Part shown: positions 1-64,000 of the stretch, piece by piece
How the letters are laid out: every line of letters begins with the position of its first letter
How positions within the stretch are numbered: position 1 is the stretch's first letter
Assembly (NCBI GenBank): GCA_015494465.1
Contig: WGBD01000002.1
Span: 197,267 to 261,266, forward strand
Direction of reading: 5' to 3'
DNA length: 64,000 nt
Source of the DNA: Candidatus Omnitrophota bacterium
Lineage (GTDB): Bacteria; Omnitrophota; Gorgyraeia; S143-82
Made by a program: the position numbers and the translations under genes
The notes under the pieces: model-generated
Told to the model about the DNA's origin: nothing
Seen by the model: the letters and a program-made list of their open reading frames with translations, nothing else
The model's database searches: none

Positions 1-460
1 AACGCGTCATAAGCTCCTTGTGGAGGCGGAGATTCTCACGAATCACCCTGATCTCTTCCTTCGACTTGCGCATCCGCATGCTTCTTATCTGGCGCTCCTG
101 TTCCCTAGCGAAGCTGACCTCTACCTTCGCCATACGCGCGAGGTCGTCTAGGAGAAAGACCCCGACCCCCCTGTCTACCAACAACTCTTCCACCCGTCTG
201 GGTAACAGACTAGCCACTGTGGAAGGCAGATCCAGCTCTATCTCCACCGGCCGCAGAAAGGGGATCCTCCCGTTGACCTGGAGCAGTTCCTCTTTATACC
301 GAGAATCGCTAATTATGTAGGCCTTATCCGAAAGGAGGAGTAGGTAAGCGTCTCCTCGGAAGTCCGATCCCGAAAGGTAAAACACGCTTGCAGGATAACC
401 GACAAGAAGGGCCTTCCGAGAAGGGAGACGAACGGATCTCAATCTTTCCTCAAAAGGCAT
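1..460 (-). CDS. M24-family metallopeptidase (Xaa-Pro aminopeptidase-like), N-terminal ~153 aa; partial, runs off the left edge of the window
   Basis: Manual minus-strand translation from the ATG at 458-460 gives MPFEERLRSVRLPSRKALLVGYPASVFYLSGSDFRGDAYLLLLSDKAYIISDSRYKEELLQ...RSMRMRKSKEEIRVIRENL with no stop before position 2. The pattern matches a creatinase/prolidase N-domain followed by the R-x-I-K-x-x-E-I-x-x-I-R motif. It is absent from the ORF track because no stop lies in the window. It abuts the BamD-like stop at 461-463. Confidence 0.5.
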   Translation of the reverse strand, partial: MPFEERLRSVRLPSRKALLVGYPASVFYLSGSDFRGDAYLLLLSDKAYIISDSRYKEELLQVNGRIPFLRPVEIELDLPSTVASLLPRRVEELLVDRGVGVFLLDDLARMAKVEVSFAREQERQIRSMRMRKSKEEIRVIRENLRLHKELMTR

Positions 461-1411
461 CTATCTTTCTCCAGGCTTGTCAATGCGCCTGAGAATCTCC
501 TTTGCCTCACGAGCCGACTTGGTCCCGGGGTAATGATCTAACACATCTTCTAAGTATATCTTCGCAGACCTACTATTCCCCTGCTTAAGGTAGAATCGGG
601 CCACCTCTAACAGGTGCTGGGCCTTCTTTTCCTCCAACCCCGCTATAAGCTCCTCTGCTCTTGGGCGGAAGGTGCTATCAGGGTACTTTTTTATAAATCT
701 GCGCAGGGCCTCAATCGCCTTTGTGGTGTATTCCTGATCGTACTGGGGGTCCAAGCTCATCTCGTAGTAGCACATGGCCAATTGATATTCTGCCTTATCC
801 GCAAAATCACTATCCGGATAACTGCGCAATAGTTTCTCAAACGCAGACTTGGCCTCGGCGAACCTCTTTTTTTTCTTGAGATAAAGCCCCTTGTAATACA
901 AGGCCGGAGGCGCATACTTGCCGTTGGGAGAGACCGATATTATGAGGTCGAAGATCTCCGGTGCGGGGTTCTCGATGGGCTTGGTGATGTCCCAGAACTT
1001 GCGCCGATAACCCTGCAAAAACTTCAGTCCCAAATTGTATTCGCGCTCTAGGGCCTTAACGAAATACGGACTAAACGGATACTTGGTGAGAAGCTCTTTA
1101 TAGGCCTTATGGGCAGCGTAATACCTGTGCAGGTCCTCGTATATCCTGCCTATGTTGTACAAGGCCTCGGCCGCCTGGGGGCTGTCAGGGAAACGCTTTA
1201 ACAGGCTCCTCCACTGCTGGAGGGCCTGCTCCGCGTCCTTTTGCTCTTTGGCAAACTTTGCCTGGGCAGATGGGGTGTCCTTTCCTACATCCTTGGCATT
1301 CTCAAATCGCCCCGTCTTGGGGGTCCAGACCCAGAACCCGAACCCATCTCCTCCGGCGAATAATAGGACAACCACTAAGATAGCCGTCAACCAGGATCTA
1401 GTCTTAACCAT
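461..1411 (-). CDS. TPR-repeat outer-membrane assembly-type protein (BamD/YfiO-like)
   Basis: 316 aa with N-terminal hydrophobic signal/anchor and multiple TPR-like repeats rich in Y/A/L/K, e.g. AEALYNIGRIYEDLHRYYAAHKAYKELLTKYP. No lipobox Cys was seen, so the BamD assignment is tentative. Confidence 0.45.
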   Translation of the reverse strand: MVKTRSWLTAILVVVLLFAGGDGFGFWVWTPKTGRFENAKDVGKDTPSAQAKFAKEQKDAEQALQQWRSLLKRFPDSPQAAEALYNIGRIYEDLHRYYAAHKAYKELLTKYPFSPYFVKALEREYNLGLKFLQGYRRKFWDITKPIENPAPEIFDLIISVSPNGKYAPPALYYKGLYLKKKKRFAEAKSAFEKLLRSYPDSDFADKAEYQLAMCYYEMSLDPQYDQEYTTKAIEALRRFIKKYPDSTFRPRAEELIAGLEEKKAQHLLEVARFYLKQGNSRSAKIYLEDVLDHYPGTKSAREAKEILRRIDKPGER

Positions 1412-2012
1412 CCCTCTCCTCCATTAAAACCTTGGCAAGGGCCTTGGCCAGCCCTGCCCTACCCCTGAAGACCTCACTCAATCTACCCGATCTGCGGACT
1501 ATGCGCGCCTGGTAACCCTCGGAAAGGGCGTTTGCCACCGCCAGTTGCACCTTAGAATCGCCCTCCCTCAAGAGGTCAAACGCGGATCGGACTGCCTCTT
1601 CAAGGCTATCCTCCAACTTAAACAAGACCATCCTCCTGCCCTTGGGCAAGAGCCTCGGCCAGAGTTTAGGGAGGGGTACCAGCTTTAACAAGACCTCTCT
1701 TCCCGAATCTAACTTCTTCGATCCTATCACCTCTGGTTGGAAGTCCGAGACCGCACTGGCCTGGACTATCCAGTCGTAACCACCTTCGCAGGCCTCTATA
1801 AGCCTGGAGAGATCCCAATAGGTGTAAAAGCTGGCATCTACCTTATCGTACCTCCAGGCTACAGCCTCTGCCACCCATACATCAACTTCTGCATCTAATT
1901 CCCGAAGGGCCTTTACCAGCTCTACCCCCAGCCGTCCCGAAGAGACATTCGTCAGGACCCTTACGGAGTCTACGGGTACCACGGTAGGACCCGCGATCAC
2001 TAGAACCCTCAT
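1404..2012 (-). CDS. coaB: phosphopantothenate--cysteine ligase (stand-alone CoaB domain)
   Basis: 202 aa. The motif VLTNVSSGRLG resembles the CoaB ITNxSSGKMG nucleotide-binding motif. Overall DFP-family C-terminal-domain layout. No CoaC flavoprotein domain is present. Confidence 0.55.
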   Translation of the reverse strand: MRVLVIAGPTVVPVDSVRVLTNVSSGRLGVELVKALRELDAEVDVWVAEAVAWRYDKVDASFYTYWDLSRLIEACEGGYDWIVQASAVSDFQPEVIGSKKLDSGREVLLKLVPLPKLWPRLLPKGRRMVLFKLEDSLEEAVRSAFDLLREGDSKVQLAVANALSEGYQARIVRRSGRLSEVFRGRAGLAKALAKVLMEERDG

Positions 2013-2491
2013 AACTTGTACCTGAGATCACGCAAGAGTTTTTTTCTGGCGATCACATCCTCCTGGCCCTCTATCCCGTCGGGCATAAAACCATCCACTA
2101 CCCCGATAACGCCCCGTCCCTGCTTGGTATGGGCAACGATCACCTCCAAGGGATTAGCGGTGGCGCAGAAGATCCTACAGACTTCTGGTACCATCTTTAT
2201 GGCGTTAAGCACATTGATCGGATAGCCTTGTTCGAGAACTATAACGAATACATGCCCTGCCCCTATGTTTATGGCGTTATTCGCAGCGACCTTCTTGAGG
2301 TTGTCGTCGTTACCTTCCACTCTAACCAATCTCTTACCTGAGGCCTCGTTAAAGGCAAGACCAAAGCGTATGTTAGGATTGGTGGTGACGATAGCCTCGT
2401 AGATGTCCTCAACCGTCTTTATGAAGTGCGCCTGTCCGATTACAACATTGGCCCCTTCTGGGACGCTGATGTGGACGATGCTAAGCTCCAT
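2009..2491 (-). CDS. small conserved protein, PF04008-like (family annotated as adenosine-specific kinase); function uncertain
   Basis: 160-aa soluble protein resembling archaeal/bacterial ~160-aa PF04008 proteins (IGQAHFIKTVEDI...NAIKMVPEV...DGF). Assignment from memory of the family, not verified. Confidence 0.3.
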   Translation of the reverse strand: MELSIVHISVPEGANVVIGQAHFIKTVEDIYEAIVTTNPNIRFGLAFNEASGKRLVRVEGNDDNLKKVAANNAINIGAGHVFVIVLEQGYPINVLNAIKMVPEVCRIFCATANPLEVIVAHTKQGRGVIGVVDGFMPDGIEGQEDVIARKKLLRDLRYKL

Positions 2492-2529
2492 AACTCCCTC
2501 CCTGGCTTATAGTTTCACCTCTAAATTAC

Positions 2530-3753
2530 TTAGATTATAACACAACCAATCCACCTGTGCCCTAAGCTATTCCACTCCAGATTACCATATATTATCCTAC
2601 CAAACGGATCGATAATACAGGAAAAACCGTCGTTGTTAACCCTGATTACCCATAAACGAAACTTGATAGCCATAACCCGGCTCATAGATAGGTGATAGAG
2701 TTGAGCGAGACCTCTTCCAAACCAATCATCATTGGAGACAACGATAATCCCGTTTACCTTGCCGACCTCTTTTATCCTTCGGGAGACGAGGTAATAAAAA
2801 CTATCTTCGTAACATATCAAGGGCAGGAATCTTTTGCCGTGTATCTCAAAGACCACATCCTCCTTACCCCCGCAATATTCTCCACCACCTTCCGGAACCA
2901 ATGTATCCACAAGACCGCGCACTGCCGGGATCCGGGCAAAAGGAATATACTCCCCAAACGGCACCAACTTTCTCTTCTTATAGGCCTCTATCCCCTCCCC
3001 AGAGATATAGACCTGCGCATTGTAATAACAACCTCCGTCGTGAAGATTTGCACCCAATACGATCCAGTCAAAACGCTTCTTCAGATTGTAGATACGATTC
3101 AATAGATCATCGTCAGGCCAGGTGTATATCGCCATGGTCTCGGGAAATATAACCCCCCTTGGGATAGCCTGTTGGGAGTGTCTATAGGAAGTTAGAACGC
3201 GATCGTACTCTGCCCATATATCGGGCGCCTTATCCATCCTCACCTTGTCCAAGTGCGGGATACCCGTCTGGAACAGACAGACCTCTCCGATACCCAACCT
3301 CCGGGGATACCTAGGTCCATCCCAAACACACAGGATCCCCCCTAATAAGCCCCACAGCCCCACTACCAGTAAGAGCTGGACGAACTTCCTCCCCTCCCAC
3401 CGCAAGAGCAACCTCCCTCCAGAAACCAACACCCACAACACCGATACCGACACCACATAGACCGGAACGATCCGCAATACCTGATTCCAAGGGAAAAACC
3501 ATACCACCCAGGAATATAGATCCCCCCAAGGGAGTCCCCCTAACATCCGGTCCTTGAGGAACTCAAACACCATCCACAATACCGCCCAGCGAACAAAGCC
3601 CCACCGGGAAAGGGGACGAGTGAGGTAGAAAGAGAGCCAAAAGAGCAATACCGCGGTTATTGCGACCAACCAAAGCGCAAGGCAAGAGACATTTATCAGG
3701 AAAGAAAAAACGAAAAAGGCAATTCCAAGGAGAAACCAGATATTTGTGATCAC
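2530..3753 (-). CDS. lnt: apolipoprotein N-acyltransferase
   Basis: 407 aa with an N-terminal polytopic membrane region followed by a CN-hydrolase domain. The catalytic-Cys motif LPLICYEDSFY is present. Confidence 0.8.
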   Translation of the reverse strand: MITNIWFLLGIAFFVFSFLINVSCLALWLVAITAVLLFWLSFYLTRPLSRWGFVRWAVLWMVFEFLKDRMLGGLPWGDLYSWVVWFFPWNQVLRIVPVYVVSVSVLWVLVSGGRLLLRWEGRKFVQLLLVVGLWGLLGGILCVWDGPRYPRRLGIGEVCLFQTGIPHLDKVRMDKAPDIWAEYDRVLTSYRHSQQAIPRGVIFPETMAIYTWPDDDLLNRIYNLKKRFDWIVLGANLHDGGCYYNAQVYISGEGIEAYKKRKLVPFGEYIPFARIPAVRGLVDTLVPEGGGEYCGGKEDVVFEIHGKRFLPLICYEDSFYYLVSRRIKEVGKVNGIIVVSNDDWFGRGLAQLYHLSMSRVMAIKFRLWVIRVNNDGFSCIIDPFGRIIYGNLEWNSLGHRWIGCVII

Positions 3754-4334
3754 CTGGCCGATACTTTGTGAGCTATAACTGGGAAAACGACGCTGAGTTC
3801 GGGATTGGTGGAGGGCTCAGCAGGTCTGCCCGGATCGTACCTACAAGTAAGGGAGACATTCACTACAAAAAAGTCCCCCGCTTGCAGGCCCCCCCGTCCC
3901 ACTGGCCTTGCGGAGATGTCCACTACCCTTCTCGAAATCACAGGTCCCCCATCGACCGACAAGGTATGGGTCGGATCGTCGAAGACATAGAAGACGGTAG
4001 TATCGTCTGAAGAATCCGCTGGGGTATCGTTCACATCCTTGCGATAACCTAGAATCCCATCCGAGGGCCAACCCACAGGGAAGCTAGAGATTCCCTCGCC
4101 CGTCCACAAACCCTCGTGCCCAGGGACCTTTGATCCAATGGCCCCATATCCAGCCTCCCTTTGGAACTGCTCCACAATCATGACGATCTCTTTTCGCACC
4201 TCTTGAAGCCTTTGCTCCCTTCCGACCCTGGTGGTGACCATGTACCAGATAGCGGCAACCGCGGACAAGACCAATCCCGAAACCCCCAAGGTCAACACCA
4301 ACTCCATTAAACTAAACGCCCTCTTTTGTCTCAT
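3750..4334 (-). CDS. prepilin-type N-terminal cleavage/methylation domain protein (minor pseudopilin)
   Basis: N-terminus MRQKRAFSLMELVLTLGVSGLVL is a class III signal. It has Ala, not Gly, at -1. Confidence 0.6.
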   Translation of the reverse strand: MRQKRAFSLMELVLTLGVSGLVLSAVAAIWYMVTTRVGREQRLQEVRKEIVMIVEQFQREAGYGAIGSKVPGHEGLWTGEGISSFPVGWPSDGILGYRKDVNDTPADSSDDTTVFYVFDDPTHTLSVDGGPVISRRVVDISARPVGRGGLQAGDFFVVNVSLTCRYDPGRPAEPSTNPELSVVFPVIAHKVSAR

Positions 4335-4675
4335 AACCGTTCTAGATAGAGGAATACCGGATCGTTAGGATCTACGCCGTTCCCATCCAGATCTGCCCTG
4401 CTCCTGAGGACCTTATACCTAGGATCGTTTATCCCAATACCGATCTGCTGGTAGGTCCCCAAGGCTGGGGCACGACCGGTTAAAGAGAGTTTACCCATCT
4501 CTGATATGGCGATGTTTAGCATGTTCAGATAATAGACCATGTCCTCTATACCGTAGCGCTTCTGCTGAAGGCGTACGGAGTATATCAGACTAGTAAGTCC
4601 GATCCAGACCACCGCTATCACTGCCATCGCAGTCAAGACCTCGAAGAGAGAGAACCCCCGCTTTAAGCTTTCCAT
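4331..4675 (-). CDS. prepilin-type pseudopilin
   Basis: Start taken at the internal Met (cat at 4673-4675), giving MESLKRGFSLFEVLTAMAVIAVV, a canonical G/F-x-x-x-E prepilin leader. The upstream part of the track ORF overlaps the neighbouring gene. Confidence 0.55.
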   Translation of the reverse strand: MESLKRGFSLFEVLTAMAVIAVVWIGLTSLIYSVRLQQKRYGIEDMVYYLNMLNIAISEMGKLSLTGRAPALGTYQQIGIGINDPRYKVLRSRADLDGNGVDPNDPVFLYLERL

Positions 4676-4676
4676 A

Positions 4677-5105
4677 TCAATTGCCCCAGGAATAACAGCA
4701 ACAGCCTCCGCTATCGTCACAAGTTACATTCGGGCTATCCGGACCGATCGACATAACCCTCTTCCTGGAGGTCAAGGTCCTCTCCGCATAGGCAGTGAAG
4801 GTGGGAGGACTGCTGGTCGTATCCACATTTACCCAAAACCGCCAATCCTTGGATTCGATGTCTAGATCGAGGTACTCGTTTACCTCATTAGTGTTAGAAG
4901 CTGTGATGTAATTACCGTTTTCACTGTCCAAGTAGTACAACCTCTCTGCGGTGCGGATAAGGCGCAAGGCAGCCACCGCTTCCCGATTCTTCGCCTCTTC
5001 TATCGACTTTATGAACATCGGGCCGCCGATGGCTGCCAATATGCCGATGATCACTAGGACAGTGACCAATTCCATCAGACTAAAGGCGTCCTCCGCCCTT
5101 CTCAT
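4677..5105 (-). CDS. type IV pilin / GspG-like pseudopilin
   Basis: N-terminus MRRAEDAFSLMELVTVLVIIGILAAIGGPMF is a pilin N-terminal helix. It has Ala at -1. C-terminal Cys-rich segment. Confidence 0.65.
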   Translation of the reverse strand: MRRAEDAFSLMELVTVLVIIGILAAIGGPMFIKSIEEAKNREAVAALRLIRTAERLYYLDSENGNYITASNTNEVNEYLDLDIESKDWRFWVNVDTTSSPPTFTAYAERTLTSRKRVMSIGPDSPNVTCDDSGGCCCYSWGN

Positions 5106-5120
5106 AGCTAGGCACTTACC

Positions 5121-5561
5121 TTAGGAACACTGTGGTATCAAGGCGCCCAATTGAGAAGGCCAGGTGCCGTCGTGACACAGATCACCTTTAGGTCCTATCT
5201 TGATCTGGTAGTTGGTGCCGTAGACATTCTGTACATTATTCCTGGTGACCGCTCCGAGGTATCCGCTGGAGCTGACAGCAGTACCTGGGGTAATACCATT
5301 CACAGAGGCAGTCAATTCCATGTTGAAGTACTTTCCATTGGATACATCTATGTCCAGCTCGTTTATATTCGGGGTAAATATGGCGTGCTCTGCATAATAT
5401 CTCATCTGGGCCATACGGATCATCCCCAACATCCTCTTGGCCTCCGCTATCCTACTGCGCTCTACCGTCTTGAAGTACATCGGACCAGCGATGGAGATCA
5501 GGATCCCGATGATCACCAGGACCATGATCAATTCTAGCAATGTGAAACCCCTCCTGTCCAT
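5121..5561 (-). CDS. type IV pilin / GspG-like major pseudopilin
   Basis: N-terminus MDRRGFTLLELIMVLVIIGILISIAGPMYFK is a canonical prepilin leader plus methylation site. Confidence 0.7.
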   Translation of the reverse strand: MDRRGFTLLELIMVLVIIGILISIAGPMYFKTVERSRIAEAKRMLGMIRMAQMRYYAEHAIFTPNINELDIDVSNGKYFNMELTASVNGITPGTAVSSSGYLGAVTRNNVQNVYGTNYQIKIGPKGDLCHDGTWPSQLGALIPQCS

Positions 5562-5648
5562 CCGACACCTCCTTTTTGTTACTGACCTATCTACCTAAGA
5601 CCGATCCCATTGAAGTATAACACAAAGCGTAAACCCCTGCCAGCGTAT

Positions 5649-6875
5649 TTACTGCCCCATTCCCAGACTCGCCATACGGAAGATGGGTATGAATATAGAG
5701 GCCACCAATACCCCCACTATCCCGGCCAACAGCACCAGGACAATGGGCTCAAGGAGACTGGTAAACTGCACTAAGCGGTTGTCCATCTCCTCTTCGTAAT
5801 ACTTGGCTACGCGATCTAACATCTCAGCTACCTCCCCCACCTCCTCCCCTACGGAGATCATCTGGGTAACGATGGGATCGAAAAAACCCGTTTCCTCTAA
5901 GGCTACGGCCAAGGGGGCCCCCTCCCTGATCATAGACCTAGCTCGCAGGAGGTAGTCCGAAACCACATAATTGTTCGTGCTTTCGGCAACTATCTCTAAT
6001 GCGGTGAGGATAGGAACTCCGCTCTCAGTTAATATGGCCAGGTTGGCAGAGACATTCTCCATGATAGCAAGGCGTACGAAGTCGCTGATAAACGGCACCT
6101 CTAATACGAATCTATCCCACAAGGCCTTTCCCACGGAAGAGGAGAGAAACAGTCTAAACAAAACTACCAACACTATCAGCCCTAATATAAGCACGAACCC
6201 ATTGTTTCTTAACATCTCGCTGAAGCCTATCACCATCTTCGTTATCTCTGGCAGATCCTGTCCAAATCCCTGAAATATTTCTTTGAACCTCGGCACTACA
6301 AACATCGACAGAAATAGGATCACCCCGATAGAAGCGACTAGGAGGAACGCAGGATATACCAAGGCACTGGTGACCTTCTTTACAAAAGAGGCCTGTTTCT
6401 CGATGTGGTCGGCAAGGCGCCTTAGTATTCTAGCCAGCTCACCCGTAGCCTCTCCAGTCCTTATCACGCTCAACCACAACTTGTCGAAGACATCCGGGTG
6501 CTTAGACATCGCCTTCTCTAAGGACCATCCTGCAGAGACTGATTCCTGTACGCTCTGGAGAACTGCCTCCATCTTCCGGCTATTGGTAGAGGACTTGAGC
6601 ACACCCAAAACCCTCAACAAGGGGACCCCTGCTCCGATCATCACCGCCATCTGCCGAGCGAGAAAGAGGTAATCCTCCAACTTGATACCGCTGTGTTTTC
6701 TCCTTGCACTCCGCCTTTTTCCGCGTAGAGAAGGTGCAACATAGGGGCGAATCGAGAGAGGAATCCATCCCTTTTCGTTTATGTAAGAAAGGACCTCGTC
6801 TTCCGAGTCTGCCTTAAAGGTGCCGGTTACCCTCTTACCCGCTTCTGTCGTAGCTACATAGGTATATATCCCCAT
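5649..6875 (-). CDS. type IV filament platform protein (PilC/GspF family)
   Basis: 408 aa with two repeated T2SSF domains and three TM segments. Typical GspF/PilC layout. Confidence 0.85.
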   Translation of the reverse strand: MGIYTYVATTEAGKRVTGTFKADSEDEVLSYINEKGWIPLSIRPYVAPSLRGKRRSARRKHSGIKLEDYLFLARQMAVMIGAGVPLLRVLGVLKSSTNSRKMEAVLQSVQESVSAGWSLEKAMSKHPDVFDKLWLSVIRTGEATGELARILRRLADHIEKQASFVKKVTSALVYPAFLLVASIGVILFLSMFVVPRFKEIFQGFGQDLPEITKMVIGFSEMLRNNGFVLILGLIVLVVLFRLFLSSSVGKALWDRFVLEVPFISDFVRLAIMENVSANLAILTESGVPILTALEIVAESTNNYVVSDYLLRARSMIREGAPLAVALEETGFFDPIVTQMISVGEEVGEVAEMLDRVAKYYEEEMDNRLVQFTSLLEPIVLVLLAGIVGVLVASIFIPIFRMASLGMGQ

Positions 6876-6885
6876 TGTCGTGTAA

Positions 6886-8577
6886 CTATAGAGTGGCCGC
6901 TACCGCCTCTTCAATAGAGGTAGTACCGTCTTTTACCTTGTTAAGTGCCGCCTTCCAGAGCGTCGTCATACCCCGCCCCACCGCTACGGACTTGATCTCC
7001 TGAGAGTCCGCCCTCTTACTTATCAACCTCCTGATCTCGTCGTCAACCACTAATATCTCGTGGATGGCCACTCGACCCTTGTATCCACTGTAATTACAAT
7101 CTTCACAGCCTTTTGGCCGATAGGCCAGATCTATCCCCTCTTCTATCAACAGCTCGTCCATCTGTCCCTTACCCGTCTGGGGTTCGTACGGTTCCTTACA
7201 CTTGGGACACAAGACCTTTACCAACCGCTGAGCAACCACGATCAAGAGGGAGGGCATCAAAAGAAACGGCTCTACACCCATGTCTATAAGACGGGTAACC
7301 GCAGACGGGGCGTCGTTGGTGTGCAGGGTGCTGAGAACCAGGTGCCCAGTTAACGCTGCCCTTATACAGATCTCCGCAGTCTCCAGGTCCCTAACCTCTC
7401 CCACCATGATTATGTCTGGGTCCTGGCGCAAGAAGGCCCTCAGGACATTAGCAAATGTCAACCCTATGGAAGGTTTGATACTTACCTGGTTTATGCCGTC
7501 CAATTGATATTCCACCGGATCCTCTACGGTCATTATGTTCTTGTGTACGCTGTTGATCTCGCTAAGCGCGGCGTACAGAGTGGTCGTCTTACCACTCCCA
7601 GTGGGCCCGGTCAGGAATACGAGGCCGTAGGGACTATGGATGGCCTTCCTGAAGGTCTCTAGATCCGTAGGGTTGAATCCCAGCTTAGAAAGGTCTAACG
7701 GTACTCTAGTCTTGTCCAAGATCCTCAACACCACCTTTTCTCCCCAGATGGTGGGCACCGTCGAGACTCTAAGATCGATGATCCTATCGTCAACTTTTAC
7801 ACTCATAGCCCCGTCCTGAGGCAACCGTTTTTCGGCTATGTCCAGACGGGACATTATCTTGATGCGGGATACTATGGGCATGTGGAGCTTCTTGGGTGGA
7901 GCGGGAATCTCGTAGAGGAGTCCGTCTATCCTGTATCGCACGACCAATCTATCCCGCTGAGGTTCTATGTGTATGTCACTAGCGTTCTGTTTAACCGCCT
8001 GTTTTATCATGAGGTCTACTAAGTGGATTACCGGCGCATCCTCACCCGAGACCTCCAGAGAATCTATCGTACGCCCGCTCAACTCCGCGGGCTCAAATCC
8101 CTCAACCTGATCTTTTACGGTATCTATCGCGGACTGAAATATCTCCGCCCCCTTGTAGAACTTGTCTATTGCCTTCTTGATGTCCGTAGGGGTGGCCACT
8201 ACCCTTTGAATTTCACATCCCGTAATCTTTGATATGTGATCCAAGGCCCATATGTCCAAGGGATCCGCCATTGCACAGGTAAGCACGGATCCTTGCTTGA
8301 TGATAGGGAAAACCAGATACTGCGTTGCAACCTCGTAGGGGATCAATTTCTCCAAACCCTGATTAGGAGCCATCTTCAACATACCAGAATTCCAGGAAAA
8401 GTAGGGGATGGAGAGCTTTTTGGCCAGGGCCATAGCTACTGCTTCTTCTGTCACATAGCCCAACTCTATCAGGATCATCCCCAGAGGACGGGGATCTTGC
8501 TTTTGGATTTCTAGTGCCTCTTTCAGCTGTTCTTCGGTCAACAAACCCTCTTGTATAAGGAGATCACCTATTCGCAT
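6886..8577 (-). CDS. type IV filament assembly ATPase (PilB/GspE family)
   Basis: 563 aa. N-terminal GSPII_E_N-like domain, Walker A GPTGSGKTT, and a tetracysteine CPKC...CEDC motif. Confidence 0.9.
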   Translation of the reverse strand: MRIGDLLIQEGLLTEEQLKEALEIQKQDPRPLGMILIELGYVTEEAVAMALAKKLSIPYFSWNSGMLKMAPNQGLEKLIPYEVATQYLVFPIIKQGSVLTCAMADPLDIWALDHISKITGCEIQRVVATPTDIKKAIDKFYKGAEIFQSAIDTVKDQVEGFEPAELSGRTIDSLEVSGEDAPVIHLVDLMIKQAVKQNASDIHIEPQRDRLVVRYRIDGLLYEIPAPPKKLHMPIVSRIKIMSRLDIAEKRLPQDGAMSVKVDDRIIDLRVSTVPTIWGEKVVLRILDKTRVPLDLSKLGFNPTDLETFRKAIHSPYGLVFLTGPTGSGKTTTLYAALSEINSVHKNIMTVEDPVEYQLDGINQVSIKPSIGLTFANVLRAFLRQDPDIIMVGEVRDLETAEICIRAALTGHLVLSTLHTNDAPSAVTRLIDMGVEPFLLMPSLLIVVAQRLVKVLCPKCKEPYEPQTGKGQMDELLIEEGIDLAYRPKGCEDCNYSGYKGRVAIHEILVVDDEIRRLISKRADSQEIKSVAVGRGMTTLWKAALNKVKDGTTSIEEAVAATL

Positions 8578-8589
8578 CTTGCATCCCGA

Positions 8590-10026
8590 TTACTTCCCTA
8601 ATGCCTCAAGTTCTCTTTCCATAGCAGAAAGCCTATCCACAGGTCCCCCTTCTTGCTTAGGGGTAACCTCTTCTTCCTCCCATATCTTTGGTGTGATAAA
8701 AATCAAGAGCTCTCTATCCAGAGACTCCTTGTAATCCTTTCCAAACAGATAGCGCAAGAACCTCTTAAACCCCGGCAAACCCGTATAAGACTTGTTCATC
8801 AAGTGCTTTATAAGACCGCCCAAAACTACCGTATCACCGTCTTTGACCCTTACCACTGTCTTGAGACCGCGCTCTTCCGGGTCACGATAATTTTCCCCTA
8901 ACTTGGATGGTTTCGTTTCCACCAATTTAGGGGTAACCACCATTGTGATCTCTTTCTTAGAGGGATTGACTAAGGGAGTTACCTCCAACAATACCCCAGT
9001 AGTGTACCTTTCTGGCTCCTCGGTAACCGGATTGCCATTATCATCAAAAGATATCTTCTGACCAATGACCTCATCGGTAGAGATACTTATCTTGGCGGGC
9101 TCTCCGTTCAAGGTAAATATCCGAGGTCTGGCAAGGTACCTAACCTCCCCGTCTACATTTCTAAGATGTAATCCTAGTGCAGGGAAGGTCACCTGAGCGA
9201 GCTCCCCAGCCTCTCTAGTGGTTTTCCAGAAGTCTAATGACCTGCCCAGAAATGGGAATTTGGTATACCTTCGAGACTCGGAGAGAGAGATAATAGGTGT
9301 AGGCCAATCAATACCGATTTGGTCCAATAGGTTTTTGCTGACATCTAACATATCAACGGAGATCAAGACCTGGGGCACAGGTTTATCCAAACTCTCTATC
9401 ACTCTGGCAATGTTATCCATGTTGGAGGCGACATCTTTCACCAATATGCTGTTCGTCCTAGGATCGCAAACTGCCGAACCCCGTTCGGACAAGACGGTCT
9501 CAAGCGCGTCAAAAAGGCCCTTTCCTGATAGGCCTCCTTCCCCCTCTGGCTCCTCAGTGTCGGAGTTCCCCAACTTTATATCTTGACTAGCTTTGTCTAT
9601 GATCTTTGCCCCCGGGACTACCGCGTGTTTCAAGGTAAAGACCCTGGTCACCAGCTGTTCTTCCTCTCGCTTTTTCACAACGAAAAGCTTATCGGAAACC
9701 TTCTCCAATTTCAGGTCATAGAGATCCAAAAAATTCCTTAGAAAATCCTCCACTGGGACCTCTTCCACCCTCAGAGTAACCCTGTAATCTCTTATATCTT
9801 TGTCCAACAAAAAATTAACCCCTGTTGTGGCAGAGACTGCCCTAAAGACAACACCGATAGGGACTTCATCTAGGTCTAGAGATATATTGCTTCCCTCGCC
9901 ACCCACCACAAAAGCGTTCAACGCAGAGAGATCGACATCCGTTTTCCCCAACGACACGCAGGATAATAGGAAAAACAGGCACACCCCTAACGCTCTAATA
10001 AATCTCATGGCCCTCCACCCCCTCAA
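8590..10026 (-). CDS. secretin (PilQ/GspD family)
   Basis: 478 aa. Signal peptide with LLSC lipobox-like site. C-terminal secretin signature VVLGGLIKHLMNKSYTGLPGFKRFLRYLFG. Confidence 0.85.
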   Translation of the reverse strand: MRGWRAMRFIRALGVCLFFLLSCVSLGKTDVDLSALNAFVVGGEGSNISLDLDEVPIGVVFRAVSATTGVNFLLDKDIRDYRVTLRVEEVPVEDFLRNFLDLYDLKLEKVSDKLFVVKKREEEQLVTRVFTLKHAVVPGAKIIDKASQDIKLGNSDTEEPEGEGGLSGKGLFDALETVLSERGSAVCDPRTNSILVKDVASNMDNIARVIESLDKPVPQVLISVDMLDVSKNLLDQIGIDWPTPIISLSESRRYTKFPFLGRSLDFWKTTREAGELAQVTFPALGLHLRNVDGEVRYLARPRIFTLNGEPAKISISTDEVIGQKISFDDNGNPVTEEPERYTTGVLLEVTPLVNPSKKEITMVVTPKLVETKPSKLGENYRDPEERGLKTVVRVKDGDTVVLGGLIKHLMNKSYTGLPGFKRFLRYLFGKDYKESLDRELLIFITPKIWEEEEVTPKQEGGPVDRLSAMERELEALGK

Positions 10027-10450
10027 CCGTATAACTCCACAAATTATTTCCGCACCTTACGATTACCTTATTTGGATTTATCCGCTTCACTACACATCCA
10101 TCCCCAATTTTGTCTCCCACTTTATAGATGCGCCTACCACTTATAAAAACACCTTTCCCTGCATCGGACCAAACGATACCATCTATCTCTAATGAGGGCT
10201 GGATGACCTCCACCTCTTCTTCCTTATCCTCATAGGAAGGGAGTCTTTCTTCCACACCCAGATTAGAGACCCGATTCTCTGACTTAGGTTGGGCTGTGGG
10301 ATGGTGCTTTACCTCTACCCTCTTCTCTTTTTTATTTTTACTTTCAGCTTCTTCCGCCCATGGCGGAAGGAAAGGATCCTTAGCAAAAGCCACTGATAAG
10401 GAGCTTGCCAATATAATCAGCATGCAAATAGTACCTCTAATATAGCTCAC
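9995..10450 (-). CDS. pilus assembly lipoprotein PilP-like (GspC HR-domain homolog)
   Basis: 151 aa. Signal peptide followed by a KDPF motif (AKDPFLPP). C-terminal beta domain IDGIVWSDAGKGVFISGRRIYKVGDKIGDGCVV. Confidence 0.55.
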   Translation of the reverse strand: MSYIRGTICMLIILASSLSVAFAKDPFLPPWAEEAESKNKKEKRVEVKHHPTAQPKSENRVSNLGVEERLPSYEDKEEEVEVIQPSLEIDGIVWSDAGKGVFISGRRIYKVGDKIGDGCVVKRINPNKVIVRCGNNLWSYTVEGVEGHEIY

Positions 10451-10968
10451 TATCTTTTTCCCCCTCCCTTAGATAACGAAAGACGGTGTAGCGTGATCTG
10501 AACCTGGTAGATCGCCTCAGAAGGCCCTTTGCTCTTCACCTCTTTGTTCACGGATATGGCCCCCACATAAGTCAATCCACCCTTGATCTGTTCTATAGCC
10601 TTCACATAACACATCAACTGCTCATAAGTGGCTTCTATCGTCAAAGATACCGTTTCCCTAATCAGCCCTGCCGTGCCTGATTCCTTTCTAGGCATCGCCA
10701 TTATTATCCGCACTCCACAGTGTTTGCCAACCGAATACCCAATCTGCTGAAGACTCTTGGGCTTATCTAACAAAAATTCGGCTTTGAGTGCGTCTCTCCT
10801 CTTCTTTGTGCCCGAAAGCATTGCCAACCTTTCTCGAAGGGCATCGATACTCGTCAACTTTCGCTGTAGACGCTCCCGCTGATGGCGGAACCTCTGCCCC
10901 TGCTGTATCCCTACCACTACGACCAGTACAGCGGTAGCCAATGCTATTGCCTTCTCGCGGGGTTCCAT
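10450..10968 (-). CDS. PilO/GspM-like inner-membrane assembly protein
   Basis: 172 aa with an N-terminal TM helix, a coiled-coil segment and a C-terminal alpha/beta domain. It sits between the PilM-N fusion and PilP. Confidence 0.5.
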   Translation of the reverse strand: MEPREKAIALATAVLVVVVGIQQGQRFRHQRERLQRKLTSIDALRERLAMLSGTKKRRDALKAEFLLDKPKSLQQIGYSVGKHCGVRIIMAMPRKESGTAGLIRETVSLTIEATYEQLMCYVKAIEQIKGGLTYVGAISVNKEVKSKGPSEAIYQVQITLHRLSLSKGGGKR

Positions 10969-12492
10969 TTATACACACCTCAAGGAAAAGGCCAAATACT
11001 CTCTCTTCCCGTCTTTTTCCCGTCTATAATACAACAAATCTATATCGTTGAAATATCCCTCAAGATCTTTGCGAAGGTTTTCGGTAAGCTCTTCTAGGGC
11101 CTTGATCTCTTTTTCAGGATCCCCAAGATAAACCCCTCCGGTCAAGGTAAGCTGTATCTTCCCGGTTCGGATGTCCAATTTTAACCGGAAGGGGAGTTTA
11201 AGCCAAAAGCTCCCTCCAAATCTCCTCTTGATCACCTCTAACACCCTATACACGCCCTTTTTGTGATCCAGATACGAAGAGAATATCTTTATCTCCCTTT
11301 CAAAATATCTCTGTTTATTATCTATATCCCTCTGGGAAACCGAGCCGGGTCTGGGGAAAACGTCCTTCGGAAGGGTTGCTATCACGGCATTATACTCCTT
11401 CCTTATAGCGTTGTACCTCTGATAATGATAAAAACTGTACCCCCCTCCTACCAAGACAGCGCCCAATACCACATAGATAAACATCTCCTCAGGGATACCT
11501 GCAAACCACGCCTCAACAGCGGCCAAAACTGGTAACCTAAAGGAAGGGCCCTTACCAGTCTGTCGTTCTTCTCTTCTCACCTCTATCATAGGTAGCCTCT
11601 GAACCACCATTGCCAAGACCGCACCATAGGCGGAGGCGAGAAAACCCACATCCTTTATCCCAGCTATCGAATCCGCGAACGGTAAGAGTTTATTCAAGGG
11701 CAAGTTTGCCTCTACCGGAAAACTGAGCGACTCGTCCAGGAGACAAAGCAATGGAATCTTATCGCCTTCAACCAAGTCCCGATGGGCCTTTTTATAATAT
11801 TCCACAATCAATGTAAGCTCAGAATCCAACTGTTTTAACGAAGAGATCTCTTTCACCAATAGATTGCTGTTTTTGTCACTCAGGGTCAAAACATACTTAT
11901 CCTCCGCAGGATAGAGGAGGGAAAAGATAGTCTTCTCAGGGAAACGGCCACTATTCTTGACCAATGTCCACATAGCTAGATCCCTAGGGCAAAAGAGAAC
12001 TCGAGCAACCCAGTCTGGCGGAACTACTTGCTGTATATAAGACCGCAATATCCCATAGAAGACTACTTCCTGTTTTTTGGCTTCCTTTGCGGTTACAAAA
12101 AAACTATACCTAATCTCTTCTAATCTCGCCGGGAGCTTCCGCTTGACGTTTAGTATAACAGCAGAGGCCAACTCTTTTGGGCTAACTATCGGCAAGGAAA
12201 GTCGTCGCAGTACAGTATATTGTTCAGGTACTATAAATAGAAACTTACAGTCTTTAAGAGGGATATTGGCTTTCCTGCTTAGCCTTTCTATTAGGCCAGG
12301 AAAAGCCGCGGAAGGAATGGTCCCGGCAAGAACTTTCTCTTCCCAAGCAAAAATAAGATTGATCTGATGAGGCTTTCTAGTCTCGAATACTCCAAATCGA
12401 AATTCTCTACGGATGTCTGAATAAGAAATAACTATTACATATTTATGGGAAAACGATAGCAGGAATGAAAACAATTTCGTGGTATCCCACAT
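10969..12492 (-). CDS. PilM-PilN fusion protein (GspL-like architecture)
   Basis: 507 aa. The N-terminal ~300 aa look like a divergent actin-like PilM/GspL cytoplasmic domain. Then a single TM helix (MFIYVVLGAVLVGGGYSFY) and a ~170-aa PilN-like periplasmic domain. Confidence 0.5.
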   Translation of the reverse strand: MWDTTKLFSFLLSFSHKYVIVISYSDIRREFRFGVFETRKPHQINLIFAWEEKVLAGTIPSAAFPGLIERLSRKANIPLKDCKFLFIVPEQYTVLRRLSLPIVSPKELASAVILNVKRKLPARLEEIRYSFFVTAKEAKKQEVVFYGILRSYIQQVVPPDWVARVLFCPRDLAMWTLVKNSGRFPEKTIFSLLYPAEDKYVLTLSDKNSNLLVKEISSLKQLDSELTLIVEYYKKAHRDLVEGDKIPLLCLLDESLSFPVEANLPLNKLLPFADSIAGIKDVGFLASAYGAVLAMVVQRLPMIEVRREERQTGKGPSFRLPVLAAVEAWFAGIPEEMFIYVVLGAVLVGGGYSFYHYQRYNAIRKEYNAVIATLPKDVFPRPGSVSQRDIDNKQRYFEREIKIFSSYLDHKKGVYRVLEVIKRRFGGSFWLKLPFRLKLDIRTGKIQLTLTGGVYLGDPEKEIKALEELTENLRKDLEGYFNDIDLLYYRREKDGKREYLAFSLRCV

Positions 12493-12524
12493 AAACCCCC
12501 CTTAGCGATCCAGTTCACAAACAG

Positions 12525-12613
12525 CGGAGAGGGCGGGATTCGAACCCGCGGGCCCCCTTACGGAGGCCAACTGCTTAGCAGGCAGCTGCTTTCAACCACT
12601 CAGCCACCTCTCC
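12525..12613 (-). tRNA. tRNA-Ser (anticodon GCU), type II with long variable arm
   Basis: The reverse complement folds as acceptor GGAGAGG/CCTCTCC, anticodon stem GCTGC/GCAGT with loop CTGCTAA, a long GGCC...GGCC variable arm, and T-arm GCGGG-TTCGAAT-CCCGC. CCA is not encoded. Confidence 0.85.
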
Positions 12614-13068
12614 ATACGCCCTATCAGGCGCCTTCTCTTAAAAAAATCCTGCAGTAGTGCCCTCGCCTCCTCTTCCAGTACATGTCTTTTTATCGTTTTC
12701 AAAGAGGTCAAACATTGACTTAGATCCAAAACTGAACCAAGGGCACCGAATTCCGGCTCGGAAGTCCCAAAAACTACGCCCTCCAATCTCGACATCAATA
12801 TCGCTCCACAACACATTATACAAGGTTCCACGGTTACATACAAGTGGCAACCGTACAAAAACTGGGACTTCAAGGCATTGCTGGCCTGGGTAATGGCCAG
12901 GATCTCCGCATGAGCAGTGGGATCGTGTAACCTTCGGGTCTGGTTGTGGGCCCGGGCGATCAGTTGTCCGTCCTTTACTACCACCGCCCCCACCGGGACC
13001 TCGTCTTCTTCAAAGGCCTTTCGGGCCTCCTTAAGGGCCTCCCGCATAAAAAACTCGTCTCTGTCCAT
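12592..13068 (-). CDS. tadA: tRNA-specific adenosine deaminase
   Basis: 158 aa. CDA-fold zinc motifs HAEILAI and PCIMCCGAI. The 3' end overlaps tRNA-Ser by 22 nt. Confidence 0.85.
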   Translation of the reverse strand: MDRDEFFMREALKEARKAFEEDEVPVGAVVVKDGQLIARAHNQTRRLHDPTAHAEILAITQASNALKSQFLYGCHLYVTVEPCIMCCGAILMSRLEGVVFGTSEPEFGALGSVLDLSQCLTSLKTIKRHVLEEEARALLQDFFKRRRLIGRMERWLSG

Positions 13069-13071
13069 AAC

Positions 13072-16000
13072 CTAAAGTACCAAATAGACATTCTCCCTAC
13101 CAACGATGTCTTCTATCTCCTCTATAAAGGCAGGGGTCGGGCTCACGAATAGATCCTGATCCGTGTACACCAGGGCATAATCCCTTCTCCCCTTCACCAT
13201 CACCAAGAGAGGGACCTGGCCTCTGTAAAGCCCCAACCTTTCCCTCAGAACCACCAGATCTCGTTTATCCATCCCCGACACATCTATCTTCACCTCTTTT
13301 ATCACCTCTGCAATCGAGCCTATGTCCCACAGCTGATCCACCACGAACTTCACTCCGTTTTCGCTAACATCCGCCCGACCCAAGGCAATTAACACCTTGC
13401 CCTCTTCTATAAGGGACTGGTACTTCCGAAATACCGAAGGGAAACACATCGCCTCCACTTCTCCGGATAAATCCTCCAGGCTCAATACCGCAAACTTATC
13501 GGACTTGTCCTTTACCAGCCTGACCTGCACCTTGTTCAACACCCCAGCGATCGTCACTTGGGAGGAATCCTTCCTCTCTCCCAATTCAGCTATAGGGGTT
13601 ACCTTCAGACGGGATATCAACCCCTCATAATTGCTCAGCGGATGGCCCGAGAGGTAAAAACCGAGAGTCTCCCTCTCGTGGGCCAACAGCTCGTGCTCAG
13701 ACCACTCCTCACCCGGGAGGTCGAACCCCTGAGGTCCAGAAGAATGGGGTTGTGCCTCAAACAAGACCAGCTGTCCTAATAACTCGTCTCTCTTCCTGGC
13801 ACTCGCCTGGGCCAAGGCATCGTCCAAGGACTCGAACATCTGTTTCCGAGACATCCCCAACAGGTCCAGGGCCCCTGCCTTTATCAAGGACTCTATCACC
13901 TTCTTGTTCACTCGCTTGCCTGCCACTCGAGAACAAAAGTCGTAAAAGTCCTTATAGGCCCCAGACCTCTTTCTCTCACTAACTATGTCCTCTATAGCCC
14001 CAGCCCCTACGTTCTTTATGGCTCCCAAACCAAACCTTATCTTGTCCCCCTCCACGGAAAACTCGTACACGCTGTGGTTCACATCTGGGGGCAGTATCTC
14101 TATACCCATCTGTCGGGCGTCCTTCAGATACTCCACCATCTTGTCGGTGTTGTTGAATTCCGAGGTCAACAGTGAGGCCATAAACTCCAGGGGATAGTTC
14201 GCCTTCAGATATGCGGTCCTGTAGGAGACCAGGGCGTAGGCGGCAGAGTGAGACTTATTGAATCCGTATCCTGAGAAGAACTCTATAAGATCGAAGATCC
14301 GCTCCGCCACATCCCTTGAGACCCCGTTGTTCACGCATCCTGAGATAAACGCTGTCCTCTGCTCCTCCATCACCTCCGGGATCTTCTTTCCCATCGCCCG
14401 CCTGAGTATGTCCGCCTGGGCGAGAGAGAATCCTGCCAAAGAACTGGCTATCTGCATGACCTGCTCCTGATAGAGGATAACGCCGTAGGTCTCCCTCAGT
14501 ATCGGCTCCAGTTTGGGGTGCAGGTAGGATATCTCGGTCTCTCCTCTCTTCCTGCGAATAAAGTCGTCCAGCATCCCACTACCTATCGGACCTGGGCGGT
14601 ACAAGGCGAGTAGGGCGATGATGTCCTCAAACTTGTCCGGTTGCATCCGCACCAAGAGATCCCGCATCCCTGCGGATTCAAGTTGAAAAATACCCTTGGT
14701 GCGGGCCTCCCGCAGGAGTTGAAAGGTCTTCTCGTCGTCCAACGGGATCTCGTCAATGTCCAATCGTCTGCCCGTCCGCTCCTCTATAAAGTTCAAGGTC
14801 TTCTCTATCACCGTAAGGGTCTTTAGGCCGAGGAAGTCCATCTTCAACAGACCTATCTTCTCCAGGGACTTCATCTCGTAAGCGGTGCAGATCTGCCCCC
14901 GATTCTTATAAAGCGGGACATACTCCGTAAGGGGCTTGTCCGCTATCACCACCCCGGCAGCGTGGGTGGAGGCGTGGCGGGTAAGGCCTTCCAGAGCCAT
15001 AGCCACATCTATCAATTCCTTTATCTGGGGGGACTCGTCGTAGACCCTGCGCAGATCGGGCTCCACCTCCAAGGCCTCCTTCAGGGACATGGATTGGGGA
15101 ATCATCTTGGCTATCTTGTCCGCCAGAGAGTAGGGCAGGGCCATCGCCCGGGCCACATCCCTGACCACCGCCCGGGCCTGCATCGTGCCGAAGGTGATTA
15201 TCTGGGCGACACTACTGCGCCCGTACTTCTCCACCACATAGTCGATCACCTTCTGGCGGTTCTCGTAACAGAAGTCTATGTCTATGTCCGGCATGGAGAC
15301 GCGCTCGGGATTTAAAAATCGCTCGAACAGTAGCCCGTACTTGAGCGGGTCTATGTTGGTTATCCCCAAGAGATAACTCACCATACTCCCCGCAGCTGAT
15401 CCCCGTCCCGGTCCGACTGGAATGCGATTCTCTTTGGCGTAGCGCACGAAGTCCCACACGATAAGGAAGTAGTTCACATAGCCCATCCTCTCTATGATGG
15501 AGAACTCGAATTTGAGCCTCTCCATTACCTCCGCCCGCCTGCCGGGATCGTGATACCGCCTCTCCAGTCCCTGCATACACAATTCCCACAGGTATTCCCT
15601 GCTCGTCTTGCCCTCGGGCGGGTGAAAGAGCGGCATGTGGTTCTTGCCGAATTCCAATATCACATTGCACCTGTCCGCTATCTCCCGGGTGTTCAACACT
15701 GCCGAGGGCAGATCTTTGAACCTCCGCTTCATCTCCTCGGGAGAGGCAAAGTAGAATAGGTTGGAACTCATCCGCATCCGCTTAGGATCGTGTATGTTGG
15801 TCTGGGTCTGGATGCAGAGGAGGATCTCGTGGGCCCGGGCGTGTTCGGGAAGTATGTAATGGACATCGTTGGTGGCCACCAACCCCAAGTCGTACTTCTT
15901 GGCCAGATCCACCAGGCCCCTGTTGGCCTTCTCCTGCTCCGGTATAGCGTTCTCCTGCACCTCCAAGTAGAAGTTCTCCCTCCCGAATATCTCCAGATAC

Positions 16001-16491
16001 TCACGCAGGGCCTTCTCCGCCAGATCCCTGCGATCCTTGAGGATCCAGTACGCGATCTCCCCCTTCAGACAGGCGCTCAAGCCGATTAATCCCTCCCCAT
16101 ACTCCCGCAGGAGGTCCTTGTCTATCCGGGGATACCGGTAAAACCCCTCAAAGACTGCCTTGGTCGTCAACTGGATGAGGTTTTTGTACCCCAGTTCGTC
16201 CTTGCACAACAGGACCAGGTGGAAGGCGGGCGGTAATCCGTTGGTCTCGCCTTTATCAAATCGGGACCTCGGGGCGACATAGACCTCACTGCCCAAGATG
16301 GGTTTCACCCCTGCCTCCATCGCCTTGGAATAGAACTGGATCGCAGCGAACATATTCCCGTGGTCGGTCACCGCCACCGCAGGCATACGAAACTCCGCCG
16401 CCTTGCTTACGATGTCCCCGAGATGGCAGGCCCCATCCAAGAGACTAAACTCACTGTGGAGGTGGAGATGAACGAAATCGGAGTGATACAT
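13072..16491 (-). CDS. dnaE: DNA polymerase III alpha subunit
   Basis: The N-terminal PHP domain begins MYHSDFVHLHLHSEFSLLDGA. Start was trimmed to the ATG at 16489-16491 because the track ORF's first 32 codons read through tRNA-Leu. ~1139 aa. Confidence 0.95.
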   Translation of the reverse strand: MYHSDFVHLHLHSEFSLLDGACHLGDIVSKAAEFRMPAVAVTDHGNMFAAIQFYSKAMEAGVKPILGSEVYVAPRSRFDKGETNGLPPAFHLVLLCKDELGYKNLIQLTTKAVFEGFYRYPRIDKDLLREYGEGLIGLSACLKGEIAYWILKDRRDLAEKALREYLEIFGRENFYLEVQENAIPEQEKANRGLVDLAKKYDLGLVATNDVHYILPEHARAHEILLCIQTQTNIHDPKRMRMSSNLFYFASPEEMKRRFKDLPSAVLNTREIADRCNVILEFGKNHMPLFHPPEGKTSREYLWELCMQGLERRYHDPGRRAEVMERLKFEFSIIERMGYVNYFLIVWDFVRYAKENRIPVGPGRGSAAGSMVSYLLGITNIDPLKYGLLFERFLNPERVSMPDIDIDFCYENRQKVIDYVVEKYGRSSVAQIITFGTMQARAVVRDVARAMALPYSLADKIAKMIPQSMSLKEALEVEPDLRRVYDESPQIKELIDVAMALEGLTRHASTHAAGVVIADKPLTEYVPLYKNRGQICTAYEMKSLEKIGLLKMDFLGLKTLTVIEKTLNFIEERTGRRLDIDEIPLDDEKTFQLLREARTKGIFQLESAGMRDLLVRMQPDKFEDIIALLALYRPGPIGSGMLDDFIRRKRGETEISYLHPKLEPILRETYGVILYQEQVMQIASSLAGFSLAQADILRRAMGKKIPEVMEEQRTAFISGCVNNGVSRDVAERIFDLIEFFSGYGFNKSHSAAYALVSYRTAYLKANYPLEFMASLLTSEFNNTDKMVEYLKDARQMGIEILPPDVNHSVYEFSVEGDKIRFGLGAIKNVGAGAIEDIVSERKRSGAYKDFYDFCSRVAGKRVNKKVIESLIKAGALDLLGMSRKQMFESLDDALAQASARKRDELLGQLVLFEAQPHSSGPQGFDLPGEEWSEHELLAHERETLGFYLSGHPLSNYEGLISRLKVTPIAELGERKDSSQVTIAGVLNKVQVRLVKDKSDKFAVLSLEDLSGEVEAMCFPSVFRKYQSLIEEGKVLIALGRADVSENGVKFVVDQLWDIGSIAEVIKEVKIDVSGMDKRDLVVLRERLGLYRGQVPLLVMVKGRRDYALVYTDQDLFVSPTPAFIEEIEDIVGRENVYLVL

Positions 16492-16506
16492 ATCCCTCAA
16501 CCTCTC

Positions 16507-16593
<87 letters not shown>

Positions 16594-16649
16594 AGTTAGG
16601 ATAGATAATTATATCACAAAACCCAAAAGGGCAAGGTAGAATCCGCGGA

Positions 16650-17402
16650 TCAGGTCCGTCCCTGTTTGGCCAAAAAGGCAGTGAAGATCTCCAACGGCAG
16701 AGGGAAGACCACCGTAGTCGTGTTCTCGGTAGAGATGTCCACCAGGGTCTGCAGGTACCTCATCTGCAGGGCAATCGGCTGGTCCTTTAACATCTCCGAG
16801 GCCTGGCGGAGTTTCTCCGCTGCCTGTAACTCGCCCTCTGCTGCGATGATCTTGGCCCTTCTCTCCCTCTCTGCCTCTGCCTGTCTGGCCATGGCCCTCT
16901 GCATCTCCTGAGGCAGGTCCACATGCTTTATCTCTACCGTGGTCACCTTCACGCCCCAAGGGTCGGTCTGGCGGTCTATTATCTCCTGCAAGCGGGTGTT
17001 TATCTTCTCCCTGTCCGAGAGCAATTCGTCCAATTCCACCTGTCCAACGATGCTCCTCAACGCGGTCTGGGATATCTGAGAGGTGGCGTAATCGTAGTTC
17101 TCCACCTCTATAACCGCCTTAACCGGATCCATCACCCGGTAATACACCACCGCATTCACCTTCACCGACACATTATCCTTGGTAATGATGTCCTGAGGAG
17201 GGACATCCAAGGTGACCAACCGCATGCTCACCACCTTCATCGTCTCGAACGGCCAGAATATCAGGATGAGTCCCGGACCGCGCGGGCCACCCAACACCCG
17301 TCCAAGGGTAAAGACCACCGCCCGTTCGTACTCCTTGAGTATCCGGGCGCACTGAAAGAGGTACCAAACCACTGCCACTAACAAGAACAACATAAACCCC
17401 AT
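16650..17402 (-). CDS. SPFH/band-7 (stomatin-like) membrane protein
   Basis: 250 aa with an N-terminal TM anchor, a band-7 domain and a C-terminal coiled coil ([22 protein letters not shown]). Confidence 0.85.
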
Positions 17403-17405
17403 ACC

Positions 17406-18749
17406 TCACCCCCTTTCTCTTACCACCAAGGTCAACCCCTCTACCCTCACGACCTCCACCTTCCTGCCGACGGGGATAACGCCCTTCCCCTCGCTACGGG
17501 CAGACCAGTAGGTACCATCTGCAAACACCTTGCCCCCGGAAGGAGACACCTCCTTTACCACCTCCCCTATCTGGCCCACGAGGGACTCCGCCCCCACCCT
17601 GGCCCGCATCCTCCTTACGCGCAGGGCCAGATAGACGATCCCAGTGGCAATAGCGCCCAACATCAACCCGGGTATGACTATCCAGGCCTTGGGGAGGGGG
17701 AAAAGGGCTCCCTCCTTATTCCACAGTATCAGGCCACCCCATACGAAGGAGATCGTCCCTGCCAAGGCCAGGATACCAAAACCGGGAGTCAAGACCTCGC
17801 CAAAGAAGAATGCCACCCCCAGGAGTATGAGGAGCAGGCCAAAGTAGTTTACCGGGAGCAGGCCGTATCCGTATAGACACAGTCCCAAGCCGATCAGTCC
17901 CACTACGCCAGGCACGCCAAATCCAGGATGAGTCAGTTCAAACAGTATCAACAGGAGGGAAAGCGAATACAGGACATAGAGGACATAGGGATGGGTAAGG
18001 TAGTACATCAAGAGGTCCATCCCCTCGAGGCGTTTGTACACAAGATTTACTCTATTGCTGGGGGAAAGAACCCCCTTCTCCTCGGCCACCGCAATCAACT
18101 CCCGCACATCGGTGCATATCGCATCAATTATACCGTACTTTAGGGCCTCCTCCTCGGTGAGGGCACGACTCCTGGTAATCAACTCCTTGGCAATCTCCTC
18201 GTCAGCACTGGGATGCTTATTGCGGACATAGGAGAGGAAAAAGGCAATCGTATCGTTGACTACCTTCTCCTGAAGCAGATCTTCTTTTTCATCCTCACTT
18301 CCCAACATCACCGGATGGGCTGCCCCTATGTGGGTGCTCGGTGCCATAGCGACGAAGTCGCAAGCAAGGGCCAGGAGTGCCCCTGCGGATCCCGCCCGGG
18401 CCCCTTTGGGATAGACGAAGGCAAGGGTAGGGACCGGCGAGGCCAGGATCTCCTTGACTATCTTTCGACAGGACTCCAAAAATCCCCCGGGGGTATCGAT
18501 CAAGAATATCACGCCTTGATACTCCTCGGCGTGTTCCATCTCCCTCTGAACGAGGGACACCAACGGCGGAGATATAACCTTATCGTCTATCTCTATAACC
18601 AGATAATTCGCACTGGAAAGGAACGGCCTGAGAATTTGAGAACCCGAATCCGAAGCGAAGAGAAGGCAACCTATGGACAGAGAAAAAGCAAAAAGGAGAA
18701 AAACGGACTTCCACCTAATCCCAGCGATCCCCGGCCTCCTTAAAAACAA
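17406..18749 (-). CDS. NfeD-family membrane-bound serine protease (stomatin operon partner)
   Basis: 447 aa with a ClpP-like N-terminal domain, a multi-TM middle region and a C-terminal OB-like domain. Classic nfeD-stomatin gene pair. Confidence 0.8.
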   Translation of the reverse strand: MFLRRPGIAGIRWKSVFLLFAFSLSIGCLLFASDSGSQILRPFLSSANYLVIEIDDKVISPPLVSLVQREMEHAEEYQGVIFLIDTPGGFLESCRKIVKEILASPVPTLAFVYPKGARAGSAGALLALACDFVAMAPSTHIGAAHPVMLGSEDEKEDLLQEKVVNDTIAFFLSYVRNKHPSADEEIAKELITRSRALTEEEALKYGIIDAICTDVRELIAVAEEKGVLSPSNRVNLVYKRLEGMDLLMYYLTHPYVLYVLYSLSLLLILFELTHPGFGVPGVVGLIGLGLCLYGYGLLPVNYFGLLLILLGVAFFFGEVLTPGFGILALAGTISFVWGGLILWNKEGALFPLPKAWIVIPGLMLGAIATGIVYLALRVRRMRARVGAESLVGQIGEVVKEVSPSGGKVFADGTYWSARSEGKGVIPVGRKVEVVRVEGLTLVVRERG

Positions 18750-18752
18750 AAA

Positions 18753-18825
18753 TGGACCGGAGGGGAGTCGAACCCCCGACCTTCGGTATGCCGAACCGAC
18801 GCTCTCCCAACTGAGCTACCGGCCC
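18753..18825 (-). tRNA. tRNA-Ala (anticodon GGC)
   Basis: Reverse complement GGGCCGGTAGCTCAGTTGGGAGAGCGTCGGTTCGGCATACCGAAGGTCGGGGGTTCGACTCCCCTCCGGTCCA. It has a G3:U70 pair. Anticodon arm TCGGT-TCGGCAT-ACCGA, with an unusual C at position 33. Confidence 0.75.
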
Positions 18826-18840
18826 ATGTCTTACAAATCC

Positions 18841-18912
18841 TGCCCCTGGCAGGACTCGAACCTGCGCACCAGGCTCCGGAGGCCTGTGCTCTATCCCCTG
18901 AGCTACAGGGGC
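18841..18912 (-). tRNA. tRNA-Arg (anticodon CCG)
   Basis: Reverse complement GCCCCTGTAGCTCAGGGGATAGAGCACAGGCCTCCGGAGCCTGGTGCGCAGGTTCGAGTCCTGCCAGGGGCA. Anticodon loop CTCCGGA. Confidence 0.85.
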
Positions 18913-19499
18913 GATGTATATATTTTCAACAAATCTCGGGCCTTTTCAAGGGCAATCTTGCGATGGCTGATCCTGTGCTTCACCCCTGCCCCCAACTGGG
19001 CAAAGGTCTTGTCGTAACCATCGGGGATAAAGATGGGATCGTAACCGAACCCCTCCCTGCCGAGCATCCGCTCGGACAATCTGCCCCGCACCTCTCCCCG
19101 GACCACGCCGATTAACCCCTGAGGATCGGCTACAGCGATGCAGCAGACGAACCGGGCCCGCCTGTTGGCCTTGCCCCTCATAAGGGACAAGACCAACCGA
19201 TTGTTCGCCAGATCGTCCTTCTCCGGCCCTGCAAACCGGGCAGAATAGACCCCGGGCCTGAAACCCAGGGCCTCCACCTCCAGACCGGAATCGTCGGCCA
19301 AGGTGAGCATACCTGCCACCTTGGCGGTCCAGACAGCCTTCTTCACCGCGTTCCCCACGAAGGTGCCCACATCCTCCTCTACCTCGGGGAGGTCCCGTCC
19401 GAGGTCGTTCAAGGACAGGGCCATCCAATCCGGACCCAGTATCTCCTTCAACTCGACAAGTTTCTTCGGATTCCTGGTCGCCAACAATATCCTCTTCAT
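18903..19499 (-). CDS. rdgB: non-canonical purine NTP pyrophosphatase (RdgB/HAM1 family)
   Basis: Start taken at the internal ATG (19497-19499), giving MKRILLATRNPKKLVELKEIL with HAM1 motifs. The upstream track extension is spurious. The 3' end overlaps the tRNA-Arg 5' end by ~10 nt. Confidence 0.85.
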   Translation of the reverse strand: MKRILLATRNPKKLVELKEILGPDWMALSLNDLGRDLPEVEEDVGTFVGNAVKKAVWTAKVAGMLTLADDSGLEVEALGFRPGVYSARFAGPEKDDLANNRLVLSLMRGKANRRARFVCCIAVADPQGLIGVVRGEVRGRLSERMLGREGFGYDPIFIPDGYDKTFAQLGAGVKHRISHRKIALEKARDLLKIYTSPL

Positions 19500-20230
19500 C
19501 CTGACACCCAGCTCAACAGCCCCGCACAATAACCCACCGCTGTCTCCACCCGCAAGACGAACCTCCCGAGCGTTACCTCTATAGCCCCTTTCTCCCGAGC
19601 CAACTCCACCTCTTCTGGGGTAAAGTCCCCCTCGGGACCGATCAGGACCACTATCCAATCGCAATCGCAGGATCGCTTTAGAGGGAACAAATCCTCGAGA
19701 AGATCCTTACTCCCAGCGCTAAGGTGGGGGATGTACACGCGAGTCCTAGCCCGAGAAAACTCCTCCAGTACCCGGGGAAAATCCATAACCCCGCTTATCT
19801 CGGGGACAAACGGATTACCAGTCGTCCTGCAGACCTGCCTGGCCTTCCTCAGCCACCTCTCCTTTACCGTACCCTCGGGTAGGCGCACCACGCTACGCTT
19901 GGTCACCATCGGGATGAGGCGAGTTATCCCAAACTCAGCGCAGAAGCCTACAAGCTCGTCAAACCGATTGGCGGAGACCAAGGCACAGGCAATAGCGGTC
20001 TTCACCCGTCCTTTTGGGAGCTCAGCCACCTCAAAGACCTTTACCCTGGCAAGGCGATCCTCGAGGGAGATCAAGTTCCCCTTCAATACCTTGCCACCCA
20101 GCATGATGACATCAATCCGCTCCCCCGCCTCGGCCCTCGCCACCTTGAGGTGATGTAGGGTCTCCGAATCGCAGATCAACACCTCGTCACCCTCAAAGAT
20201 GTCCCCTTCGCTGAACAGGATTCGTATCAT
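19496..20230 (-). CDS. rsmE: 16S rRNA (uracil1498-N3)-methyltransferase
   Basis: 244 aa with a PUA-like N-domain and a SPOUT C-domain. Motif LIGPEGDFTPEE. Confidence 0.8.
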   Translation of the reverse strand: MIRILFSEGDIFEGDEVLICDSETLHHLKVARAEAGERIDVIMLGGKVLKGNLISLEDRLARVKVFEVAELPKGRVKTAIACALVSANRFDELVGFCAEFGITRLIPMVTKRSVVRLPEGTVKERWLRKARQVCRTTGNPFVPEISGVMDFPRVLEEFSRARTRVYIPHLSAGSKDLLEDLFPLKRSCDCDWIVVLIGPEGDFTPEEVELAREKGAIEVTLGRFVLRVETAVGYCAGLLSWVSG

Positions 20231-20946
20231 AAACTCACCCCGGCAATAGAAAGGACCTCCGCAGACGGAAACTTTCCCTTGTCGGTAATAAGGACGCCGT
20301 TGCGATCCACTCCCTTCACCTGCACCAGCTCTTCCCTATCACCTACCAATATACGCCAAGGCTCTCCCACTCCCCACAACCCCTTTAGATATCCCTGATA
20401 GACCTCTTCTTCTCCCAAAGCCAAGGTCTCGTTCACGCTATCCATTATCCCAAACAAGGCCTCCCAGGGCGAGACTTCCATTCCCAGATCCGCTAAAGAG
20501 ATTACCCTCTTGTCCTCCACTGCTGGCCGGCCTTGTACATTGACACCTATCCCGCAGAGGTAGAGGGCTTCAACCGGCCCCTCGACAAGAACCCCACCCA
20601 GTTTCGCCGACCTGCAGTAGAGATCGTTGGGCCACTTTATCACCACATCGTCCAAAAGATAGCCCAACCACCGGTGCACCGCAAGGGCAAGGGACATACC
20701 CAGGACCGCGGGCCGGCCCGCCCAACCCAAAGAGAAGGAAAGATACAGCCCACCCGCTGGGGAGGCCCACCTCCTTCCCCTGCGCCCCCGACCGGCAGAC
20801 TGGGCACCAGCCACGCAGACGAGTCCCTCCACGGGATAACTCCGGACGAGATCCCGCAACCAGTCCTGGGTAGAGGTTACTTCCTCCAAGTAAAATATCC
20901 TATCCCCGAGGAGGTTGGACCTCACCATCGCCTCCTCCCCGGCCAC
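20227..20946 (-). CDS. birA: biotin--[acetyl-CoA-carboxylase] ligase (class I, no DNA-binding domain)
   Basis: 239 aa. Signature motifs GRGRRGRRW and KWPNDL. Confidence 0.8.
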   Translation of the reverse strand: MAGEEAMVRSNLLGDRIFYLEEVTSTQDWLRDLVRSYPVEGLVCVAGAQSAGRGRRGRRWASPAGGLYLSFSLGWAGRPAVLGMSLALAVHRWLGYLLDDVVIKWPNDLYCRSAKLGGVLVEGPVEALYLCGIGVNVQGRPAVEDKRVISLADLGMEVSPWEALFGIMDSVNETLALGEEEVYQGYLKGLWGVGEPWRILVGDREELVQVKGVDRNGVLITDKGKFPSAEVLSIAGVSL

Positions 20947-21803
20947 TTCCTATTGGCCCTCACCTCTACCCTTCCCCCCGCCCCCAAAAAGGCCACCAAG
21001 GCCCCTATTCCGCTGCGCTCACTTACCTCAAGGCCCTTTAGTCCCAACACATACACCGCAGTCGCCCAGGCGTCCGCAAGGGCACAATTAGGTGCATAAC
21101 AGGAGGCGCTGACCAAATCCCCTACCTTCCTTCCTGAGCGGGGGTCCCAGATGTGCCTGCCCCGTTCGTAACTGCCCGAGGTGGCAATCGCCCCTCCCCG
21201 CAGACGCACCCTATCCAACGGCCTCCTACCCAGGGGATTGCGCACCTCCACCCAGACCCCCATCTGCCTCTTATCGAACAACCCCACATCACCGCCGGCG
21301 TTCACCATCAGAAACTCCATCCCCTCACCCTCTGCCCTCTCAATAAGGCGATCCACTATGTAGCCCTTAGCAACCCCGGAGAAGTCGTACCTTCCTCCCT
21401 CCGGGGCCCTGATCCCCTCCTCAAGGACCTCTATCCCCATCGCCGAGGCCCTACCTTTGTAGCCCGGATCAAAGGCCCCACCGCTCCCCTTGCAGACCTC
21501 CTTGCTCACCTCTATCACATCCCTCAACACCGGATAACAGGGATCACCGCTCGGTATCCATCCCCCCCTGTTGAGTCTCCCCACGCAGGAATCAGCCCGA
21601 TAGAAGGACAACTTCCCCTCGAGATCCCGGGCAAGGGCAAGCAAGTCCCTGAGTTTGCCCCTATCCTGTTTAGGAAGGACGAAGTCCACATAGGTATCCA
21701 TCAGGACGAAGGATTCCCTGACGAGGCCTGCCCCCTGTATCCGGACCAAGGCAACGGCCACCAAGACCAGTCCTAATAAGACAGCAACGGCGTACCGCTT
21801 CAT
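20922..21803 (-). CDS. apbE: FAD:protein FMN transferase
   Basis: 293 aa with a signal/anchor and ApbE-family layout (LMDTYV...SGSYERG...). Confidence 0.75.
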   Translation of the reverse strand: MKRYAVAVLLGLVLVAVALVRIQGAGLVRESFVLMDTYVDFVLPKQDRGKLRDLLALARDLEGKLSFYRADSCVGRLNRGGWIPSGDPCYPVLRDVIEVSKEVCKGSGGAFDPGYKGRASAMGIEVLEEGIRAPEGGRYDFSGVAKGYIVDRLIERAEGEGMEFLMVNAGGDVGLFDKRQMGVWVEVRNPLGRRPLDRVRLRGGAIATSGSYERGRHIWDPRSGRKVGDLVSASCYAPNCALADAWATAVYVLGLKGLEVSERSGIGALVAFLGAGGRVEVRANRKWPGRRRW

Positions 21804-22014
21804 GACCTCCCCTACAGATCAACGATTCTCCCTAAAATATACCACCGTTCCCACAACGACCCAAAGTCATATCCTTAGGCCAAAACATATGCGGGTTTAC
21901 TTGCATTGAAGATTCAATTGCAACCTAAAGAAATTTCCAGGAATCTGAGGTCTAAAAGAATGGCGCCAATATGGAAAAACCGGCATCTCCCGAGCAACCA
22001 ACCTTTACTCACCA

Positions 22015-22042
22015 GATCCTACCTGAAAGATCCTACCTGAAT
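22015..22042. repeat. perfect tandem 14-mer AGATCCTACCTGAA x2 in the apbE upstream region
   Basis: Read directly from the sequence at 22015-22028 and 22029-22042. It lies in an unusually long (255-bp) AT-rich intergenic region. Confidence 0.5.
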
Positions 22043-22058
22043 CCGAAAACTCCCCATC

Positions 22059-22904
22059 TCAAGCGATGCAGTCCACTAGCGGAGAGATATCGACAAGAGC
22101 CTTAGGCAGAACCGCATTAGCGTAGAGGCAGGCTATGTCAGGACTAAAGGGGATCCTGAGGGCCAGAGGTACGGACTCCTCCTCGAGCCAGGCCTGCAGA
22201 CGCCCATCCAGTTCCCCGGAAATGCCACTCTTGTTTGCCACCGCAACGACCTCCACATCGAACCTGCGCACCAAAGCCAGCAGCCTCTCCGCATCCGACA
22301 GACCGGACAACGAGGCCTCCACGACCAACACCACCACATCCGCCCCGGATATCGCAGATATCACCGGGCATCCCAACCCCGGCGGTCCGTCCACCAACAG
22401 CCACCTGCATCCCAAGGCCATTGCCCTCTTTCTGGCCCTGCCCTTTAACTCGCTTACCAGACGCCCGGAACTCCCCCGGCCCGGGAGGAGTTCTGCGTAG
22501 AACAGCTCTCCCCAATCGGTCCGTCCGAAAAACACATCCCCGGTATCCTCCTCCACCATCTCTATCGCCGAGGCAGGACACACAAAGGCACACACCCCAC
22601 AGCCCTCGCACAGTTCGGGCACGACATAGGCCTTGCCATCCCTATCCTCTATCGCCGAAAACCTGCAGGCCTGCCAGCATCTGCCACAACCCCTGCAAAC
22701 ATCCCTCTTCACCCGAGCCACCGTGCCCAGATGGAGGCGCTGGGAAGATTCAATCTTCGGGCCGAGAAGGAGGTGGAGGTTGGACGCCTCCACATCGCAG
22801 TCGCATATCACCTTGCTCTCAGGTGTAGAGGCCAAGAGAGCGGTAATCAGCGTCTTGCCGGCTCCTCCCTTGCCACTTGCGACCACTATCTCCTTCGGCC
22901 TCAT
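22059..22904 (-). CDS. MinD/ParA-superfamily P-loop ATPase with inserted 2x[4Fe-4S] ferredoxin domain
   Basis: 281 aa. Deviant Walker A SGKGGAGKT and CxxCxxC...C clusters (CRGCGRCWQAC, CEGCGVCAFVC). Confidence 0.75.
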   Translation of the reverse strand: MRPKEIVVASGKGGAGKTLITALLASTPESKVICDCDVEASNLHLLLGPKIESSQRLHLGTVARVKRDVCRGCGRCWQACRFSAIEDRDGKAYVVPELCEGCGVCAFVCPASAIEMVEEDTGDVFFGRTDWGELFYAELLPGRGSSGRLVSELKGRARKRAMALGCRWLLVDGPPGLGCPVISAISGADVVVLVVEASLSGLSDAERLLALVRRFDVEVVAVANKSGISGELDGRLQAWLEEESVPLALRIPFSPDIACLYANAVLPKALVDISPLVDCIA

Positions 22905-23755
22905 CCCCTCACCCTCGCCATCAGCGCATCCCTCAGGGAATCCAAGATTGCCCGCAACTCCCCCGATGCGGAATAGGGATCAATACCCCGGGCCAGTGAA
23001 CGATGCACCTCCTCCCTGAAAGGGACCTTGGCCAAGACCTCTATCCCTTCCTCCTCGCACACCCGCAGGACCTCTCCATTGCCCATCCCGTAGCGATTTA
23101 CCACCACCAGGACATCTATACCCATCTCCCTAGCCACCCTCACCGCCTTGCGGAAGTCGTGGGCCCCGAAGGGGGTATCCTCAACCACGCCCAGAAGGAG
23201 GTCCGCCCCCTCAACCGACTCCACGAAGGCACAGCCACTACCGGGAGGGCAATCCAACACCAACCACTGCCCACCCACTCCTTCCGCCTTCACCTCCCTT
23301 ATCACCGGCCCGGGATTTGCCTGCCCCACCTTAAGCCACCCGCTAACCAACTCCAGACCTCCACCCACCGCCTTTACCACCTCCCCTATAACCACCTCTC
23401 TTTCCTCAATTGCCCCTTCCGGACAGACCAACACGCACCCCCCACAGCGATGGCAGAACTCCTCCAGAACGATCGCTTTGTCGAATACCACTATCGCGTT
23501 GAACCGGCAGAAGTCCCGACACCTACCGCAGGCAGTACAGTCCTCCTGCCTCACCACCGGCACAGAGGAAAGGACCTCTCGGCGACTTACCTCCCGAAGG
23601 TCCTTGAAAAACAGGTGGGCGTTTGGCTCCTCGACATCCAGATCCAAGAGGGATACCCTCTCCCCCGCAGAGACGAAGGCACGGGCCAGCCCCACCGCCA
23701 AGGTGGTCTTGCCCGTGCCCCCTTTTCCTCCTGCCAGAGCGATCCTGACTGCCAA
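22901..23755 (-). CDS. MinD/ParA-superfamily P-loop ATPase with 4Fe-4S ferredoxin domain (paralog)
   Basis: 284 aa. Motifs GGKGGTGKTT, CTACGRCRDFC and CHRCGGCVLVC. Confidence 0.75.
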   Translation of the reverse strand: MAVRIALAGGKGGTGKTTLAVGLARAFVSAGERVSLLDLDVEEPNAHLFFKDLREVSRREVLSSVPVVRQEDCTACGRCRDFCRFNAIVVFDKAIVLEEFCHRCGGCVLVCPEGAIEEREVVIGEVVKAVGGGLELVSGWLKVGQANPGPVIREVKAEGVGGQWLVLDCPPGSGCAFVESVEGADLLLGVVEDTPFGAHDFRKAVRVAREMGIDVLVVVNRYGMGNGEVLRVCEEEGIEVLAKVPFREEVHRSLARGIDPYSASGELRAILDSLRDALMARVRG

Positions 23756-23757
23756 AC

Positions 23758-24084
23758 CTACCTGCTCCCCTGTGAGGTCAGGAATTCCCTAATCGCGTCC
23801 TCGCCCCGGCCGGAGTAGTCCTCGTAGGCCTTTATCCCTGCCACGGCCAAGAGGTCCTTGGCCTTGGGCCCTATGTTTTCCGCCAGAAGCACATCCACAG
23901 AGTGATTCCTGAGGGTCTGGACCGCTGCGGGCCCTGCTCCGCTGGAGGCCTCAAAACCGGGATTTTCTACAACCTCGTATCGGCCGGACTGCGAATCGTA
24001 TATCAGGAACCACTGCGCCCGGCCGAACTTCTCGTCCATCAAGGCCTCCTTGCTCGGGGCAGAGACCGGCACCGCTATCCTCAT
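23758..24084 (-). CDS. NifX/NafY-like dinitrogenase FeMo-cofactor-binding-domain protein
   Basis: Start taken at the internal ATG (24082-24084), giving MRIAVPVSAPSKEALMDEKFGRAQWFLIYD... (~108 aa). This is a typical Nitro_FeMo-Co fold sequence. The start overlaps the DUF5320-like stop by 4 nt. Confidence 0.7.
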   Translation of the reverse strand: MRIAVPVSAPSKEALMDEKFGRAQWFLIYDSQSGRYEVVENPGFEASSGAGPAAVQTLRNHSVDVLLAENIGPKAKDLLAVAGIKAYEDYSGRGEDAIREFLTSQGSR

Positions 24085-24377
24085 TCCTGACCCTCCTCGA
24101 GTTGCTTCCTCAACCACTCCCTCTGGGCATCTAGGGCAGAAAGTTGGGCCCGGAGGATGTCCTTTCTCTCCTCCTCGGACAGCGGTGCGGAAGCGGTCCT
24201 CCAAAACCACTGCCAGCCCATACCTCTGCCCCAGCCTCGCCCGAGGCCTCTGCCCCAACCGCCTCCAAGGCCTCTACCCCAGGTAAAGCCCGGGGCTCCT
24301 GCGCCAGAGCAGAACCCGAGTCCTCGTCCGGTCCTCGGGCCCAGGCCCATCGGTCCGGTTCCGTCTCCCCAAGGCAT
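24081..24377 (-). CDS. Gly/Arg-rich DUF5320-like small protein
   Basis: 98 aa: MPWGDGTGPMGLGPRTGRGLGFCSGAGAPGF...GRGLGRGWGRGMGW followed by a C-terminal coiled-coil/acidic tail. The pattern is that of DUF5320 proteins, which co-occur with DUF134 genes. Confidence 0.55.
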   Translation of the reverse strand: MPWGDGTGPMGLGPRTGRGLGFCSGAGAPGFTWGRGLGGGWGRGLGRGWGRGMGWQWFWRTASAPLSEEERKDILRAQLSALDAQREWLRKQLEEGQE

Positions 24378-24392
24378 AGTCTCACCTCCTCG

Positions 24393-24824
24393 TTAACACC
24401 TTCCTCTTCTCCTGCGCCTTCGGCCAAATCCACCTCCCCACACCGAGAGGTGGGTTGATCCGCACTCCGGACAGACATCGCTCTCCTTTGCGGTCCAGGT
24501 GGACTCACAGTCCTCGCAGAAAAACCTCTCCGCCTGCAGGCTCACCGGTCCCTTCTCCACCACCAAGGCCCACCCTTCGACCAAGGCCTTGGCCACCTTT
24601 TCGTGGGCACCGGCAAGCAATCTCGTGAGCGTGGGCCGGGAGACCCCCATCCTCTCTGCTGCCTCCTCGTGGCTCAGGCCACAGAGGTCCACCAACCTCA
24701 TCGCCTCGCACTCGTCCAGGGTCATCCTCAACATCCCCAAGGCCCTGACGGGTATCCCCTGAGGCTTAAAGACCCTGACCACCGGTGGACTTCCCACTAT
24801 CCTGTCCTTCTTTGGCCTGCTCAT
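24393..24824 (-). CDS. DUF134/UPF0251 predicted DNA-binding protein (sigma-70 region-4-like HTH plus C-terminal Cys4 zinc ribbon)
   Basis: 143 aa. HTH segment LDECEAMRLVDLCGLSHEEAAERMGVSRPTLTRLL. C-terminal CEDC...CPEC zinc ribbon. Confidence 0.7.
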   Translation of the reverse strand: MSRPKKDRIVGSPPVVRVFKPQGIPVRALGMLRMTLDECEAMRLVDLCGLSHEEAAERMGVSRPTLTRLLAGAHEKVAKALVEGWALVVEKGPVSLQAERFFCEDCESTWTAKESDVCPECGSTHLSVWGGGFGRRRRRRGRC

Positions 24825-24837
24825 CTTCCGATCCCGA

Positions 24838-24857
24838 TTTTGAACTATAGTTCAAAA
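24838..24857. promoter_or_regulatory. perfect 20-bp palindrome TTTTGAACTATAGTTCAAAA just upstream of the DUF134 start codon; candidate operator
   Basis: Read directly. It is 14 nt upstream of the ATG at 24824. A second palindrome GTCAAATTGAC sits at 24889-24899, with a TTGACT -35-like hexamer on the minus strand. Confidence 0.45.
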
Positions 24858-24911
24858 CTATGATACAAACAACCTCCAAGATTTTCAAGTCAAATTGACA
24901 AAAATAGGCAG

Positions 24912-26624
24912 TTACGACTTTCTAAGAAAGGCCAGCAACCGATCCGGATCCCAGGCGTTGATAACATCCTCCCTGCTCAGCCACCCCCGACGGGCAGTAC
25001 CCACGCCGAAGAAGATGTAGTCCAACTGCTGATGGGAATGGGCGTCGGTGTTGATGCAGACCTTCACGCCCATCTCCTTTGCCATCCGGCAGTGGTCCGC
25101 ATTCAGGTCCAGACGGAACGGAGAGGAGTTCAACTCCAGGGCAACGCCCTTTTTTTTGGCGGCCTCCATTATCCGCTCCATGTCCACCTCGTAGGCCTCG
25201 CGCTCACCCAACAACCTCCCGGTGGGGTGGGCGAGGATGTTTACCTCGGGATGGGATATCGCCCTGACGATCCTCTCGGTCATCTCCTCCCTGTCCATCT
25301 TGAATCGGGAGTGGACCGCCACTATCACCACATCCAACTCCTTCAGTATGTCCTCGTCGCAGTCCAGACTTCCGTCGGCAAGGATGTCCACCTCCATCCC
25401 TGCGAGGATGCGCACCCGAGGATACAACCTCTGCAAGCGCCTTATCTCCTCCCTCTGGGCCTTGACCTTCTCCCGGGTCATACCCTTCGCCACCGCCAGG
25501 GAAGGGGAGTGATCGGTTATCGCTATGTACTTATACCCCTTTTCCAAGGCCTTCTTCACCATCGCCTCTATCTCGTCCACTCCGTCGCTGTAGGTGGTGT
25601 GCATGTGCAGATCCCCGCAAACATCTTCCACCTCTATCAACTCCGGCAGGTCGTGGGCGAGGGCGAGTTCCACCTCTCCCTGATCTTCCCGGATCTCCGG
25701 AGGGATCCAATCCATCCCCAGGCAGTCGTAGACCTCCTCTTCCGACCTGCCCGCTACCATCTTCTCACCCTTGAATAGGCCGTATTCGTTGAGTTTCAGG
25801 CCCTTATCTATGCAGATCTGACGGAGTTTTATGTTGTGTTCCTTGGAACCGGTGAAGTAGAGCATCGCTGCGCCGTAGGAATCCTCGTCGAACACCCTCA
25901 AGTCCATCTGCAGGCCGGAGATAATCACGCTGGACTTCTTCTCCCCCCGGGCCAGGACCTCCTCCACCTCGGGATACCTTACGAAGTGGTCCATCACCTT
26001 GGCGGGATTATCCGCCACCACCAGTATGTCCACATCGTGGACGGTCTCCTTGAACCTCCGGATGGAACCCACCACATCCACCCGCTTTACCCCCTTAAAC
26101 CCCGCGATGTAGTCCCTCACCTCGTAGGCCAGAGGCAGGACCTTGCCCAGCGGACTCCTTCCCTTGCTCCTGCGCAGAAACTCTATCCCTTTCAGGATGT
26201 TCTCCTCCGTTTTCGGACCAAACCCCGGCAGGGACCGCAACTTTCCCGCCCTGGCAGCGGTCTCCAACTCGTCGATACTGGATATCCCCAACTTATCGTA
26301 TATCACCTTCACCTTCTTGGGGCCCAGGCCCGGGATGTTCATCATCTCCAACAGACCCGGAGGCAGTTTCGCCTTCAGTTCCTCGTACTGGGCAAGGGTC
26401 CCGGTGCGATAGATCTCCTTTATCTTCTCCGCCAGGTCCTTGCCTATCCCCGGCAATTCCTCCAGCCTGTCCTGAAGGACATACTCTTCAAGGTCCTCGG
26501 GCAGGGACTCTATCCGCATCGCTGCCCGCTCGTAGGCCCTTACGCGAAAGGGATTGTCCCCCAAGAGGTCCAAGAGTTGGGCTATCTCGTAGAATATCTG
26601 GGCGACCTTCTTGTTCAGTATCAT
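24912..26624 (-). CDS. family X DNA polymerase with C-terminal PHP domain (PolX)
   Basis: 570 aa with N-terminal helix-hairpin-helix and Pol-beta-like domains. PHP motif HMHTTYSDG. Confidence 0.9.
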   Translation of the reverse strand: MILNKKVAQIFYEIAQLLDLLGDNPFRVRAYERAAMRIESLPEDLEEYVLQDRLEELPGIGKDLAEKIKEIYRTGTLAQYEELKAKLPPGLLEMMNIPGLGPKKVKVIYDKLGISSIDELETAARAGKLRSLPGFGPKTEENILKGIEFLRRSKGRSPLGKVLPLAYEVRDYIAGFKGVKRVDVVGSIRRFKETVHDVDILVVADNPAKVMDHFVRYPEVEEVLARGEKKSSVIISGLQMDLRVFDEDSYGAAMLYFTGSKEHNIKLRQICIDKGLKLNEYGLFKGEKMVAGRSEEEVYDCLGMDWIPPEIREDQGEVELALAHDLPELIEVEDVCGDLHMHTTYSDGVDEIEAMVKKALEKGYKYIAITDHSPSLAVAKGMTREKVKAQREEIRRLQRLYPRVRILAGMEVDILADGSLDCDEDILKELDVVIVAVHSRFKMDREEMTERIVRAISHPEVNILAHPTGRLLGEREAYEVDMERIMEAAKKKGVALELNSSPFRLDLNADHCRMAKEMGVKVCINTDAHSHQQLDYIFFGVGTARRGWLSREDVINAWDPDRLLAFLRKS

Positions 26625-26636
26625 AGAAAGATTATA

Positions 26637-27581
26637 CTACCTCCTGGCGGGGGTCTGCATCAGGGAAAGGACCGCCTCCTTCAGGCCCTCCCGCACCGGG
26701 ACCTTCTGGCGGAACCCGATGGACCTCATCCCGGATGTGTCGTAAACACGGGCCTTCTTAAGGAACCTAACCACCTTGCCCAGGTACGGCAGGAGAGAGA
26801 AGATCCTTACCAGACCCTCCGGAACCTCCCTCAACTCCACTCCCATCGTACCCGCAATGGCAAGGAATATCTCTCTGGCAGTGAGGACCTCCTCGTCCGC
26901 GACATTGAAGGTCCTCCCCAACACATCGTCGCGGATGAGGGCGGAGTAGATCACCTCGTTCAGGGTGCTTATCCCACACAGGTGCCAGGGATTGTCCATC
27001 CTGCCCAACAGGACCTTAAACCTGCGCAGGAACGAGCACAACCTGCCCAGCAGGTGGGGCTCACCCGGACCGTAGACCATCGCCGGGCGCAAAATCACCC
27101 CGCTCAGTCCCCGCTTGATTGCCCCCCTCACTATCACTTCCGCCTCCAACTTGGACTGTCCGTAGGGCATAGAGGCCTTGAGGGGCATGTCCTCGCGCAA
27201 CGGCAGTTCGGTGTTCCCGCTTATCACCGCTATGGAACTCATGTGCACGAAGCGAGAGACACCCCTGCGCACCGCTACGTCTACCACGTACTGCGTCCCC
27301 AAGACGTTTACCCGCCACAGCAACTCCTGATTCGTCCCCACATATCCTGCGCAGTGGAGGAGTATCGCATCCCTCTCAACGAACCCCTCCAGAGAGGCCG
27401 GATCCCTCACATCTCCTACCACCAGATCGCACCCCATCTCCCTTGCCCAATCGCAGATAGAGGTCGGGCGGACCAGCAACCTTACATCCTTGGCGGGCCA
27501 CCTGCCACTCCGCACGAGGTCCTCCACTATAGACCTGCCTAGGAACCCGGTACCACCGGTAACCAACAGCAGCCTGCTCAA
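26637..27581 (-). CDS. NAD-dependent epimerase/dehydratase (extended SDR)
   Basis: 314 aa. Rossmann motif VTGGTGFLG. Its start overlaps the NeuB-like stop. Confidence 0.8.
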   Translation of the reverse strand: MSRLLLVTGGTGFLGRSIVEDLVRSGRWPAKDVRLLVRPTSICDWAREMGCDLVVGDVRDPASLEGFVERDAILLHCAGYVGTNQELLWRVNVLGTQYVVDVAVRRGVSRFVHMSSIAVISGNTELPLREDMPLKASMPYGQSKLEAEVIVRGAIKRGLSGVILRPAMVYGPGEPHLLGRLCSFLRRFKVLLGRMDNPWHLCGISTLNEVIYSALIRDDVLGRTFNVADEEVLTAREIFLAIAGTMGVELREVPEGLVRIFSLLPYLGKVVRFLKKARVYDTSGMRSIGFRQKVPVREGLKEAVLSLMQTPARR

Positions 27582-28588
27582 TCCTCCAAGACCTCCTGAC
27601 CCAGCATCTGGCCTGCCTCGTAGTCCTCGGGAGAGGTCCTCCCCAGTATCTTGGGAAGGAGCATGGGAGATATCCCATCCCCCGGTCTAAGGGCGATCAG
27701 GTTGTCCATAGAAAGGACCTCGCCTTTCTTTATCCGCCTGCGGGCAAAGAGGGACTTGCGGGCAAAGGGAAGGTTCTTCAACTCCGAAGGGGCCGGTCTT
27801 TTAATCCCATCTCCCAAGGCCCTTTCTACCTTCCGTATTGCGGAGACCATCTCCCGGAATTCCTCTGGCTCCAGACTGGCCTTGTGGTCCGGCCCGGGCA
27901 AACCCCTGTCCAAGGTAAAGTGCTTCTCTATCACCTCCGCCCCCAAGGCCACCGCAGCCACGGGCACCTCCCAGCCCAAGGTATGGTCCGAATAGCCCAC
28001 GCGCACCCCAAAGGCATGCCGCATCGCAACCATTGCCCTGAGGTTGACCTCTTCTACAGGGGCGGGATACTCAGTAAGGCAGTGGAGGAGCGTAATCTGA
28101 TCCCTATCCAGACCCGACAACAGGACCTCCAAGGCGCCCTTCACCTCCTCCATAGTGGCCATACCGGTGGAGAGGATGACCGGACGGCCGAATTGCGCGA
28201 CCTGCTTGAGAAGGGGATAGTCGGTGAGGTTGCCCGAACCTATCTTGAACCTTTCCATACCCAATTCGTACAGGAAGCGGGCGGATTCCTCGTCGAAGGG
28301 GGTAACCATAAACTCTATCCCCACCGCATCGCATCTCTCTTTTATCCGAACGAAATCCTCCCGGGACAGTTCCAATGCCTTTAACATCTCCCACTGCGAG
28401 CCCTCTCCTACCGTCCTCTTCTGATACTCCGGCCTGCCCGCAGATGGCGATACCAGTGTCTCTGCCCTGAACAACTGGAACTTCACTGCAGAGGCACCCA
28501 CTTCCTTTGCCACCTCTACCATCTCCAGTGCCCGCTCGACGGAGCCATTGTGGTTTACTCCCGCCTCCGCGATTACGAATACGCCCAT
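27578..28588 (-). CDS. N-acetylneuraminate/pseudaminic/legionaminic acid synthase family (NeuB-like) with C-terminal SAF domain
   Basis: Start trimmed to the ATG at 28586-28588 (MGVFVIAEAGVNHNGSVERALEMV...). SD GGAGGTG lies 9 nt upstream. The longer track ORF overlaps the helicase gene. Confidence 0.8.
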   Translation of the reverse strand: MGVFVIAEAGVNHNGSVERALEMVEVAKEVGASAVKFQLFRAETLVSPSAGRPEYQKRTVGEGSQWEMLKALELSREDFVRIKERCDAVGIEFMVTPFDEESARFLYELGMERFKIGSGNLTDYPLLKQVAQFGRPVILSTGMATMEEVKGALEVLLSGLDRDQITLLHCLTEYPAPVEEVNLRAMVAMRHAFGVRVGYSDHTLGWEVPVAAVALGAEVIEKHFTLDRGLPGPDHKASLEPEEFREMVSAIRKVERALGDGIKRPAPSELKNLPFARKSLFARRRIKKGEVLSMDNLIALRPGDGISPMLLPKILGRTSPEDYEAGQMLGQEVLED

Positions 28589-28672
28589 CTTATCTGCCAC
28601 CTCCGCTTTAAGATCGGCCAGCCCAATATAATGATAACCAAAACTCCCCTTTAAAGGTATAATTAACTGCAT

Positions 28673-30613
28673 ATGGAAGAGATATTTTCGTTTCAGTTGG
28701 ACGAATTCCAGAAGCAAGCACTCTCCGCCGTGGACGAGGGCTGTTCCCTGTTGGTCTCTGCACCCACTGGTGCGGGGAAGACGGTGATAGCGGAGTATGT
28801 GATTCATCGGTGTCTGGAGAAGGGGCTCGGGGTAATATACTGCGCACCCATAAAGGCCCTGAGCAACCAAAAGTTTCGGGACTTCCGCCAGAGGTACGGA
28901 GAGGACAAGATAGGGATACTCACCGGAGATGTCTCCCTCAATCCCGAGGCGCCGGTCCTGATAATGACCACCGAGATATTCCGCAACACCATCTTGGACT
29001 GTCCTTACCGGCTTGACTCCAAGTTCTGGGTGATATTCGACGAGATCCACTACATAGACGATGTGGAACGGGGGACGGTGTGGGAGGAGTCGATTATAAT
29101 GATGCCCAAGCACATGCGCCTCTTGGGATTGAGTGCAACCATCCCGAATGTAGAGGAACTGGGGGAGTGGATCCGCAAGATACACCCATTCCCCCTAAAG
29201 ATAATCGTGGAAGAACACCGCCCCGTCCCTTTGGAGTTCCGCTTCCAGTGCCACAACGAGATATTCACCTCGGTATCCGCACTAAAGGACCAGTGCTACC
29301 CTTGGATGGCCAACAAGCGCATCCCCCGTGCCTGGGATGTGGGGGCAAAGCCCAACAAACTGATTACCCTGATAAAACACCTGAGGGAGGAAGACCTCCT
29401 GCCCTGCATATACTTCGCCTTCAGCCGAAGGCGGTGTGAGATCCTCGCCTGGGAGGTGCGGAGGATGAACTTCCTCTCGCCCAGCGAGGCGGAAGAGATA
29501 ACCACCCGCTATTACGAATTACTGGAGCGCTTCGGGCTCATCGGAGACAAGTTCGCGGAAGACATGTACGACCTCGTGAGGCGGGGAATTGCCTTCCATC
29601 ACGCGGGCATGCTTCCGACGATGAAGGAGGTGATAGAGCAGTTGTTCACCTCCCGCCTGATAAAGGTGATATTCACCACCGAGACCTTTGCTCTGGGGAT
29701 AAACATGCCTGCCCGCACGGTGGTGTTCGACGAATTGCGGAAGTACTACGGCACCCACTTCGGCGAACTGCGCACCCGGGACTTCTACCAGATGGCGGGC
29801 AGGGCAGGGCGACGGGGGATAGACGAGAAGGGATATGTGTACTGCCGGATAAATCCCCATCACATAGACTTCTACACCCTGAAGCGCATAATATTCGGTC
29901 AGCCTGAGAAGGTAATCAGTCAGTTCAACATGTCCTACGCCTCCATCCTCCACCTCTACAAGGACCTTCAGGACCGGTTGGTAGACATATACCCGCTCTC
30001 CTTTGCCCACTTCCAGTCCAGCAAACGGGAGCACAGAGAGGACATCCGCATCATCCGGGCAAAGGTGCGCCTCCTCAAGGAACTGGGGTACATCCGAAAG
30101 AACCAGTTGACCGAAAAGGGAATCTTCGCCTCCCATGTTTACGGATACGAACTGCCCACTACCGAACTCTACTTTGCCGGCCTGTTCCGGGACCTCAACC
30201 CCAAAGAGCTCCTGGCCTTGGCCTCTGCTATCGTCTTCGAGCCCCGCAAGGGTCAACACAAACCACCCCTGCCAAAAGGGATTAAGTACCTGCAGAAACA
30301 ATCCAACCGGATCCTGCGCAGGATCATCCGCATGGAGAGGAAGTTTCAGCTCCTGCCCGTGACCAAACGCCTCCACTTCCACCTGGCCCTGGCGATAGTG
30401 CGCTGGGCCGAAGGGGAGAGCTTCGAGCGACTCAACCGCTACACCGACACCGATCCGGGCGAGATAGTGCGTTACTTCCGCATGGTAATCCAGTTGCTCA
30501 AGGACATCTGCGAGGTCCCACTCATAGATCCGAGACTGAAAGAGACCATCCACTCCGCCATAGAGAAGATAAATCGGGACGAGGTGGACGCGGAAAGGCA
30601 ACTGCGGGCCTGA
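28673..30613 (+). CDS. Ski2-like DEAD/DEAH-box helicase (HelY/Mtr4-like, short form)
   Basis: 646 aa. Motif I SAPTGAGKT, motif II FDEIHYIDD, SAT and HAGM motifs. Confidence 0.8.
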   Translation: MEEIFSFQLDEFQKQALSAVDEGCSLLVSAPTGAGKTVIAEYVIHRCLEKGLGVIYCAPIKALSNQKFRDFRQRYGEDKIGILTGDVSLNPEAPVLIMTTEIFRNTILDCPYRLDSKFWVIFDEIHYIDDVERGTVWEESIIMMPKHMRLLGLSATIPNVEELGEWIRKIHPFPLKIIVEEHRPVPLEFRFQCHNEIFTSVSALKDQCYPWMANKRIPRAWDVGAKPNKLITLIKHLREEDLLPCIYFAFSRRRCEILAWEVRRMNFLSPSEAEEITTRYYELLERFGLIGDKFAEDMYDLVRRGIAFHHAGMLPTMKEVIEQLFTSRLIKVIFTTETFALGINMPARTVVFDELRKYYGTHFGELRTRDFYQMAGRAGRRGIDEKGYVYCRINPHHIDFYTLKRIIFGQPEKVISQFNMSYASILHLYKDLQDRLVDIYPLSFAHFQSSKREHREDIRIIRAKVRLLKELGYIRKNQLTEKGIFASHVYGYELPTTELYFAGLFRDLNPKELLALASAIVFEPRKGQHKPPLPKGIKYLQKQSNRILRRIIRMERKFQLLPVTKRLHFHLALAIVRWAEGESFERLNRYTDTDPGEIVRYFRMVIQLLKDICEVPLIDPRLKETIHSAIEKINRDEVDAERQLRA

Positions 30614-31408
30614 TTAGAGGAGTATGTAGAGACCCGCAAGGACGAAGGTTATCGCCACGCTCACCGGCAGGTCCATCCTCAAGGCCAACCAGAGCCCCAC
30701 GCAGACGGTGAACAGGTTTATCCCCAGGGTCCAAAGGAACATCCCCAAGATGCCCCTGCTTTTCCTCTCACCTATCGCCGGAGGCACGAGGAGCATGGCG
30801 ATCATCAGTATCACCCCCAAGGACTTCACCAGAGACAAGACCGCCAAGGATATGATGACCAACAGCAGGTAATACAGGCCCCTTGCCGGCAGACCCTGGG
30901 ATACCGCAAACTCCTCGTCTACCGCACAGGCGAGCAACCCCCTGAAAAAGAGGAGCACTGCAAGGGAGGCAGATAGAGACAGACCCCAGGCAAAAAGGAC
31001 ATCCGATCCCGACAGGAGAAAGGCATTACCGAAGAGATAACTCATCGCATCCGGGACATAGCCCTTCACCTGACGCAGGGCGGTTATACCGATGGCCATA
31101 CCCACCGTCCAGGTAAGGGCAACCGCTACCTCCGGCGCCCCTGACCTGCTCCTCCTCTCGAGCATACCCATAAACAATCCCAACACCACAGTGGCAGGCA
31201 CCAACACCGCTGAAAGGGGCAGGCCGAACAGTAAGGCCACACCGATCACCCCCAACAGGGCGTGGGATATACCCGCAGAGACGAACCCCAGCCGGCGCAT
31301 AAACATAAACGGCCCCACTAGTGCGGAGACCAAGGCCCCGCCTAACAAACTAAGGAAGGCATTCTTGACCAATCCAAGTCCTGACCAATCCAAGGGTATC
31401 TCAATCAT
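30614..31408 (-). CDS. metal (Zn/Mn) ABC transporter permease
   Basis: 264 aa with 8 or more TM segments. ZnuB/MntB-like. Confidence 0.85.
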   Translation of the reverse strand: MIEIPLDWSGLGLVKNAFLSLLGGALVSALVGPFMFMRRLGFVSAGISHALLGVIGVALLFGLPLSAVLVPATVVLGLFMGMLERRSRSGAPEVAVALTWTVGMAIGITALRQVKGYVPDAMSYLFGNAFLLSGSDVLFAWGLSLSASLAVLLFFRGLLACAVDEEFAVSQGLPARGLYYLLLVIISLAVLSLVKSLGVILMIAMLLVPPAIGERKSRGILGMFLWTLGINLFTVCVGLWLALRMDLPVSVAITFVLAGLYILL

Positions 31409-32174
31409 CTTCGTGCCTCTTCAATACCCTGTGGGGCATACCGTGGGCGATGAGGTCCACCGGACAACTATAAGCAGAGGTAATGGCCGAGGACAGCTCC
31501 TCTCCCCCCTTGCCGTGATAGACCAGCGTACGATTCAGACAGGCTATCTCGTCCACGAACTGGGACAGTACCCCTATGTCGTGGGAGATCATCACTATCG
31601 TCATCCCCTGCCCCTTGAGTTGGTTAAGGAGATAAAATACATTCGTCTCGGTGGGCTCGTCCACACTGGCAGTAGGCTCGTCCAAGAAGAGGATCTGAGG
31701 ATCCTTTACCAAGGCCCGGGCGATAAGGACCCGCTGTTTCTGCCCCACCGAGGCGGTCTTGTAGGGAACAGTAAACAGGTCCTCTATCCCCAATAAGGCC
31801 ATGGCCCGCCTCACCTTATCTTCGGTGCTTCCGCTAAGGACCCTCACACCCCAGGGCCGGGCAACCAGCCCCATCGCTACCATCTCTCCGCAGGTCAAAG
31901 GGACCATCGGATTGGTCTCTACCATCTGGGGGACATAGCCGATTCTGTCCCTGACCCTATCTACATCCTCGCCGAAGACCCGCACCTTTCCCCTCTTTAC
32001 CGGAATTATCCCCAGTATCGCCTTAAACAGAGTGGTCTTACCCGCCCCGTTGGGCCCTATTATCCCGATGAATCTGCCCCTCTCTACGCGGAAGGAGACC
32101 GCCTCTAATACCACACTCTCCCCATAGGAGACCCACAGGTCCTCCACCTCCAAGGCGATTTTCCGCTCACTCAT
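31401..32174 (-). CDS. metal (Zn/Mn) ABC transporter ATP-binding protein
   Basis: 257 aa. Walker A GPNGAGKTT and ABC signature. Confidence 0.85.
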   Translation of the reverse strand: MSERKIALEVEDLWVSYGESVVLEAVSFRVERGRFIGIIGPNGAGKTTLFKAILGIIPVKRGKVRVFGEDVDRVRDRIGYVPQMVETNPMVPLTCGEMVAMGLVARPWGVRVLSGSTEDKVRRAMALLGIEDLFTVPYKTASVGQKQRVLIARALVKDPQILFLDEPTASVDEPTETNVFYLLNQLKGQGMTIVMISHDIGVLSQFVDEIACLNRTLVYHGKGGEELSSAITSAYSCPVDLIAHGMPHRVLKRHEDD

Positions 32175-32943
32175 TCAGGGCCTCCAGTCTCCCTGTCAAG
32201 TTCCGGAACTGGCCAACGATGTCCTCCGAGAGGGGATCAACCGCTATCAGGGGAAGGGTCGGACAGGCCCCCACCAAGGCCTTCAGTCTGTCCCGGGCGA
32301 ACTGGGATTCCATCAACACGAAACGGTACCTTCCCTGCCGGCATCCGGAGATCGCCTGCCTTAGGCGGGAGAACCTCACCTCTCCGCTGGGATCGCTTAT
32401 GCTTACCATCTTCAGATTATAATCCCGGCAGAAGTACCTCCAGGCAGGGTGAAAGCACAAAAGATACTTTATCCCCTGTCTCCGGAAGAAGGCGCTGAGC
32501 CTGCGGTCCAGATCCCGGAGGTCCTTCAAGAGAGGATTGGGATCCCTTCCTAGGATCTGCCCCGCCCGACTGACCATCGCTTGGAGGTTGCGCAGAGAGA
32601 GCCACTGGTGTGGATCCGACTCCAGGAACTCCAGGCCCTCCGCCAAGAATACCACCTCCATTTGAGGGAAGTTCTCCCTTATCACAGCCAATAGCCTCCT
32701 CTCTACCTCCAGCCTCCCGTTGACCATCCAGACCCGAGATGCCTTGGCCAGCACCTGTATGTGGCTGGGTGAGATAGCAACCGTGTGGGGATCGGTACCC
32801 GGATGGATTATACTTACGACCTCTTTAAGTCCCAAATCCTCAAGCAATCCCTTGAGTGGCGGTATAGAGACGACCTCCAAGGCCCGCAACGGCAAGGAGA
32901 TCCCCAGTAAAAGGAAAGAAAACAAGCAAAGGATCCGCTTCAT
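32167..32943 (-). CDS. metal ABC transporter substrate-binding protein (ZnuA/TroA family)
   Basis: 258 aa with a signal peptide and a cluster-9 SBP layout. Confidence 0.8.
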   Translation of the reverse strand: MKRILCLFSFLLLGISLPLRALEVVSIPPLKGLLEDLGLKEVVSIIHPGTDPHTVAISPSHIQVLAKASRVWMVNGRLEVERRLLAVIRENFPQMEVVFLAEGLEFLESDPHQWLSLRNLQAMVSRAGQILGRDPNPLLKDLRDLDRRLSAFFRRQGIKYLLCFHPAWRYFCRDYNLKMVSISDPSGEVRFSRLRQAISGCRQGRYRFVLMESQFARDRLKALVGACPTLPLIAVDPLSEDIVGQFRNLTGRLEALNE

Positions 32944-32984
32944 GGAACCGTCCCCCTATAAATTAAAAACCCCACCATTGCCGT

Positions 32985-33099
32985 GGGGACAGGCATAGTC
33001 TGAACCCCAAAACTAGGTGGGCACCTGCCGACTACCCCACGGGGTAGCCGGACTCCGGCTCCCAGTTTCGAGGTGTTGGTTCAGCTACTTGCCTTCCCC
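32985..33099. other. GC-rich structured intergenic element (candidate small RNA or regulatory RNA), strand unknown
   Basis: 115 nt. Its ends form a long interrupted helix (GGGACAGGCATAGTCTGAACC with GGTTCAGCTACTTGCCTTCCCC). Internal hairpins TACCCCACGGGGTA and GCCGGACTCCGGC. GC-rich, unlike other intergenic regions here. Confidence 0.25.
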
Positions 33100-33168
33100 T
33101 CACGCGCATGGTAGGGACCGCTTCCAACACCAATTTAATGATAGCAGAAGGCAGGCAAAAAGGCAAGT

Positions 33169-33462
33169 TTACATCTGCAGGCGCATCAGTTCCTGATAGG
33201 CGTCTATCAACTTGTTGCGGATCTCCATCATGGTCATAAAGGCCAGGTTCGCCTCCTCCACCGCGACCAGGACCTGGTGGATGTCCTTGACCTGGCCCTT
33301 GGCGAGTTTCTCCATGGCGTTCTCTGCGTTCAGCTGGAGCTGGTTCACCTTATCTATACTCTCTTTCAGGATGGAGGCAAAGTCAACATCTCCGGAGACC
33401 TTTCCCGAGGGCTTAGGGGTCAAGGGCCCTATACCACCAACTCCAATCTTATCTATCGCCAT
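33169..33462 (-). CDS. fliE: flagellar hook-basal body complex protein FliE
   Basis: 97 aa with FliE-family C-terminal helices. SD GAGGTGA upstream. Confidence 0.8.
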   Translation of the reverse strand: MAIDKIGVGGIGPLTPKPSGKVSGDVDFASILKESIDKVNQLQLNAENAMEKLAKGQVKDIHQVLVAVEEANLAFMTMMEIRNKLIDAYQELMRLQM

Positions 33463-33468
33463 ACCTCA

Positions 33469-33867
33469 TCACCTCAACATGTCCAGCGTCCTTATGTAGT
33501 TCTGCTTCTGCAGGTTGAAGGCTGCGATGTTCGCCTCGTAGGCTCGGGAGGCGGTTATCATCTTCGTCCACTCCTCTACCAGATTTATCCTCGGATAGTG
33601 GACATAACCGTACTGGTCCGCATCGGGGTGGTCGGGATCGTACACCAGACGATAGGAATCCTGCTCCTGTATCCCGATAACCCTTACCCCCTGGGCATCG
33701 GGGGCGCTCTGGAGGATCACCTCCTGCCGTTTATAAGGCCCTCCTTCCGGGGTGCGGGTGGTGTTGATGTTGGCCAGGTTGTTGGCGTAGGTCTCTATGC
33801 GCCGTTTCTCCGCACGCAGACCACTCACCGATATCTCCATCCCGGAAAACACGCTGGAAACCTGCAT
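33469..33867 (-). CDS. flgC: flagellar basal-body rod protein FlgC
   Basis: Start at ATG 33865-33867 (MQVSSVFSGMEISVSGL...) with SD GAGGTG upstream. Conserved N-terminal rod motif ANNLANINTT. Confidence 0.85.
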   Translation of the reverse strand: MQVSSVFSGMEISVSGLRAEKRRIETYANNLANINTTRTPEGGPYKRQEVILQSAPDAQGVRVIGIQEQDSYRLVYDPDHPDADQYGYVHYPRINLVEEWTKMITASRAYEANIAAFNLQKQNYIRTLDMLR

Positions 33868-33894
33868 TATCACACCTCGTCCCGCCTAGTTATT

Positions 33895-34275
33895 CTATTC
33901 CGGCCTACCTCTTATTATACTCTCGAACAGGTCAAACCGCGACCTCAAAAGTTGGACCATGGACTGGTAATCCATGGAATCCTCGGTAATCTTCACTAAT
34001 TCTTCGTCCAACTCCACCGGCCTGCCCGTGTCCTTTATCGGAATCTTTTCCAGGCCCGGCGAAGAGATTCGTGCCGGGATGTGGCGAGGGTTGGTCCGCT
34101 CCAGCTCCAAGCGCATCTGCTCCTTCTCCAAGACCTTGGCAAAGTCCACCCGCTTAGCGGTGTATCCGGGGACATTCACATTGGCGATGTTGTTGGCCAA
34201 CACCTTGATCTCCCGGGAAAGGACCGTCATACGATCTACCACTGCGGACTCTGTCTTACCTACGAACATACCCAT
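33895..34275 (-). CDS. flgB: flagellar basal-body rod protein FlgB
   Basis: Start at ATG 34273-34275 (MGMFVGKTES...) with SD AGGAGGG 5 nt upstream. The upstream track extension is spurious. Confidence 0.8.
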   Translation of the reverse strand: MGMFVGKTESAVVDRMTVLSREIKVLANNIANVNVPGYTAKRVDFAKVLEKEQMRLELERTNPRHIPARISSPGLEKIPIKDTGRPVELDEELVKITEDSMDYQSMVQLLRSRFDLFESIIRGRPE

Positions 34276-34298
34276 AACATCCCTCCTACCTAATAGGA

Positions 34299-34314
34299 TG
34301 CAAAATGCGTGCCA
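34299..34314 (-). promoter_or_regulatory. sigma-54 (RpoN) -24/-12 promoter for flgB-flgC-fliE
   Basis: The minus strand reads TGGCACGCATTTTGCA, a perfect match to TGGCAC-N5-TTGCA. It lies ~25 nt upstream of the flgB start. Confidence 0.6.
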
Positions 34315-34359
34315 ATATGCTGGATTGACACGGGGACATCCCTCTATTAGAATCACCTC

Positions 34360-35301
34360 ATGAAGACATCCAAAAGAGCAACCGAGATCGCCTTAGTTTT
34401 TATCCCCTTGGGTGCGTTATTCTTTTACCTCTCCTCCAAACACCTGGTCACCGCAGATGTAAACCTATACTACGACATCGGAAGGAACCTCCTATCCCTC
34501 AAACCCTACTGCAGTTTTGACATCTACGCAACCAGCCCTGAGGCCTACTTCCCTGCCCTGCCCTTCACTGCACCCCTCTGGCCATTGGTGGCTGGGATAA
34601 GCATAAGGCTCCTTGGCACCTACGGGCCGTGGATGATCAACCCACTGCTCTTGCTCGCAAGCGCCTTCGTCTTTTACCGGATAGCCCACAGATTCCTCGC
34701 CCATGAACAGGCCCTGATGGCAACCGCCTTGGCCTTTACCTCCCTGCCCATACTCCTGATTGCAATGTATCCTTGGACGGAGACCCTGGGCCTACTCCTA
34801 TTGCTGCTAATAGTCCATCAAGTCCTCTCCGGGGCCCGGCCCCTCCACACCGGCCTGTTATTGGCCTTGGAGGGTCTAACCCGACCCCACTACCTCCTGC
34901 CCGCCCTGATAATCACCGCCATTTGGAGCAAGCGAAAAAGGGACCTTTTGACCGCATTACTGACCAGTGCAGTCTTGCTTCTCACCTACGAGGGAGTGTG
35001 TCTGGTGCTTTGGAAACTGCCCTACCCCAGTATGTACCTATTGCCCCTGAACAACTTCTCGCCTCCGATTGGCAAGACAGATCTGGGGGAGGCAGTGATA
35101 GGCTACCTACACACATTAAAAGACCTCCTGCTCAACACCCCAACCCTCCCAATAGGAGTCCTTGCCCTTCTCCTCGGATTCTGGCTCAAGCAGGCCCAAG
35201 GGCTGGACGGACGGGTAGTAAAACTCCTCTGGACCTATCTGGTATTGGTCGTTACCTATCCCGTTTTATTCCTGATATTGATCCTCAAGGGGGTATGGTA
35301 G
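34360..35301 (+). CDS. polytopic integral membrane protein (~9-10 TM), possibly the N-terminal part of a GT-C/ArnT-like glycosyltransferase
   Basis: 313 aa, very hydrophobic. It ends at TAG 35299-35301, overlapping the next ATG. Confidence 0.45.
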   Translation: MKTSKRATEIALVFIPLGALFFYLSSKHLVTADVNLYYDIGRNLLSLKPYCSFDIYATSPEAYFPALPFTAPLWPLVAGISIRLLGTYGPWMINPLLLLASAFVFYRIAHRFLAHEQALMATALAFTSLPILLIAMYPWTETLGLLLLLLIVHQVLSGARPLHTGLLLALEGLTRPHYLLPALIITAIWSKRKRDLLTALLTSAVLLLTYEGVCLVLWKLPYPSMYLLPLNNFSPPIGKTDLGEAVIGYLHTLKDLLLNTPTLPIGVLALLLGFWLKQAQGLDGRVVKLLWTYLVLVVTYPVLFLILILKGVW

Positions 35302-35744
35302 TGAGGTTGCTTCCCATAGACACCATACGATTTGCCTCCCTCCACGCACCGTTCGCCATCCTCATCGCAATGGTACTCGTATCCAAGGTCCGCAACCGCC
35401 TGCTTCCCAACATACTGACGATACTCCTGTGCCTGTACTCTGCCTACTCTCTCATCGCATCCATCCTCATCTCCCAGATACTAGCCACTAAACAGAGACC
35501 CGGTTATCTCTTCGTCGAGAAGATACGCCCTTACCTCCGATCCCAAGAGGTCATTTGCAGCCAGGACATACAACTGCCCTGGTATCTGGTAGACAATCCC
35601 GTAGGAAAGGTCTCTCGGGATAGACAAGGAGAATACCTGCAGTGGAAAGGCTGTAAAGCCCTGGTCATAAGGAGGGAAAAGGGTCAGTGGGTCCTCTTGA
35701 AACCCAAGGAGTACGGGAAGGACACCAAATCATCCCCTAAGTAA
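35295..35744 (+). CDS. membrane protein (3 TM plus soluble C-terminal domain); may be a continuation of the preceding gene
   Basis: ATG at 35295 (MVVRLLPIDTIRF...). ATGGTAG overlap with the upstream gene. Different frame. Confidence 0.4.
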   Translation: MVVRLLPIDTIRFASLHAPFAILIAMVLVSKVRNRLLPNILTILLCLYSAYSLIASILISQILATKQRPGYLFVEKIRPYLRSQEVICSQDIQLPWYLVDNPVGKVSRDRQGEYLQWKGCKALVIRREKGQWVLLKPKEYGKDTKSSPK

Positions 35745-36874
35745 TCTCCCTCGCACAACACGACCGCCCGGTGGATGCAGTTCTCCAGTTCCCGCACATT
35801 GCCCGGCCAATCGTAGTCCAAAAGGACCCTCATAGCGGAGTCAGTGATGCCCTTTATCTCCTTGCCCACCTTCTTGCTATACCGACGGAGAAAGGCCTCT
35901 GCCAACAGGGGGATGTCTTCTTTCCTTTCCCGCAAGGGCGGGACATATATAGGCACCACATTCAACCTAAAGAACAGGTCTTCCCGGAACCTTCCTTCCT
36001 TCACCTCCTGGGCCAGATCCCGATTGGTGGTAGCCACCACCCTCACATCCACCTCGACAGGGGAACTTCCCCCTATCCTATCCACCTCTCCCTCCTGAAG
36101 GACCCGCAACAACTTCGCCTGCAGGTGGAGGGGCATCTCCCCTATCTCGTCCAAAAGTATCGTTCCCCCGTGGGCGAGTTCAAACTTTCCCTTGCGGGTG
36201 TAGACCGCTCCGGTAAAGGCCCCCTTCTCGTGGCCAAACAACTCCGCTTCCACGAGGGTATCGGGTATTGCCGCGCAGTTCACCCTCACATAGGGCCCAT
36301 CTGCCCGCTGGCTCAAGGCGTGGATCCTGCGGGCGATTAATTCCTTCCCCGTACCGGTCTCACCCATTATGAGGACCGTCGCATCACTGCAGGCAATCTT
36401 CTCCAACTCCCTTTTGAGGGCCCTTATAGGAGCGGACTCCCCTATGAACTCCTCCCCCACCTCCGACTGGCACCTAACCAGTTCCTTCAACCGGACATTT
36501 TCCTCTTTCAGCCTGTGGGCCTCCAGGGTCTTCTCCACCACCACCTCAAGTTCGTCGGCGGAGAAGGGCTTCATGATGTAATCGCTGGCGCCCTTCTTCA
36601 TGGCGGTCACCGCGGTGTCCACCGTTCCGTAGGCGGTAATCATTATCACCGGCAGGTTGGGGAATTTCTCCTTCACCTTCTCCAGGAACTCTATCCCCGA
36701 CATCTCGGGCATACGCATGTCGGTAATCACCAGATCGCAACCGCCCTTATCCAAAAGGGAAAGCCCCTTCTTCGGCGAATTCACCGCCCTAACCTTGTGG
36801 CCCGCCTCCTTAAGGACCATCCTCAAGGACTCCAAGACCAGATCGTCGTCGTCCACGACTAATATGGAAGCCAT
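35684..36874 (-). CDS. sigma-54-dependent response regulator lacking a C-terminal DNA-binding domain (FlgR-like)
   Basis: Start at ATG 36872-36874 ([11 protein letters not shown]), with SD GGAGGT. REC domain plus AAA+ sigma-54 activator domain ([21 protein letters not shown]). The protein ends ~25 aa after the AAA+ domain. No Fis-type HTH. Confidence 0.8.
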
Positions 36875-37686
36875 ATAACGACCTCCGCCCCTTTTTCCCA
36901 ATTCCCGAACTCCACCTCTCCCCCGTGGGCCTCCACTATCCGGCTGGTTATCGCCAGCCCCAACCCGGTCCCTTTGGTCTTAGTGGTGAAGAAGGGCTCG
37001 CACAACCTTCCCATCACCCCTTCGGGGAATCCCGGGCCGGTATCCCTTACGGATATCCCAACCCTGCCTCCCCTCACCTCGCAGGACAACCAGATCTGAC
37101 CTTTATCCCCAACCGCATCCACCGCGTTGTCCAATACATTCAACAGGGCCCTCTCCAGATAATCCGGATCCGCGGAGAACCTCACCTCCTCGTCGGAGAC
37201 GGAAAGGGTTATATCCTTGCCCTCCAAGGCAGGGACCAGAAACTTCTGCATCCTTCGGGAAAGGTTCCGCCAGGAGACCTGCACCTTGTTGAGGGATATG
37301 TCCTGGGCGAAGTTCAGGATGTCCCCTATTATCGACTCCATCCTATTAACGCCCGCCCGGATGTTCTCTATCAGCTCCCTCGCACCCGGATCTCGAACCT
37401 TCTTCTCCAACATAGATACCGACAAGGAGATCCCTGCCAGCGGATTCCTTATCTCGTGGGCAAGGGTGGCCGCCATCTCCCCGATGGCTGCAAGACGCCG
37501 GGAACGCTCCAACTGCTCGGTAAGCTCTGCGATCCTGCGCTCCAGGACCGCGTAGTACTCTATCAACTCCGCGCTGGTCTTGGAAAAGGCGTCAAAGGCC
37601 TTTATCAGCTCCTCAGGTGGGGTCTCTCTTGCCAGATCACCGCCGGCGATCGACGAATCTGGCCTCTTTACCGGTTCCCTTTCCAT
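36859..37686 (-). CDS. cytoplasmic sensor histidine kinase (FlgS/FleS-like)
   Basis: 275 aa, no TM segments. HisKA H-box LAHEIRNPLAGI. HATPase_c N/G boxes. It overlaps the regulator start by 16 nt. Confidence 0.75.
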   Translation of the reverse strand: MEREPVKRPDSSIAGGDLARETPPEELIKAFDAFSKTSAELIEYYAVLERRIAELTEQLERSRRLAAIGEMAATLAHEIRNPLAGISLSVSMLEKKVRDPGARELIENIRAGVNRMESIIGDILNFAQDISLNKVQVSWRNLSRRMQKFLVPALEGKDITLSVSDEEVRFSADPDYLERALLNVLDNAVDAVGDKGQIWLSCEVRGGRVGISVRDTGPGFPEGVMGRLCEPFFTTKTKGTGLGLAITSRIVEAHGGEVEFGNWEKGAEVVIWLPY

Positions 37687-38068
37687 AGTACGCCTTCACC
37701 GCCTTCTTGCCCGCGTTCACCTGGGAAAGGTCCGCCTCCAGACGATCCTTACTTTTCTGGACCTGTTCCACCAACACCCCTTCCAACTCCAACAGCCTCT
37801 TCACCACCGCCTCTATCTCCTCGAAAAGGGCCGCGATCCTCTCCTTTTCCTCTCTAGGGAGATCCCCCCGATTTTGCTTCCACCACATCTTCAGTTCGGC
37901 GAGCCTGTCGTCTATCGACTGTATCTTCAATACCAATTCTTGCTTTTTCTTCAGGGCAGAGAACAAAAAATCCACATCCCCGCCCCGTTCCACCTGCTGG
38001 TTGGAGATCTCCAGCATCTGCCTGTACAGGTCCAGTTCCTCCTCCAGCCCTGCTATCAGGGCCACCAC
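37637..38068 (-). CDS. small coiled-coil protein, FlgN-like/flagellar chaperone-like (tentative); start uncertain
   Basis: Candidate GTG starts at 38065/38068 or the ATG at 38017. Sequence ...LVLKIQSIDDRLAELKMWWKQ...EEKERIAALFEEIEAVVKRLLELE. It overlaps the kinase start by 50 nt. The longer track ORF overlaps the upstream TPR gene. Confidence 0.35.
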   Translation of the reverse strand: MVALIAGLEEELDLYRQMLEISNQQVERGGDVDFLFSALKKKQELVLKIQSIDDRLAELKMWWKQNRGDLPREEKERIAALFEEIEAVVKRLLELEGVLVEQVQKSKDRLEADLSQVNAGKKAVKAYYGKGTGKEARFVDRRR

Positions 38069-38076
38069 CTCTTTAT

Positions 38077-41000
38077 TCACTTCTTCAACTCCTCCAAAAG
38101 CTCCTTTGCCTGATCCAGTTTCTGCCGGATCTGGGCCTCGTTCTTCTGCCAGTGGGCCTCCTTCGCCCATATGCTATCCGGGTACTTCTCTATAACCGCG
38201 TCGAAGTAGACATTCGCCTTGCCGATGTTCCCCTGCATCTTGTAGCACATCCCTATCTGATACAGGACCCAATCCGGGACATCCTTGCCTTTGTCCTCGT
38301 ACACCTGCTTGATCTTCTTGTACATCTTCAAGGCGCTCTTAAAGGCCCCCATGCGGTAATTGGTGTCTGCCAGCTTCAGCAAGGCATTCATTATAGCATC
38401 GAAGGCCTCGGGATCCTTACCCCCTATTTTTAGAGAAATCCTGCCGCCTACATCCTTCAGATCCGCGTCGTAATAGCGGAGCAGACGGGTCAGATACTTG
38501 GCGTACAACTTGACCGCAGGACCGTAATCGCCCTTTCCCACCAAGGCATCCGCCTCGAGTCTCAACAGCTCCGTGAGGCGCTCCCAGTCCGTGGTCAAGG
38601 CCCGGGCGTTCTTGAAGGCCTCGTAGGCCTCCTCGTACTTCTCCAAGCGCATGTAGATCTTCCCCAAGGACTCCCAGGCCAAGGCCTTTAGGGCCCTGTC
38701 GCCCAGAAAGCGGTTCCTGGCTATGCGTTGGTACTGATCTATCGCCTCTTGGATCTGGCCTGCCTCTTCGTAGGTCCGTCCCAGCATGTACCTGCACTTG
38801 AACCTCCAAGGACTCAAGGGAGAACTGCGGATAGCATCTTTGAAACTCTCTATTGCCTTGGCATAATCTTGGTTATAAAAATAAGCAATGCTGAGACGGT
38901 ACATGATCTTGCCCCTGTCCAGGGCCTTGTACTTCTTGAATTCGGTAAGCACCCCAACGAAGACACCAATCGCCTTCTGATACTCGCCTGACCGCAGTAG
39001 GGCATCTGCCTTGGCGAGGTATATCTTGAGCCTCAATCTCTTCTCGTCTTTGGGGATCTTTCTCAAGAGCTTGTCGTAGACCTTCACCGCGGAGATGTAG
39101 TCCCCTCCCAACTCGTACATTCTCGCAAGGTACCAATAGGCCTTCCTTACCTCGGGGTAGTCGGGATACTTCTCTACCAGCGTCCGCAACCACCTCTGGG
39201 CATCCTTGAACCTGACTTGATGGGCCAAGGTCTGGGACAAGAGGAACAAGGCAGAGGGAAGTTTCTCCCACTTGTAAAACCTCTCCTTTAGATCGTACAA
39301 TAGGCGCTCCGCTCGCTTGAAGTCCCTCTTCTCAAAGGCAAGGAGCCTGGCAGCGTCGTAAAGGGCCTGCGCAGACAACTCGTCGTACTTAAACCTGGTC
39401 GCCAACTCGATGTAGGTATCGATTGCGGAATCGATGTCTCCTTTCAGTTCGTAGGCCTGGCCCTTCCTCAACAACAGCTCTGGCAAGAGGTCCTTGGGCA
39501 GATCCTGCTCAGCCGCGCTGTAGACCGAGATCGCCTTGTCGATCTGCCCCGACTTTATCAAGGCATCCGCATAGCGGAACAGGACCTCGGAAAGGTGGGG
39601 ATCATTCTTATAGTCCTCAATGAACAACGGGGCGGTCTCTATTATCCTATCCCAACGCTTATCCTCGGTATACCACCTAACCAATTCGTAGAGGGCCAAG
39701 GGCCGGTAGGGGCTACTGCCTTGCTCCTTAATCAACCGCCACAACTCCTTTTCAGCGGACTCCTCGTCACCGCTGTGCTTGTAGGACAGGGCCAGATAAT
39801 ACCTGGCCTCGTCTATCATGTTGGAGAACGAGAACCTCTCCAAGAACTCCTTGTAGTGCTGGATCGCGGTAGGATAGTCCCCCATTCTATAAGCACTGTG
39901 GGCGATCCGCAAGAGTGCCTTTTCCTTGTTGAGCATCCTGGGAGAGTGCTCGTAGGCAAATCGATAATACTCCATCGCCTTTGCGTACCTCTCTTCTTCC
40001 GGGAGATCTGCCCGCTTATCGAAAAAGGCATCGCCCAATACTATACTGGCATCGTCCAGGAACTTGCTATCTGGAAAGCGGGTCTTGAGTTCCTGAAATA
40101 GATCCTCCGCGGTGGCGTAGTTCTCCTTCTCCACCATCTTATACATCAGGGCAAACAGGTCCGAATCGCTGTAGCCAGCGAATTGGCGGGACTCGGTGGC
40201 CGTGGGTTCCTTCTTGGAAACGGACAAAAGCCTGACCACCCCGATAGCGATCAACAAGAAGGACAATAAGGATAAGGCAAAGATACCATAGGCCAAGAGC
40301 GGAGGGAACGCAGGCACTGCCTTGCTCTCAGATGGAGATGACTCTTGGGAGGAAACATCCTGCACGGTCTCGACCGGAACTGCGGAATCGGTTATCTCTG
40401 TAGAGGGGACATCCTGAGGGACCTCTATGTCCTTGTTGGTATCTACGACCTCTTCCTTTATCTCTACTTCGTCTATGCTTATCTTCTCTTCCGAGGACTG
40501 CTCTTTTTCAGAGGAAGCCGACGGCGCAGGGCCCTCTCCCAGCAGAAGGGCGCGTTCGTCCCCCACGCCCTCAGGGACCTCTTCGCCACCTGGAATCTCC
40601 TCCTGCGCCGTCTCTTCCTCACCCCCCTTTGTGCTACTGTCAACAGCAGCCTCTTGGTGCGGAGAACCCTGCACCTCTCCGACATCCTCAGCGGTCCCTA
40701 CCTCTTCGACCTCGCTCTTATCACCTCCTTCCTCCTTTGCCTCTTCGGTGCCTTCCGTTTCCTCTCTGCCCTCTCCGGACTCTGGTTTGGCCTCCGCCTC
40801 CCCCTCGGAGGCCTCCCCCTCTGCCTCTGAAGTCTCCTTTTCCTTATCACTCCGGCCCTCGTCTTCTAAGACCTCTTTAGGGCCTTTATCTTCCTGCTCC
40901 CCTTCGTTCTCCCGTTTCTCCTCTTGCCCTTCCTCCTCTTCTGGCGCGGGTTCCTCTCCCACCGTCTCTCCCTGCCCCGCAACCCTATCTTCTCCCTTAT

Positions 41001-41217
41001 CCCCTTTCGCCTCCTCCCTTTCCTCCTCAGGCTGGGCAGACTCCGGACCCCCTGCCTCTATCTCAACCCCCAAAAAGTCCTTTATCCCAGCCACTACTTC
41101 GGGAGTAAGTTCTATCTCGTCGTCGCCGGTCAACTCCTGTCCCACTACCACGCTGATGGCGCAGGAGAGTTCGGTCAGGTCCAGATTGTACTTCTCCGCC
41201 AGTTCCCTTAACTTCAT
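38077..41217 (-). CDS. 1046-aa membrane protein: N-terminal SAP/HeH-like segment, ~250-aa acidic low-complexity linker, one TM helix, ~700-aa TPR-repeat domain
   Basis: N-terminus MKLRELAEKYNLDLTELS. Linker E/G/K-rich. TM helix AFPPLLAYGIFALSLLSFLLIAIGVV. More than 15 TPR-like repeats. Translationally coupled (ATGA) to the upstream MerR gene. Confidence 0.6.
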   Translation of the reverse strand: MKLRELAEKYNLDLTELSCAISVVVGQELTGDDEIELTPEVVAGIKDFLGVEIEAGGPESAQPEEEREEAKGDKGEDRVAGQGETVGEEPAPEEEEGQEEKRENEGEQEDKGPKEVLEDEGRSDKEKETSEAEGEASEGEAEAKPESGEGREETEGTEEAKEEGGDKSEVEEVGTAEDVGEVQGSPHQEAAVDSSTKGGEEETAQEEIPGGEEVPEGVGDERALLLGEGPAPSASSEKEQSSEEKISIDEVEIKEEVVDTNKDIEVPQDVPSTEITDSAVPVETVQDVSSQESSPSESKAVPAFPPLLAYGIFALSLLSFLLIAIGVVRLLSVSKKEPTATESRQFAGYSDSDLFALMYKMVEKENYATAEDLFQELKTRFPDSKFLDDASIVLGDAFFDKRADLPEEERYAKAMEYYRFAYEHSPRMLNKEKALLRIAHSAYRMGDYPTAIQHYKEFLERFSFSNMIDEARYYLALSYKHSGDEESAEKELWRLIKEQGSSPYRPLALYELVRWYTEDKRWDRIIETAPLFIEDYKNDPHLSEVLFRYADALIKSGQIDKAISVYSAAEQDLPKDLLPELLLRKGQAYELKGDIDSAIDTYIELATRFKYDELSAQALYDAARLLAFEKRDFKRAERLLYDLKERFYKWEKLPSALFLLSQTLAHQVRFKDAQRWLRTLVEKYPDYPEVRKAYWYLARMYELGGDYISAVKVYDKLLRKIPKDEKRLRLKIYLAKADALLRSGEYQKAIGVFVGVLTEFKKYKALDRGKIMYRLSIAYFYNQDYAKAIESFKDAIRSSPLSPWRFKCRYMLGRTYEEAGQIQEAIDQYQRIARNRFLGDRALKALAWESLGKIYMRLEKYEEAYEAFKNARALTTDWERLTELLRLEADALVGKGDYGPAVKLYAKYLTRLLRYYDADLKDVGGRISLKIGGKDPEAFDAIMNALLKLADTNYRMGAFKSALKMYKKIKQVYEDKGKDVPDWVLYQIGMCYKMQGNIGKANVYFDAVIEKYPDSIWAKEAHWQKNEAQIRQKLDQAKELLEELKK

Positions 41218-41546
41218 TGCCCATCGCTCGCTTCACCCTTTTTCCGCTCGCTGTCGAACTCCTGCTCCAAGATGTCCCGTATCTGCAACAGACTGTACCC
41301 TTGTGCCTTCAACTCCTTTATCCGCTTCAGGCGGGGGAAGACATCCTCCCCGTAAAGCCTGTGCCCCGAGGGGGTGCGAGAGTGCTCTTTTATCAACCCT
41401 AACTGAGTGTAGTTGTGGAGGATCTGACGAGAAAGCCCGGTGTAGTACATCACCTCGCCGATCTTGTAGAGCTTGGGAGGGATGAGCACATCGTCCGGAG
41501 ATCCCGGTGGTTGGTTTTGCAAGTTATCTTTTTCGTTATTCAACAT
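41214..41546 (-). CDS. MerR-family transcriptional regulator
   Basis: ATG at 41544-41546 (MLNNEKD...). The track start at 41564 is a TTG. HTH KLYKIGEVMYYTGLSRQILHNYTQLGLI. The stop overlaps the start of the next gene. Confidence 0.7.
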   Translation of the reverse strand: MLNNEKDNLQNQPPGSPDDVLIPPKLYKIGEVMYYTGLSRQILHNYTQLGLIKEHSRTPSGHRLYGEDVFPRLKRIKELKAQGYSLLQIRDILEQEFDSERKKGEASDGQ

Positions 41547-41581
41547 AAACTTTGCCTTTGGCAAATTGCTATGTGAATAAT

Positions 41582-41605
41582 GACATGTACATTATACCTC
41601 ATGTC
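41582..41605. promoter_or_regulatory. inverted repeat GACATG-N12-CATGTC spanning a TATAAT -10 box on the minus strand; candidate MerR promoter/operator
   Basis: Read directly. The minus-strand TATAAT is at 41591-41596. A second palindrome TTTGCCtttGGCAAA sits at 41551-41565, abutting the MerR start. Confidence 0.35.
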
Positions 41606-41740
41606 TTTTTTGTATTGTATCAGAAAAATTGTCTAATACCAAAAATTTTTTCTCTTTTACGATATACATTTTATGAATTGTAAAAATAAAGCGCAAAGGC
41701 TAGTGAGGCAACTTAAAAGGCTGGAATTGGCCTGTACTAG

Positions 41741-42421
41741 CTACCTTCTCCTGCGCCGGAAAGAGAAGAGGACGGGAAGGGCGAGCCCCAACAGGGACAG
41801 CGAAGCGGGTTCGGGGACGATCCCTTGCAGGCCCCCTTCACCCTTTTTGGCGAGGATCCAGGCGGAGGTATAGGGGTCGCTCACCGCGTCGTCCGCAATA
41901 TAGCCCTTCTTTCCTCCGTAGGTATACACATTCCCCGACATGGTAGAATAAGAGGTGATCCTGTATATGTACCGCCTAGTACTCGGCCCAGTCCCTGAGG
42001 CCACATCAGCGATCCTGCCTATCCAGTACCTGTAATAGGTCATACCCGAGAGCTTGTCCCTAGTGTAGGGGAATACCGACCAATCCTCGTCTATCACTGG
42101 GACGAGGGTAGCGACCTCATCTTCCCTCGCTAGGCGCCACGATCCGTACCCTGAAAAGTCGTACCCGCTTACCGCCATCTCACTTGCAGGGACTATGGCA
42201 TCCAAGATAGACTGGATGTCAAACAGCGTCTTCTGGGTAAAGAGGCCCAGATTCCGCAACCACACCACCTCGTTGGTGTCGTCGTAGACCACGCTTAGCT
42301 GTCTTCCGTTATAGATAAGGTTGGAGGGCGTTAAGATGGCTATCGAGGCATAACCTGTTAGCACCACCCCACTGAGCAACCAGACTGCCACACCCACGGA
42401 GGAAAGCACCAACCTCTTCAT
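41741..42421 (-). CDS. PEP-CTERM sorting-domain protein (exosortase substrate)
   Basis: 226 aa with a signal peptide. C-terminus VPEPASLSLLGLALPVLFSFRRRRR, i.e. PEP motif, TM helix and Arg cluster. Confidence 0.65.
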   Translation of the reverse strand: MKRLVLSSVGVAVWLLSGVVLTGYASIAILTPSNLIYNGRQLSVVYDDTNEVVWLRNLGLFTQKTLFDIQSILDAIVPASEMAVSGYDFSGYGSWRLAREDEVATLVPVIDEDWSVFPYTRDKLSGMTYYRYWIGRIADVASGTGPSTRRYIYRITSYSTMSGNVYTYGGKKGYIADDAVSDPYTSAWILAKKGEGGLQGIVPEPASLSLLGLALPVLFSFRRRRR

Positions 42422-42433
42422 GGCCTACCTCCT

Positions 42434-42449
42434 TGTGAAAAATTTCACT
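42434..42449. promoter_or_regulatory. CRP/FNR-type site TGTGA-N6-TCACT upstream of the PEP-CTERM gene
   Basis: TTGTGAAAAATTTCACTA read directly; 9 of 10 positions match TGTGA-N6-TCACA. It lies 13 nt upstream of the start codon, which is unusually close. Confidence 0.3.
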
Positions 42450-42660
42450 ATCACTTGTACCAAAGACCCTGATTCTCATGCGGTCTTTAAATGATTCTAA
42501 AGCAAAACCACTCCACTTTCAAGTGTTTTTACATGTTTAACATAACATTAACATAACCATGAGAGAAACAAGGGGTATCAATCCTGCCCGATGCGAATCC
42601 TTTCCGTTGCGTTCCCAGCGAATACCCGATATACTATCTTCAACGCGCGAGGAGGTCCCG

Positions 42661-43749
42661 ATGGCACTCCCTGCTCTACGCATCAAGGACTTTACTTTGA
42701 AGATCCCCATCATCCAAGGAGGGATGGGGGCTGGTATCTCCATGGCCCCCTTGGCCAAGGCGGTGGCACGGGAAGGGGGTATGGGGGTCATCTCCAGCGT
42801 GGCCCTTGACCAACTTACTAGTGCTCGGGTAGGTAAGAAGCTGAACATATACGAGGCGGTCATCCGGGAGATCCGAGACGCCAAAGAAGACGGGGGCGTG
42901 ATCGGGATCAACATTATGGTGGCCTTGTTCCGGGACTACATCCCTTCGGTGCAAGGGGCCCTGGACGCAGAGGTGGACGCAATAATATCCGGGGCGGGCC
43001 TGCCCCTGCAACTACCAGAGATCGCCAGAAAACACCGCAAGGACTTCCGCACCGCCCTAATCCCTATCGTCTCTTCGGACAGGGCCTTGGAGATAGTGTG
43101 TAAGCGTTGGAAGCGCTTCGGATACCTGCCTGACGCGGTGATCTTGGAAGGGCCCAAGGCAGGTGGGCACCTAGGCTGGAGGAAAGTTCAGGACATACAA
43201 AAGGAAGAAAATTCCCTCGAGAACCTCCTACCCCCCGTACTCAAGGTGGCGAAGAGGTACGGCAGGATTCCAGTGATAGTAGCGGGTGGTATCTACTCCC
43301 ACGAGGACATCGTACGCTTTCTCGAGATGGGTGCCAGCGGAGTACAGATAGGCACTCGGTTCCTCGCCACCTACGAGAGCGGTGCAAGCGAGGAATTTAA
43401 GCGAATGGTGGTCTCCGCCACAAAAGAGGACATAATCGTTGCGGAACGCCCGGGATCGCCTTGCGGTATGTTGTTCCGACTCCTCAAATATTCTCCCATG
43501 TACCAAGAAACCTTAAGGCAGGCCCGCCCACCAAAGTGCGATCAGGGCTATGTACTGTACAACAACTATTGTCCTGCCATGGACGACAACAAAGACTTCT
43601 TCTGCATATGCAACGGACTTCTGGGGGCGACGATATACGCTAACACCAGGGAGAAACCGCTCTTTACCGTGGGAGAAAATGCCTGGAGAATCGACAAGAT
43701 AATGTCAGTGAAAGAGCTGATCCATGATCTGGTTAATCCTGAAAAATAG
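42661..43749 (+). CDS. nitronate monooxygenase / FabK-like FMN-dependent oxidoreductase
   Basis: Start at ATG 42661 (MALPALRIKDF...) with SD GAGGAGGT 5 nt upstream. Motif IIQGGMGAGIS and TIM-barrel NMO-family layout. Confidence 0.7.
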   Translation: MALPALRIKDFTLKIPIIQGGMGAGISMAPLAKAVAREGGMGVISSVALDQLTSARVGKKLNIYEAVIREIRDAKEDGGVIGINIMVALFRDYIPSVQGALDAEVDAIISGAGLPLQLPEIARKHRKDFRTALIPIVSSDRALEIVCKRWKRFGYLPDAVILEGPKAGGHLGWRKVQDIQKEENSLENLLPPVLKVAKRYGRIPVIVAGGIYSHEDIVRFLEMGASGVQIGTRFLATYESGASEEFKRMVVSATKEDIIVAERPGSPCGMLFRLLKYSPMYQETLRQARPPKCDQGYVLYNNYCPAMDDNKDFFCICNGLLGATIYANTREKPLFTVGENAWRIDKIMSVKELIHDLVNPEK

Positions 43750-44572
43750 CATCTCTTATTCCCTATTCTTCGGATTCCTTGCCTACTTCGCTATCCTCTT
43801 GTACCTCTACTTCAACCAAGATCGACTCATATTCCTCCCCACACCCGGTACCCCGATCATCACCCCCGCGAACTACGGTATAGATTACGAATCCCACATC
43901 CTACCCATCAACGACAAAGAAAGCGTCCACCTCTGGTTCATCCCCGGCAAGGAAGAACAGAGCCCCGTTCTCCTGTTCTGCCACGGGAATTCAGGCAACC
44001 TCGGTTCTCGGTTAGAGATACTAAGGGTCCTCTATCAACTTGGGATCCCTATAGCCATCTTTGACTACCGCGGATACGGGGAGAGTCGGGGGCGTCCTTC
44101 GGAAAAACACCTCTACGAAGACGGGGAACGGGTGCTAAGGTTCCTGAAGACCGAAAAGGGATACCCCCTCAAGGAGACCATCGTCATGGGAAGATCCTTG
44201 GGAGGGGCGGTGGCCTGTGAACTCGCCTACCGCCACCCCGATCTCTCAGGCCTTATACTGGACTCCGCCTTTACCTCTCTGGCAGAGATAGCCCAGATAC
44301 GCTATCCCTATGTCCCGGTATCGCTCTTATTAAAGTACCGCTTCGACAATCTATCCAAGGTCCAAGCAATCTCCATTCCAAAGCTGATAATCCACTCTCT
44401 TCAGGACGAGGTGATCCCCTTCTCCCTGGGACAGAGGCTATTCCAACGAGCCCGGCCTCCTAAGAGGTTCCTCTCCCTGCCCGCAGGTGGGCACAACGAT
44501 GCCTTCCTAGAATCCCAGGAAAGGTACCTTCAGGGGCTGAAAGAATTCCTGAGCGAAATAAGATCCCACTAA
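43724..44572 (+). CDS. alpha/beta-fold hydrolase
   Basis: 282 aa with an N-terminal TM segment, nucleophile elbow GRSLGG and a C-terminal His. Confidence 0.7.
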   Translation: MIWLILKNSISYSLFFGFLAYFAILLYLYFNQDRLIFLPTPGTPIITPANYGIDYESHILPINDKESVHLWFIPGKEEQSPVLLFCHGNSGNLGSRLEILRVLYQLGIPIAIFDYRGYGESRGRPSEKHLYEDGERVLRFLKTEKGYPLKETIVMGRSLGGAVACELAYRHPDLSGLILDSAFTSLAEIAQIRYPYVPVSLLLKYRFDNLSKVQAISIPKLIIHSLQDEVIPFSLGQRLFQRARPPKRFLSLPAGGHNDAFLESQERYLQGLKEFLSEIRSH

Positions 44573-45159
44573 TCCCGAAAGGGGCGGAAAAAGGGATGCG
44601 TAGCTAAGGCGAGCATCTCCCTGTCACCCCTGGAATCCCCGTAGGCGTAGATCTCGTCGTATTGGGATAGATCGAAGACCTCCCGAATCCTCCTCGTCTT
44701 CTCTGCCCCGTAACAATTCTTGCCCAAGATCTTCCCGGTAACTATCCCGTCCCTTTCCTCTAACTCCACCCCGATCACCCTTCGTATCCCTACCCCCTTG
44801 GCCCAGGGCCGGAGATAAACCTCCAAAGAGGCAGAAACGATCGCCACCTCGTCCCCTCTAGACTGATGCCAGGTTATTCTATCTAACGCCTTTGGTCTTA
44901 CCAAGGCAGGCAACCGCTCCTTCGCGAACCTCTGCCCCAAATCCGCCACCTCCTTTAGGGTCCTGCCAGAGAGGGTAGCGGTAAGTACCCTTTCCTTTAC
45001 GCTTTGATTATCAACCAACCCCAAGAAGTATCCGAGGAGATAAGGCCACTGACCCAATAAGCGAGGATAGAAATCCCACCCCAATGCATAGCGCAAGAAC
45101 TCAGAGATACTCTCTCGATAGGTAATAGTACCGTCGAAGTCAAAGAGGGCTAGATTCAT
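44569..45159 (-). CDS. HAD-superfamily hydrolase (subfamily IB-like)
   Basis: 196 aa. Motif I LFDFDGTIT. Distal Asp motif YGDSRGD. Confidence 0.65.
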   Translation of the reverse strand: MNLALFDFDGTITYRESISEFLRYALGWDFYPRLLGQWPYLLGYFLGLVDNQSVKERVLTATLSGRTLKEVADLGQRFAKERLPALVRPKALDRITWHQSRGDEVAIVSASLEVYLRPWAKGVGIRRVIGVELEERDGIVTGKILGKNCYGAEKTRRIREVFDLSQYDEIYAYGDSRGDREMLALATHPFFRPFRD

Positions 45160-45394
45160 CCGGTCCGGCTCTCTTGTTTAGGAGCTCACTGATCTCCTCT
45201 AAGGAGAGCTCGCTCTCTGCAGATACGAGGTTCTCGTTCCTTATCTGCTCGAATATCTCTTTTCTATAGACCGGGATCGAGGCGGGAGCCTTTATGCCCA
45301 ACTTCACCACCTCTCCCCTTACATCGAGAACGACGACCTCCACATCGCTCCCGATCATTAGGCTCTCCTGTTTCTTCCTGGTCAATACCAGCAT
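45140..45394 (-). CDS. csrA: carbon storage regulator CsrA
   Basis: 84 aa: MLVLTRKKQESLMIGSDVEVVVLDVRGEVVKLGIKAPASIPVYRKEI. Classic CsrA. Confidence 0.9.
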   Translation of the reverse strand: MLVLTRKKQESLMIGSDVEVVVLDVRGEVVKLGIKAPASIPVYRKEIFEQIRNENLVSAESELSLEEISELLNKRAGPDESSPL

Positions 45395-45847
45395 CTATCC
45401 TACAGCCTCTTCTTCCCGCTGGGTCTCTACTCTAAGGACCTCAAACTGGAGAGGATACTCTTCAGGATCGAGAACTACTTGCTTGGCCTTTTTGTTAATC
45501 CTATTCACCAGTATAGGGCCTTGCAGGTTAAGCGTCACCCGCAAGGGATTCTTCCTAATAGAGACCAACACCCATATCTCTCCGTTTGACAGCTCGGTAA
45601 GCCCGATGTCCTCCAGCTGACTCCTATGGAGTCGGATCTTGTAATCGGGAACGAACACCAAGGGATTCGTGATTACGAAGGCCAAGGCGGGATTCTCTAC
45701 CGACTGCATCCAATAAAAAGGGCCGTTGTCCTCTCGCAATATCACATACCTGCGCTCAGAGGGAAAACCCAGTATTCCCTGGGGGAAATCTATTATCTCA
45801 TCCTTGGATATCCTTATCTCCCCAAACCTCGTGGTGTGGATCTTCAT
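45395..45847 (-). CDS. fliW: flagellar assembly factor FliW
   Basis: 150 aa: MKIHTTRFGEIRISKDEIIDFPQGILGFP. FliW family, directly upstream of csrA. Confidence 0.9.
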   Translation of the reverse strand: MKIHTTRFGEIRISKDEIIDFPQGILGFPSERRYVILREDNGPFYWMQSVENPALAFVITNPLVFVPDYKIRLHRSQLEDIGLTELSNGEIWVLVSIRKNPLRVTLNLQGPILVNRINKKAKQVVLDPEEYPLQFEVLRVETQREEEAVG

Positions 45848-45877
45848 AGCCTAATCCTTTCCTCAAATATTCTACCC

Positions 45878-47104
45878 TTACTTCAGAAAATCTAAAAGGG
45901 ATGGTTGAATGACGGTAGTTAAGGACTTTAAGAGAGATTGGTATATGTTTTGCTCCTTCGTCAGCTTCACCGTCACATCTGCCATGTCCGCATCTTCCAC
46001 TTCGGAAAGGAGATTAGTTATGTTCACCAACTCACTGTCCAATTTGGATCGCGTCATCTCCAGTCTTTGGGCACGAGTCCCCACCTCAACCCAGGCCTGC
46101 AAGGCCTTGTCTATGACGGAGTCTATCTCTCCTGCCACCTGAAGGATCTTATTTGCGTCGTTTCCCTCCAACCCCTCTTTTAACCTCAACAACACCCCAA
46201 ATATGTCGTCGGATTCATCTAAGCCCACTATGCCCAGATCCTGGGCGGTCTGGGTACTCTCTACCGACAAGGTCGTTCCACTCACGGTGGAGCGAAGATT
46301 TATACCCGTACCCGCCTCGTTTATCTCCGCAACCACATTTATACCCGCAGAGTTTATTGCATTGAGGACATCGCCTACCGTGTCGGTAGGATTTACCGAT
46401 ATAGTAGCGGTTTGATTGCCATTGTGTATAATTACCGTCCCAGCGTGGACTCCGCTACCTGAATTGAAGGTAGACAACAGAGTAGTTTCGGTGATAGGGG
46501 TTACGGTTGCATTCACATTGGCTCCCCTTATCATCGTCTGGGGATCGGCAAAGATGTTCCTCCCAATCTGATTCAACTGCATCTGGATCCCCTTGCTGAT
46601 CTCCACATACATCGCACCTTCGTCGCCGTTGTACCTGACGACCTCCTTGCCCCCCACGATTTCCCGAGTAAAAGGCTGGGTCCGAGTACGATATCCGCCG
46701 AATATGTACCTATTGCCATGCTTGGTATTGGCCAACTGCACTATCTGGCCTATTATGCTGTCGACCTGCAGGGCTGCACTCCTGCGGGTCTGTTCGTCTG
46801 CGGAATCGCTCCCCTGCTCAAGGGCTATGGCCTTGGCGTTGTTCAACAACTGGGTAACATTAGAGAGGGCGGTATCCGCAACCGACATCCAGGACTGGGC
46901 GTATCCAATGTTGCTTTGATACTGGGCTATGTCGTCGAGCTCTTTTCGATATAAGAGATCCTGGGTCACATCTGCAGGGGCGTCTGAAGGACGATTGATC
47001 CGCTTACCCGTAGCGATCTGCTCCTGCAGGCGTATAAACCGATCAAAGGCCAAGGTGAGATTGCGGTAGGCCTTCTCGTATATCATGTTAGTGGATATCC
47101 TCAT
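45878..47104 (-). CDS. flgL: flagellar hook-associated protein 3 FlgL
   Basis: 408 aa with flagellin-like N- and C-terminal helical domains. N-terminus MRISTNMIYEKAYRNL. Confidence 0.8.
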   Translation of the reverse strand: MRISTNMIYEKAYRNLTLAFDRFIRLQEQIATGKRINRPSDAPADVTQDLLYRKELDDIAQYQSNIGYAQSWMSVADTALSNVTQLLNNAKAIALEQGSDSADEQTRRSAALQVDSIIGQIVQLANTKHGNRYIFGGYRTRTQPFTREIVGGKEVVRYNGDEGAMYVEISKGIQMQLNQIGRNIFADPQTMIRGANVNATVTPITETTLLSTFNSGSGVHAGTVIIHNGNQTATISVNPTDTVGDVLNAINSAGINVVAEINEAGTGINLRSTVSGTTLSVESTQTAQDLGIVGLDESDDIFGVLLRLKEGLEGNDANKILQVAGEIDSVIDKALQAWVEVGTRAQRLEMTRSKLDSELVNITNLLSEVEDADMADVTVKLTKEQNIYQSLLKSLTTVIQPSLLDFLK

Positions 47105-48807
47105 CCCGCCACCTCGTTTATCAGGATGTCCAAGAGCTCGTCAACCGCGTTGATGTACTTCGCCGCTGCCTCGTAGGCCCGCTGGAACCGCATGAGGTTC
47201 ATCGCCTCTTCGTCAAGTGAAACCCCGGAGATCTCTTCTATGCTGTTCTTGATGTGCGTAATAAGGGTCTCCTGGGCCTCCTTCATGTTGTCTGCCTCTC
47301 TCTTATCCACTCCCATCATGCCCAGGGTAGAGGCATAATAGTCGTATATCGTAGCAGATCCTCCCTCCATTAGATCTGCATCCTTAAGCCTTGCGATAGC
47401 TATGGCATTGTTGCCGTCACCGATTTCCCCAGAGGCCGAGGCGGAGATGTACTTCACATTGCTGGCGATCGGATCGCTAACCGCAATAGTACCTGCAGAG
47501 TTGCCTTTGAAGAAGACATTCAATCCTAAGGCAGTCAAGGCCCCACTGCCATCCTGATTGAGGAAGAACCTATATCCGTCTTCTGCCTCAACATGGAGGT
47601 GGCCATCGCTATCTAGGTAGGCCCTGAGATGGGATATACCACTGGAGAAATCCGAACCTATAGCAGTGATTATGTCGTTTGCACTGGTCCCACCCGCACC
47701 ACTGGTAATGCTAATGGTATTGGCGGAGAGGGTATTCCCCGCGGTGTCCTTGACCGTGATCACGAACGAGCCATCCGAGACCACATCGTAAAAGTCCAAC
47801 CCGCTATCGCTGCTGCTGATACTCGCGTCTGCATCCTGCAGGGCATAGCTAGATGTCAAGGAGCTGAAGCCCTCCAATCCCCATCCTTGGGTGTGCTGTC
47901 GGTTGACCTCCACTATGAGGGTCCTGGCTATCTGATTAACCCTATCTAGGTAGGCAGGTATTTTTACATCTCTGGCTATCATAGCGCCCTTTAACTTGCC
48001 AGCGCGGGCCTGGACCGGAGCATTGTTCATCTCCCATATGGGAACTACGTGTCCCTCTTCGTTATAACGGTAGGTAATCGTCGTCGCAGAGACCCTATCT
48101 ACCAGATTCACCCCACCAACGCTTACCAAGACCGTTCCGTCGGGCTGTTCCTCGGTGGTGAAGTCTATCAGTTCTGATAGCCGTCTCAACATCTCGTCCC
48201 TCTGATCGCGAAGATCGTTAGCGACGAAATCTCCTACCTCGTAGAACCTGATCCTGTCGTTAAGGGAGGCGATGTTGCTGGCTAGGCTGTTTATTTCCTG
48301 GATGTAGGCCTTTATGGCCTCGTCCGCGTCGTACCTGAGCCCTTGTATCTTTTCGTACAACATGTTTAGGTGTGCGGTTAACATCTCCGACTGGTGCAGC
48401 ACATTGCTCCGCGAGGTCTGTTCTTCGGGCGTAAGAGAGAGGTCTTCCCATCTACCCCAAAACTCTGACAACAACTTGTTCAGACCCTCGTCTGAAGGCT
48501 CGTTAAAGTAGAGTTCCAAGCGCGACAAAAACTTCTCTATCTCCTCCCACTGCCCCAATAGCTTGGTCTCGTTGCGCAATTGTATGTCCAAAAAACCCTC
48601 TCTTATCCTGGCTATACGGGCAATTTCTACGCCGGTCCCCTTGACTCCCCAGGGAGTCAGATCGGGCAATGCCTCTACTAACTCCACCCTCTGACGGGAA
48701 TAACCAGGGGTATTGGCATTGGCTATGTTATGGCCAGTGGTCTCAAGGGCCAGTTGGGCAGCCCGCAATGCCCTTATACCTGCGGTAAATCCGGAAAATC
48801 CTCCCAT
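47101..48807 (-). CDS. flgK: flagellar hook-associated protein 1 FlgK
   Basis: 568 aa. N-terminal rod/hook motif GIRALRAAQLALETTGHNIANANTPGYSRQ. Confidence 0.85.
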   Translation of the reverse strand: MGGFSGFTAGIRALRAAQLALETTGHNIANANTPGYSRQRVELVEALPDLTPWGVKGTGVEIARIARIREGFLDIQLRNETKLLGQWEEIEKFLSRLELYFNEPSDEGLNKLLSEFWGRWEDLSLTPEEQTSRSNVLHQSEMLTAHLNMLYEKIQGLRYDADEAIKAYIQEINSLASNIASLNDRIRFYEVGDFVANDLRDQRDEMLRRLSELIDFTTEEQPDGTVLVSVGGVNLVDRVSATTITYRYNEEGHVVPIWEMNNAPVQARAGKLKGAMIARDVKIPAYLDRVNQIARTLIVEVNRQHTQGWGLEGFSSLTSSYALQDADASISSSDSGLDFYDVVSDGSFVITVKDTAGNTLSANTISITSGAGGTSANDIITAIGSDFSSGISHLRAYLDSDGHLHVEAEDGYRFFLNQDGSGALTALGLNVFFKGNSAGTIAVSDPIASNVKYISASASGEIGDGNNAIAIARLKDADLMEGGSATIYDYYASTLGMMGVDKREADNMKEAQETLITHIKNSIEEISGVSLDEEAMNLMRFQRAYEAAAKYINAVDELLDILINEVAG

Positions 48808-48808
48808 A

Positions 48809-49285
48809 TCACGCCCTCAGGTTATACACCCTCCCAAAGGTCCTCTCCTTCTTCCCCGTACAGCTGTAGCCTACGAAATCGAGCGAGGCAAACATCCCTA
48901 TCAGCTCTTCAACATAACACAACACGGTCCTCACGGTGTAACGCATCAGCCTGCTTTGGAGACGGATGTCTTCCAATACCTCCTTTAAGCGATCCTGCAG
49001 GTGTCTAAGGCCATTCCTTTCCTCGGGAGGGGCCATCCGTATCAGGTCTGACAACCTATCCGATCCTGCCAGACCAACACCTTTTCCCAATCGCCTACAG
49101 ATCTGCACTCTCTCTGCCTCCAGTTCCCGCAACCTCTCCTGTATCTTGGCCTGCATGCCGACAGTTTTCTCCAAACTATCCACATCCCTCTTAACCAAGG
49201 CCTCTTTGACCTTGCCGAGGGTCTCCCCAAACTCCTTGTATAGGCTCAATTGCTGGGTCAGTATTCGCTTTAGTTCCTTCCACAT
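48809..49285 (-). CDS. flgN: FlgN-like flagellar export chaperone
   Basis: 158 aa, helical. Immediately upstream of flgK, the classic position. Confidence 0.5.
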   Translation of the reverse strand: MWKELKRILTQQLSLYKEFGETLGKVKEALVKRDVDSLEKTVGMQAKIQERLRELEAERVQICRRLGKGVGLAGSDRLSDLIRMAPPEERNGLRHLQDRLKEVLEDIRLQSRLMRYTVRTVLCYVEELIGMFASLDFVGYSCTGKKERTFGRVYNLRA

Positions 49286-49323
49286 CCCGCTCTCGACCTC
49301 CTAACCACCTTATCGTCTCTCTT

Positions 49324-49620
49324 CTACCGCTCCTTTACCAAAAACTTCTCCATAGACCTGTAAACCAGATCCCCCAACCCCAAGACCGAGCGTTGAGACA
49401 AATAGCGTGACAACTCCAAGTTTTTTATGTCGCGGTAGATCTCTTCCCCCTCCCCACCAAACAAGATGTCAGCGGGTCCTAATCCCTTTTCCATCTCCTT
49501 CAATAACATATACACAAACATCGATTCTACCTCCTTAGAGGCAGCCCTCAAGCGTTGAGACTCACTCCCCCGCACCTCTAAAGTAGATAGATTTAAACCC
49601 AGGCCTAATACGCTATTCAC
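49324..49620 (-). CDS. rod-binding protein (FlgJ N-terminal domain homolog, no glucosaminidase domain)
   Basis: 98 aa. Rod_binding motif EVESMFVYMLLKEMEK. Confidence 0.6.
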   Translation of the reverse strand: MNSVLGLGLNLSTLEVRGSESQRLRAASKEVESMFVYMLLKEMEKGLGPADILFGGEGEEIYRDIKNLELSRYLSQRSVLGLGDLVYRSMEKFLVKER

Positions 49621-49629
49621 ATCCCCTCC

Positions 49630-50727
49630 TCAAATAATCACCAACTCTGCAGAAAGCGCCCCTGCGGACTTTATCGCCTGGAAGATGGATATGATGTCTC
49701 TGGGGCTTACCCCCAAGGCATTCAAGGCAGAGGCAAGGGTCCCGACCGTCGGCGTAGAGTTCACCACGACCATCTTCCCCTCTTGCTCCACCACCTTTAC
49801 CCCGTTCTGGGGCATCACCTCGGTAGACCCCGCGGACAAGGGCATCGGCTGGGATACCAACCACTGGGACTTCACCTCTATAGAGAGGCTTCCGTGGGAT
49901 ATCGCAACCGTATCTATCTTCACATCCTTGCCCGCAACGACCGTACCGGTGCGCTCGTTTATCACCACCCGGGCATTCACATCCGGCTCTACCTTCACCT
50001 GCTCCAGCAGGGAGATGAAGTCCACTGCGGAATCCCTAAACTCCTTCGGCATCTGCACCATAACCCTCGAGGCAGAGATGGGATGGGCTATCTTCCCCCA
50101 CTGCTCGTTTATCGCCTCTGCAAGTCTGGAGGCAGTAGTAAAGTCGGGCTGATTCAGTGAGATTATCACCCTATCCGTATGCACGAACTCCACTGGTATC
50201 TCCCTTTCCACGATCGCGCCGTTTGGGATGCGACCTACCGTGGGATGGTTCTTCTGGGTCTTGCTCCTGCCCTGTCCGGCGCTGTAGCCACCCAGAGAAA
50301 GGGGGCCCTGGGCCACCGCGTATACCTTCCCATCCGGTCCCATCAACGGGGTCATCAACAGGACCCCGTTGGAGAGATCCGTCGCATCCCCGATAGAGGA
50401 TACCAGACAGTCTATTTTCGTGCCCGGGGTAACGAAGGCAGGGATCCTTGCAGTAACGACCACCGCTGCGACATTCTTCATCTTGATGTCCTTGGGGGAT
50501 AGGTTTATCCCCATCTCCTTCATCATGTTAGCAATGGCTCGGGAGGAAAATATTGCAGAGGACTTATCCCCGGTCCCGTTGAGGCCTACCACCACACCGT
50601 AGCCTATCAGCTGGTTCTCCCTTACCCCTTCTACGCGGGCTATGTCCTTCAAGCGCACGGAGTAGACACCTGCTTGGGACAGGGAAGTCCCGAGCAACAC
50701 CAACGAGAGTACCAACCACCTCTTCAT
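49630..50727 (-). CDS. flgI: flagellar P-ring protein FlgI
   Basis: 365 aa with signal peptide. Motif GYGVVVGLNGTGDK. Confidence 0.9.
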   Translation of the reverse strand: MKRWLVLSLVLLGTSLSQAGVYSVRLKDIARVEGVRENQLIGYGVVVGLNGTGDKSSAIFSSRAIANMMKEMGINLSPKDIKMKNVAAVVVTARIPAFVTPGTKIDCLVSSIGDATDLSNGVLLMTPLMGPDGKVYAVAQGPLSLGGYSAGQGRSKTQKNHPTVGRIPNGAIVEREIPVEFVHTDRVIISLNQPDFTTASRLAEAINEQWGKIAHPISASRVMVQMPKEFRDSAVDFISLLEQVKVEPDVNARVVINERTGTVVAGKDVKIDTVAISHGSLSIEVKSQWLVSQPMPLSAGSTEVMPQNGVKVVEQEGKMVVVNSTPTVGTLASALNALGVSPRDIISIFQAIKSAGALSAELVII

Positions 50728-50742
50728 CGTATCGTCACCCCT

Positions 50743-51399
50743 TTAGAACAACCACGCCAGATCGAAGAACCACTCCAGCAACCCCTTGTTATTCTGCTTA
50801 TCACCGAGCGTGCCAAGGCCCTTACAACTGATCTTGGCATTGGCAATGCGGGAGGATTCCACCGTGTTGTCCGAAGTAATGTCTTCGGGTCTAACCTCTC
50901 CGGTCAGGGTTACATACTGCCTCTCCCCGTTTATCTCTATCTCCTTCTGCCCTTCGATAACGAAGACCCCATTCGGCAGGATGTCTATTATCTTTGCGGA
51001 CATCTTGGCCACGAACTTCTGGGAACGGGTGGTCTTGCCCTTGGACTTGTACTCGTGAGAGGCGCTCGTGTCTATCTTGGGCAGATTCGCGTTGGGAAGG
51101 GAATAGGCCTTTACATCCGGGAGGATCCCCAAGCTATTCAATATTACTTTAATCCAACTCTTCACCTCGTCCTTTATGGTGGTCTCCCGCTTGGTCTTGG
51201 TGTCCGCGTCCGTCTCTGCGGTTGAGGTCTCGGTTATAACGATAGTGAGGATGTCCCCTATCTGCCTTGCCCTCCTGTCCATAAACATGGAGCCCTTGCC
51301 CATACGCTCTCTCTCCATCCACAAGGACCCTGCAATCCCTTCTCCTGCGAAAATCAAGGTAAAGACCAAGAAGACCATAGACAACCCTATCCTCTTCAT
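50743..51399 (-). CDS. flgH: flagellar L-ring protein FlgH
   Basis: 218 aa with signal peptide. Motif GDILTIVITE. Confidence 0.85.
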   Translation of the reverse strand: MKRIGLSMVFLVFTLIFAGEGIAGSLWMERERMGKGSMFMDRRARQIGDILTIVITETSTAETDADTKTKRETTIKDEVKSWIKVILNSLGILPDVKAYSLPNANLPKIDTSASHEYKSKGKTTRSQKFVAKMSAKIIDILPNGVFVIEGQKEIEINGERQYVTLTGEVRPEDITSDNTVESSRIANAKISCKGLGTLGDKQNNKGLLEWFFDLAWLF

Positions 51400-52331
51400 C
51401 TCCTCACCACCACCTCTCCCGGACCGACGACTTCTGCCAGAAATCGCTTACCGGTGGAAACATTTGCCACCACTATATCCTCCGCAGGCAGACCGTTTTC
51501 CTGCGCAATGCCAACTGTGGATACGACCACGCCACCCGAGCGATAACAGACCTTCACCTCCTGGCCCTTCTTTATCACATACCTTCTGGTTACATCCCTG
51601 CGCATCAGTATGTGGCCCCTCTTCAGCGGATACCTCACCGTCCAGCCGACCGGTGATTCCCGTCCCGGAAAGGCTCCTGCATGTCCACCATCACCATCTT
51701 CCGCCGGCTCAAGATCTTCCCTCTTCAACACCTCACCTGCCGGCACATCTCTGGTGAGTCTCCACAATTTCCCCCTCACGATAGGCACCACCTTTACCGG
51801 TATCACCCTGCCCCTGCACATCAACCGGACATAACAATGGCCAGCGCAATCTTCGGGCAAGGATACTTCGATCTGCGAAAGGTCCTCACAGCCTATGTTG
51901 GGCAATGTCTGCTGTTCCAAACGATAGCCCATAGACGAAAGGCGTCCCTTCAACCAAGTCAGGACCTCACCTCCTGACAAGACCGCCTCTCTCCGATAGA
52001 TCTCGACCTTACCCTCCACCTTTACCCCTACTCCTCTCAAGGCGAGCATCCGGGAGACATCCTCTCCAGTCCAGCGGAACACATCTCCCTCCTCCGGTGC
52101 GGGCGAAAGTATCACATCATCTATCCCTGAAAGATCCTCCACCACATCCGAGAGTCTGACGAATCGAGAATTCAACACGACCTTATCCTTCAACCGAAGC
52201 GATTGCCTCTCTTCCGCCCATCCAGGCAGGATGAACAAGAGGACCAGCCAGAAGACCGCCATCGCAAGGAGCGAGATGGCTATGGACCTTATTACCTCTA
52301 CCCAGTACAGCCCTACATTCTTATTACTCAT
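51396..52331 (-). CDS. flgA: flagellar basal-body P-ring formation protein FlgA (SAF domain)
   Basis: 311 aa with an N-terminal TM/signal and a C-terminal SAF-like domain. Position between flgG and flgH. Confidence 0.6.
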   Translation of the reverse strand: MSNKNVGLYWVEVIRSIAISLLAMAVFWLVLLFILPGWAEERQSLRLKDKVVLNSRFVRLSDVVEDLSGIDDVILSPAPEEGDVFRWTGEDVSRMLALRGVGVKVEGKVEIYRREAVLSGGEVLTWLKGRLSSMGYRLEQQTLPNIGCEDLSQIEVSLPEDCAGHCYVRLMCRGRVIPVKVVPIVRGKLWRLTRDVPAGEVLKREDLEPAEDGDGGHAGAFPGRESPVGWTVRYPLKRGHILMRRDVTRRYVIKKGQEVKVCYRSGGVVVSTVGIAQENGLPAEDIVVANVSTGKRFLAEVVGPGEVVVRR

Positions 52332-52334
52332 AGA

Positions 52335-53132
52335 TCACCTCTTGAGGGTATTGGCGATCTGGAGCATCTCGTCCGCAGTCTGCACTGCCTTGGAGTTCAT
52401 CTCGTAGGCCCTTTGGGCCACGATCATATTCACCATCTCGTCCACCACCTTCACATTGGACATCTCCAGGAACCCCTGCCTTATCATACCGAAGTCGTCC
52501 TGACCCGGGGTCCCGGTTATCGGATCACCCGAAGCCTCGGTGGGGAGAAACAGGTTCATACCAATCGCCTTAAGGCCTGCAGGATTGACGAATTTCACCA
52601 GCTCTATGTTCCCAACCACCTGCGGGGTGGTCTCCCCCGGGACGACCACCGAGACCGTTCCGTCAATACCTATGGTAATCTCGGTCGCGTCCTCAGGGAT
52701 GGTAATCTCCGGCTCCAGATACATCCCTTCAGAGTTGACTATCTTTCCATCCTGATCTATCTTGAAGGACCCGTCCCGGGTGTAGGCTATCGTCCCGTCG
52801 GGCATAACTACCTGGAAAAAACCCTTGCCTTCGATGAGCATATCCAAGGGATTGCCCGTCTCCACGAAGTCCCCTTGAGAGAACTGTTTGGCTATCGCCA
52901 CCACCCGCACGCCGTGTCCCAACTGTATCCCGGTAGGCACCACCTGAGAACCTGCCACCGGCGTACCGGGGGACTTCATCACCGTATATAGTAGGTCCTC
53001 GAAGTCCGCCCGACTCTTCTTAAAGCCGGTGGTATTCACATTAGACAGGTTGTTGGCAATCACATCTACATTCGTCTGCTGAGCAGCCATCCCGCTGGCA
53101 GCGGTCCATAAGGCACTGATCATCTCCTGCAC
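52335..53132 (-). CDS. flgG: flagellar basal-body rod protein FlgG
   Basis: 265 aa. Motifs [13 protein letters not shown] at the N-terminus and [18 protein letters not shown] at the C-terminus. Confidence 0.9.
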
Positions 53133-53142
53133 CTCCGCTTAC

Positions 53143-53877
53143 TTACAGCCTCGGCACCTCCGCCAAGACCCTGCCCAACAACTCGTCGATCAGGCGTATC
53201 CCGTTGGCAGAGGCCTCGTAGGCCCTGTGGGCCACTATCATGTTGACCATCTCCTGGACGGGATTTACCGAACTGTCCTCCAAGTAGCCCTGATATATCC
53301 TGTAATTCTTGGGCTCAAATCCCGACTCCTCGGATACGAACAGATTCGCACCCTCTTTGCGGAGTCTGTACGGCTTGGGGAAGTCCACTATACGCAATCT
53401 ATCCACCATCTCCCCGTCCACCAAGACCTCGCCGAGGTAATTAATCACCACGCTACTCCCCTTTATCTGTATCGGACCGTTCAGTCCCAAGACCCTATTC
53501 CCCTCCGGGGTCGTTAGATAACCCTCCCTATCCAGCACGAAGTTCCCCGCACGGGTATACTTCTCTCCGGAAGGCGTCTGCACCACGAAAAAACCCTTCC
53601 CTGATATGGCCAGATCCAAGGGGTTGTCGGTGCGCCGCAGTTCCGCTTGCTTGATTATGGTATGATTGCCGTCAATGCGGACCCCGTAAGGGATGTTCTT
53701 CACGAATACTTCGCCCCCGGACACTGCTTGGGCCAACACCGAACCGAAACTGGAGAACACGGTCTCATCTCGTTTATAGCCAACGGTATTGGCGTTGGCC
53801 AGATTGTTGGATATGTCGTCAAGCCTCAGCATCTGAGAGACCGCGGACTGGGCCAACAGACCTGCGATCTTAAGCAT
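53143..53877 (-). CDS. flgF: flagellar basal-body rod protein FlgF
   Basis: 244 aa. Motifs SNNLANANTVGYK and [27 protein letters not shown] upstream. Confidence 0.8.
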   Translation of the reverse strand: MLKIAGLLAQSAVSQMLRLDDISNNLANANTVGYKRDETVFSSFGSVLAQAVSGGEVFVKNIPYGVRIDGNHTIIKQAELRRTDNPLDLAISGKGFFVVQTPSGEKYTRAGNFVLDREGYLTTPEGNRVLGLNGPIQIKGSSVVINYLGEVLVDGEMVDRLRIVDFPKPYRLRKEGANLFVSEESGFEPKNYRIYQGYLEDSSVNPVQEMVNMIVAHRAYEASANGIRLIDELLGRVLAEVPRL

Positions 53878-53900
53878 ACGCCACCTCCACCCCGGAAAGA

Positions 53901-53916
53901 TGCAAATACCGTGCCA
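53901..53916 (-). promoter_or_regulatory. sigma-54 (RpoN) -24/-12 promoter for the flgF-G-A-H-I...csrA operon
   Basis: The minus strand reads TGGCACGGTATTTGCA, a match to TGGCAC-N5-TTGCA. It lies ~25 nt upstream of the flgF ATG. Confidence 0.6.
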
Positions 53917-53988
53917 AAGAAATGAGAGGATACCAATTTAAGGTCAATTTAAGGTAAGGTAAAGGCGAGGAAGTAAGAAATCAAAAAC

Positions 53989-54061
53989 TGGACCGGAGGG
54001 GAGTCGAACCCCCGACCCCCACGTTGCGAACGTGGTGCTCTCCCAACTGAGCTACCGGCCC
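53989..54061 (-). tRNA. tRNA-Ala (anticodon CGC)
   Basis: Reverse complement GGGCCGGTAGCTCAGTTGGGAGAGCACCACGTTCGCAACGTGGGGGTCGGGGGTTCGACTCCCCTCCGGTCCA. G3:U70 pair. Anticodon arm CCACG-TTCGCAA-CGTGG. The backbone is identical to the tRNA-Ala at 18753-18825 outside the anticodon arm. Confidence 0.85.
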
Positions 54062-54072
54062 ATGTCTAAGGA

Positions 54073-54957
54073 TCAGATGTCCACTCCCAAGAGGGCACGG
54101 GCCAATAGACCCACGCCGAAGGAGATTATTATAACAGTTAAATTAATCGAAAGCATCTCAAAAACAATGGAGCGAAACTCCTTATCCTTGACCACCGAGA
54201 CGAAGAAACTGAACACCCAGACCGCAAGGACGCCGTTCAATATGGACCACACCAGCGCCCCTATGTAATTGGCCAATAAAAGATACGGAAATACCAACAG
54301 GATAACCGTTATTATGTAGGCCACCCCGGTAAAGAACGCCGCCACCAGCGGGCTCTTGCCTTCCGCAGATTCCGACTTCTGGGATAGATATTCCGCTGCG
54401 GCCATAGAGAGTGCAGCAGCGACTCCGGTGATGATCCCCGCCAGACCTATAAGACGGGTGTTCCTCAAGGCAAAGGTCAGACCTGCCAGAGTACCGCTGA
54501 GTTCCACCAAGGCGTCGTTGAGGCCCAACACCATAGACCCGACGTACTCCACCTTCTTCTCCTCTATCATTCCCAAGATCAGGTCCTCGTGGGCCATCTC
54601 GTCCCGGAGGATAGGCTCCGCCTCCTCGAACCTGGCTATCTGGGCCTTGTACTTCTCCTCCGCCTTGCTCTCTCCCCTCTCCATCAACTTAGCGGTAAAG
54701 GACAGCCCCAAAAGCCGGGCCAGGAGGGTATAGAAGAGGATCTTCTTCTTATCCGGAGGGACATCCTGCCCGGAGTACTTCCTCCATATCTCGTAGTGTA
54801 GGAGCTCGTCCTTGGCTATCTTCAGCAGGACATCTCGGTTCTTGCCAGTGGCAAGTCTTGCCAGCTCACTGTAGACATAGTGCTCGGTTATCTCACTTCT
54901 TTGAAATCCCCGAATCATCTCCAGATCCTTTGGAGACAGCCTTATCTGCTCCGCCAT
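54073..54957 (-). CDS. VIT1/CCC1-family iron/manganese transporter with N-terminal ferritin-like (Er) domain
   Basis: 294 aa. N-terminal rubrerythrin-like segment EITEHYVYSELA...EAEP. C-terminal 5-TM VIT domain. The start may be the downstream Met at 54918, because the first 65 nt overlap the ankyrin gene. Confidence 0.7.
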   Translation of the reverse strand: MAEQIRLSPKDLEMIRGFQRSEITEHYVYSELARLATGKNRDVLLKIAKDELLHYEIWRKYSGQDVPPDKKKILFYTLLARLLGLSFTAKLMERGESKAEEKYKAQIARFEEAEPILRDEMAHEDLILGMIEEKKVEYVGSMVLGLNDALVELSGTLAGLTFALRNTRLIGLAGIITGVAAALSMAAAEYLSQKSESAEGKSPLVAAFFTGVAYIITVILLVFPYLLLANYIGALVWSILNGVLAVWVFSFFVSVVKDKEFRSIVFEMLSINLTVIIISFGVGLLARALLGVDI

Positions 54958-56680
54958 GATCTCCCTCCTTTTTCTTTAAGACCGATACCAGCCTTTGGCA
55001 ATCTATGTTCAGGCCGTTTTCCCTCCAGGCCTTACAATGCCTTATCCACGCTTCGTTCAACGACCTGTTCTTCAGCAACAGATCCTCGTAAGAGGCCCTA
55101 GCCCTGGACAAGGGGCTCCTGCTCCCCCTCCCCGCCCCCGCGGAGAGAAGGATATCCACTATCTCCGGCTTCACCGCAAACATCAACCCATACTCCAGAA
55201 CAGAGAACCCCCGGTAATCCCTCTCTTGAACATCCGCCCCTGCCTTTATTAGCCAAGCTATCACCTCCTCGTCCCAGCCCCCCCGAATGGCCACCATCAA
55301 TGGGGTCTTACCAAATATGTCCTTGTGATTGACTCCCACCTTCTTTTCCGCCAACACCTCAAGGACCTTCATTAGGTCGGCCTTTCTCCCTCTCGAGGCC
55401 AAGGCAAGGGAATAGAGACCGTAGCCCTCTGCCTCCCGCACATAAAACGGATTGGCCCCCGCGGAGAAGAGGATGCGAAGTATCTCTGCATCGTGTCTGG
55501 AGGCCGCTATAGCGACGGGTTGGGTGTAATTGGGCCCTGCCTTGGGATAAGCCCCTACAGAGATGAGGGCCTTCACTGCCTCAACCGCACCGTTGGCAGT
55601 AGCTATACCGAGCAAGGTGATCCCCACATCTCTGCCCCTGACCTTGAACGGCAGGACCTGGTTGGGATTGATCTTGAAACGCTCCTTCAACACCTTTACA
55701 TCCCTCTCCACATGGCGGTTCTCTCGGGAGAGGATGTATTCCCAGAACCGAATGTCCCGAAACAACCTCATACGCCTATCCGCAGATAAACCAGAAAGGA
55801 TCTCCGCCAACATCTCAGTAGAGCCATACCGAGAAATAAGACGGAATAAGAGCACATCATCACCAACCTTTTCCGGTATCCAGCGGTACTCCAGCCCACC
55901 CTTATCAACTATCCACTTGACCTTGTCCGCTCGACCGCTCATCACGCAGGCGCTCACCGGGCAAAAACCCGCCGAGCAATCCCGAAGGCTGGCCCCACTC
56001 TTGAACATGAGCTCCAGCAGGTCCACCCCTATGGAGGGGGAGGCACAGGCGAATATGAACGGCGAAGGGTTACCATTTACCGCCAGATTGGGGTCCGCCC
56101 CAGAACGGAGCAGCATCTCTACCGCTCGGATCTTTACCGGGGGCTTTGCCATGGCAACCAACAAGGGGACCCTCCCTTTGGGATCGGGGGCGTTCACATC
56201 CACCCCTGAAGAGATCATCTTCTGCAGGAGTTCTTCACTGTAACACCTCTCCAAGACCAGGGCCAAGGCATCCTCGGGAAGCGGAAAGCCCCGCTCCAAG
56301 AGCCCTTTCACGCAAGCGGGTCTACAATGGTAAAGACTCCAACCCAAGGCCTTCTGTCTCCACTTCGCATCGAGGACCCCGAGGGTAATAAAGTCGTCTA
56401 AAATGTCGCACCTCTGCCACGAGAGCATAGCTGAGACCAAGGCGTCCTTAAAAGAGGCGCGTTGTTCTGGGGTAAGCCCCTTGACCAAGCTCACCACCTC
56501 TTCTGCAGGTGTGGATCTCCAGAATGTATCGGACCGAAACCTTTCAATCGTCGAAGGCGCTGGATTAATGGTATCCCTATGGAACCACGGCCTGCGATAA
56601 AGTCCCCACAGCAGGACAAGGAGTATCCCTAGCAGGACCAGACCTAGGATCGGTTTGAAAAACTTGCCTCTCCTACTCAA
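54893..56680 (-). CDS. membrane-anchored ankyrin-repeat protein
   Basis: 595 aa with an N-terminal TM helix (ILGLVLLGILLVLLWGLY) and at least 8 ankyrin-like repeats, e.g. GADVNAPDPKGRVPLLVAMA, GADPNLAVNGNP, GVNHKDIFGKTPLMVAIRGG, GADVQERDYRGFSVL. Confidence 0.7.
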   Translation of the reverse strand: MSRRGKFFKPILGLVLLGILLVLLWGLYRRPWFHRDTINPAPSTIERFRSDTFWRSTPAEEVVSLVKGLTPEQRASFKDALVSAMLSWQRCDILDDFITLGVLDAKWRQKALGWSLYHCRPACVKGLLERGFPLPEDALALVLERCYSEELLQKMISSGVDVNAPDPKGRVPLLVAMAKPPVKIRAVEMLLRSGADPNLAVNGNPSPFIFACASPSIGVDLLELMFKSGASLRDCSAGFCPVSACVMSGRADKVKWIVDKGGLEYRWIPEKVGDDVLLFRLISRYGSTEMLAEILSGLSADRRMRLFRDIRFWEYILSRENRHVERDVKVLKERFKINPNQVLPFKVRGRDVGITLLGIATANGAVEAVKALISVGAYPKAGPNYTQPVAIAASRHDAEILRILFSAGANPFYVREAEGYGLYSLALASRGRKADLMKVLEVLAEKKVGVNHKDIFGKTPLMVAIRGGWDEEVIAWLIKAGADVQERDYRGFSVLEYGLMFAVKPEIVDILLSAGAGRGSRSPLSRARASYEDLLLKNRSLNEAWIRHCKAWRENGLNIDCQRLVSVLKKKEGDHGGADKAVSKGSGDDSGISKK

Positions 56681-57071
56681 ACTTGAACTCCATATCTATC
56701 TCATCAGCCCTGTCCATGTGCCGTTTTACCGCACACAGCTCCATGGCCCTAACCAGGGCGTCCTTGTACCTCTCAGGGAAACCCTCAGGAAGGGTTACCA
56801 AGAACTCCATACGGGAGAAAAGCCTCTTATCCTTATCCCAATGGCAGACCAGCCTTAAACCCAAGCCATTGGTAGGAATCCCTCTCCGCTGGCAGAAGTT
56901 CAGGGCGTATACCCCAGCGCAGGCGAGCAAAGAGGCCAAGAAGTAATCAAACGGCTCGGGATAGGCCCCCTCACCTCCGCCCTCCGGAGACTGATCGGTG
57001 TTTATTACGAACCCATCCACCTCAACATCAATGCGTTTCCTGCCGGAAAAAACCAACTTCAGTTCCTTCAT
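56673..57071 (-). CDS. OsmC/Ohr-family peroxiredoxin-like protein
   Basis: Start at ATG 57069-57071 (MKELKLVFSG...). OsmC fold motifs FLASLLACAGVYALNFC. Confidence 0.75.
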   Translation of the reverse strand: MKELKLVFSGRKRIDVEVDGFVINTDQSPEGGGEGAYPEPFDYFLASLLACAGVYALNFCQRRGIPTNGLGLRLVCHWDKDKRLFSRMEFLVTLPEGFPERYKDALVRAMELCAVKRHMDRADEIDMEFKFE

Positions 57072-57149
57072 ACAGCCCCTCCTCCACGGAAAATCGACCA
57101 CCGATTCGGCTCAATGACAGCCACTATAGGATACCACCAAACGAACGGG

Positions 57150-57190
57150 ATAAACAAAACAAAAGAGGGAGGACGAACCTCCCTCTTTTA
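57150..57190 (-). terminator. Rho-independent terminator downstream of hsp20
   Basis: The minus strand reads AAAGAGGGAGG-ttcgt-CCTCCCTCTTTT followed by GTTTTGTTT. It is a perfect 11-bp stem with a 5-nt loop and a U-rich tail. Confidence 0.6.
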
Positions 57191-57215
57191 AGGGTTGGGA
57201 TCCGGCAGGCGGATC

Positions 57216-57683
57216 TTACTTGACCTTGAGTTTTATCTGCTTCGGCTTGGACTCCTCCTTCTTCGGGAGGACGATCTCAAGCACGCCGTCCTTGTAATTG
57301 GCCTCCGCCTTGTCCACCTCCACCTCAGCGGGCAAGGCAATGGAGCGCTCGAAGGTGCCATAGAAGCACTCCCGGCGGTAATAATTCTTGTCCTTCTCCT
57401 CCTTTTCCTCCTTACGCTCTCCCCGGATGGTGAGCACTCCATCCTCGATGTTGATCTCCACATCGTTCTTGTCCACACCCGGCAGATCCGCCTTGATGCG
57501 GATCTTGTCCTTATCGTCGATGATGTCCACCGATGGCATCCATTCACCGCCGGCAGACTCTATGGCCTCCCTCGGCAGTCTCGCCAGAGATAGGTCAAAA
57601 AGCCTGTTCATGTCCTCCTGCAACTCCGCAAGATACCGGAATGGATCCCAAACCTCTCTCCTTCTCCACTTGATAAGCGCCAT
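57216..57683 (-). CDS. Hsp20/alpha-crystallin small heat-shock protein
   Basis: 155 aa with an ACD domain. SD GGGAGGTGA upstream. Confidence 0.9.
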   Translation of the reverse strand: MALIKWRRREVWDPFRYLAELQEDMNRLFDLSLARLPREAIESAGGEWMPSVDIIDDKDKIRIKADLPGVDKNDVEINIEDGVLTIRGERKEEKEEKDKNYYRRECFYGTFERSIALPAEVEVDKAEANYKDGVLEIVLPKKEESKPKQIKLKVK

Positions 57684-57779
57684 ACTATCACCTCCCTAGA
57701 TCGTTTAAATTTAGCACTCCAAAATCCCAACTGCTATCTTCTTCCCAAAATAAACTCACCCTTATCGGGCGACTTCATT

Positions 57780-57806
57780 TTAGCACTCCAACTATGCGAG
57801 TGTCAA
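57780..57806. promoter_or_regulatory. CIRCE-like HrcA operator (TTAGCACTC-N9-GAGTGTCAA) upstream of hsp20
   Basis: Read directly; 16 of 18 positions match the consensus TTAGCACTC-N9-GAGTGCTAA. An extra half-site TTAGCACTC sits at 57711-57719. Confidence 0.55.
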
Positions 57807-57811
57807 GAATT

Positions 57812-59242
57812 TTATCTTTCTGGTTTCCAATTAGTTATGTAATCTATCGCCTCCTCCCGGGTGCGGATTCGGCCCAGCTCCTGCAGTTCGCGGACCTCCC
57901 TCAGTATCCGGCCCACGACCGGCCCCGGCCCTATCCCCCTTATCCGCATCACATCGTGGCCGTCCACCAGCTTGGGCAGGGAGGTCTTGCGGAGCCAATC
58001 GGCGTAAAGGTTGATCATGTCTATGATCCGCTTGCGATGGGAATAGAAGTTCCTCCAAGGATTCAACTTTCCCCGGGTGGCCCAGGCATCCGCCCAGGAG
58101 ACCAAGAGGATCCCCAAGGCCTCGCCCTGGCACTGGCGGAAGAAGCGGTACAGGGCCTTCTCCGTTACACCTTCCTTGGTAAGATCGCCGGGGCGCATGT
58201 GCATAGCCACCACGGTGGAGACCACCTTTATCTGCCTCCGGGAGAACCTGAGGTTCTTCATTATGCTCTCTATCAATCTCGCCCCCACCACCTCGTGCCT
58301 GTAGAACACGACCCTGCCGTCCTCCACCTGCCTCTGCACCGCAGGTTTGCCGATGTCGTGGAAGAACTCCGCCCACTTGAGCAAGGCATATCTGCTCCAA
58401 CTCCCTATCTTTTCCTCCAGATACTTTTGCAGACCCCTTTTATCCCTTATCCTCCCGATCCTCTTCAATCTGGGCAACAGGTCCTCCATCCTGCGCAGGG
58501 CCAACATGCTGTGCTCCAATACATCCAGATGGTGATAGGGGCCCTGCTCCACCCCCGCCATGGAATCCAACTCCGGAATCAACAAGGGAGATATCCCCTT
58601 CAGATACATAGCCCACCACCAATTGAAGCAGGAAGGGGAGGAAAAGAGGCGCGACAGCTCCTGATTGATGCGCTCTGCCTTCACCCAGACCAGTCGCTTG
58701 GCATCCCTACCGGAAAGGGCCCCGATAACACTCCTGCCCCAGCGCAGTCCACACTGGGCAGGTAGCGAGAAGGCCCGCAACACCCTAAGGGGATCCAATC
58801 CAAACGCCCGGGGGGAACAAACCTCCAAGGTACGGGCGGTGAGTGCCCCCAAGCCATTTAGGGGATCGACTACCTCACCCGAGTGCAGGTCCACCGCTAT
58901 CGCGTTGAGGGTAAAGTCCCGCCTCCGCAGATCCTGGCGAAGGTTTCCCTGCATCTGGGCCACATCCACCGTGCAATCCCTACCCAAGACCAAACGGTAA
59001 AGCCCCATTCCCTCGTCCAAGACCACCACGACCCCACCAAGCCTCTCGCGTAGGAGATTCACATCCTCCCAGGCCTGAGGAGATACGATGTCCACATCCA
59101 GTTTTGACCTAGGAAGACCCAAGAGGGCATCCCTTACGAGCCCACCAACCAGATAACGCCCCTTTGGCAGGACATCCCTGATATGCCTAACCTGTTCCCA
59201 TTCCTGAGGAGACAGTGTCTCAAAAGGAAAGACCTTCATCAA
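57812..59242 (-). CDS. cca: CCA-adding enzyme / polyA-polymerase-family tRNA nucleotidyltransferase with HD domain
   Basis: 476 aa. Head-domain motif GGLVRDALLG...DVDI. HD motif FHDIGKP. Confidence 0.75.
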   Translation of the reverse strand: MMKVFPFETLSPQEWEQVRHIRDVLPKGRYLVGGLVRDALLGLPRSKLDVDIVSPQAWEDVNLLRERLGGVVVVLDEGMGLYRLVLGRDCTVDVAQMQGNLRQDLRRRDFTLNAIAVDLHSGEVVDPLNGLGALTARTLEVCSPRAFGLDPLRVLRAFSLPAQCGLRWGRSVIGALSGRDAKRLVWVKAERINQELSRLFSSPSCFNWWWAMYLKGISPLLIPELDSMAGVEQGPYHHLDVLEHSMLALRRMEDLLPRLKRIGRIRDKRGLQKYLEEKIGSWSRYALLKWAEFFHDIGKPAVQRQVEDGRVVFYRHEVVGARLIESIMKNLRFSRRQIKVVSTVVAMHMRPGDLTKEGVTEKALYRFFRQCQGEALGILLVSWADAWATRGKLNPWRNFYSHRKRIIDMINLYADWLRKTSLPKLVDGHDVMRIRGIGPGPVVGRILREVRELQELGRIRTREEAIDYITNWKPER

Positions 59243-59718
59243 AGCAGAGGAAGAATCTGAGCCTCCATGGCCTCGGTATCCAAGACCGCAAATGTGGGAT
59301 TACCGGTAAGATAACCGCAGAGCTCGCCGGGATTTACCACCAGACAAGCACCTTCCTTGCGAATCTCCTTCTGGTGGGTGTGGCCGTAAACGACCACATC
59401 CTGAGAGGCATAGAACTCCGGGGATACCTCCTCGGGCTTGTGGACCACCACTATCTTCTTACCGTCCAATTCCAAGGATAGCGGTGGTTCGCTTATTCGC
59501 CCTGAGGAGACCTTGACCAAACCGTTCTTCTCCCCGTCGTTGTTGCCAAAGACCCCCTTCCACTCTATCCCCGAATCCATCAAGGGGCGGAGGGAAAACG
59601 GGGCGACGAAATCCCCCGCGTGGAGCACGAACTCGACCCCCAGTTCCCTGAAGCGCTCCACGGCCCGCTTTATCAAGGGCATGTTATCGTGGCTGTCGGA
59701 GATGATCGCTACCTTCAT
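59239..59718 (-). CDS. YfcE/MJ0936-family metallophosphoesterase
   Basis: 159 aa. Motifs IISDSHDN, GDFV and GHTH. Confidence 0.8.
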   Translation of the reverse strand: MKVAIISDSHDNMPLIKRAVERFRELGVEFVLHAGDFVAPFSLRPLMDSGIEWKGVFGNNDGEKNGLVKVSSGRISEPPLSLELDGKKIVVVHKPEEVSPEFYASQDVVVYGHTHQKEIRKEGACLVVNPGELCGYLTGNPTFAVLDTEAMEAQILPLL

Positions 59719-59724
59719 AAGGGA

Positions 59725-60129
59725 TCAGATCTCGAATATGTCTGCAGAGTCCAGGACCTCTTCCTCTACGAAGATCGGGACACCCACCCTTAAGGCTAAG
59801 GCTATGCTGTCCGAGGGCCGGGCATCCACCCACACCTCCGAGCCGTCCTCCTTTTCCAGAACGATCTTGGCGTGGAAGGTATTGAACTGCAGTTTGTCCA
59901 CCACCACGAACTTCACCTTTGCCCCGAGGGACTCTATCACCGACTTCAACAGGTCGTGGGTAAGAGGACGCGGTGGCTCAAAACCGCTTATCTTCATCTT
60001 GATAGAGGTGGCCTCCGGGAGGCCAATCACTATGGGTAGAAAGCGCTCGCCGTCTATCTCCTTCAGGACTATCACCTGATCGTGGCGCTTCTCGTCAATG
60101 ATTATCTTGGAAAGCTCAACCTGGACCAT
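59725..60129 (-). CDS. DUF151 bifunctional-nuclease-family protein
   Basis: 134 aa. Motifs VLKEIDGERFLPIVIG...ESLGAKV...DARPSDSIALALR. Confidence 0.65.
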   Translation of the reverse strand: MVQVELSKIIIDEKRHDQVIVLKEIDGERFLPIVIGLPEATSIKMKISGFEPPRPLTHDLLKSVIESLGAKVKFVVVDKLQFNTFHAKIVLEKEDGSEVWVDARPSDSIALALRVGVPIFVEEEVLDSADIFEI

Positions 60130-60170
60130 ATTGCAATTTTAACAGATATCCCCGCAGGTGTAAACCGCCC

Positions 60171-62195
60171 CTACGCAGTGGCGAAGGCTTTGTCCACTTC
60201 CCATATCTTGTTGAGGTAGTCGTGGACCATCCGATAGGTGTTAAAGTAGGAGGCCTGGGCAATCGCGTTTATCATCTTGTCTATCCACGGGGAGCTCAGG
60301 TCCACTTCACCTTGGCGATTGGTGGAGTAATAGAGAGAGACTACTTCCTCCAGGGCAGAGTAAAGGGCCTCCGCATCCTCGTCCAACCTCAGGTTCAGCT
60401 CGTTGCTGGCGTCGTTGGTCTCGTCCCTGTAGCCGAATATCCAGCCGATGTCCTTGTCCTCCGCCTCCACTACCCATCCGTCCAAGGTGGTCAACTGCAG
60501 GACACCGTTCAATATCGCCTTCATCCCACTGGTGCCCGAGGCCTCAAACGGAGGCAGGGGATTGTTGAGCCAGACATCCACGCTGTTCGTCAGCAACTTA
60601 CCAAAATAGGTGTCGTAGTTCTCCAGCATCATTATCCGTATGTAGGCCCGGTGCTCGTAGAGGGCGTCTATCTTGTCCATCATCTCCCGGATGAAGGTGA
60701 ATCCGAGGTTGTCCTGAGGATGGGCCTTCCCCGCCATGATGATCTGTATCTTGCCCAGTCTTCTTGCGATCTCCACCAGCCTGTCAGGATTCCTGAGGAT
60801 GAGGCTCGGCCGTTTGTAGGCCGCTATCCTTCGGGCCCAGGCAAGGGTAAAGACATTCTCGTCCACCCCCCACTTCCAGAGCAGGTCCACCAACTGGCGC
60901 TTGTTCTTCTGGTGGGCCTGCCAGAGGTCCCTGCGGAACTCCTGATTGGACCTCAACTGCTCCACATTCTGCAGTCTCGTCGGATCCTTCTCCCAATCAC
61001 CAAAGACATCCCGGTACTTGTCAAACAGGTTGCGGAAGGCATCGGAGACCCAGGTGAGGGTGTGCACCCCGTTGGTTATGGCCACTATCCTGTCCTTGTA
61101 ATCCGGGAACTGATTGTGCATCACCCAGGAGTGCTTCAGGGCAACCGCGTTTATGTGAGAAGAGGCGTTCATAGCCACCAATGTAAGGTTTATTATCCCC
61201 GGCCTGTCGGGTTCGGTGCCCAACCGCTCCAGTATAGAGATGTCCTCCTCGTTCAACACCGCCCGCAGGTCGTTCACATGGAACCTGTCGTGGCCAGCGG
61301 AGACCGGAGTATGACAGGTGTAGACGAACCTCTTCTTCTCTTCCTCTATCTCCCCATCCGACCGTCCCCTGGCCCGCTCCAAGAAGGCAAACGCAGCGTG
61401 GCCCTCGTTCAGGTGATAACGCACCACATTGTAACCCAGCTCATCTATTGCCTTCATCCCCCCCAGCCCGAGGATGACCCTCTGGTATATCTTCCACCAG
61501 GGATTATCACTGCGATACAACTGATCCGTGAGTTTCCGCAGGGGCTCGGGGTTCTTCTCCAGATTAGCGTCCAGCAATATGAGAGGGACCACGAATCGGT
61601 GATCGTAACTGTAGACATAGTACTTCCACAGCCTTAAGTGGAGCTCGTCGTTTCGCATCTTTAGGCATATCTCTTTGTCGAGAGGAATAAGGCCGGGATA
61701 GTGCCAAGGATCCCAGTGCATCTCCTCGGGCAACTGGCCATATCTGAACCAGAAGTTCTGCTTAAAGTATCCCTTGTTCCAGAGGATGCCTATCGCAACT
61801 ACCGACATTCCCAGGTCTGCCATAGACTTGGTCGTGTCCCCTGCCAGGACTCCCAGACCACCGCTGTATATCGGCAGGTCCAGCATCTTATCTATCTGGA
61901 TGTCCAGAAAGTAATCCAAGGCCCGCATGTTGGAGAAGACCTCGTGGCGCCGGAACATGTTCGCCTCCGGGATCTCTCCCGAGACGGGAAAGGAATTGTA
62001 TATGCTGGGTGCCAGACCGTATTCCATAGAGAAGTAGGCTATAGAGGTGAGATCTGGTGAGGCAAGGGCCTCCTCCGCCTTCAGTATGGGCTCCAAAGGA
62101 AAACCGTAGAAACTGTCCTCGGTGATGTACTTGGCGTAATTCTCCTGAAAGGATTCTATCGGATTGATTTCCAGAAATCTGGCCAACCTGCTCAC
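60171..62195 (-). CDS. alpha-glucan phosphorylase (GT35, short glycogen/maltodextrin phosphorylase type)
   Basis: 674 aa with GT35 features (EGHAAFAFLER..., pyridoxal-Lys region MAGKAHPQD). Confidence 0.8.
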   Translation of the reverse strand: MSRLARFLEINPIESFQENYAKYITEDSFYGFPLEPILKAEEALASPDLTSIAYFSMEYGLAPSIYNSFPVSGEIPEANMFRRHEVFSNMRALDYFLDIQIDKMLDLPIYSGGLGVLAGDTTKSMADLGMSVVAIGILWNKGYFKQNFWFRYGQLPEEMHWDPWHYPGLIPLDKEICLKMRNDELHLRLWKYYVYSYDHRFVVPLILLDANLEKNPEPLRKLTDQLYRSDNPWWKIYQRVILGLGGMKAIDELGYNVVRYHLNEGHAAFAFLERARGRSDGEIEEEKKRFVYTCHTPVSAGHDRFHVNDLRAVLNEEDISILERLGTEPDRPGIINLTLVAMNASSHINAVALKHSWVMHNQFPDYKDRIVAITNGVHTLTWVSDAFRNLFDKYRDVFGDWEKDPTRLQNVEQLRSNQEFRRDLWQAHQKNKRQLVDLLWKWGVDENVFTLAWARRIAAYKRPSLILRNPDRLVEIARRLGKIQIIMAGKAHPQDNLGFTFIREMMDKIDALYEHRAYIRIMMLENYDTYFGKLLTNSVDVWLNNPLPPFEASGTSGMKAILNGVLQLTTLDGWVVEAEDKDIGWIFGYRDETNDASNELNLRLDEDAEALYSALEEVVSLYYSTNRQGEVDLSSPWIDKMINAIAQASYFNTYRMVHDYLNKIWEVDKAFATA

Positions 62196-62274
62196 ATCTC
62201 CCCCCTGATTTGCGCCACCCCTTCTACACGGTCCCTATTATAACATCGCCCTAATGAATAGGGAATAAGAAAAC

Positions 62275-63990
62275 CTATAATGTATAGGTCAGCAATACTC
62301 CCCCTATCTTCTTAGGCTGGCTAATGTTATCTCCATAACCAGTGCTACGAACCAAAACTCGGGATAAGTCCTTTTGCTCAACACCTCCCTCTGCTATACC
62401 CGCTTCCAACAATTCCTTCAAACCTGGCCCCTCTTCTTCAGGAAATACTTCCTCGCCCAAGTACAGCTGGCCTCCTGCGATGTACTGCAGAAGTGCCTTT
62501 ATCTCTTCATCTTCCCTGACTGCAGCTACTATCTCCTTATAGGTCTCTTTAACCGCCTGGCTTTCCTTGGTATCCAAGGCCTCGTCGTCCATTCCCAGCA
62601 TCTCCTCCAAGAGACTCCCTCTCAATCCCATCGCCTCAAAGGCCCTCAAGATAACGCCATCCCCTATTCCCTCTGATTTAAGCCTCATCACGATCTTCCA
62701 CAGCCTCACCAATCCACTCAACTGTACATCTTCCTCCCCAAACACCTGCCTCTGAAGAACCCGCAAGGCATAGTGGACATTTCCCATCTTTGCCTTTTCG
62801 ACCCAATCGTCGTCGATCGCACTCTCATCTATCCGCACCTCCACCAGAACATTCCCATCCTTATCTTTCACGAACACCTTATTTCCATCAATCCCGGAGC
62901 TGATCAACCCTTCCCTAGCCAACCATTCCATCACCTCGTGGAATACCGCAATGGGATCCTGCAACAGGGGTTCGGTTATCAAGATCTCCCCTTCATCTGA
63001 CCTGGCCAACAGTATCCGGTTATCCCTATACCTCGGATCCCGGAAGGTGTAGATCTTAAGATTCATAGAAGATAATTTCTCTTGGGCATAATCTAATAAG
63101 CCACCAAGGGCCTCACTATACTTGTCACCCAATCTGGACAGAGCATCCGATATAACCGAAACATCCACTGTATTCTCTTTAAGGGCTCTTACCTCTGAGC
63201 CATCCAAATCCAAGTCACCGATGTTGGACCTAGGCCTCAAGGTCTCCAAGAAATCTCTTAGCCACAACCGGTACATCTCATCATTGCTCGGGACTCCGAG
63301 CTCTTTTGGGTTATCTAGAACTTCCAAAAGATAGGAGATAAACCTGTACTCTTCTGAATCCGCAGAGATCTTTGCAAGTCTATCCTTTATTGCCACTAAA
63401 CTGTTGCGTGCATTAAAATCCATAGCAGGATGCCTATTGCCGTCCAGCCTTGCCTTCATCAAGGCACGCGAAATGCGATAAAGCTGTCCCGGATCCGACT
63501 CCTTTTCCTCGGAATAAGTCGACATCTTCATCAAGATCCGAGTTACTGCTACTAGTTCCTCATTGGAGAGTTCCTCGTGTGCCTCTAAGAAGGCGGGAAG
63601 CAACAACGTCGGATCCGAACCGATATATCTACCCGCTTCGGCACAGGGTCTGAGTACCTCATTTGCGAGGACCTCCCCAGTATAATTCCTAGCCCAAGTG
63701 TTGTCCTTAGCGTAAAACGCCAACTCGTAAAGGGCCACCGCAAACTCGTACTTATCCTTCGATGGAAATGGTGGAGGCCCTACCTTTTCCATCTCTGCCT
63801 TCGCCCGACGCAAAATTGCCTTCCCAAAGCCCAATTCCGGAGCAACGATCTGCGTTGCAATCAGGTTGATCAGATGAGCCAAAACGCCATCAAAGGCCTT
63901 TATCTCATCGTCCGACCACAGGCCAGGGGAGTAGTTCTTAATGGCATCCAAAAGGGCCTGCCTTATCAGGAGCTCACCAAGGGATTCCAT
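62275..63990 (-). CDS. hypothetical soluble protein (571 aa, helical); may extend beyond the right edge
   Basis: ORF with no recognisable motifs. No in-frame stop lies upstream within the window, so the true start may be beyond 64000. Confidence 0.35.
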   Translation of the reverse strand: MESLGELLIRQALLDAIKNYSPGLWSDDEIKAFDGVLAHLINLIATQIVAPELGFGKAILRRAKAEMEKVGPPPFPSKDKYEFAVALYELAFYAKDNTWARNYTGEVLANEVLRPCAEAGRYIGSDPTLLLPAFLEAHEELSNEELVAVTRILMKMSTYSEEKESDPGQLYRISRALMKARLDGNRHPAMDFNARNSLVAIKDRLAKISADSEEYRFISYLLEVLDNPKELGVPSNDEMYRLWLRDFLETLRPRSNIGDLDLDGSEVRALKENTVDVSVISDALSRLGDKYSEALGGLLDYAQEKLSSMNLKIYTFRDPRYRDNRILLARSDEGEILITEPLLQDPIAVFHEVMEWLAREGLISSGIDGNKVFVKDKDGNVLVEVRIDESAIDDDWVEKAKMGNVHYALRVLQRQVFGEEDVQLSGLVRLWKIVMRLKSEGIGDGVILRAFEAMGLRGSLLEEMLGMDDEALDTKESQAVKETYKEIVAAVREDEEIKALLQYIAGGQLYLGEEVFPEEEGPGLKELLEAGIAEGGVEQKDLSRVLVRSTGYGDNISQPKKIGGVLLTYTL

Positions 63991-64000
63991 TTCGGCACTG

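Follow-up and report, generated by a model that had tools for sequence, protein, structure and literature searches.

A doubly minimized two-component system, without sensor or DNA-binding domain, as the likely sigma-54 switch for flagellar rod genes in an Omnitrophota bacterium

To our knowledge, there are very few systems in which the sigma-54 activator has no DNA-binding domain, namely H. pylori FlgR, Chlamydia CtcC, and R. sphaeroides FleT. The genes for FlrB and FlrC in Vibrio, and those for FleS and FleR in Pseudomonas, lie next to each other; the FlrB and FleS kinases carry a PAS domain and the FlrC and FleR regulators carry a DNA-binding helix-turn-helix (HTH). Both pairs are flagellar sigma-54 two-component systems, and their targets are the flgB, flgF, and flgK operons (PMC7064773). 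In the FlgS/FlgR system of Helicobacter and Campylobacter, a soluble kinase is combined with an activator consisting of a receiver (REC) and an AAA+ domain, and the sigma-54 promoters lie on rod and hook genes (PMC3930126, PMC3760246). FlgR and CtcC are both devoid of the DNA-binding domain, and FlgR is enhancer-independent (PMC3930126, PMC3162934, PMC7482065); the absence of the HTH defines the "type Ic" subgroup to which both proteins belong (PMC3162934). CtcC, 386 aa long, consists of REC and AAA+ and is most similar to AtoC (PMC7482065), and CtcB and CtcC bear the consecutive locus numbers CT467/CT466 (PMC7482065, PMC3162934). R. sphaeroides FleT is a domain-poor activator that hetero-oligomerizes with FleQ (PMC3162934).

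We analyzed a 64-kb stretch of DNA (64,000 nucleotides, referred to here as the window) from contig WGBD01000002.1 of a Candidatus Omnitrophota bacterium; by DnaE, its nearest named relatives are likewise Candidatus Omnitrophota. We are fairly confident that a histidine kinase (HK) and a response regulator (RR) encoded there constitute a working, naturally minimized flagellar two-component system that has sigma-54 targets and most likely acts without an enhancer. The two genes and the gene that bounds them are as follows.

36859..37686, minus strand: soluble, sensor-less histidine kinase (HK), 275 aa, with Pfam domains HisKA and HATPase_c
35684..36874, minus strand: response regulator (RR), 396 aa, with REC, AAA+, and lid, and no DNA-binding domain
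35295..35744, plus strand: convergent gene with an unassigned, membrane-like product of 149 aa; it overlaps the final 61 nt of the RR gene and, being outside the system, marks its boundary

The RR open reading frame spans 35684..36901 on the minus strand, and its likely start is the ATG at 36874, which is preceded by GGAGG 8 nt upstream. Pfam matched Response_reg to residues 4-113 (8.5e-32), Sigma54_activat to residues 144-309 (4.1e-72), and AAA_lid_14 to residues 315-380. The AAA+ motifs are present (Walker A GETGTGKE at 171, GAFTGA at 218, and Walker B LLDE at 239), as are the REC residues Asp8-11, Asp52 (the phospho-acceptor), Thr80, and Lys102. The protein therefore has the REC and AAA+ domains of the sigma-54 bEBP response-regulator class but not the C-terminal Fis-type HTH (PF02954), for which Pfam gave no match to HTH_8 even at E<=0.1. 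It ends 16 aa past the AAA+ lid and 33 aa past the GNVREL motif. A preliminary description of this DNA had reported a soluble kinase beside a REC-AAA+ activator without a DNA-binding domain, ending about 25 aa past the AAA+ domain; our analysis bears out the architecture, and the measured distances are close.

The profile search for an HTH that the preliminary description had proposed came back empty for the protein, and no HTH could be read in the three frames downstream of the RR stop; no frameshift was seen. The convergent gene occupies the DNA 3' of RR, leaving no room for an HTH exon, and the same combination of convergent gene and RR is called in the related loci L081, L087, L088, and L094. 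The RR orthologues fall into 17 clusters at 61-100% identity and 2 more at 47-52%, all 394-399 aa long, and these ~19 clusters, which come from different samples, stop 30-34 aa past GNVREL and have no PF02954. HTH-bearing neighbors mostly extend 80-120 aa past GNVREL. In addition, a separately built assembly (public run SRR10312501), in which we reached the locus via the FlgN-like protein introduced below, differs from window positions 31571-38266 by 2 mismatches and 0 indels and has identical gene calls. Given the shared end point, the indel-free second assembly, and the convergent gene downstream, we conclude that the missing HTH is a natural truncation. The window does come from a metagenome-type assembly, and the regulator gene of the related locus L008 contains an in-frame stop, either of which might suggest an assembly frameshift or a decaying pseudogene; with so many clusters from different samples ending alike and all catalytic motifs intact, we give that explanation almost no credence.

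In a neighbor-joining tree of REC+AAA+ cores, which carries no support values, two groups come out as monophyletic, namely the window clade with its 17 tips and the pair L089/L090; they are not exclusive sisters, a topology that would be compatible with either one or two HTH losses. An exact-sequence look-up of the window RR protein matched no record. A scan of genome contigs with RR recovered 80 loci dominated by generic NtrC-family genes, and none of the 80 carried an HTH-less RR orthologue; these loci were useful as a source of HTH-bearing relatives of the module. The regulator at L028 looks short only because the contig ends there.

HK contains HisKA at residues 69-128 and HATPase_c at 173-274 (Pfam), with no PAS domain. 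Its parts are a conserved N-terminal helix (residues ~25-60), a DHp domain with His77 in the H-box HEIRNP, and a CA domain in which the N, G1, F, and G2 boxes are present. The highest Kyte-Doolittle (KD) mean over 19 residues is 0.78, so HK has no transmembrane segment, as had been proposed. The overlap of 16 nt between the two genes was likewise recovered, with the HK stop at 36859-36861 and the RR ATG at 36874. The PAS domain found in the nearest relatives has been lost from HK, and the N-terminal helix motif is shared with PAS kinases that are encoded beside HTH-bearing regulators in L014, L047, L052, and L093.

Neither protein belongs to the curated FlgS/FlgR families of Campylobacterota. 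The best NCBIfam match was AtoC for RR (467 bits) and AtoS for HK (181 bits), both under the cut-off. The FlgR model NF049963, whose cut-off is 750 bits, gave 349 bits and ranked 12th, behind AtoC, NtrC, NtrX, ZraR, and others, and the FlgS model NF049962 scored 88 bits against a cut-off of 600, covering only model positions 124-327 (the catalytic core) and leaving the N-terminus unmatched. Among solved structures, A. aeolicus NtrC1 (PDB 1NY5) is the closest to RR, with 372 bits over REC, linker, and AAA+ (residues 3-380); for the AAA+ domain, NtrC1 scored 288 bits and FlrC (4QHS) 272 bits. Because RR aligns with NtrC1 over all three parts, an NtrC1/DctD-type mechanism is suggested, in which an unphosphorylated REC dimer would hold the ATPase off. 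The absence of any specific similarity to Campylobacterota FlgR would argue for a separate HTH loss.

These scores, together with the non-flagellar locus in which the closest HTH-bearing relative examined (P0020) resides, could be taken to mean that the pair is an ordinary AtoSC/NtrBC-type metabolic system that lies near flagellar genes by chance, with the flgB and flgF promoters served by another activator. We consider this very unlikely. Every AtoC and AtoS score is under the cut-off, and linkage of the pair to a FlgN-like gene and flgB/fliE persists even though the relatives' FlgN-like proteins share only 24-29% identity. Moreover, four lineages have a sigma-54 box right where the regulator gene itself ends. 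The reading of HK and RR as a flagellar system is consistent with the promoters and genes found in the window, listed here.

34299..34314, minus strand: sigma-54 promoter (-24/-12) of flgB-flgC-fliE, TGGCACGCATTTTGCA, exact consensus, ending 24 nt upstream of the flgB ATG (34275)
33895..34275 (flgB), 33469..33873 (flgC), and 33169..33462 (fliE), minus strand: proximal rod genes, with Pfam Flg_bb_rod, Flg_bbr_C, and FliE
53901..53916, minus strand: sigma-54 promoter of the flgF operon, TGGCACGGTATTTGCA, exact consensus, ending 24 nt upstream of the flgF ATG (53877)
45140..53877, minus strand: gene string flgF-flgG-flgA-flgH-flgI-flgJ-like-flgN-flgK-flgL-fliW-csrA, assigned by Pfam for each open reading frame

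The exact motif TGGCAC-N5-TTGCA occurs twice in the 64 kb, compared with an expectation of 0.01, and the two occurrences are the perfect promoters that the preliminary description had placed before the flgB and flgF operons. We predict that flgB-flgC-fliE (33169..34275; 126, 132, and 97 aa in the public gene calls) is one target operon and that the flgF-to-csrA string, which its tight spacing suggests is a single operon, is a second. Within that string, csrA (45140..45394) was assigned from its sequence and from the FliW-CsrA gene order in L081 and L087. A scan for sigma-28-type promoters found none beside the flagellar genes, and rpoN, flhA, and flhF are absent from the 64-kb window.

Little DNA is available upstream of either promoter: a divergent start codon lies 45 nt upstream of the flgB box, and a tRNA-Ala gene (53988..54062) lies ~70 nt upstream of the flgF box. 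In L082, L083, L085, and L089, the RR gene is followed directly by flgB-flgC-fliE-fliF-fliG and further genes, and GG-N10-GC boxes are kept at the RR stop or flgB start. The box in L083 and L085 is only 12-14 nt from the flgB start, so transcripts there would be nearly leaderless. Across the HTH-less loci, the -24 box starts between 8 nt before and 79 nt after the regulator stop, whereas the spacer from regulator stop to -24 box is 155 nt in L014 and 199 nt in L047, both HTH-bearing Nitrospinota loci. This comparison ties loss of the HTH to a collapsed upstream enhancer spacer.

HK and RR are the tail of a conserved five-gene operon (merR-like, TPR, FlgN-like, HK, RR) in which successive genes overlap by 4, 4, 50, and 16 nt. 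Its upstream features are as follows.

41614..41642, minus strand: candidate sigma-70-type promoter, TTGGTA-17-TACAAT, TG-extended, matching the consensus in an AT-rich spacer upstream of the merR-like gene
41214..41546, minus strand: MerR-like small HTH protein, operon gene 1, 110 aa from ATG, Pfam MerR_1 (8.3e-12), with a 4-nt overlap with the TPR start
38077..41217, minus strand: TPR membrane protein, 1046 aa, Pfam TPR families
37637..38080, minus strand: FlgN-like protein, 147 aa, with a GTG start codon that shares the sequence GTGA with the TPR stop, Pfam FlgN

The five-gene order is kept in L081-L088, and in L089-L092 it is kept from the TPR or FlgN-like gene onward. The promoter at 41614..41642 probably starts the operon, judging from its match to the consensus; in relatives, the spacer upstream of the merR-like gene contains elements resembling it (TTTACT...TACAAT) and lacks a sigma-54 box.

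The MerR-like protein deserves attention because an RR without its own DNA-binding domain might be targeted to DNA in trans, either by this protein or by hetero-oligomerization with an HTH-bearing activator encoded elsewhere, as FleT does with FleQ. The merR-like gene is kept at the operon head in L081-L088 and L092, and FleT provides a precedent for a domain-poor activator (PMC3162934). However, the MerR-like protein consists of an HTH and a dimerization helix only and matches sigma-70-type regulators (in NCBIfam, the N-terminal parts of ZntR, CueR, and HspR, all under the cut-off). The palindrome TTTGCCAAAGGCAAA (41551-41565) upstream of its gene, which we considered as a shared operator and rejected, occurs as a single copy in the window, is absent near the sigma-54 promoters, and has no conserved counterpart in relatives. 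Neither the window nor any of the related loci that we examined encodes a second activator, and the HTH-bearing loci L009, L014/L047, and L052, as far as examined, have no MerR-like gene directly 5' of the TPR/FlgN-like gene. We therefore regard targeting in trans as unlikely and favor action of RR without an enhancer.

The remaining two operon products are candidate partners of the kinase. The TPR protein has a short N-terminal helical domain, a low-complexity stretch rich in acidic residues (84 Asp/Glu in 245 aa), a single hydrophobic segment (residues ~307-325, KD 2.5), and ~700 aa of YbgF/BamD-like TPR repeats, which are probably periplasmic. Of the NCBIfam models, tol_pal_ybgF matched 8 stretches with a score of 163 bits and BamD scored 100 bits; in a sequence search of the PDB, all matches were to generic or designed TPR proteins, and none was to a flagellar scaffold such as PflA or PflB. 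The TPR gene lies directly 5' of the FlgN-like gene in all relatives, and a histidine kinase gene lies 3' of the FlgN-like gene in every context examined. The FlgN-like protein passes the Pfam PF05130 gathering threshold (32.4 bits compared with 30.5), all eight orthologues searched match Pfam FlgN (best 1.5e-9), and a profile search found only 13 such proteins among 5.8 billion. Tyr131 of the FlgN-like protein is invariant; in FlgN itself, binding to FlhA requires Tyr-122 (PMC8527033). Its AF2 model is an all-helical bundle (pLDDT 84.5), for which Foldseek against the PDB gave only generic helical bundles, none with E<0.1; hhalign of its profile against the window's canonical FlgN (48809..49285) was not significant (probability 2%). 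Because neither comparison was significant, the name "FlgN-like" follows Pfam alone, and the protein may be a paralogue of the canonical FlgN.

We propose the following sequence of events. The five-gene operon would be transcribed from the sigma-70-type promoter as an early flagellar class. HK, with its HisKA and HATPase_c domains, would autophosphorylate at His77 and pass the phosphate to Asp52 of RR, a pairing that we assume from the gene overlap only. As homology to NtrC1-type activators suggests, phosphorylation would then free the AAA+ domain for ring assembly. The targets would be the sigma-54 promoters of flgBC-fliE and of flgFG and the genes that follow, and in relatives a hook-gene promoter as well. 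Given the missing DNA-binding domain and the near absence of free DNA upstream of the promoters, RR most likely works from solution and needs no enhancer, as experiments have shown for H. pylori FlgR; alternatively, it may use an upstream site inside neighboring coding DNA or a DNA-binding partner. Overall, the pair most likely turns on the flagellar rod genes.

HK lacks a sensor domain, so a protein partner, and not a small ligand, probably provides its input; the FlgN-like and TPR proteins are the obvious, if speculative, candidates for that role. In the fuller form of this idea, which we hold tentatively and consider rather doubtful, HK is controlled by a FlgN-type export-chaperone paralogue and a bitopic protein with a large TPR domain, the status of flagellar export or envelope assembly is read through protein contact with the N-terminal helix of HK, and the module spans multiple phyla. 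Looser versions, which have PAS and HTH, are found in MAGs of Nitrospinota, Planctomycetota, Chlamydiota, and Chitinispirillales. On this reading, flagellar control in several phyla seems to be built on a module of TPR protein, FlgN-like protein, kinase, and sigma-54 regulator, with relatives of chlamydial CtcBC among them. If the partner-input reading is true, the window lineage carries the most reduced form of the module, with no PAS, no HTH, and no enhancer spacer. In C. jejuni, a checkpoint ensures that the MS ring is built first and then the rod; such a checkpoint may not apply here, because in relatives one gene string carries flgB-fliE and, further downstream, fliF and fliG.

The window RR adds a further clear case of a sigma-54 activator without a DNA-binding domain, from a distant uncultured lineage. 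The main lead from this work is that the FlgN-like and TPR partners may provide the kinase input: HK has just a conserved N-terminal helix, and its gene is always accompanied by genes for a FlgN-like and a TPR membrane protein, which are therefore concrete input candidates. This lead bears on how FlgS and other soluble flagellar kinases detect assembly and on the signal that CtcB senses (PMC3930126, PMC7482065).

The window pair shares features with known systems. Like Vibrio FlrBC and Pseudomonas FleSR, it is a flagellum-associated two-component system that would work with sigma-54; the FlrC AAA+ domain is not its closest solved relative. Like CtcC, RR has AtoC as its best match and lacks a DNA-binding domain. 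The kinase of the Chlamydiota MAG L052 carries the same N-terminal helix motif as HK, and its locus encodes FlgN-like protein, PAS-kinase, and regulator in the same order, with a regulator that keeps the HTH. The targets of CtcBC itself are developmental and type III secretion genes and not flagellar ones; our comparison with it covers architecture and the L052 locus. The preliminary description set the overlap of the kinase and regulator genes against the unlinked genes of Helicobacter and Campylobacter; such adjacency is no notable departure, given the consecutive numbering of CtcB/CtcC and the adjacent Vibrio and Pseudomonas pairs.

A further parallel is with FlgS/FlgR of H. pylori and C. 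jejuni, a likeness of which the architecture, flagellar setting, and promoter logic stand, while family membership falls (349/750 bits for FlgR, 88/600 for FlgS). In both systems the kinase has no membrane segments, the activator is a REC-AAA+ protein (without a DNA-binding domain in H. pylori FlgR, as in RR), and sigma-54 promoters serve rod genes, with hook genes among the targets. The window pair differs in that HK is ~60-100 aa shorter than FlgS, the two genes overlap at the end of a five-gene operon with FlgN-like, TPR, and MerR-like genes, and, in its relatives, the genes downstream of the sigma-54 promoter include those of the MS ring and rotor. The pair thus most likely works like Helicobacter FlgS/FlgR while lying outside that family, with an enhancer independence that we infer from domain loss and tight spacing. 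It is a doubly minimized variant of a known switch, having neither a sensor domain nor a DNA-binding domain.

The kinase and the regulator are encoded at the tail of a minus-strand operon, in a region where all genes lie on that strand apart from two convergent genes downstream. The operon, one of the convergent genes and two sigma-54 promoters are arranged as follows.

41214..41546, minus strand: MerR-like gene, overlapping the TPR gene by 4 nt
38077..41217, minus strand: TPR protein gene, 1046 aa
37637..38080, minus strand: FlgN-like gene, 147 aa, GTG start
36859..37686, minus strand: kinase ORF, 275 aa
35684..36901, minus strand: regulator ORF, 396 aa from the likely start ATG 36874
35295..35744, plus strand: convergent gene, 149 aa, overlapping the regulator gene over its last 61 nt
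34314..34299, minus (coding) strand: sigma-54 box 1, ending 24 nt before the flgB start (34275)
53916..53901, minus (coding) strand: sigma-54 box 2, ending 24 nt before the flgF start (53877)

The kinase has HisKA (69-128) and HATPase_c (173-274) domains with the H-box His77, and we detected no hydrophobic segment in it (maximum 19-residue hydropathy 0.78). Its N-terminus is a conserved helix, L-x2-AF-x2-F-x6-L-x3-Y-x2-L-x2-R-x2-EL. The regulator consists of Response_reg (4-113), Sigma54_activat (144-309), and AAA_lid_14 (315-380), and its catalytic residues are in place: Asp52/Thr80/Lys102 of the receiver (REC) domain, Walker A (171), Walker B (239), and GAFTGA (218). The Fis-type DNA-binding domain (HTH_8, PF02954; here, HTH) gave no Pfam match in the regulator, even at E<=0.1. 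ATG 36874, which has GGAGG 8 nt upstream, is the most likely translation start, and from it the kinase and regulator genes overlap by 16 nt. A preliminary description had reported a kinase without transmembrane segments, overlapping by 16 nt a REC and sigma-54 AAA+ regulator with GAFTGA and without HTH; this observation was correct in all details.

On four lines of evidence, the absence of the HTH is real. A sequencing frameshift could have hidden the domain; however, none is encoded downstream in any of the three frames, where the DNA is part of the convergent gene, and a separately built assembly (public run SRR10312501) differs from window positions 31571-38266 by two mismatches and no indel, with agreeing gene calls (147, 275, and 396 aa). 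Searching 5.8 billion proteins for regulator homologues, we recovered a tight group (P0001 to P0014, P0001 being the window regulator) with 61 to 100% identity to the regulator, all 394 to 397 aa long and none with PF02954. Matches at <=57% identity were approximately 450 to 470 aa long and nearly all carried PF02954, the exceptions being two short proteins (P0038, 399 aa; P0056, 395 aa). In the alignment, from the point at which the long regulators enter the linker and HTH, the short ones all run on for 8 to 12 residues and end. A neighbor-joining tree did not separate one HTH loss from two (in the window clade and in the group of the more distant loci L089 and L090). Model scores suggest that the loss was independent of the FlgR and CtcC lineages.

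Between the regulator gene and flgB, two convergent genes (34360-35744, plus strand; 313 and 149 aa) encode membrane-like proteins without a family match. They are limited to one sub-clade (the window and loci L081, L087, and L094), in which the second overlaps the regulator 3' end by 36 to 61 nt.

Sigma-54 promoters had been proposed ahead of the flgB and flgF operons, and both were borne out: the window contains two exact copies of TGGCAC-N5-TTGCA, compared to 0.01 expected from shuffles. Box 1 is followed by flgB, flgC, and fliE, and box 2 by flgF, flgG, flgA, flgH, flgI, the rod-binding protein gene, flgN, flgK, flgL, fliW, and csrA. Equivalent boxes occur in related loci.

L082, 11193: 5 nt past the regulator stop
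L083, 11187: overlapping the regulator stop
L085, 7549: overlapping the regulator stop
L089, 2724: AGGCAC-N5-TTGCA, downstream of a hairpin
L081, 12540: upstream of fliE
L082, 17807; L083, 18015; L085, 14145: second boxes, upstream of LysM-fliK-flgD-flgE genes

Because the boxes precede flgB, flgF, and flagellar genes in relatives, sigma-54 promoters are not confined to non-flagellar genes. We did not find rpoN, flhA, or flhF within the 64-kb window.

Several further features accompany these promoters. In L083 (11187-11215) and L085 (7549-7579), the box ends only 12 to 14 nt before the flgB start codon, so the predicted transcript would be nearly leaderless, with a Shine-Dalgarno sequence only on read-through transcripts of the regulator operon. 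The second boxes, which are conserved and sigma-54-like, are located approximately 30 to 45 nt into the LysM-domain gene as annotated; this means a promoter within coding sequence unless the gene starts have been mis-called. Within a PEP-CTERM-motif protein gene (41741..42421, minus strand), approximately 30 nt past its annotated start, lies a near-consensus box with one mismatch (TGGCAG-N5-TTGCT, 42375-42390, minus strand); this suggests that the gene truly starts later and that the box marks a second sigma-54 target, not flagellar, which would need another activator. The FliW-CsrA pair at the end of the flgK-flgL string (45140-45847, minus strand) indicates that this lineage controls flagellin post-transcriptionally, in the manner of Bacillus/Campylobacter. 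Across the window (1-64000), nearly all genes share the minus strand and all 2-kb bins have negative GC skew, which fits one replichore arm; at ~6886-10450 there is a type II secretion/type IV pilus-like cluster (secretin, T2SSE ATPase). DnaE from the window has relatives at 63 to 100% identity, and the matches that come next, at approximately 55%, belong almost entirely to Candidatus Omnitrophota, suggesting a position near that group.

Promoter spacing supports enhancer independence. In HTH-less loci, the -24 box starts between 8 nt before and 79 nt after the regulator stop, whereas the HTH-bearing Nitrospinota loci L014 and L047 have 155 and 199 nt of non-coding DNA between the two. In the window, a divergent start codon lies 45 nt upstream of the flgB promoter, and only ~70 nt separate the flgF -24 box from tRNA-Ala(CGC) (53988-54062, minus strand) on its upstream side, so that an upstream activating sequence would have almost no space. 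The Nitrospinota spacers, from regulator stop to flgC box (L014 11362-11517, L047 11353-11552), contain repeated TTGTCAAA-like words, candidate enhancer sites that are absent from the HTH-less lineage.

The pair forms the last two genes of a conserved five-gene unit (MerR-like, TPR, FlgN-like, kinase, regulator). Gene order is identical in all orthologous loci fetched (L081 to L088, one from a hydrothermal metagenome set), and L089 to L092 keep it from the TPR or FlgN-like gene onward, with FlgN-like proteins only 24 to 29% identical to the window's. In L082, L083, L085, and L089, flgB-flgC-fliE-fliF-fliG-fliH-fliI-fliJ...flgE lies directly 3' of the regulator gene. The AT-rich spacer upstream of the MerR-like gene contains sigma-70-like hexamers but lacks a sigma-54 box. 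The FlgN-like GTG start lies within a GTGA overlap with the TPR stop, and the last 50 nt of the gene overlap the start of the kinase gene.

Pfam points to an FlgN-like identity for the 147-aa protein. Its subfamily is rare (13 proteins by profile search), and the kinase gene comes next in all contexts examined. The window thus holds two FlgN-family genes, this divergent one and a canonical flgN (48809-49285, minus strand; Pfam 1.9e-17) between a flgJ-like gene and flgK, with no significant profile similarity between their products. The C-terminal Tyr131 of the FlgN-like protein is invariant and may be the counterpart of Tyr-122 of Salmonella FlgN, which is critical for FlhA docking (PMC8527033). 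The TPR protein has repeated YbgF/CpoB- and BamD-like modules, one hydrophobic segment, and, between that segment and a small N-terminal helical domain, an acidic region (residues 56-300; 84 Asp/Glu and 22 Lys/Arg in 245 aa), so it could span the membrane. Topology cues conflict: the YbgF/BamD-like repeats point to the periplasm, but there are positive residues after the hydrophobic segment.

The kinase N-terminal helix motif also begins PAS-containing kinases beside HTH-bearing sigma-54 regulators in other phyla, where the following arrangements occur.

L014 and L047, Nitrospinota MAGs: TPR, PAS-kinase, regulator (HTH), sigma-54 box, flgC-fliF-fliG
L008, Planctomycetota MAG: TPR, FlgN-like (tblastn 3e-10), PAS-less kinase, regulator (HTH), fliE-fliF
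L009, Chitinispirillales MAG: TPR, weak FlgN-like, PAS-kinase, regulator (HTH)
L052, Chlamydiota MAG: FlgN-like (22.6 bits), PAS-kinase, regulator (HTH)

Seen against this broader flagellum-linked module, the window pair is reduced twice over: its kinase has lost the PAS domain and its regulator the HTH. In L008, an in-frame stop (3283-3285) takes the place of the Glu of GNVRELEN in the regulator gene, but a normal HTH is encoded beyond it in the same frame; the stop reflects an error in sequencing, a nonsense mutation of recent origin, or recoding. Most worth pursuing are the conserved FlgN-like and TPR proteins encoded with the sensor-less kinase. Speculatively, a protein partner is a likelier kinase input than a ligand because the kinase has no PAS domain and no membrane segment.

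The finding on the pair is real and well supported, and its best functional reading is a FlgSR-like, enhancer-independent system. From family knowledge, His77 of the kinase would phosphorylate Asp52 of the regulator, the AAA+ ring would then assemble, and GAFTGA would contact sigma-54 before ATP-driven promoter opening; the closest solved structure, A. aeolicus NtrC1 (1NY5), aligns over REC, linker, and AAA+. Given the missing HTH and spacer, the regulator would need no enhancer and act from solution, as H. pylori FlgR has been shown to do (PMC3930126).

Helicobacter/Campylobacter FlgS/FlgR is the nearest system by function, and to this extent the proposed resemblance holds, but family membership does not: the regulator scores 349 bits with the NCBIfam FlgR model (cut-off 750), and the kinase 88 bits with the FlgS model (cut-off 600), which matches the core only. 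AtoC, NtrC, and ZraR models outscore FlgR on the regulator, yet all fall below their own cut-offs. Activators known to lack a DNA-binding domain are FlgR, Chlamydia CtcC, and R. sphaeroides FleT (PMC3162934). Linkage of the two genes had been taken as a departure from known systems, but it is ordinary, since CtcC is numbered beside the kinase CtcB (CT466/CT467) and flagellum-associated two-component systems that drive sigma-54 promoters of flgB, flgF, and flgK operons occur widely among polar flagellates (PMC7064773). Like the window regulator, CtcC is most similar to AtoC (PMC7482065).

What the first reader, a model, noticed from the sequence alone, without database searches (positions are those of the whole stretch)
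38077..41546. MerR regulator translationally coupled to a 1046-aa protein with SAP/HeH-like N-terminus, 250-aa polyacidic linker, single TM and giant TPR domain, directly upstream of flgS/flgR
The MerR stop and the large gene start overlap as ATGA. The large protein has a short cytoplasmic N-terminus resembling a SAP/HeH nucleic-acid-binding motif (MKLRELAEKYNLDLTELS). A ~250-residue E/G/K-rich acidic region follows, then one TM helix and more than 15 periplasmic TPR repeats. It lies in one co-directional string of MerR, TPR protein, coiled-coil protein, kinase and sigma-54 activator. By analogy with TPR scaffold proteins of epsilonproteobacterial flagellar motors (PflA/PflB), it could be a flagellar or envelope scaffold, or a membrane-tethered signalling protein. 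That analogy is an inference. The domain combination is unusual.
Basis: inference. Interest (0 to 1): 0.55.

Follow-up and report, generated by a model that had tools for sequence, protein, structure and literature searches.

The report
Omnitrophota flagellar-operon membrane TPR protein
A giant single-pass membrane protein, found only in a few uncultured Omnitrophota bacteria, always sits in one five-gene operon with a mini-MerR regulator and a flagellar-type two-component system; it probably couples the cell envelope to flagellar gene control, but its function is untested.

Summary
A 110-aa MerR-like gene overlaps (ATGA) a 1046-aa gene. That gene encodes a folded 50-aa N-terminal domain, a 254-aa polyacidic disordered linker, one TM helix and about 17 TPR repeats. 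Next come a weakly FlgN-like gene, a kinase with no sensor domain and a sigma-54 activator with no DNA-binding domain.

This five-gene module is intact in every ortholog locus I could read (37-90% identity), all from Candidatus Omnitrophota. It lies next to flagellar genes, usually just before a sigma-54 promoter and flgB-flgC-fliE(-fliFGHIJ).

The SAP/HeH reading is not supported. The N-domain has no Pfam or PDB sequence match and no relative outside this family among 1.84 billion representative proteins. It is strongly acidic (pI about 4.2). Its only fold resemblance is weak, to the IF2 N-domain and small HTH domains.

The PflA/PflB analogy is generic: the TPR part matches any long TPR solenoid equally well.

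The MerR is a DNA-binding-domain-only "mini-MerR" from a family of more than 2000 proteins. Elsewhere in Omnitrophota it is coupled to secreted TPR proteins and a FliA/WhiG sigma factor.

Best guess (about 0.4): a transmembrane coupling or co-sensor protein for the flagellar master-regulatory operon. A structural motor scaffold remains a serious rival.

The parts
41614..41642 (-). sigma-70-like promoter candidate (TTGGTA-17 nt-TACAAT, TG-extended) in the AT-rich region upstream of the module
   Evidence: Consensus scan. Sequence read. Function not shown.
41214..41546 (-). mini-MerR: 110-aa MerR-type winged-HTH (helices a1-a4) with no a5 coiled coil and no effector domain
   Evidence: Pfam MerR_1 8e-12. 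PDB profile hits to MerR, MtaN, TipAN and GlnR cover only the DNA-binding domain. Ortholog alignment A3 ends just after a4. The same 110-aa product is called in public assemblies.
38077..41217 (-). 1046-aa bitopic TPR protein (whole gene, stop included)
   Evidence: ORF. Ten full-length orthologs. AF2 model.
41062..41217 (-). N-domain, residues 1-52: beta-alpha-alpha-beta-alpha mini-domain, acidic (pI 4.1), specific to this family
40300..41061 (-). polyacidic disordered linker, residues 53-306
   Evidence: 33% D+E, net charge -63. pLDDT about 26. Length and sequence vary between orthologs.
40522..40680 (-). cluster of conserved short motifs inside the linker (GSPHQE ... GG..VPEGVGDERxxLLG), residues about 180-232
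   Evidence: Invariant or near-invariant in all 11 orthologs down to 37% identity. Short predicted helix at 221-225.
40222..40299 (-). single transmembrane helix, residues about 307-332
   Evidence: Hydropathy 2.3-3.0 in all orthologs, with no second candidate. Helix 306-332 in the model.
38080..40167 (-). TPR solenoid, residues 351-1046: 34 helices plus one beta-hairpin, made of YbgF/BamD-type repeats
   Evidence: Pfam TPR_2/12/14/6 E 1e-35 to 1e-41. NCBIfam tol_pal_ybgF, 8 stretches, 3.5e-48. pLDDT above 90.
37637..38080 (-). 147-aa coiled-coil protein, weakly FlgN/FliT-like, GTGA-coupled to the TPR gene; conserved C-terminus GKKAVKAYY..EARFVDRRQ
   Evidence: Pfam FlgN 32.0 bits against a cut-off of 30.5. 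Alignment A4. Family of only about 10 proteins. Not similar to the canonical flgN at 48809-49285.
36859..37686 (-). 275-aa soluble histidine kinase (HisKA + HATPase_c) with no sensor domain and no TM segment
   Evidence: Pfam domains begin at residue 69. NCBIfam Campylobacter FlgS model 88 bits, far below its cut-off of 600.
35684..36874 (-). 396-aa sigma-54 activator: REC + AAA+ + lid, with no C-terminal HTH
   Evidence: Pfam. No HTH_8 in any ortholog. Start taken from the public gene call.
34299..34314 (-). sigma-54 promoter element TGGCACGCATTTTGCA directly upstream of flgB
   Evidence: The equivalent element lies upstream of flgB in L001, L002, L003, L015 and L019, and upstream of fliE in L007.
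33169..34275 (-). flgB (33895-34275), flgC (33469-33867) and fliE (33169-33462), the likely target operon
   Evidence: Pfam Flg_bb_rod and FliE on the identical contig L015. Coordinates mapped from L015 to the window.

Best explanation
The 1046-aa protein is a bitopic inner-membrane protein specific to one lineage. I propose it acts as the transmembrane coupling or co-sensor component of a five-gene flagellar master-regulatory operon: mini-MerR, TPR protein, FlgN-like protein, sensor-less FlgS-like kinase and FlgR-like sigma-54 activator without a DNA-binding domain.

Proposed mechanism:
- The roughly 700-aa TPR solenoid sits in the periplasm. It acts as a binding platform for an envelope or flagellar-assembly cue.
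- On the cytoplasmic side, a 250-300-aa polyacidic flexible tether carries an acidic folded N-domain and several invariant short motifs. These bind one or more of the co-encoded cytoplasmic regulators: the basic mini-MerR DNA-binding domain, the FlgN-like protein or the kinase.
- Regulator availability or kinase activity would then depend on what the TPR part is bound to.
- The phosphorylated activator turns on the sigma-54 promoter immediately downstream (flgB-flgC-fliE, and fliFGHIJ in most relatives).

Shown: the anatomy, the strict conservation of the five-gene unit, the sigma-54 promoters, and the absence of a sensor domain in the kinase and of a DNA-binding domain in the activator.

Inferred: the topology, every protein-protein contact, and the direction of signalling.
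For: 1. The five genes are overlapping or contiguous. The unit is intact in all readable ortholog loci, which span 37-90% identity: L001, L002, L003, L007, L008, L009/L010, L013 and L019. Genes downstream of the unit differ. flgB-fliE-fliF... follow in the window, L001, L002, L003, L013 and L019; unrelated genes follow in L007-L009.

2. The kinase has only about 65 residues before HisKA and no TM or PAS domain, so it needs an external input. The activator lacks an HTH, like H. pylori FlgR (PMC3930126).

3. A sigma-54 element TGGYAY-N5-TTGCW lies directly after the activator gene and before flgB in 6 loci. In L001, L013 and L019 (Pfam-annotated) and L003 (by ORF sizes), fliF, fliG and fliHIJ follow in the same string. 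The system is therefore probably at the top of the hierarchy and cannot be triggered by MS-ring assembly as in C. jejuni (PMC3760246).

4. The cytoplasmic part is under selection as an interaction device:
- The N-domain is 49-70% identical across orthologs and has 16 invariant residues.
- It is duplicated in L013, at 66% identity between the copies.
- Invariant motifs GSPHQE and PEGxGDERxxLLG sit in an otherwise free-drifting linker.

5. Charges are complementary: N-domain pI about 4.2 and linker net charge -19 to -77, against a mini-MerR core pI of 9.4-9.8.

6. Evidence for N-in/C-out topology:
- There is no signal peptide.
- A folded domain and 300-480 residues precede the TM helix.
- The TPRs are of the YbgF/BamD type.
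- The small TPR proteins coupled to mini-MerR elsewhere carry signal peptides or lipoboxes.
Against: - No interaction has been tested, and I had no structure-prediction jobs left for complexes.
- The positive-inside rule is ambiguous, and in 6 of 8 orthologs it slightly favours the opposite topology.
- Flagellar operons often mix structural and regulatory genes, so operon membership does not prove a regulatory role.
- A very large, highly conserved TPR solenoid is more typical of a structural scaffold than of a sensor.
- All relatives belong to one phylum and share wider synteny (NMO, hydrolase and HAD genes upstream), so part of the conserved gene order may simply reflect relatedness.
- The kinase and activator are far below the NCBIfam FlgS/FlgR cut-offs.
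Confidence: 0.4

Rival explanations
1. It is a structural periplasmic scaffold of the flagellar motor, working like PflB/PflA or the spirochaete collar proteins. The TM-anchored TPR solenoid would form a ring or spokes around the rod and stators. The gene would sit in the early operon simply so that it is made early.
For: [quoted passage not shown]
- Foldseek rank 3 is the C. jejuni periplasmic scaffold chain 9hmf_K (E 1e-13).
- Its repeats are YbgF-type, the origin proposed for PflA/B in PMC12222027.
- It is embedded between the flgH-I-J-N-K-L and flgB-C-fliE clusters.
- The TPR part is the best-conserved region.
Against: - The structural similarity is generic: TM about 0.2, 13% identity, ranked among eukaryotic Ctr9, IFT-A and Ski3.
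- No Pfl chain is among the 60 best sequence-profile hits.
- PflB has no counterpart to the 300-aa conserved cytoplasmic module with a folded domain and invariant motifs.
- The gene is locked to four regulators rather than to stator or ring genes in all loci.
Confidence: 0.27
2. It is a polar landmark or positioning protein that works like HubP/FimV. A membrane protein with a huge acidic cytoplasmic region would mark the site of flagellum assembly and recruit regulators there.
For: - It has a polyacidic, low-complexity cytoplasmic region of 250-330 aa next to a TM helix. From my own knowledge, this is the hallmark of HubP/FimV.
- It has conserved short motifs suited to recruiting clients.
- It is co-expressed with the earliest flagellar regulators.
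Against: - It has no LysM or FimV C-terminal motif (Pfam).
- Its orientation is opposite: the acidic region is N-terminal to the TM helix, and the large folded domain is on the other side.
- No flhF or flhG was seen in the parts of the window I annotated (short ORFs and a few others were not scanned).
Confidence: 0.12
3. The topology is inverted: the TPR solenoid is cytoplasmic and anchored like LapB, serving as a chaperone or assembly platform for the co-encoded cytoplasmic proteins. The acidic N-tail would be exported.
For: - The flank after the TM helix is more positive than the flank before it in 6 of 8 orthologs.
- The profile hits LapB, a TM-anchored cytoplasmic TPR protein, at about 1e-5, and weakly hits T3SS TPR chaperones SctY, LcrH and SscB.
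- All four operon partners are cytoplasmic.
Against: - The N-terminal region of 300-480 residues has one or two stably folded domains and no signal peptide. It is far beyond known N-tail translocation, about 100 aa for ProW (my own knowledge).
- The small TPR partners of mini-MerR in other Omnitrophota are clearly secreted or lipoproteins.
Confidence: 0.1
4. It is a membrane-tethered transcription factor: the N-domain binds DNA, as a SAP/HeH or HTH domain would, in the manner of ToxR/CadC.
For: - It is a three-helix mini-domain.
- Weak fold hits include the pSK1 Par DNA-binding domain and several HTH proteins.
- The long linker could reach the nucleoid.
Against: - Net charge is -7 to -9 and pI about 4.2 in all orthologs.
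- There is no SAP, HeH, LEM, HTH or MerR profile match, and hhalign against the adjacent MerR gives probability 0.2%.
Confidence: 0.03

Closest known systems
PflB / PflA periplasmic TPR scaffold of Campylobacter/Helicobacter flagellar motors (PMC12222027, PMC12054838)
   Same: - Long TPR solenoid of about 16-17 repeats, presumed periplasmic.
- PflB-like N-terminal membrane anchor and an isolated beta-hairpin.
- Encoded among flagellar genes.
- YbgF-type repeats.
   Different: - No specific sequence or structural relationship beyond generic TPR.
- This protein has a 300-aa conserved cytoplasmic module that PflB lacks.
- It is locked in an operon with regulators, not found as a stand-alone structural gene.
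FlgS/FlgR two-component system and its assembly checkpoint in C. jejuni/H. pylori (PMC3760246, PMC7064773, PMC3930126)
   Same: - Soluble kinase paired with a sigma-54 activator.
- The activator lacks a DNA-binding domain, like H. pylori FlgR.
- A sigma-54 promoter precedes the rod genes.
   Different: - Scores are far below the FlgS/FlgR equivalog cut-offs.
- Here fliF/fliG appear to lie behind the sigma-54 promoter, so the MS ring cannot be the trigger.
- Three extra obligatory partners (mini-MerR, TPR protein, FlgN-like protein) have no counterpart in Campylobacterota.
Single-pass anti-sigma factors and accessory co-sensors of sensor-less kinases; FliX-FlbD of Caulobacter (PMC3930126)
   Same: - Small N-terminal cytoplasmic binding domain, one TM helix and a large periplasmic domain.
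- The gene is translationally coupled to the regulator it would control.
- As with FliX, a trans-acting factor would link assembly or envelope state to a sigma-54 activator.
   Different: - The partner is a MerR-type DNA-binding domain and/or a kinase, not an ECF sigma factor.
- The N-domain is unrelated to anti-sigma domains.
- The 250-aa polyacidic tether has no counterpart.
- No binding has been shown.
BldC, the 68-aa MerR-like DNA-binding-domain-only regulator of Streptomyces (PMC5859096)
   Same: The upstream gene has the same architecture: a MerR winged-HTH without the coiled-coil dimerisation helix and without an effector domain.
   Different: - BldC is not among the 12 PDB profile hits listed.
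- The protein belongs to a separate family of more than 2000 proteins, named mostly from Omnitrophota and Planctomycetota.
- DNA binding to direct repeats is untested.
IF2 N-terminal domain followed by a charged flexible linker (PDB 4b3x, 9a4o)
   Same: - Small N-terminal domain of about 50 aa followed by a long, highly charged disordered linker. The beta-alpha-alpha-beta-alpha layout is from the model; that IF2's N-domain has a similar layout and linker is my own recollection.
   Different: - No sequence-profile match.
- Scores are below significance.
- The context is entirely different.
- The tool did not report which part of IF2 was aligned.
HubP / FimV polar organisers (own knowledge)
   Same: Bitopic membrane protein with a very long acidic low-complexity cytoplasmic region, linked to polar flagellar biology.
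   Different: - No LysM domain and no FimV C-terminal motif.
- Reversed domain order.
- A TPR solenoid lies on the far side of the membrane.

Membership tests
PflA/PflB flagellar scaffold | Detectable sequence homology to PflA or PflB | tested here: not met
   A profile of 10 orthologs against all PDB sequences gave 67 hits. The best 60 are consensus TPRs, LGN/Pins, CpoB, BamD, LapB, OGT and Ctr9, with no 9hmf chain among them.
PflA/PflB flagellar scaffold | Specific structural match to the motor scaffold, above generic TPR proteins | tested here: not met
   9hmf_K is at rank 3 and 9hmf_L at rank 47, but with TM about 0.2 and 13-14% identity, interleaved with eukaryotic Ctr9, IFT-A and Ski3.
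PflA/PflB flagellar scaffold | Location in the motor's proximal disk; paralysed-flagellum phenotype | not testable with these tools
   Requires cryo-ET and genetics in an uncultured phylum.
SAP / HeH / LEM nucleic-acid-binding motif | Profile match to SAP/HeH families | tested here: not met
   Pfam at E up to 10 on 6 orthologs gave no SAP, HeH, LEM or Rho_N hit. The PDB profile gave nothing relevant.
SAP / HeH / LEM nucleic-acid-binding motif | Helix-extended-helix fold with a basic DNA-binding surface | tested here: not met
IF2_N domain (PF04760) | Sequence-profile match | tested here: not met
   No IF2_N hit in Pfam at E up to 10. No IF2 hit in the PDB profile search.
IF2_N domain (PF04760) | Fold similarity to the IF2 N-domain | tested here: inconclusive
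MerR family (upstream gene) | MerR-type winged HTH (helices a1-a4) | tested here: met
   Pfam MerR_1 45.5 bits against a cut-off of 21.6. PDB hits 4ua1, MtaN and TipAN at 1e-9 to 1e-7.
MerR family (upstream gene) | a5 coiled-coil dimerisation helix and C-terminal effector-binding region | tested here: not met
   The protein ends about 15 residues after a4 in all 7 orthologs. Family relatives are 76-90 aa. The architecture is BldC-like (PMC5859096).
FlgS/FlgR (Campylobacterota fla regulon TCS) | NCBIfam equivalog scores | tested here: not met
   FlgS model 88 bits against a cut-off of 600. FlgR model 349 bits against 750.
FlgS/FlgR (Campylobacterota fla regulon TCS) | Soluble kinase; REC-AAA+ activator that works without a DNA-binding domain; sigma-54 promoters on rod genes | tested here: met
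   No TM or sensor domain in the kinase and no HTH in the activator. TGGCAC-N5-TTGCA lies before flgB and flgF. This is a functional analogy only.
FlgN export chaperone (third gene) | Pfam FlgN match above the gathering score | tested here: inconclusive
   The window protein scores 32.0 bits against a cut-off of 30.5. Orthologs are 'weak' or have no hit. There is no similarity to the genome's canonical flgN and no PDB hit.
Single-pass anti-sigma-like / co-sensor architecture | Cytoplasmic N-terminal binding domain, one TM helix, large extracytoplasmic domain, gene coupled to its regulator | tested here: met
   This is architecture only, and the topology is inferred.
Single-pass anti-sigma-like / co-sensor architecture | Physical binding to and control of the partner regulator | not testable with these tools
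Binding assays or complex prediction are needed.
HubP/FimV polar organisers | Periplasmic LysM domain and C-terminal FimV motif | tested here: not met
   No LysM or FimV family among the Pfam hits.

The most novel reading that the evidence does not exclude
The module would be a new kind of transmembrane switch with sigma/anti-sigma logic, built from different parts. A membrane-anchored polyacidic tether carries an orphan acidic domain. Acting as a DNA mimic, it sequesters a dimerisation-less mini-MerR DNA-binding domain. It also serves as the missing sensor for a sensor-less FlgS-like kinase. A periplasmic TPR platform would release or activate both in response to an envelope cue, and so decide whether an Omnitrophota cell builds a flagellum at all.
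Probability: 0.12. Interest if true: 0.7.

Novelty: new variant of a known kind. Interest (0 to 1): 0.45.

Why it matters
- Flagellar regulation in Omnitrophota is essentially undescribed. The main phylum survey does not mention flagella at all (PMC10066038).
- How sensor-less FlgS-type kinases receive their signal is still open, even in Campylobacter.
- This locus gives a compact, conserved candidate set of input proteins for such a kinase, in a system where the kinase seems to sit above fliF rather than below it.
- It defines an orphan 50-aa domain.
- It reveals a large mini-MerR family that is repeatedly coupled to secreted TPR proteins and alternative-sigma regulators.
- If the coupling idea is right, it would be a new way to wire envelope state to sigma-54 transcription. 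If the scaffold idea is right, it would be an independently evolved periplasmic motor scaffold in the PVC group.

Tried and rejected
- SAP/HeH, IF2_N, Rho_N or HTH by sequence: Pfam at E up to 10 and a PDB profile found nothing.
- N-domain as a degenerate copy of the adjacent MerR HTH (my own idea, from eyeballing the sequences): hhalign probability 0.2%. Rejected.
- Other architectures carrying the N-domain: a profile search of 1.84e9 representatives found only this family plus three repeat or low-complexity false positives, P0009, P0011 and P0012.
- AFDB fold search for the N-domain: the library was unavailable.
- Exact look-up of the window protein: not on record. The 100%-identical FlgN-like protein P0017 traced the locus to a 559-kb NCBI contig, but only a 6.7-kb Logan copy was returned.
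- A conserved operator upstream of the MerR gene: the region is AT-rich, with 14-nt AAATGTAAAA-type tandem repeats in several loci but no clear shared palindrome. Left unresolved.
- Riboswitch or sRNA in the leader: none found.
- Tandem DNA repeats generating the acidic linker: none of note.
- The metagenome and genome scans added only a few loci, because the family is rare.

Full report
**1. What is in the sequence**

All relevant genes are on the minus strand.

- **Promoter.** An AT-rich intergenic region (41547-41740) holds a sigma-70-like promoter candidate, TTGGTA-17-TACAAT, at 41642-41614.
- **MerR-like gene (41546-41214, 110 aa).** It ends GGG CAA TGA. The ATG of the next gene overlaps this as ATGA.
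- **Large gene (41217-38077, 1046 aa).** Its TGA overlaps a GTG start (GTGA) of a 147-aa gene (38080-37637).
- **Kinase and activator.** The 147-aa gene overlaps the kinase gene (37686-36859) by 50 nt. The kinase gene in turn overlaps the activator gene (36874-35684).
- **How special is the overlap?** Four-base overlaps are common in this genome (ORF list). The overlap alone only indicates one operon.

**2. Anatomy of the large protein**

- **N-domain.** AlphaFold2 on an 8-sequence alignment gives residues 1-50 at pLDDT about 80. Modelled alone, the domain reaches 91.5, with a beta-alpha-alpha-beta-alpha layout.
- **Linker.** Residues 56-306 are disordered. The linker is 254 aa, 33% D+E, with net charge -63.
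- **TM helix.** There is one helix at 306-332, and hydropathy shows no second candidate.
- **TPR part.** Residues 351-1045 form a solenoid of 34 helices with one beta-hairpin (918-931), at pLDDT above 90. Pfam TPR families reach E=4e-41. The best NCBIfam model is the YbgF/CpoB TPR module (8 stretches, 3.5e-48), followed by BamD.

**3. The family is small and confined to one phylum**

- The word-indexed search of 5.8 billion proteins found 7 full-length relatives at 47-90% identity.
- The genome scan names them as Candidatus Omnitrophota MAGs.
- The exhaustive profile search and the metagenome scan added orthologs at 40% (P0008/L019) and 37% identity (P0010 and L013).
- None of these proteins carries a name in any source.

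**4. What is conserved across orthologs**

- The N-domain has 16 invariant positions.
- The TM helix is conserved.
- The TPR part is conserved, especially its C-terminal half.
- Inside an otherwise free-drifting acidic linker lies a set of invariant short motifs: GSPHQE, GG..VPEGxGDERxxLLG, KE.VV and V.VET.E.
- In L013 the N-domain occurs twice (residues 1-53 and about 175-228), at 66% identity between copies. It is therefore an autonomous module and not a signal peptide.

**5. The N-domain is not SAP/HeH**

- Pfam at E up to 10 on six orthologs gives no SAP, HeH, LEM, Rho_N, IF2_N or MerR hit. A PDB sequence profile gives nothing meaningful.
- hhalign against the neighbouring MerR gives probability 0.2%.
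- A profile search of 1.84 billion representative proteins finds the domain only in this family.
- Foldseek gives no E below 0.45. IF2 (9a4o) has the best TM score, 0.59.
- The domain is strongly acidic in every ortholog: net charge -7 to -9, pI 4.05-4.31. This argues against nucleic-acid binding and for protein binding.
- An IF2-N-like fold on a charged flexible linker is the best lead, but it is not established.

**6. The PflA/PflB analogy is generic**

- Foldseek ranks the C. jejuni scaffold chain 9hmf_K third. It has TM about 0.2 and 13% identity, and it sits between eukaryotic Ctr9, IFT-A and Ski3.
- The sequence profile retrieves designed consensus TPRs, LGN, CpoB, BamD and LapB, with no Pfl chain among the best 60.
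- Some shared traits with PflB remain noteworthy but are not diagnostic: the membrane anchor, an isolated beta-hairpin and YbgF-type repeats (PMC12222027).

**7. The partners**

- **MerR-like protein.**
  - It is a genuine MerR winged HTH.
  - It stops about 15 residues after helix a4, so it has no dimerisation coiled coil and no effector domain. This is the architecture of BldC (PMC5859096).
  - It belongs to a family of more than 2000 proteins. The 120 listed are mostly 76-90 aa, and the named ones come from Omnitrophota and Planctomycetota.
  - Its core is basic, pI 9.4-9.8.
- **147-aa protein.**
  - It only marginally matches FlgN (32.0 bits against a cut-off of 30.5).
  - It is unrelated to the canonical flgN at 48809-49285.
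  - Its family is as rare as the TPR family.
  - It has a conserved C-terminal KAYY...EARFVDRRQ.
- **Kinase.** It has only about 65 residues before HisKA and no TM or PAS domain.
- **Activator.** It is REC-AAA+-lid with no HTH in any ortholog, like H. pylori FlgR (PMC3930126).
- **FlgS/FlgR membership.** Both kinase and activator score far below the NCBIfam FlgS/FlgR cut-offs. 'flgS/flgR' is therefore a functional label, not a statement of membership.

**8. Context**

- The five-gene unit is intact in every locus I could read: L001, L002, L003, L007, L008, L009/L010, L013 and L019.
- Downstream, flgB-flgC-fliE (then fliF-fliG-fliH-fliI-fliJ in L001, L003, L013 and L019) follow in most loci. 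L007-L009 have unrelated genes there. The five-gene unit, not the wider neighbourhood, is the conserved entity.
- Upstream, the cluster flgH-I-J-N-K-L-fliW-csrA is conserved in L007-L009. In the window it is inferred from ORF sizes and gene order, with Pfam run only on flgA.
- A sigma-54 element TGGYAY-N5-TTGCW lies directly before flgB in the window (34299-34314) and in L001, L002, L003, L015 and L019. It lies before fliE in L007 and before flgF in the window.
- The MS-ring and C-ring genes appear to lie behind that promoter. The two-component system is therefore probably at the top of the hierarchy. This differs from C. jejuni, where FliF, FliG and the T3SS trigger FlgS (PMC3760246). This step is an inference: internal promoters are not excluded.

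**9. An unexpected parallel**

In four other Omnitrophota assemblies a mini-MerR of 80-89 aa sits between two other genes, overlapping or within a few dozen bases of each (L017/L018, L024, L025, L026).

- It is 65-69% identical to the window protein over the aligned two-thirds.
- The upstream gene encodes a small TPR protein with a signal peptide or lipobox.
- The downstream gene encodes a sigma factor. The L017 copy is FliA/WhiG-type (TIGR02479, 278.9 bits against a cut-off of 189.6). The others have only Pfam Sigma70 domains.
- L013 also has a TPR lipoprotein just upstream of its MerR.
- 'Secreted TPR protein + mini-MerR + alternative-sigma regulator' is thus a recurring theme. It also supports a periplasmic location for the TPR part here.

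**10. Topology**

- **For N-in/C-out:** there is no signal peptide; 300-480 residues with one or two folded domains precede the TM helix; the repeats are YbgF/BamD-type; and the analogous small TPR proteins are secreted.
- **Against:** the positive-inside rule is ambiguous, and 6 of 8 orthologs have the more positive flank after the TM helix.
- I put N-in at about 0.8-0.9.

**11. Interpretation**

- **Best-supported mechanism (confidence about 0.4).**
  - The protein is a transmembrane coupling or co-sensor protein.
  - A periplasmic TPR platform reads an envelope or assembly cue.
  - A cytoplasmic acidic tether, with its N-domain and motifs, binds the co-encoded regulators.
  - This sets the output of a sensor-less kinase and a sigma-54 activator lacking a DNA-binding domain onto the adjacent flgB promoter.
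- **Rivals.** These are a PflB-like structural scaffold (about 0.27), a HubP-like polar organiser (about 0.12), an inverted topology with a cytoplasmic LapB-like TPR platform (about 0.1), and a DNA-binding tethered factor (about 0.03).
- **Status.** None of the contacts has been tested.

**12. Verdict**

- The family is a new, phylum-restricted variant that combines known kinds of parts: a TPR solenoid, an acidic tether, a mini-MerR and a FlgSR-like system.
- Interest is moderate. It is a clean, testable candidate for how a sensor-less flagellar kinase gets its input. But it rests on comparative genomics in uncultured organisms.

Noticed in passing
L017 6333-8061; L024 4333-6059; L025 4326-6040; L026 4167-6040: A conserved trio occurs in other Omnitrophota: a secreted or lipoprotein TPR protein (213-275 aa), a mini-MerR (80-89 aa) overlapping or nearly abutting it, and a sigma factor (257-273 aa). 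The L017 sigma factor scores as FliA/WhiG (TIGR02479, 278.9 bits against a cut-off of 189.6). The same mini-MerR family is therefore linked to an alternative sigma factor elsewhere.
   Followed up: partly
L013 2102-5695 (Ga0256914_1003230): The 37%-identity ortholog (1197 aa) carries two copies of the N-domain (residues 1-53 and about 175-228, 66% identical). It also has a 275-aa TPR lipoprotein gene immediately upstream of its MerR gene.
   Followed up: yes
window 34299-34314 (-) and 53901-53916 (-): Two near-perfect sigma-54 promoter elements, TGGCACGCATTTTGCA upstream of flgB and TGGCACGGTATTTGCA upstream of the gene I take to be flgF. Equivalent elements occur in L001, L002, L003, L007, L015 and L019.
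   Followed up: yes
window 32965-33120 (-): A 6S RNA (Rfam RF00013, 55.3 bits against a gathering score of 46.4) lies just downstream of fliE.
   Followed up: no
window 34360-35301 (+) and about 35301-35744 (+): A divergent pair of genes with no Pfam match is inserted between the activator gene and flgB: a 313-aa hydrophobic, probably multi-pass membrane protein and a protein of about 147 aa. The same insertion is present in L007, L008 and L015 but absent in L001, L003, L013 and L019.
   Followed up: no
window 41741-42421 (-): A 226-aa protein with an N-terminal signal-like segment and a C-terminal PEP-CTERM sorting signal (TIGR02595, 25.6 bits against a cut-off of 16) lies directly upstream of the module. 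Relatives have an unrelated UPF0259 gene on the opposite strand at this position.
   Followed up: no
window 41650-41700; L007 9521-9548; L008 9488-9517; L001 9526-9595: The AT-rich region upstream of the MerR gene contains 14-nt tandem units of the type AAATGTAAAAnAnA in several loci. These could be an operator for the dimerisation-less MerR, by analogy with BldC binding to direct repeats. No clear shared palindrome was found.
   Followed up: partly
L025 8992-10270+, L026 8791-10270+, L001 1-7471: Giant ORFs (products of 5136, 6263 and at least 2631 aa) lie near the mini-MerR or module loci. This fits the giant genes reported for Omnitrophota (PMC10066038).
   Followed up: no
window 10969-12492 (-), 29519-30601 (-), 62275-63990 (-): Three sizeable ORFs (507, 360 and 571 aa) have no Pfam match at E up to 1e-4 or 1e-5. 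The first lies next to a secretin/T2SSE/T2SSF (type II secretion or type IV pilus) cluster at 5649-10026.
   Followed up: no
L016 5207-7001; L021 337-2618: Other members of the mini-MerR family lie next to a REC-GAF-HD-GYP protein (L016) or an AAA_22 ATPase plus an HD-domain protein (L021-L023). The family is not exclusively flagellar.
   Followed up: no

What the first reader, a model, noticed from the sequence alone, without database searches (positions are those of the whole stretch)
53901..53916. Second sigma-54 promoter (TGGCACGgtatTTGCA) upstream of the 10 kb flgF...flgL-fliW-csrA operon
Same consensus match and same geometry as the flgB promoter, ~25 nt upstream of flgF. The two promoters share the core TGGCACG-N4-TTTGCA. 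This supports a single RpoN/FlgR-like regulon that includes the post-transcriptional FliW-CsrA module at the operon end. No further sigma-54 -24/-12 promoters are evident in this window.
Basis: seen in the sequence. Interest (0 to 1): 0.5.

Follow-up and report, generated by a model that had tools for sequence, protein, structure and literature searches.

The report
Sigma-54 promoter before flagellar rod operon
The motif is a real, evolutionarily conserved sigma-54 promoter in front of a flagellar rod and ring gene cluster of an uncultured bacterium, an ordinary kind of control, but the far end of the cluster (including fliW-csrA) also has its own conserved sigma-28-type promoter, so it is not purely sigma-54 controlled.

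Summary
Observation confirmed. TGGCACGGTATTTGCA lies on the minus strand at 53916->53901, 23 nt before the flgF ATG. The only other exact match in the window sits 23 nt before flgB (2 found, 0.01 expected). Seven related loci (FlgF 63-91% identical; the only named one is a Candidatus Omnitrophota MAG) keep TGGCAC-N5-TTGCA 36-64 nt before flgF. Their upstream neighbours and flanking sequence differ.

The likely activator is encoded beside flgB: a REC-AAA+ protein with GAFTGA but no DNA-binding domain, plus a small kinase. This resembles Helicobacter FlgR/FlgS.

The 12 genes flgF-G-A-H-I-J'-N-K-L-fliW-csrA-HAD are tightly packed and conserved. However, the largest gap (flgJ'-flgN) holds TAAA-N16-GACGATAA at 49337->49310, a sigma-28 consensus present in every relative. 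A weaker -10-like TAGAAT follows the flgL stop.

So fliW-csrA probably gets sigma-54 read-through plus late sigma-28 input, as in Salmonella and Bacillus. No other sigma-54 promoter was found in the window.

This is a new member of a known kind, of low to moderate interest. Whether the genome encodes rpoN and fliA could not be checked.

The parts
53901..53916 (-). Sigma-54 (RpoN) -24/-12 promoter of flgF: TGGCACGgtatTTGCA. Predicted start of transcription is near 53890 (inference from the usual -12 spacing).
   Evidence: 2 exact matches against 0.01 expected; conserved in 7 relatives; 1.90 bits per specified position against 0.37 and 0.59 in the flanks.
53878..53890 (-). Predicted very short leader (about 13 nt) containing the Shine-Dalgarno GGAGGTGG.
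   Evidence: Sequence. The position of the transcription start is inferred, not measured.
53988..54062 (-). tRNA-Ala(CGC), followed by a T-run. This is the upstream boundary of the promoter region.
53143..53877 (-). flgF (proximal rod).
   Evidence: TIGR02490 182.6 bits, above the cutoff of 178.5.
52335..53132 (-). flgG (distal rod).
   Evidence: TIGR02488 397 bits, above the cutoff of 252.75.
51396..52331 (-). flgA (P-ring chaperone).
50743..51399 (-). flgH (L-ring).
49630..50727 (-). flgI (P-ring).
49324..49620 (-). Short rod-binding FlgJ-like protein (N-terminal domain only, 98 aa).
49310..49337 (-). Sigma-28 (FliA)-type promoter TAAA-N16-GACGATAA. It spans the flgJ' stop codon and the 38-nt flgJ'-flgN spacer and ends 24 nt before the flgN ATG.
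   Evidence: the only 11/12 match in the window; 1 found against 0.09 expected; present at the same site in L162, L164, L166, L167, L081 and L082.
48809..49285 (-). flgN (chaperone of FlgK/FlgL).
47101..48807 (-). flgK (hook-associated protein 1).
45878..47104 (-). flgL (hook-associated protein 3).
45869..45896 (-). Candidate sigma-70-like promoter TTTAGA-16-TAGAAT. The -10 lies 3 nt after the flgL stop and 21 nt before the fliW ATG. Weak evidence.
   Evidence: 9/12 match, with the overall count at chance level. TATAAT, TAAAAT or TAGAAT at the same offset in 5 of 6 loci. The -35 half lies in conserved flgL codons.
45395..45847 (-). fliW.
45140..45394 (-). csrA (FliW-type: C-terminal extension, Asn55 conserved).
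   Evidence: NF002469 85.4 bits, above the cutoff of 73. Sequence read.
44569..45159 (-). HAD-IB hydrolase gene. It overlaps csrA by 20 nt and is the last gene of the block. It converges on a plus-strand hydrolase gene.
   Evidence: TIGR01490 158.5 bits, above the cutoff of 98.3; conserved after csrA in all relatives.
34299..34314 (-). Sister sigma-54 promoter TGGCACGcattTTGCA, 23 nt before the flgB ATG (34275). It heads flgB-flgC-fliE.
   Evidence: TGGCAT/TGGTAT-N5-TTGCA before flgB in L170 and L171.
35684..36874 (-). Sigma-54 activator with REC + AAA+ (GAFTGA) + lid domains and no C-terminal HTH. It is the presumed activator of both promoters.
36859..37686 (-). Small histidine kinase (HisKA + HATPase_c; no hydrophobic segment seen by eye). 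It overlaps the activator gene and is the presumed cognate kinase.

Best explanation
The 16-mer is a genuine sigma-54 (RpoN) -24/-12 promoter on the minus strand. It starts transcription about 13 nt before the flgF start codon and drives the rod and ring genes flgF-flgG-flgA-flgH-flgI-flgJ'.

Its activator is most likely the response regulator encoded next to flgB. This protein has a receiver domain and a sigma-54 AAA+ domain with GAFTGA but no DNA-binding domain. It would therefore contact the closed sigma-54 holoenzyme complex from solution, without an enhancer, after phosphorylation by the adjacent small kinase. This works like FlgS/FlgR of Helicobacter and Campylobacter. The same pair would serve the twin promoter before flgB.

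Transcription probably reads on into flgN-flgK-flgL-fliW-csrA-HAD, because the gaps are at most 38 nt and no terminator is evident. That distal half also has its own conserved sigma-28-type promoter in front of flgN, and possibly a weak sigma-70-type -10 in front of fliW.

FliW-CsrA therefore sits in a 'middle plus late' dual-input unit, like flgMN/flgKL in Salmonella and the sigD-dependent flgM-N-K-L unit of Bacillus. It is not an exclusively RpoN-dependent operon.

Shown: the motifs, their statistics, their conservation, the gene content and the domain architecture. Inferred: the transcription starts, the pairing of activator with promoter, the read-through, and the presence of rpoN and fliA in the genome.
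For: Motif and statistics:
- There are two exact TGGCAC-N5-TTGCA sites against 0.01 expected. Both are intergenic, correctly oriented and 23 nt before flgF and flgB.

Conservation of the sigma-54 promoter:
- All 7 relatives with FlgF 63-91% identical carry TGGCAC-N5-TTGCA 36-64 nt before flgF.
- Their upstream gene differs: tRNA-Ala/VIT1, divergent fur, or fliM.
- Information content is 1.90 bits in the motif against 0.37 and 0.59 in the flanks.
- flgB in L170 and L171 also has the motif.
- No sigma-70-like site was reported on the minus strand between the tRNA and flgF.

Activator:
- It contains GAFTGA and ends about 16 aa after the lid domain.
- All 14 orthologs (62-100% identical, 394-397 aa) lack PF02954. 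Homologs at 57% identity or less, of about 450 aa, have it.
- The alignment to P0135 stops before its Fis-type HTH.
- H. pylori FlgR lacks a DNA-binding domain and acts without binding DNA (PMC3930126).

Sigma-28 site:
- It is the only 11/12 match in the window and occurs once against 0.09 expected.
- It is present at the same junction in every relative.
- In B. subtilis sigD activates flgM, flgK and flgL, and flgM-N-K-L are cotranscribed (PMC4054197).

Operon structure:
- The 12-gene order is conserved.
- Gaps range from -20 to +38 nt.
- Terminator-like hits are at chance level.
- Geobacter flgJMNKL-csrA-fliW is cotranscribed (PMC11934962).
Against: - No rpoN or fliA gene is in the window, and their presence in this genome could not be checked.
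- There are no transcript data.
- The activator fails the curated Campylobacter FlgR and FlgS model cutoffs (349 against 750 bits; 88 against 600 bits). 'FlgR-like' rests on architecture and context.
- The predicted leader is very short (about 13 nt; 10 nt in L001).
- In the window and L162 the sigma-28 spacer is 16 rather than the canonical 15, and the -10 reads GACGATAA.
- The sigma-70-like site before fliW has a poor -35, which lies in constrained coding sequence, and such sites occur at chance frequency overall.
Confidence: 0.75

Rival explanations
1. One reading: one sigma-54-driven transcript of about 9-10 kb is the only source of flgN-K-L, fliW and csrA mRNA. FliW-CsrA is then strictly RpoN/FlgR dependent.
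For: - Genes are tightly packed and co-directional, with gaps of at most 38 nt.
- Terminator-like hits are at chance level.
- The 12-gene order is conserved in relatives.
Against: - A canonical sigma-28 motif sits in the largest gap. It is unique in the window and conserved in all relatives, while the surrounding spacer diverges.
- A positionally conserved -10-like hexamer lies before fliW.
Confidence: 0.13
2. The two units are separate. The sigma-54 transcript ends or is processed after flgJ', and flgN...csrA-HAD is expressed only from the sigma-28 promoter, perhaps with the sigma-70-like one, as a pure late operon.
For: - The sigma-28 motif is conserved.
- In B. subtilis the sigD-dependent flgM-N-K-L unit stands apart from the hook-basal-body operon (PMC4054197).
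Against: - No hairpin plus T-run lies in the 38-nt spacer, and no minus-strand terminator-like hit lies near it.
- In several relatives the TAAA of the sigma-28 motif overlaps the flgJ' stop codon, which leaves no room for a terminator.
Confidence: 0.1
3. The motif is a chance or non-functional match, and flgF is transcribed from a sigma-70 promoter or by read-through from tRNA-Ala.
For: The tRNA-Ala lies 72 nt upstream on the same strand.
Against: - The exact motif is expected 0.01 times and found twice, both times before rod genes.
- It is kept in relatives whose upstream gene is not a tRNA.
- No sigma-70-like site was found in the spacer.
- A T-run follows the tRNA.
Confidence: 0.02

Closest known systems
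FlgS/FlgR-RpoN control of rod and hook genes in Helicobacter pylori and Campylobacter jejuni
   Same: - Sigma-54 promoters stand directly before rod genes (flgB, flgF/G).
- The system is a two-component kinase plus a REC-AAA+ activator.
- The activator lacks a DNA-binding domain, as H. pylori FlgR does, which implies enhancer-independent activation (PMC3930126).
- No conserved sequence lies upstream of -24.
   Different: - The lineage is different; the closest named relative is a Candidatus Omnitrophota MAG.
- The proteins do not reach the curated FlgR and FlgS cutoffs.
- The kinase and activator genes belong to a conserved merR-TPR-FlgN-like-kinase-activator module.
- fliW and csrA are adjacent and lie inside the flagellar block, unlike in Epsilonproteobacteria (PMC4894983).
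Salmonella/E. coli flgMN and flgKL (class 2 read-through plus class 3 sigma-28 promoter) and the B. subtilis sigD-dependent flgM-flgN-flgK-flgL(-fliW-csrA) unit
   Same: - A sigma-28 consensus promoter stands before the flgN-flgK-flgL junction-protein genes, downstream of basal-body genes.
- fliW-csrA follows flgL, as in Bacillus (PMC4054197).
   Different: - The upstream tier is sigma-54, not FlhDC/sigma-70 or sigA.
- No flgM lies in the block.
- A HAD hydrolase is appended.
- The Salmonella dual-class arrangement, and the extension of the Bacillus unit into fliW-csrA, are cited from my own knowledge and were not retrieved here.
Geobacter flgJMNKL-csrA-fliW operon
   Same: csrA and fliW are cotranscribed with flgJ, flgN, flgK and flgL in one flagellar operon (PMC11934962).
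   Different: - The gene order is csrA-fliW there and fliW-csrA here.
- flgM is present there and absent here.
- No promoter class is stated in the passages I read.
Sigma-54 promoters before flgF homologs in other phyla
   Same: TGGCA-N6-TTGC lies 42-135 nt before the FlgF homolog in loci labelled Nitrospirae (L066), Thermodesulfovibrionales (L070), Deferribacteres (L043) and two unnamed bacteria (L040, L055).
   Different: These FlgF homologs are only 37-39% identical. Their operon content was not examined.

Membership tests
Sigma-54 (RpoN)-dependent -24/-12 promoter | GG and GC dinucleotides exactly one helical turn apart within TGGCAC-N5-TTGC(A/T). | tested here: met
   Perfect match to TGGCACG-N4-TTGCA.
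Sigma-54 (RpoN)-dependent -24/-12 promoter | Intergenic, oriented toward a gene and close to it, and occurring above chance. | tested here: met
   It lies 23 nt before the flgF ATG. Two sites were found against 0.01 expected.
Sigma-54 (RpoN)-dependent -24/-12 promoter | Conserved as a footprint in orthologous promoters. | tested here: met
   7 of 7 relatives keep it, with unconserved flanks.
Sigma-54 (RpoN)-dependent -24/-12 promoter | A bacterial enhancer-binding-type AAA+ activator with GAFTGA is available. | tested here: met
   The gene at 35684-36874 matches PF00158 at 4e-72 and contains GAFTGA.
Sigma-54 (RpoN)-dependent -24/-12 promoter | rpoN is present in the genome, and transcription depends on RpoN. 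| not testable with these tools
   No rpoN is in the window. The rest of the genome could not be reached, and there are no transcript data.
FlgS/FlgR-type enhancer-independent activation | [quoted passage not shown] | tested here: met
   - It has no HTH_8 hit and ends after the lid domain.
- Its orthologs all lack PF02954.
- The alignment with the HTH-bearing P0135 stops at residue 387 of 451.
FlgS/FlgR-type enhancer-independent activation | Orthology to Campylobacter FlgR and FlgS by the curated NCBIfam models. | tested here: not met
   NF049963 scores 349 bits against a cutoff of 750. NF049962 scores 88 bits against a cutoff of 600. It works like FlgSR but is not filed as an ortholog.
FlgS/FlgR-type enhancer-independent activation | No conserved upstream activator site. 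| tested here: met
   The mean information content is 0.37 bits in the 30 nt upstream of the motif, and the upstream genes differ. Only 30 nt were scored.
Sigma-28 (FliA) class-3 promoter | TAAA-N15-GCCGATAA consensus before a late flagellar gene. | tested here: met
   TAAA-N16-GACGATAA (11/12) lies 24 nt before flgN. Relatives have N15 or N16 with TCCGATAA, ACCGATAA or GGCGATAT.
Sigma-28 (FliA) class-3 promoter | fliA (and flgM) are present in the genome, and transcription depends on FliA. | not testable with these tools
   Neither gene is in the window or in the fetched loci of relatives.
FliW-CsrA partner-switch module | Adjacent fliW and csrA; CsrA has the C-terminal extension and the Asn55 needed for FliW antagonism. 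| tested here: met
   - FliW matches PF02623 at 2e-36, and CsrA scores 85.4 bits on NF002469 (cutoff 73).
- Residues 52-56 read RNENL, with N55 (translated by eye from the DNA).
- The role of N55 is taken from PMC11934962.
FliW-CsrA partner-switch module | A flagellin mRNA leader with CsrA sites; FliW binds flagellin. | not tested
   No flagellin (fliC/flaA) gene is in the window.

The most novel reading that the evidence does not exclude
This uncultured lineage (closest named relative a Candidatus Omnitrophota MAG) may run a three-tier flagellar cascade. It would be headed by a DNA-binding-domain-less FlgR-type activator embedded in a conserved merR-TPR(about 1050 aa)-FlgN-like-kinase-activator module. 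That would be an enhancer-independent sigma-54 checkpoint outside the Campylobacterota, either ancient or independently evolved. In addition, the HAD-IB hydrolase that always follows and overlaps csrA may be a so far unrecognised third component of the FliW-CsrA module.
Probability: 0.25. Interest if true: 0.5.

Novelty: new member of a known kind. Interest (0 to 1): 0.28.

Why it matters
The finding gives a sequence-level model of flagellar gene control for a candidate phylum with no cultured, genetically tractable members. In that model sigma-54 with a DNA-binding-less activator serves the rod and ring genes, and sigma-28 serves the junction proteins and the FliW-CsrA checkpoint.

It also corrects an easy over-reading: a compact co-directional block is not necessarily one regulon. 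For specialists the logic is familiar from Helicobacter/Campylobacter, Salmonella and Bacillus. The value is comparative rather than conceptual.

Tried and rejected
- **More sigma-54 promoters in the window.** I scanned for GG-N10-GC with up to 3 mismatches. Apart from the two perfect sites, every hit has at least 2 mismatches, and all but one lie in an ORF. The best, 42390->42375, encodes the signal peptide VAVWLL of a PEP-CTERM protein with a good SD and ATG upstream. Rejected. The one intergenic hit, 57747->57732 (TGGGAAGAAGATAGCA), has 3 mismatches and was not pursued.
- **Sigma-54 match inside flgI of L167** (TGGCACAGTTGTTGCA). A 3-mismatch site (49948->49933) lies in the window's flgI; equivalence of the two positions was not checked by alignment. 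Judged a coding coincidence.
- **Tandem 11-mer** CCAATTTAAGG/TCAATTTAAGG (plus strand, 53933-53954) upstream of -24, considered as an activator or IHF site. It is absent from the 91% relative L162. Rejected.
- **First sigma-28 pattern search**. I mis-set the spacer and it found nothing. Corrected.
- **Source and naming of the organism.** The exact look-up of the activator found no gene on record. The FlgF look-up returned only a 2.4-kb Logan contig. The Omnitrophota assignment therefore rests on one named MAG at 67% FlgF identity.
- **B. subtilis csrA promoters.** I could not retrieve Mukherjee 2011 or a text stating the promoters, so no claim about them is made from the literature.
- **Rfam** found no known RNA in the promoter or operon region.

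Full report
**Observation**

The 16-mer TGGCACGGTATTTGCA is in the window at 53901-53916, read on the minus strand. It lies between tRNA-Ala(CGC) (54062-53988, minus) and an ORF starting with ATG at 53877. Twenty-three nucleotides, including the SD GGAGGTGG, separate the motif from that ATG.

The exact pattern TGGCAC-N5-TTGCA occurs twice in the 64 kb on both strands. Shuffles expect 0.01, and none of 100 reached 2. With 1-2 mismatches allowed the counts fall to chance, so only the two perfect sites stand out. The second site (34314->34299, TGGCACGCATTTTGCA) is also intergenic, on the minus strand, and ends exactly 23 nt before the ATG of flgB at 34275.

A scan with obligatory GG/GC and up to 3 mismatches gave nothing else credible. 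The 1-mismatch site at 42390->42375 encodes part of the signal peptide of a PEP-CTERM protein that has its own SD and ATG upstream.

**Gene content**

Pfam and NCBIfam identify twelve minus-strand genes downstream of the motif:

| Gene | Coordinates |
|---|---|
| flgF | 53877-53143 |
| flgG | 53132-52335 |
| flgA | 52331-51396 |
| flgH | 51399-50743 |
| flgI | 50727-49630 |
| rod-binding FlgJ-like (98 aa) | 49620-49324 |
| flgN | 49285-48809 |
| flgK | 48807-47101 |
| flgL | 47104-45878 |
| fliW | 45847-45395 |
| csrA | 45394-45140 |
| HAD-IB hydrolase | 45159-44569 |

Gaps range from -20 to +38 nt. The block is 9.3 kb long and ends head-on against a plus-strand hydrolase gene. Sigma-70-like and terminator-like consensus hits across it are at chance level.

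**Relatives**

The FlgF protein has a small clade of close relatives (63-91% identity), then a drop to 46% or less. The only named one is a Candidatus Omnitrophota MAG (L001, 67%). I fetched seven related loci: L162, L164, L166, L167, L081, L082 and L001.

The five loci long enough to cover the whole block (L162, L164, L166, L167, L081) keep the same twelve genes in order, including the HAD gene after csrA. All seven carry TGGCAC-N5-TTGCA 36-64 nt before the flgF start. This holds although the upstream neighbour is tRNA-Ala/VIT1 in some, a divergent fur gene in L166, and fliM in L167 and L001.

I anchored 8 flgF and 3 flgB promoters on the motif. The specified positions carry 1.90 bits on average. 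The 30 nt upstream carry 0.37 bits and the 30 nt downstream 0.59 bits. This is a clean phylogenetic footprint of a -24/-12 element with nothing conserved upstream of it.

**The activator**

A module lies upstream of flgB on the same strand: MerR-family gene, 1046-aa TPR protein, FlgN/FliT-like protein, 275-aa HisKA/HATPase kinase, and a REC + sigma-54 AAA+ + lid protein.

- The last protein contains GAFTGA and stops about 16 residues after the lid domain, with no HTH_8 hit.
- Its 14 closest relatives (62-100% identity, 394-397 aa) all lack PF02954. Homologs at 57% identity or less are about 450 aa and have it.
- An alignment with one of those (P0135) ends just before its Fis-type helix-turn-helix.

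The merR-TPR-FlgN-like-kinase-activator module is conserved in L169, L170 and L171. In L170 and L171 it is followed directly by flgB-flgC-fliE-fliF-fliG-fliH-fliI-fliJ, with TGGCATaatatTTGCA or TGGTATgatttTTGCA before flgB.

A review of RpoN-dependent flagellar regulation states that H. pylori FlgR lacks the DNA-binding domain and activates from solution, and that the C-terminal domain of C. jejuni FlgR is dispensable (PMC3930126). The architecture here, and the absence of conserved upstream sequence, fit that mechanism. The proteins do not reach NCBI's curated FlgR and FlgS cutoffs. I therefore say they work like FlgSR, not that they are orthologs.

**Where the interpretation needs correcting**

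The largest gap in the block (38 nt, flgJ'-flgN) contains TAAA-N16-GACGATAA at 49337->49310, ending 24 nt before the flgN ATG.

- It is the only 11/12 match to the sigma-28 consensus TAAA-N15-GCCGATAA in the window.
- The core pattern occurs once against 0.09 expected.
- Every relative has the same element at the same junction (TAAA-N15/16-TCCGATAA, ACCGATAA or GGCGATAT). The rest of the spacer varies in sequence and length.
- It is the only match, or one of two, to the TAAA-N15/16-NNCGATA(A/T) pattern in each 11-21 kb locus that covers the junction.

This is the arrangement known from B. subtilis, where sigD drives flgM, flgK and flgL and flgM-N-K-L are cotranscribed (PMC4054197). From my own knowledge it also matches Salmonella, where flgMN and flgKL are both class 2 and class 3.

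A second, weaker candidate lies three nucleotides after the flgL stop codon: a -10-like hexamer (TAGAAT at 45874->45869). TATAAT occurs at the same offset in L164, L166 and L081, TAAAAT one nucleotide further on in L162, and a shifted TATAAG in L167. Its -35 half lies in conserved flgL codons and the spacing is not ideal, so I treat it only as a candidate.

**Mechanism proposed**

- Sigma-54 holoenzyme binds at 53916-53901.
- The phosphorylated activator, which has no DNA-binding domain, remodels the closed complex without an enhancer.
- Transcription starts near 53890 (inferred) and yields the rod and ring genes.
- With no terminator evident it probably continues into flgN...HAD.
- When sigma-28 becomes active, the flgN promoter adds late expression of the junction proteins, FliW, CsrA and the HAD protein.

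CsrA here is of the FliW-regulated type, with a C-terminal extension and Asn55 (translated by eye from the DNA; role of N55 from PMC11934962). FliW-CsrA is thus probably influenced by, but not confined to, the sigma-54 tier.

**Limits**

- rpoN and fliA are not in the window.
- The taxonomic label rests on one named MAG.
- No transcript data exist.

**Comparison and novelty**

Sigma-54 promoters before rod genes, FlgSR-like two-component control, sigma-28 promoters before flgN/K/L and flagellar-linked fliW-csrA are all established. Sigma-54 motifs also precede FlgF homologs in loci labelled Nitrospirae, Thermodesulfovibrionales and Deferribacteres.

This is a new member of a known kind in an unstudied lineage. 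Its mildly interesting features are a conserved DNA-binding-less activator outside the Campylobacterota, the merR-TPR-FlgN-like module attached to it, and the HAD gene fused to the csrA end of the block.

Noticed in passing
window 32965-33120 (-): Rfam finds a 6S/SsrS RNA (55.3 bits, gathering score 46.4). It lies immediately downstream of flgB-flgC-fliE on the same strand, before a znuA-ABC transporter operon.
   Followed up: no
window 34360-35744 (+): Two overlapping plus-strand ORFs in different frames (313 and 323 aa) have no Pfam hit for the first. They are membrane-protein-like by eye and may be one frameshifted gene. They sit between the activator gene and flgB. In relatives L170 and L171 flgB follows the activator directly and the operon continues to fliF-fliJ, whereas here it stops at fliE. 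This looks like a local rearrangement.
   Followed up: partly
window 35684-41564 (-); L169, L170, L171: A five-gene module is conserved in four genomes: MerR-family regulator, TPR protein of about 1050 aa, FlgN/FliT-like protein, small kinase, and sigma-54 activator without a DNA-binding domain. The roles of the MerR and TPR proteins are unknown.
   Followed up: partly
window 44569-45159 (-): A HAD-IB family hydrolase gene overlaps the csrA stop by 20 nt. It follows csrA in the five relatives that reach that far. Its link to FliW-CsrA or the flagellum is unknown.
   Followed up: partly
L016:12125, L020:12204, L025:12159, L031:12167, L032:12154, L036:12239, L039:12439, L012:14315, L026:14104: In many spirochaete loci fetched with FlgF, a perfect TGGCAC-N5-TTGC(A/T) lies in an intergenic stretch about 22-31 nt before a gene encoding a sigma-70-family protein (...LKAYFNQIR..PLLTFEEE.ELS...). 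This looks like the Borrelia RpoN->RpoS arrangement, conserved next to flagellar rod genes in free-living spirochaetes.
   Followed up: partly
window 53933-53954 (+ coordinates): A tandem 11-nt direct repeat (CCAATTTAAGG TCAATTTAAGG) lies between the tRNA-Ala and the -24 element. It is not conserved in the 91% relative L162.
   Followed up: yes
window 42465-42493 (-), upstream of 41741-42421: The PEP-CTERM protein gene has a good sigma-70-like TTGAAA-17-TAGAAT upstream (read by eye). The sigma-54-like 1-mismatch match lies inside its signal-peptide codons.
   Followed up: partly
window 3750-12492 (-): A type II secretion / type IV pilus-like cluster: secretin, T2SSE ATPase with an MshEN domain, T2SSF, a pilin-like protein, and several ORFs without Pfam hits. 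No sigma-54 motif was found before the pilin-like gene.
   Followed up: no
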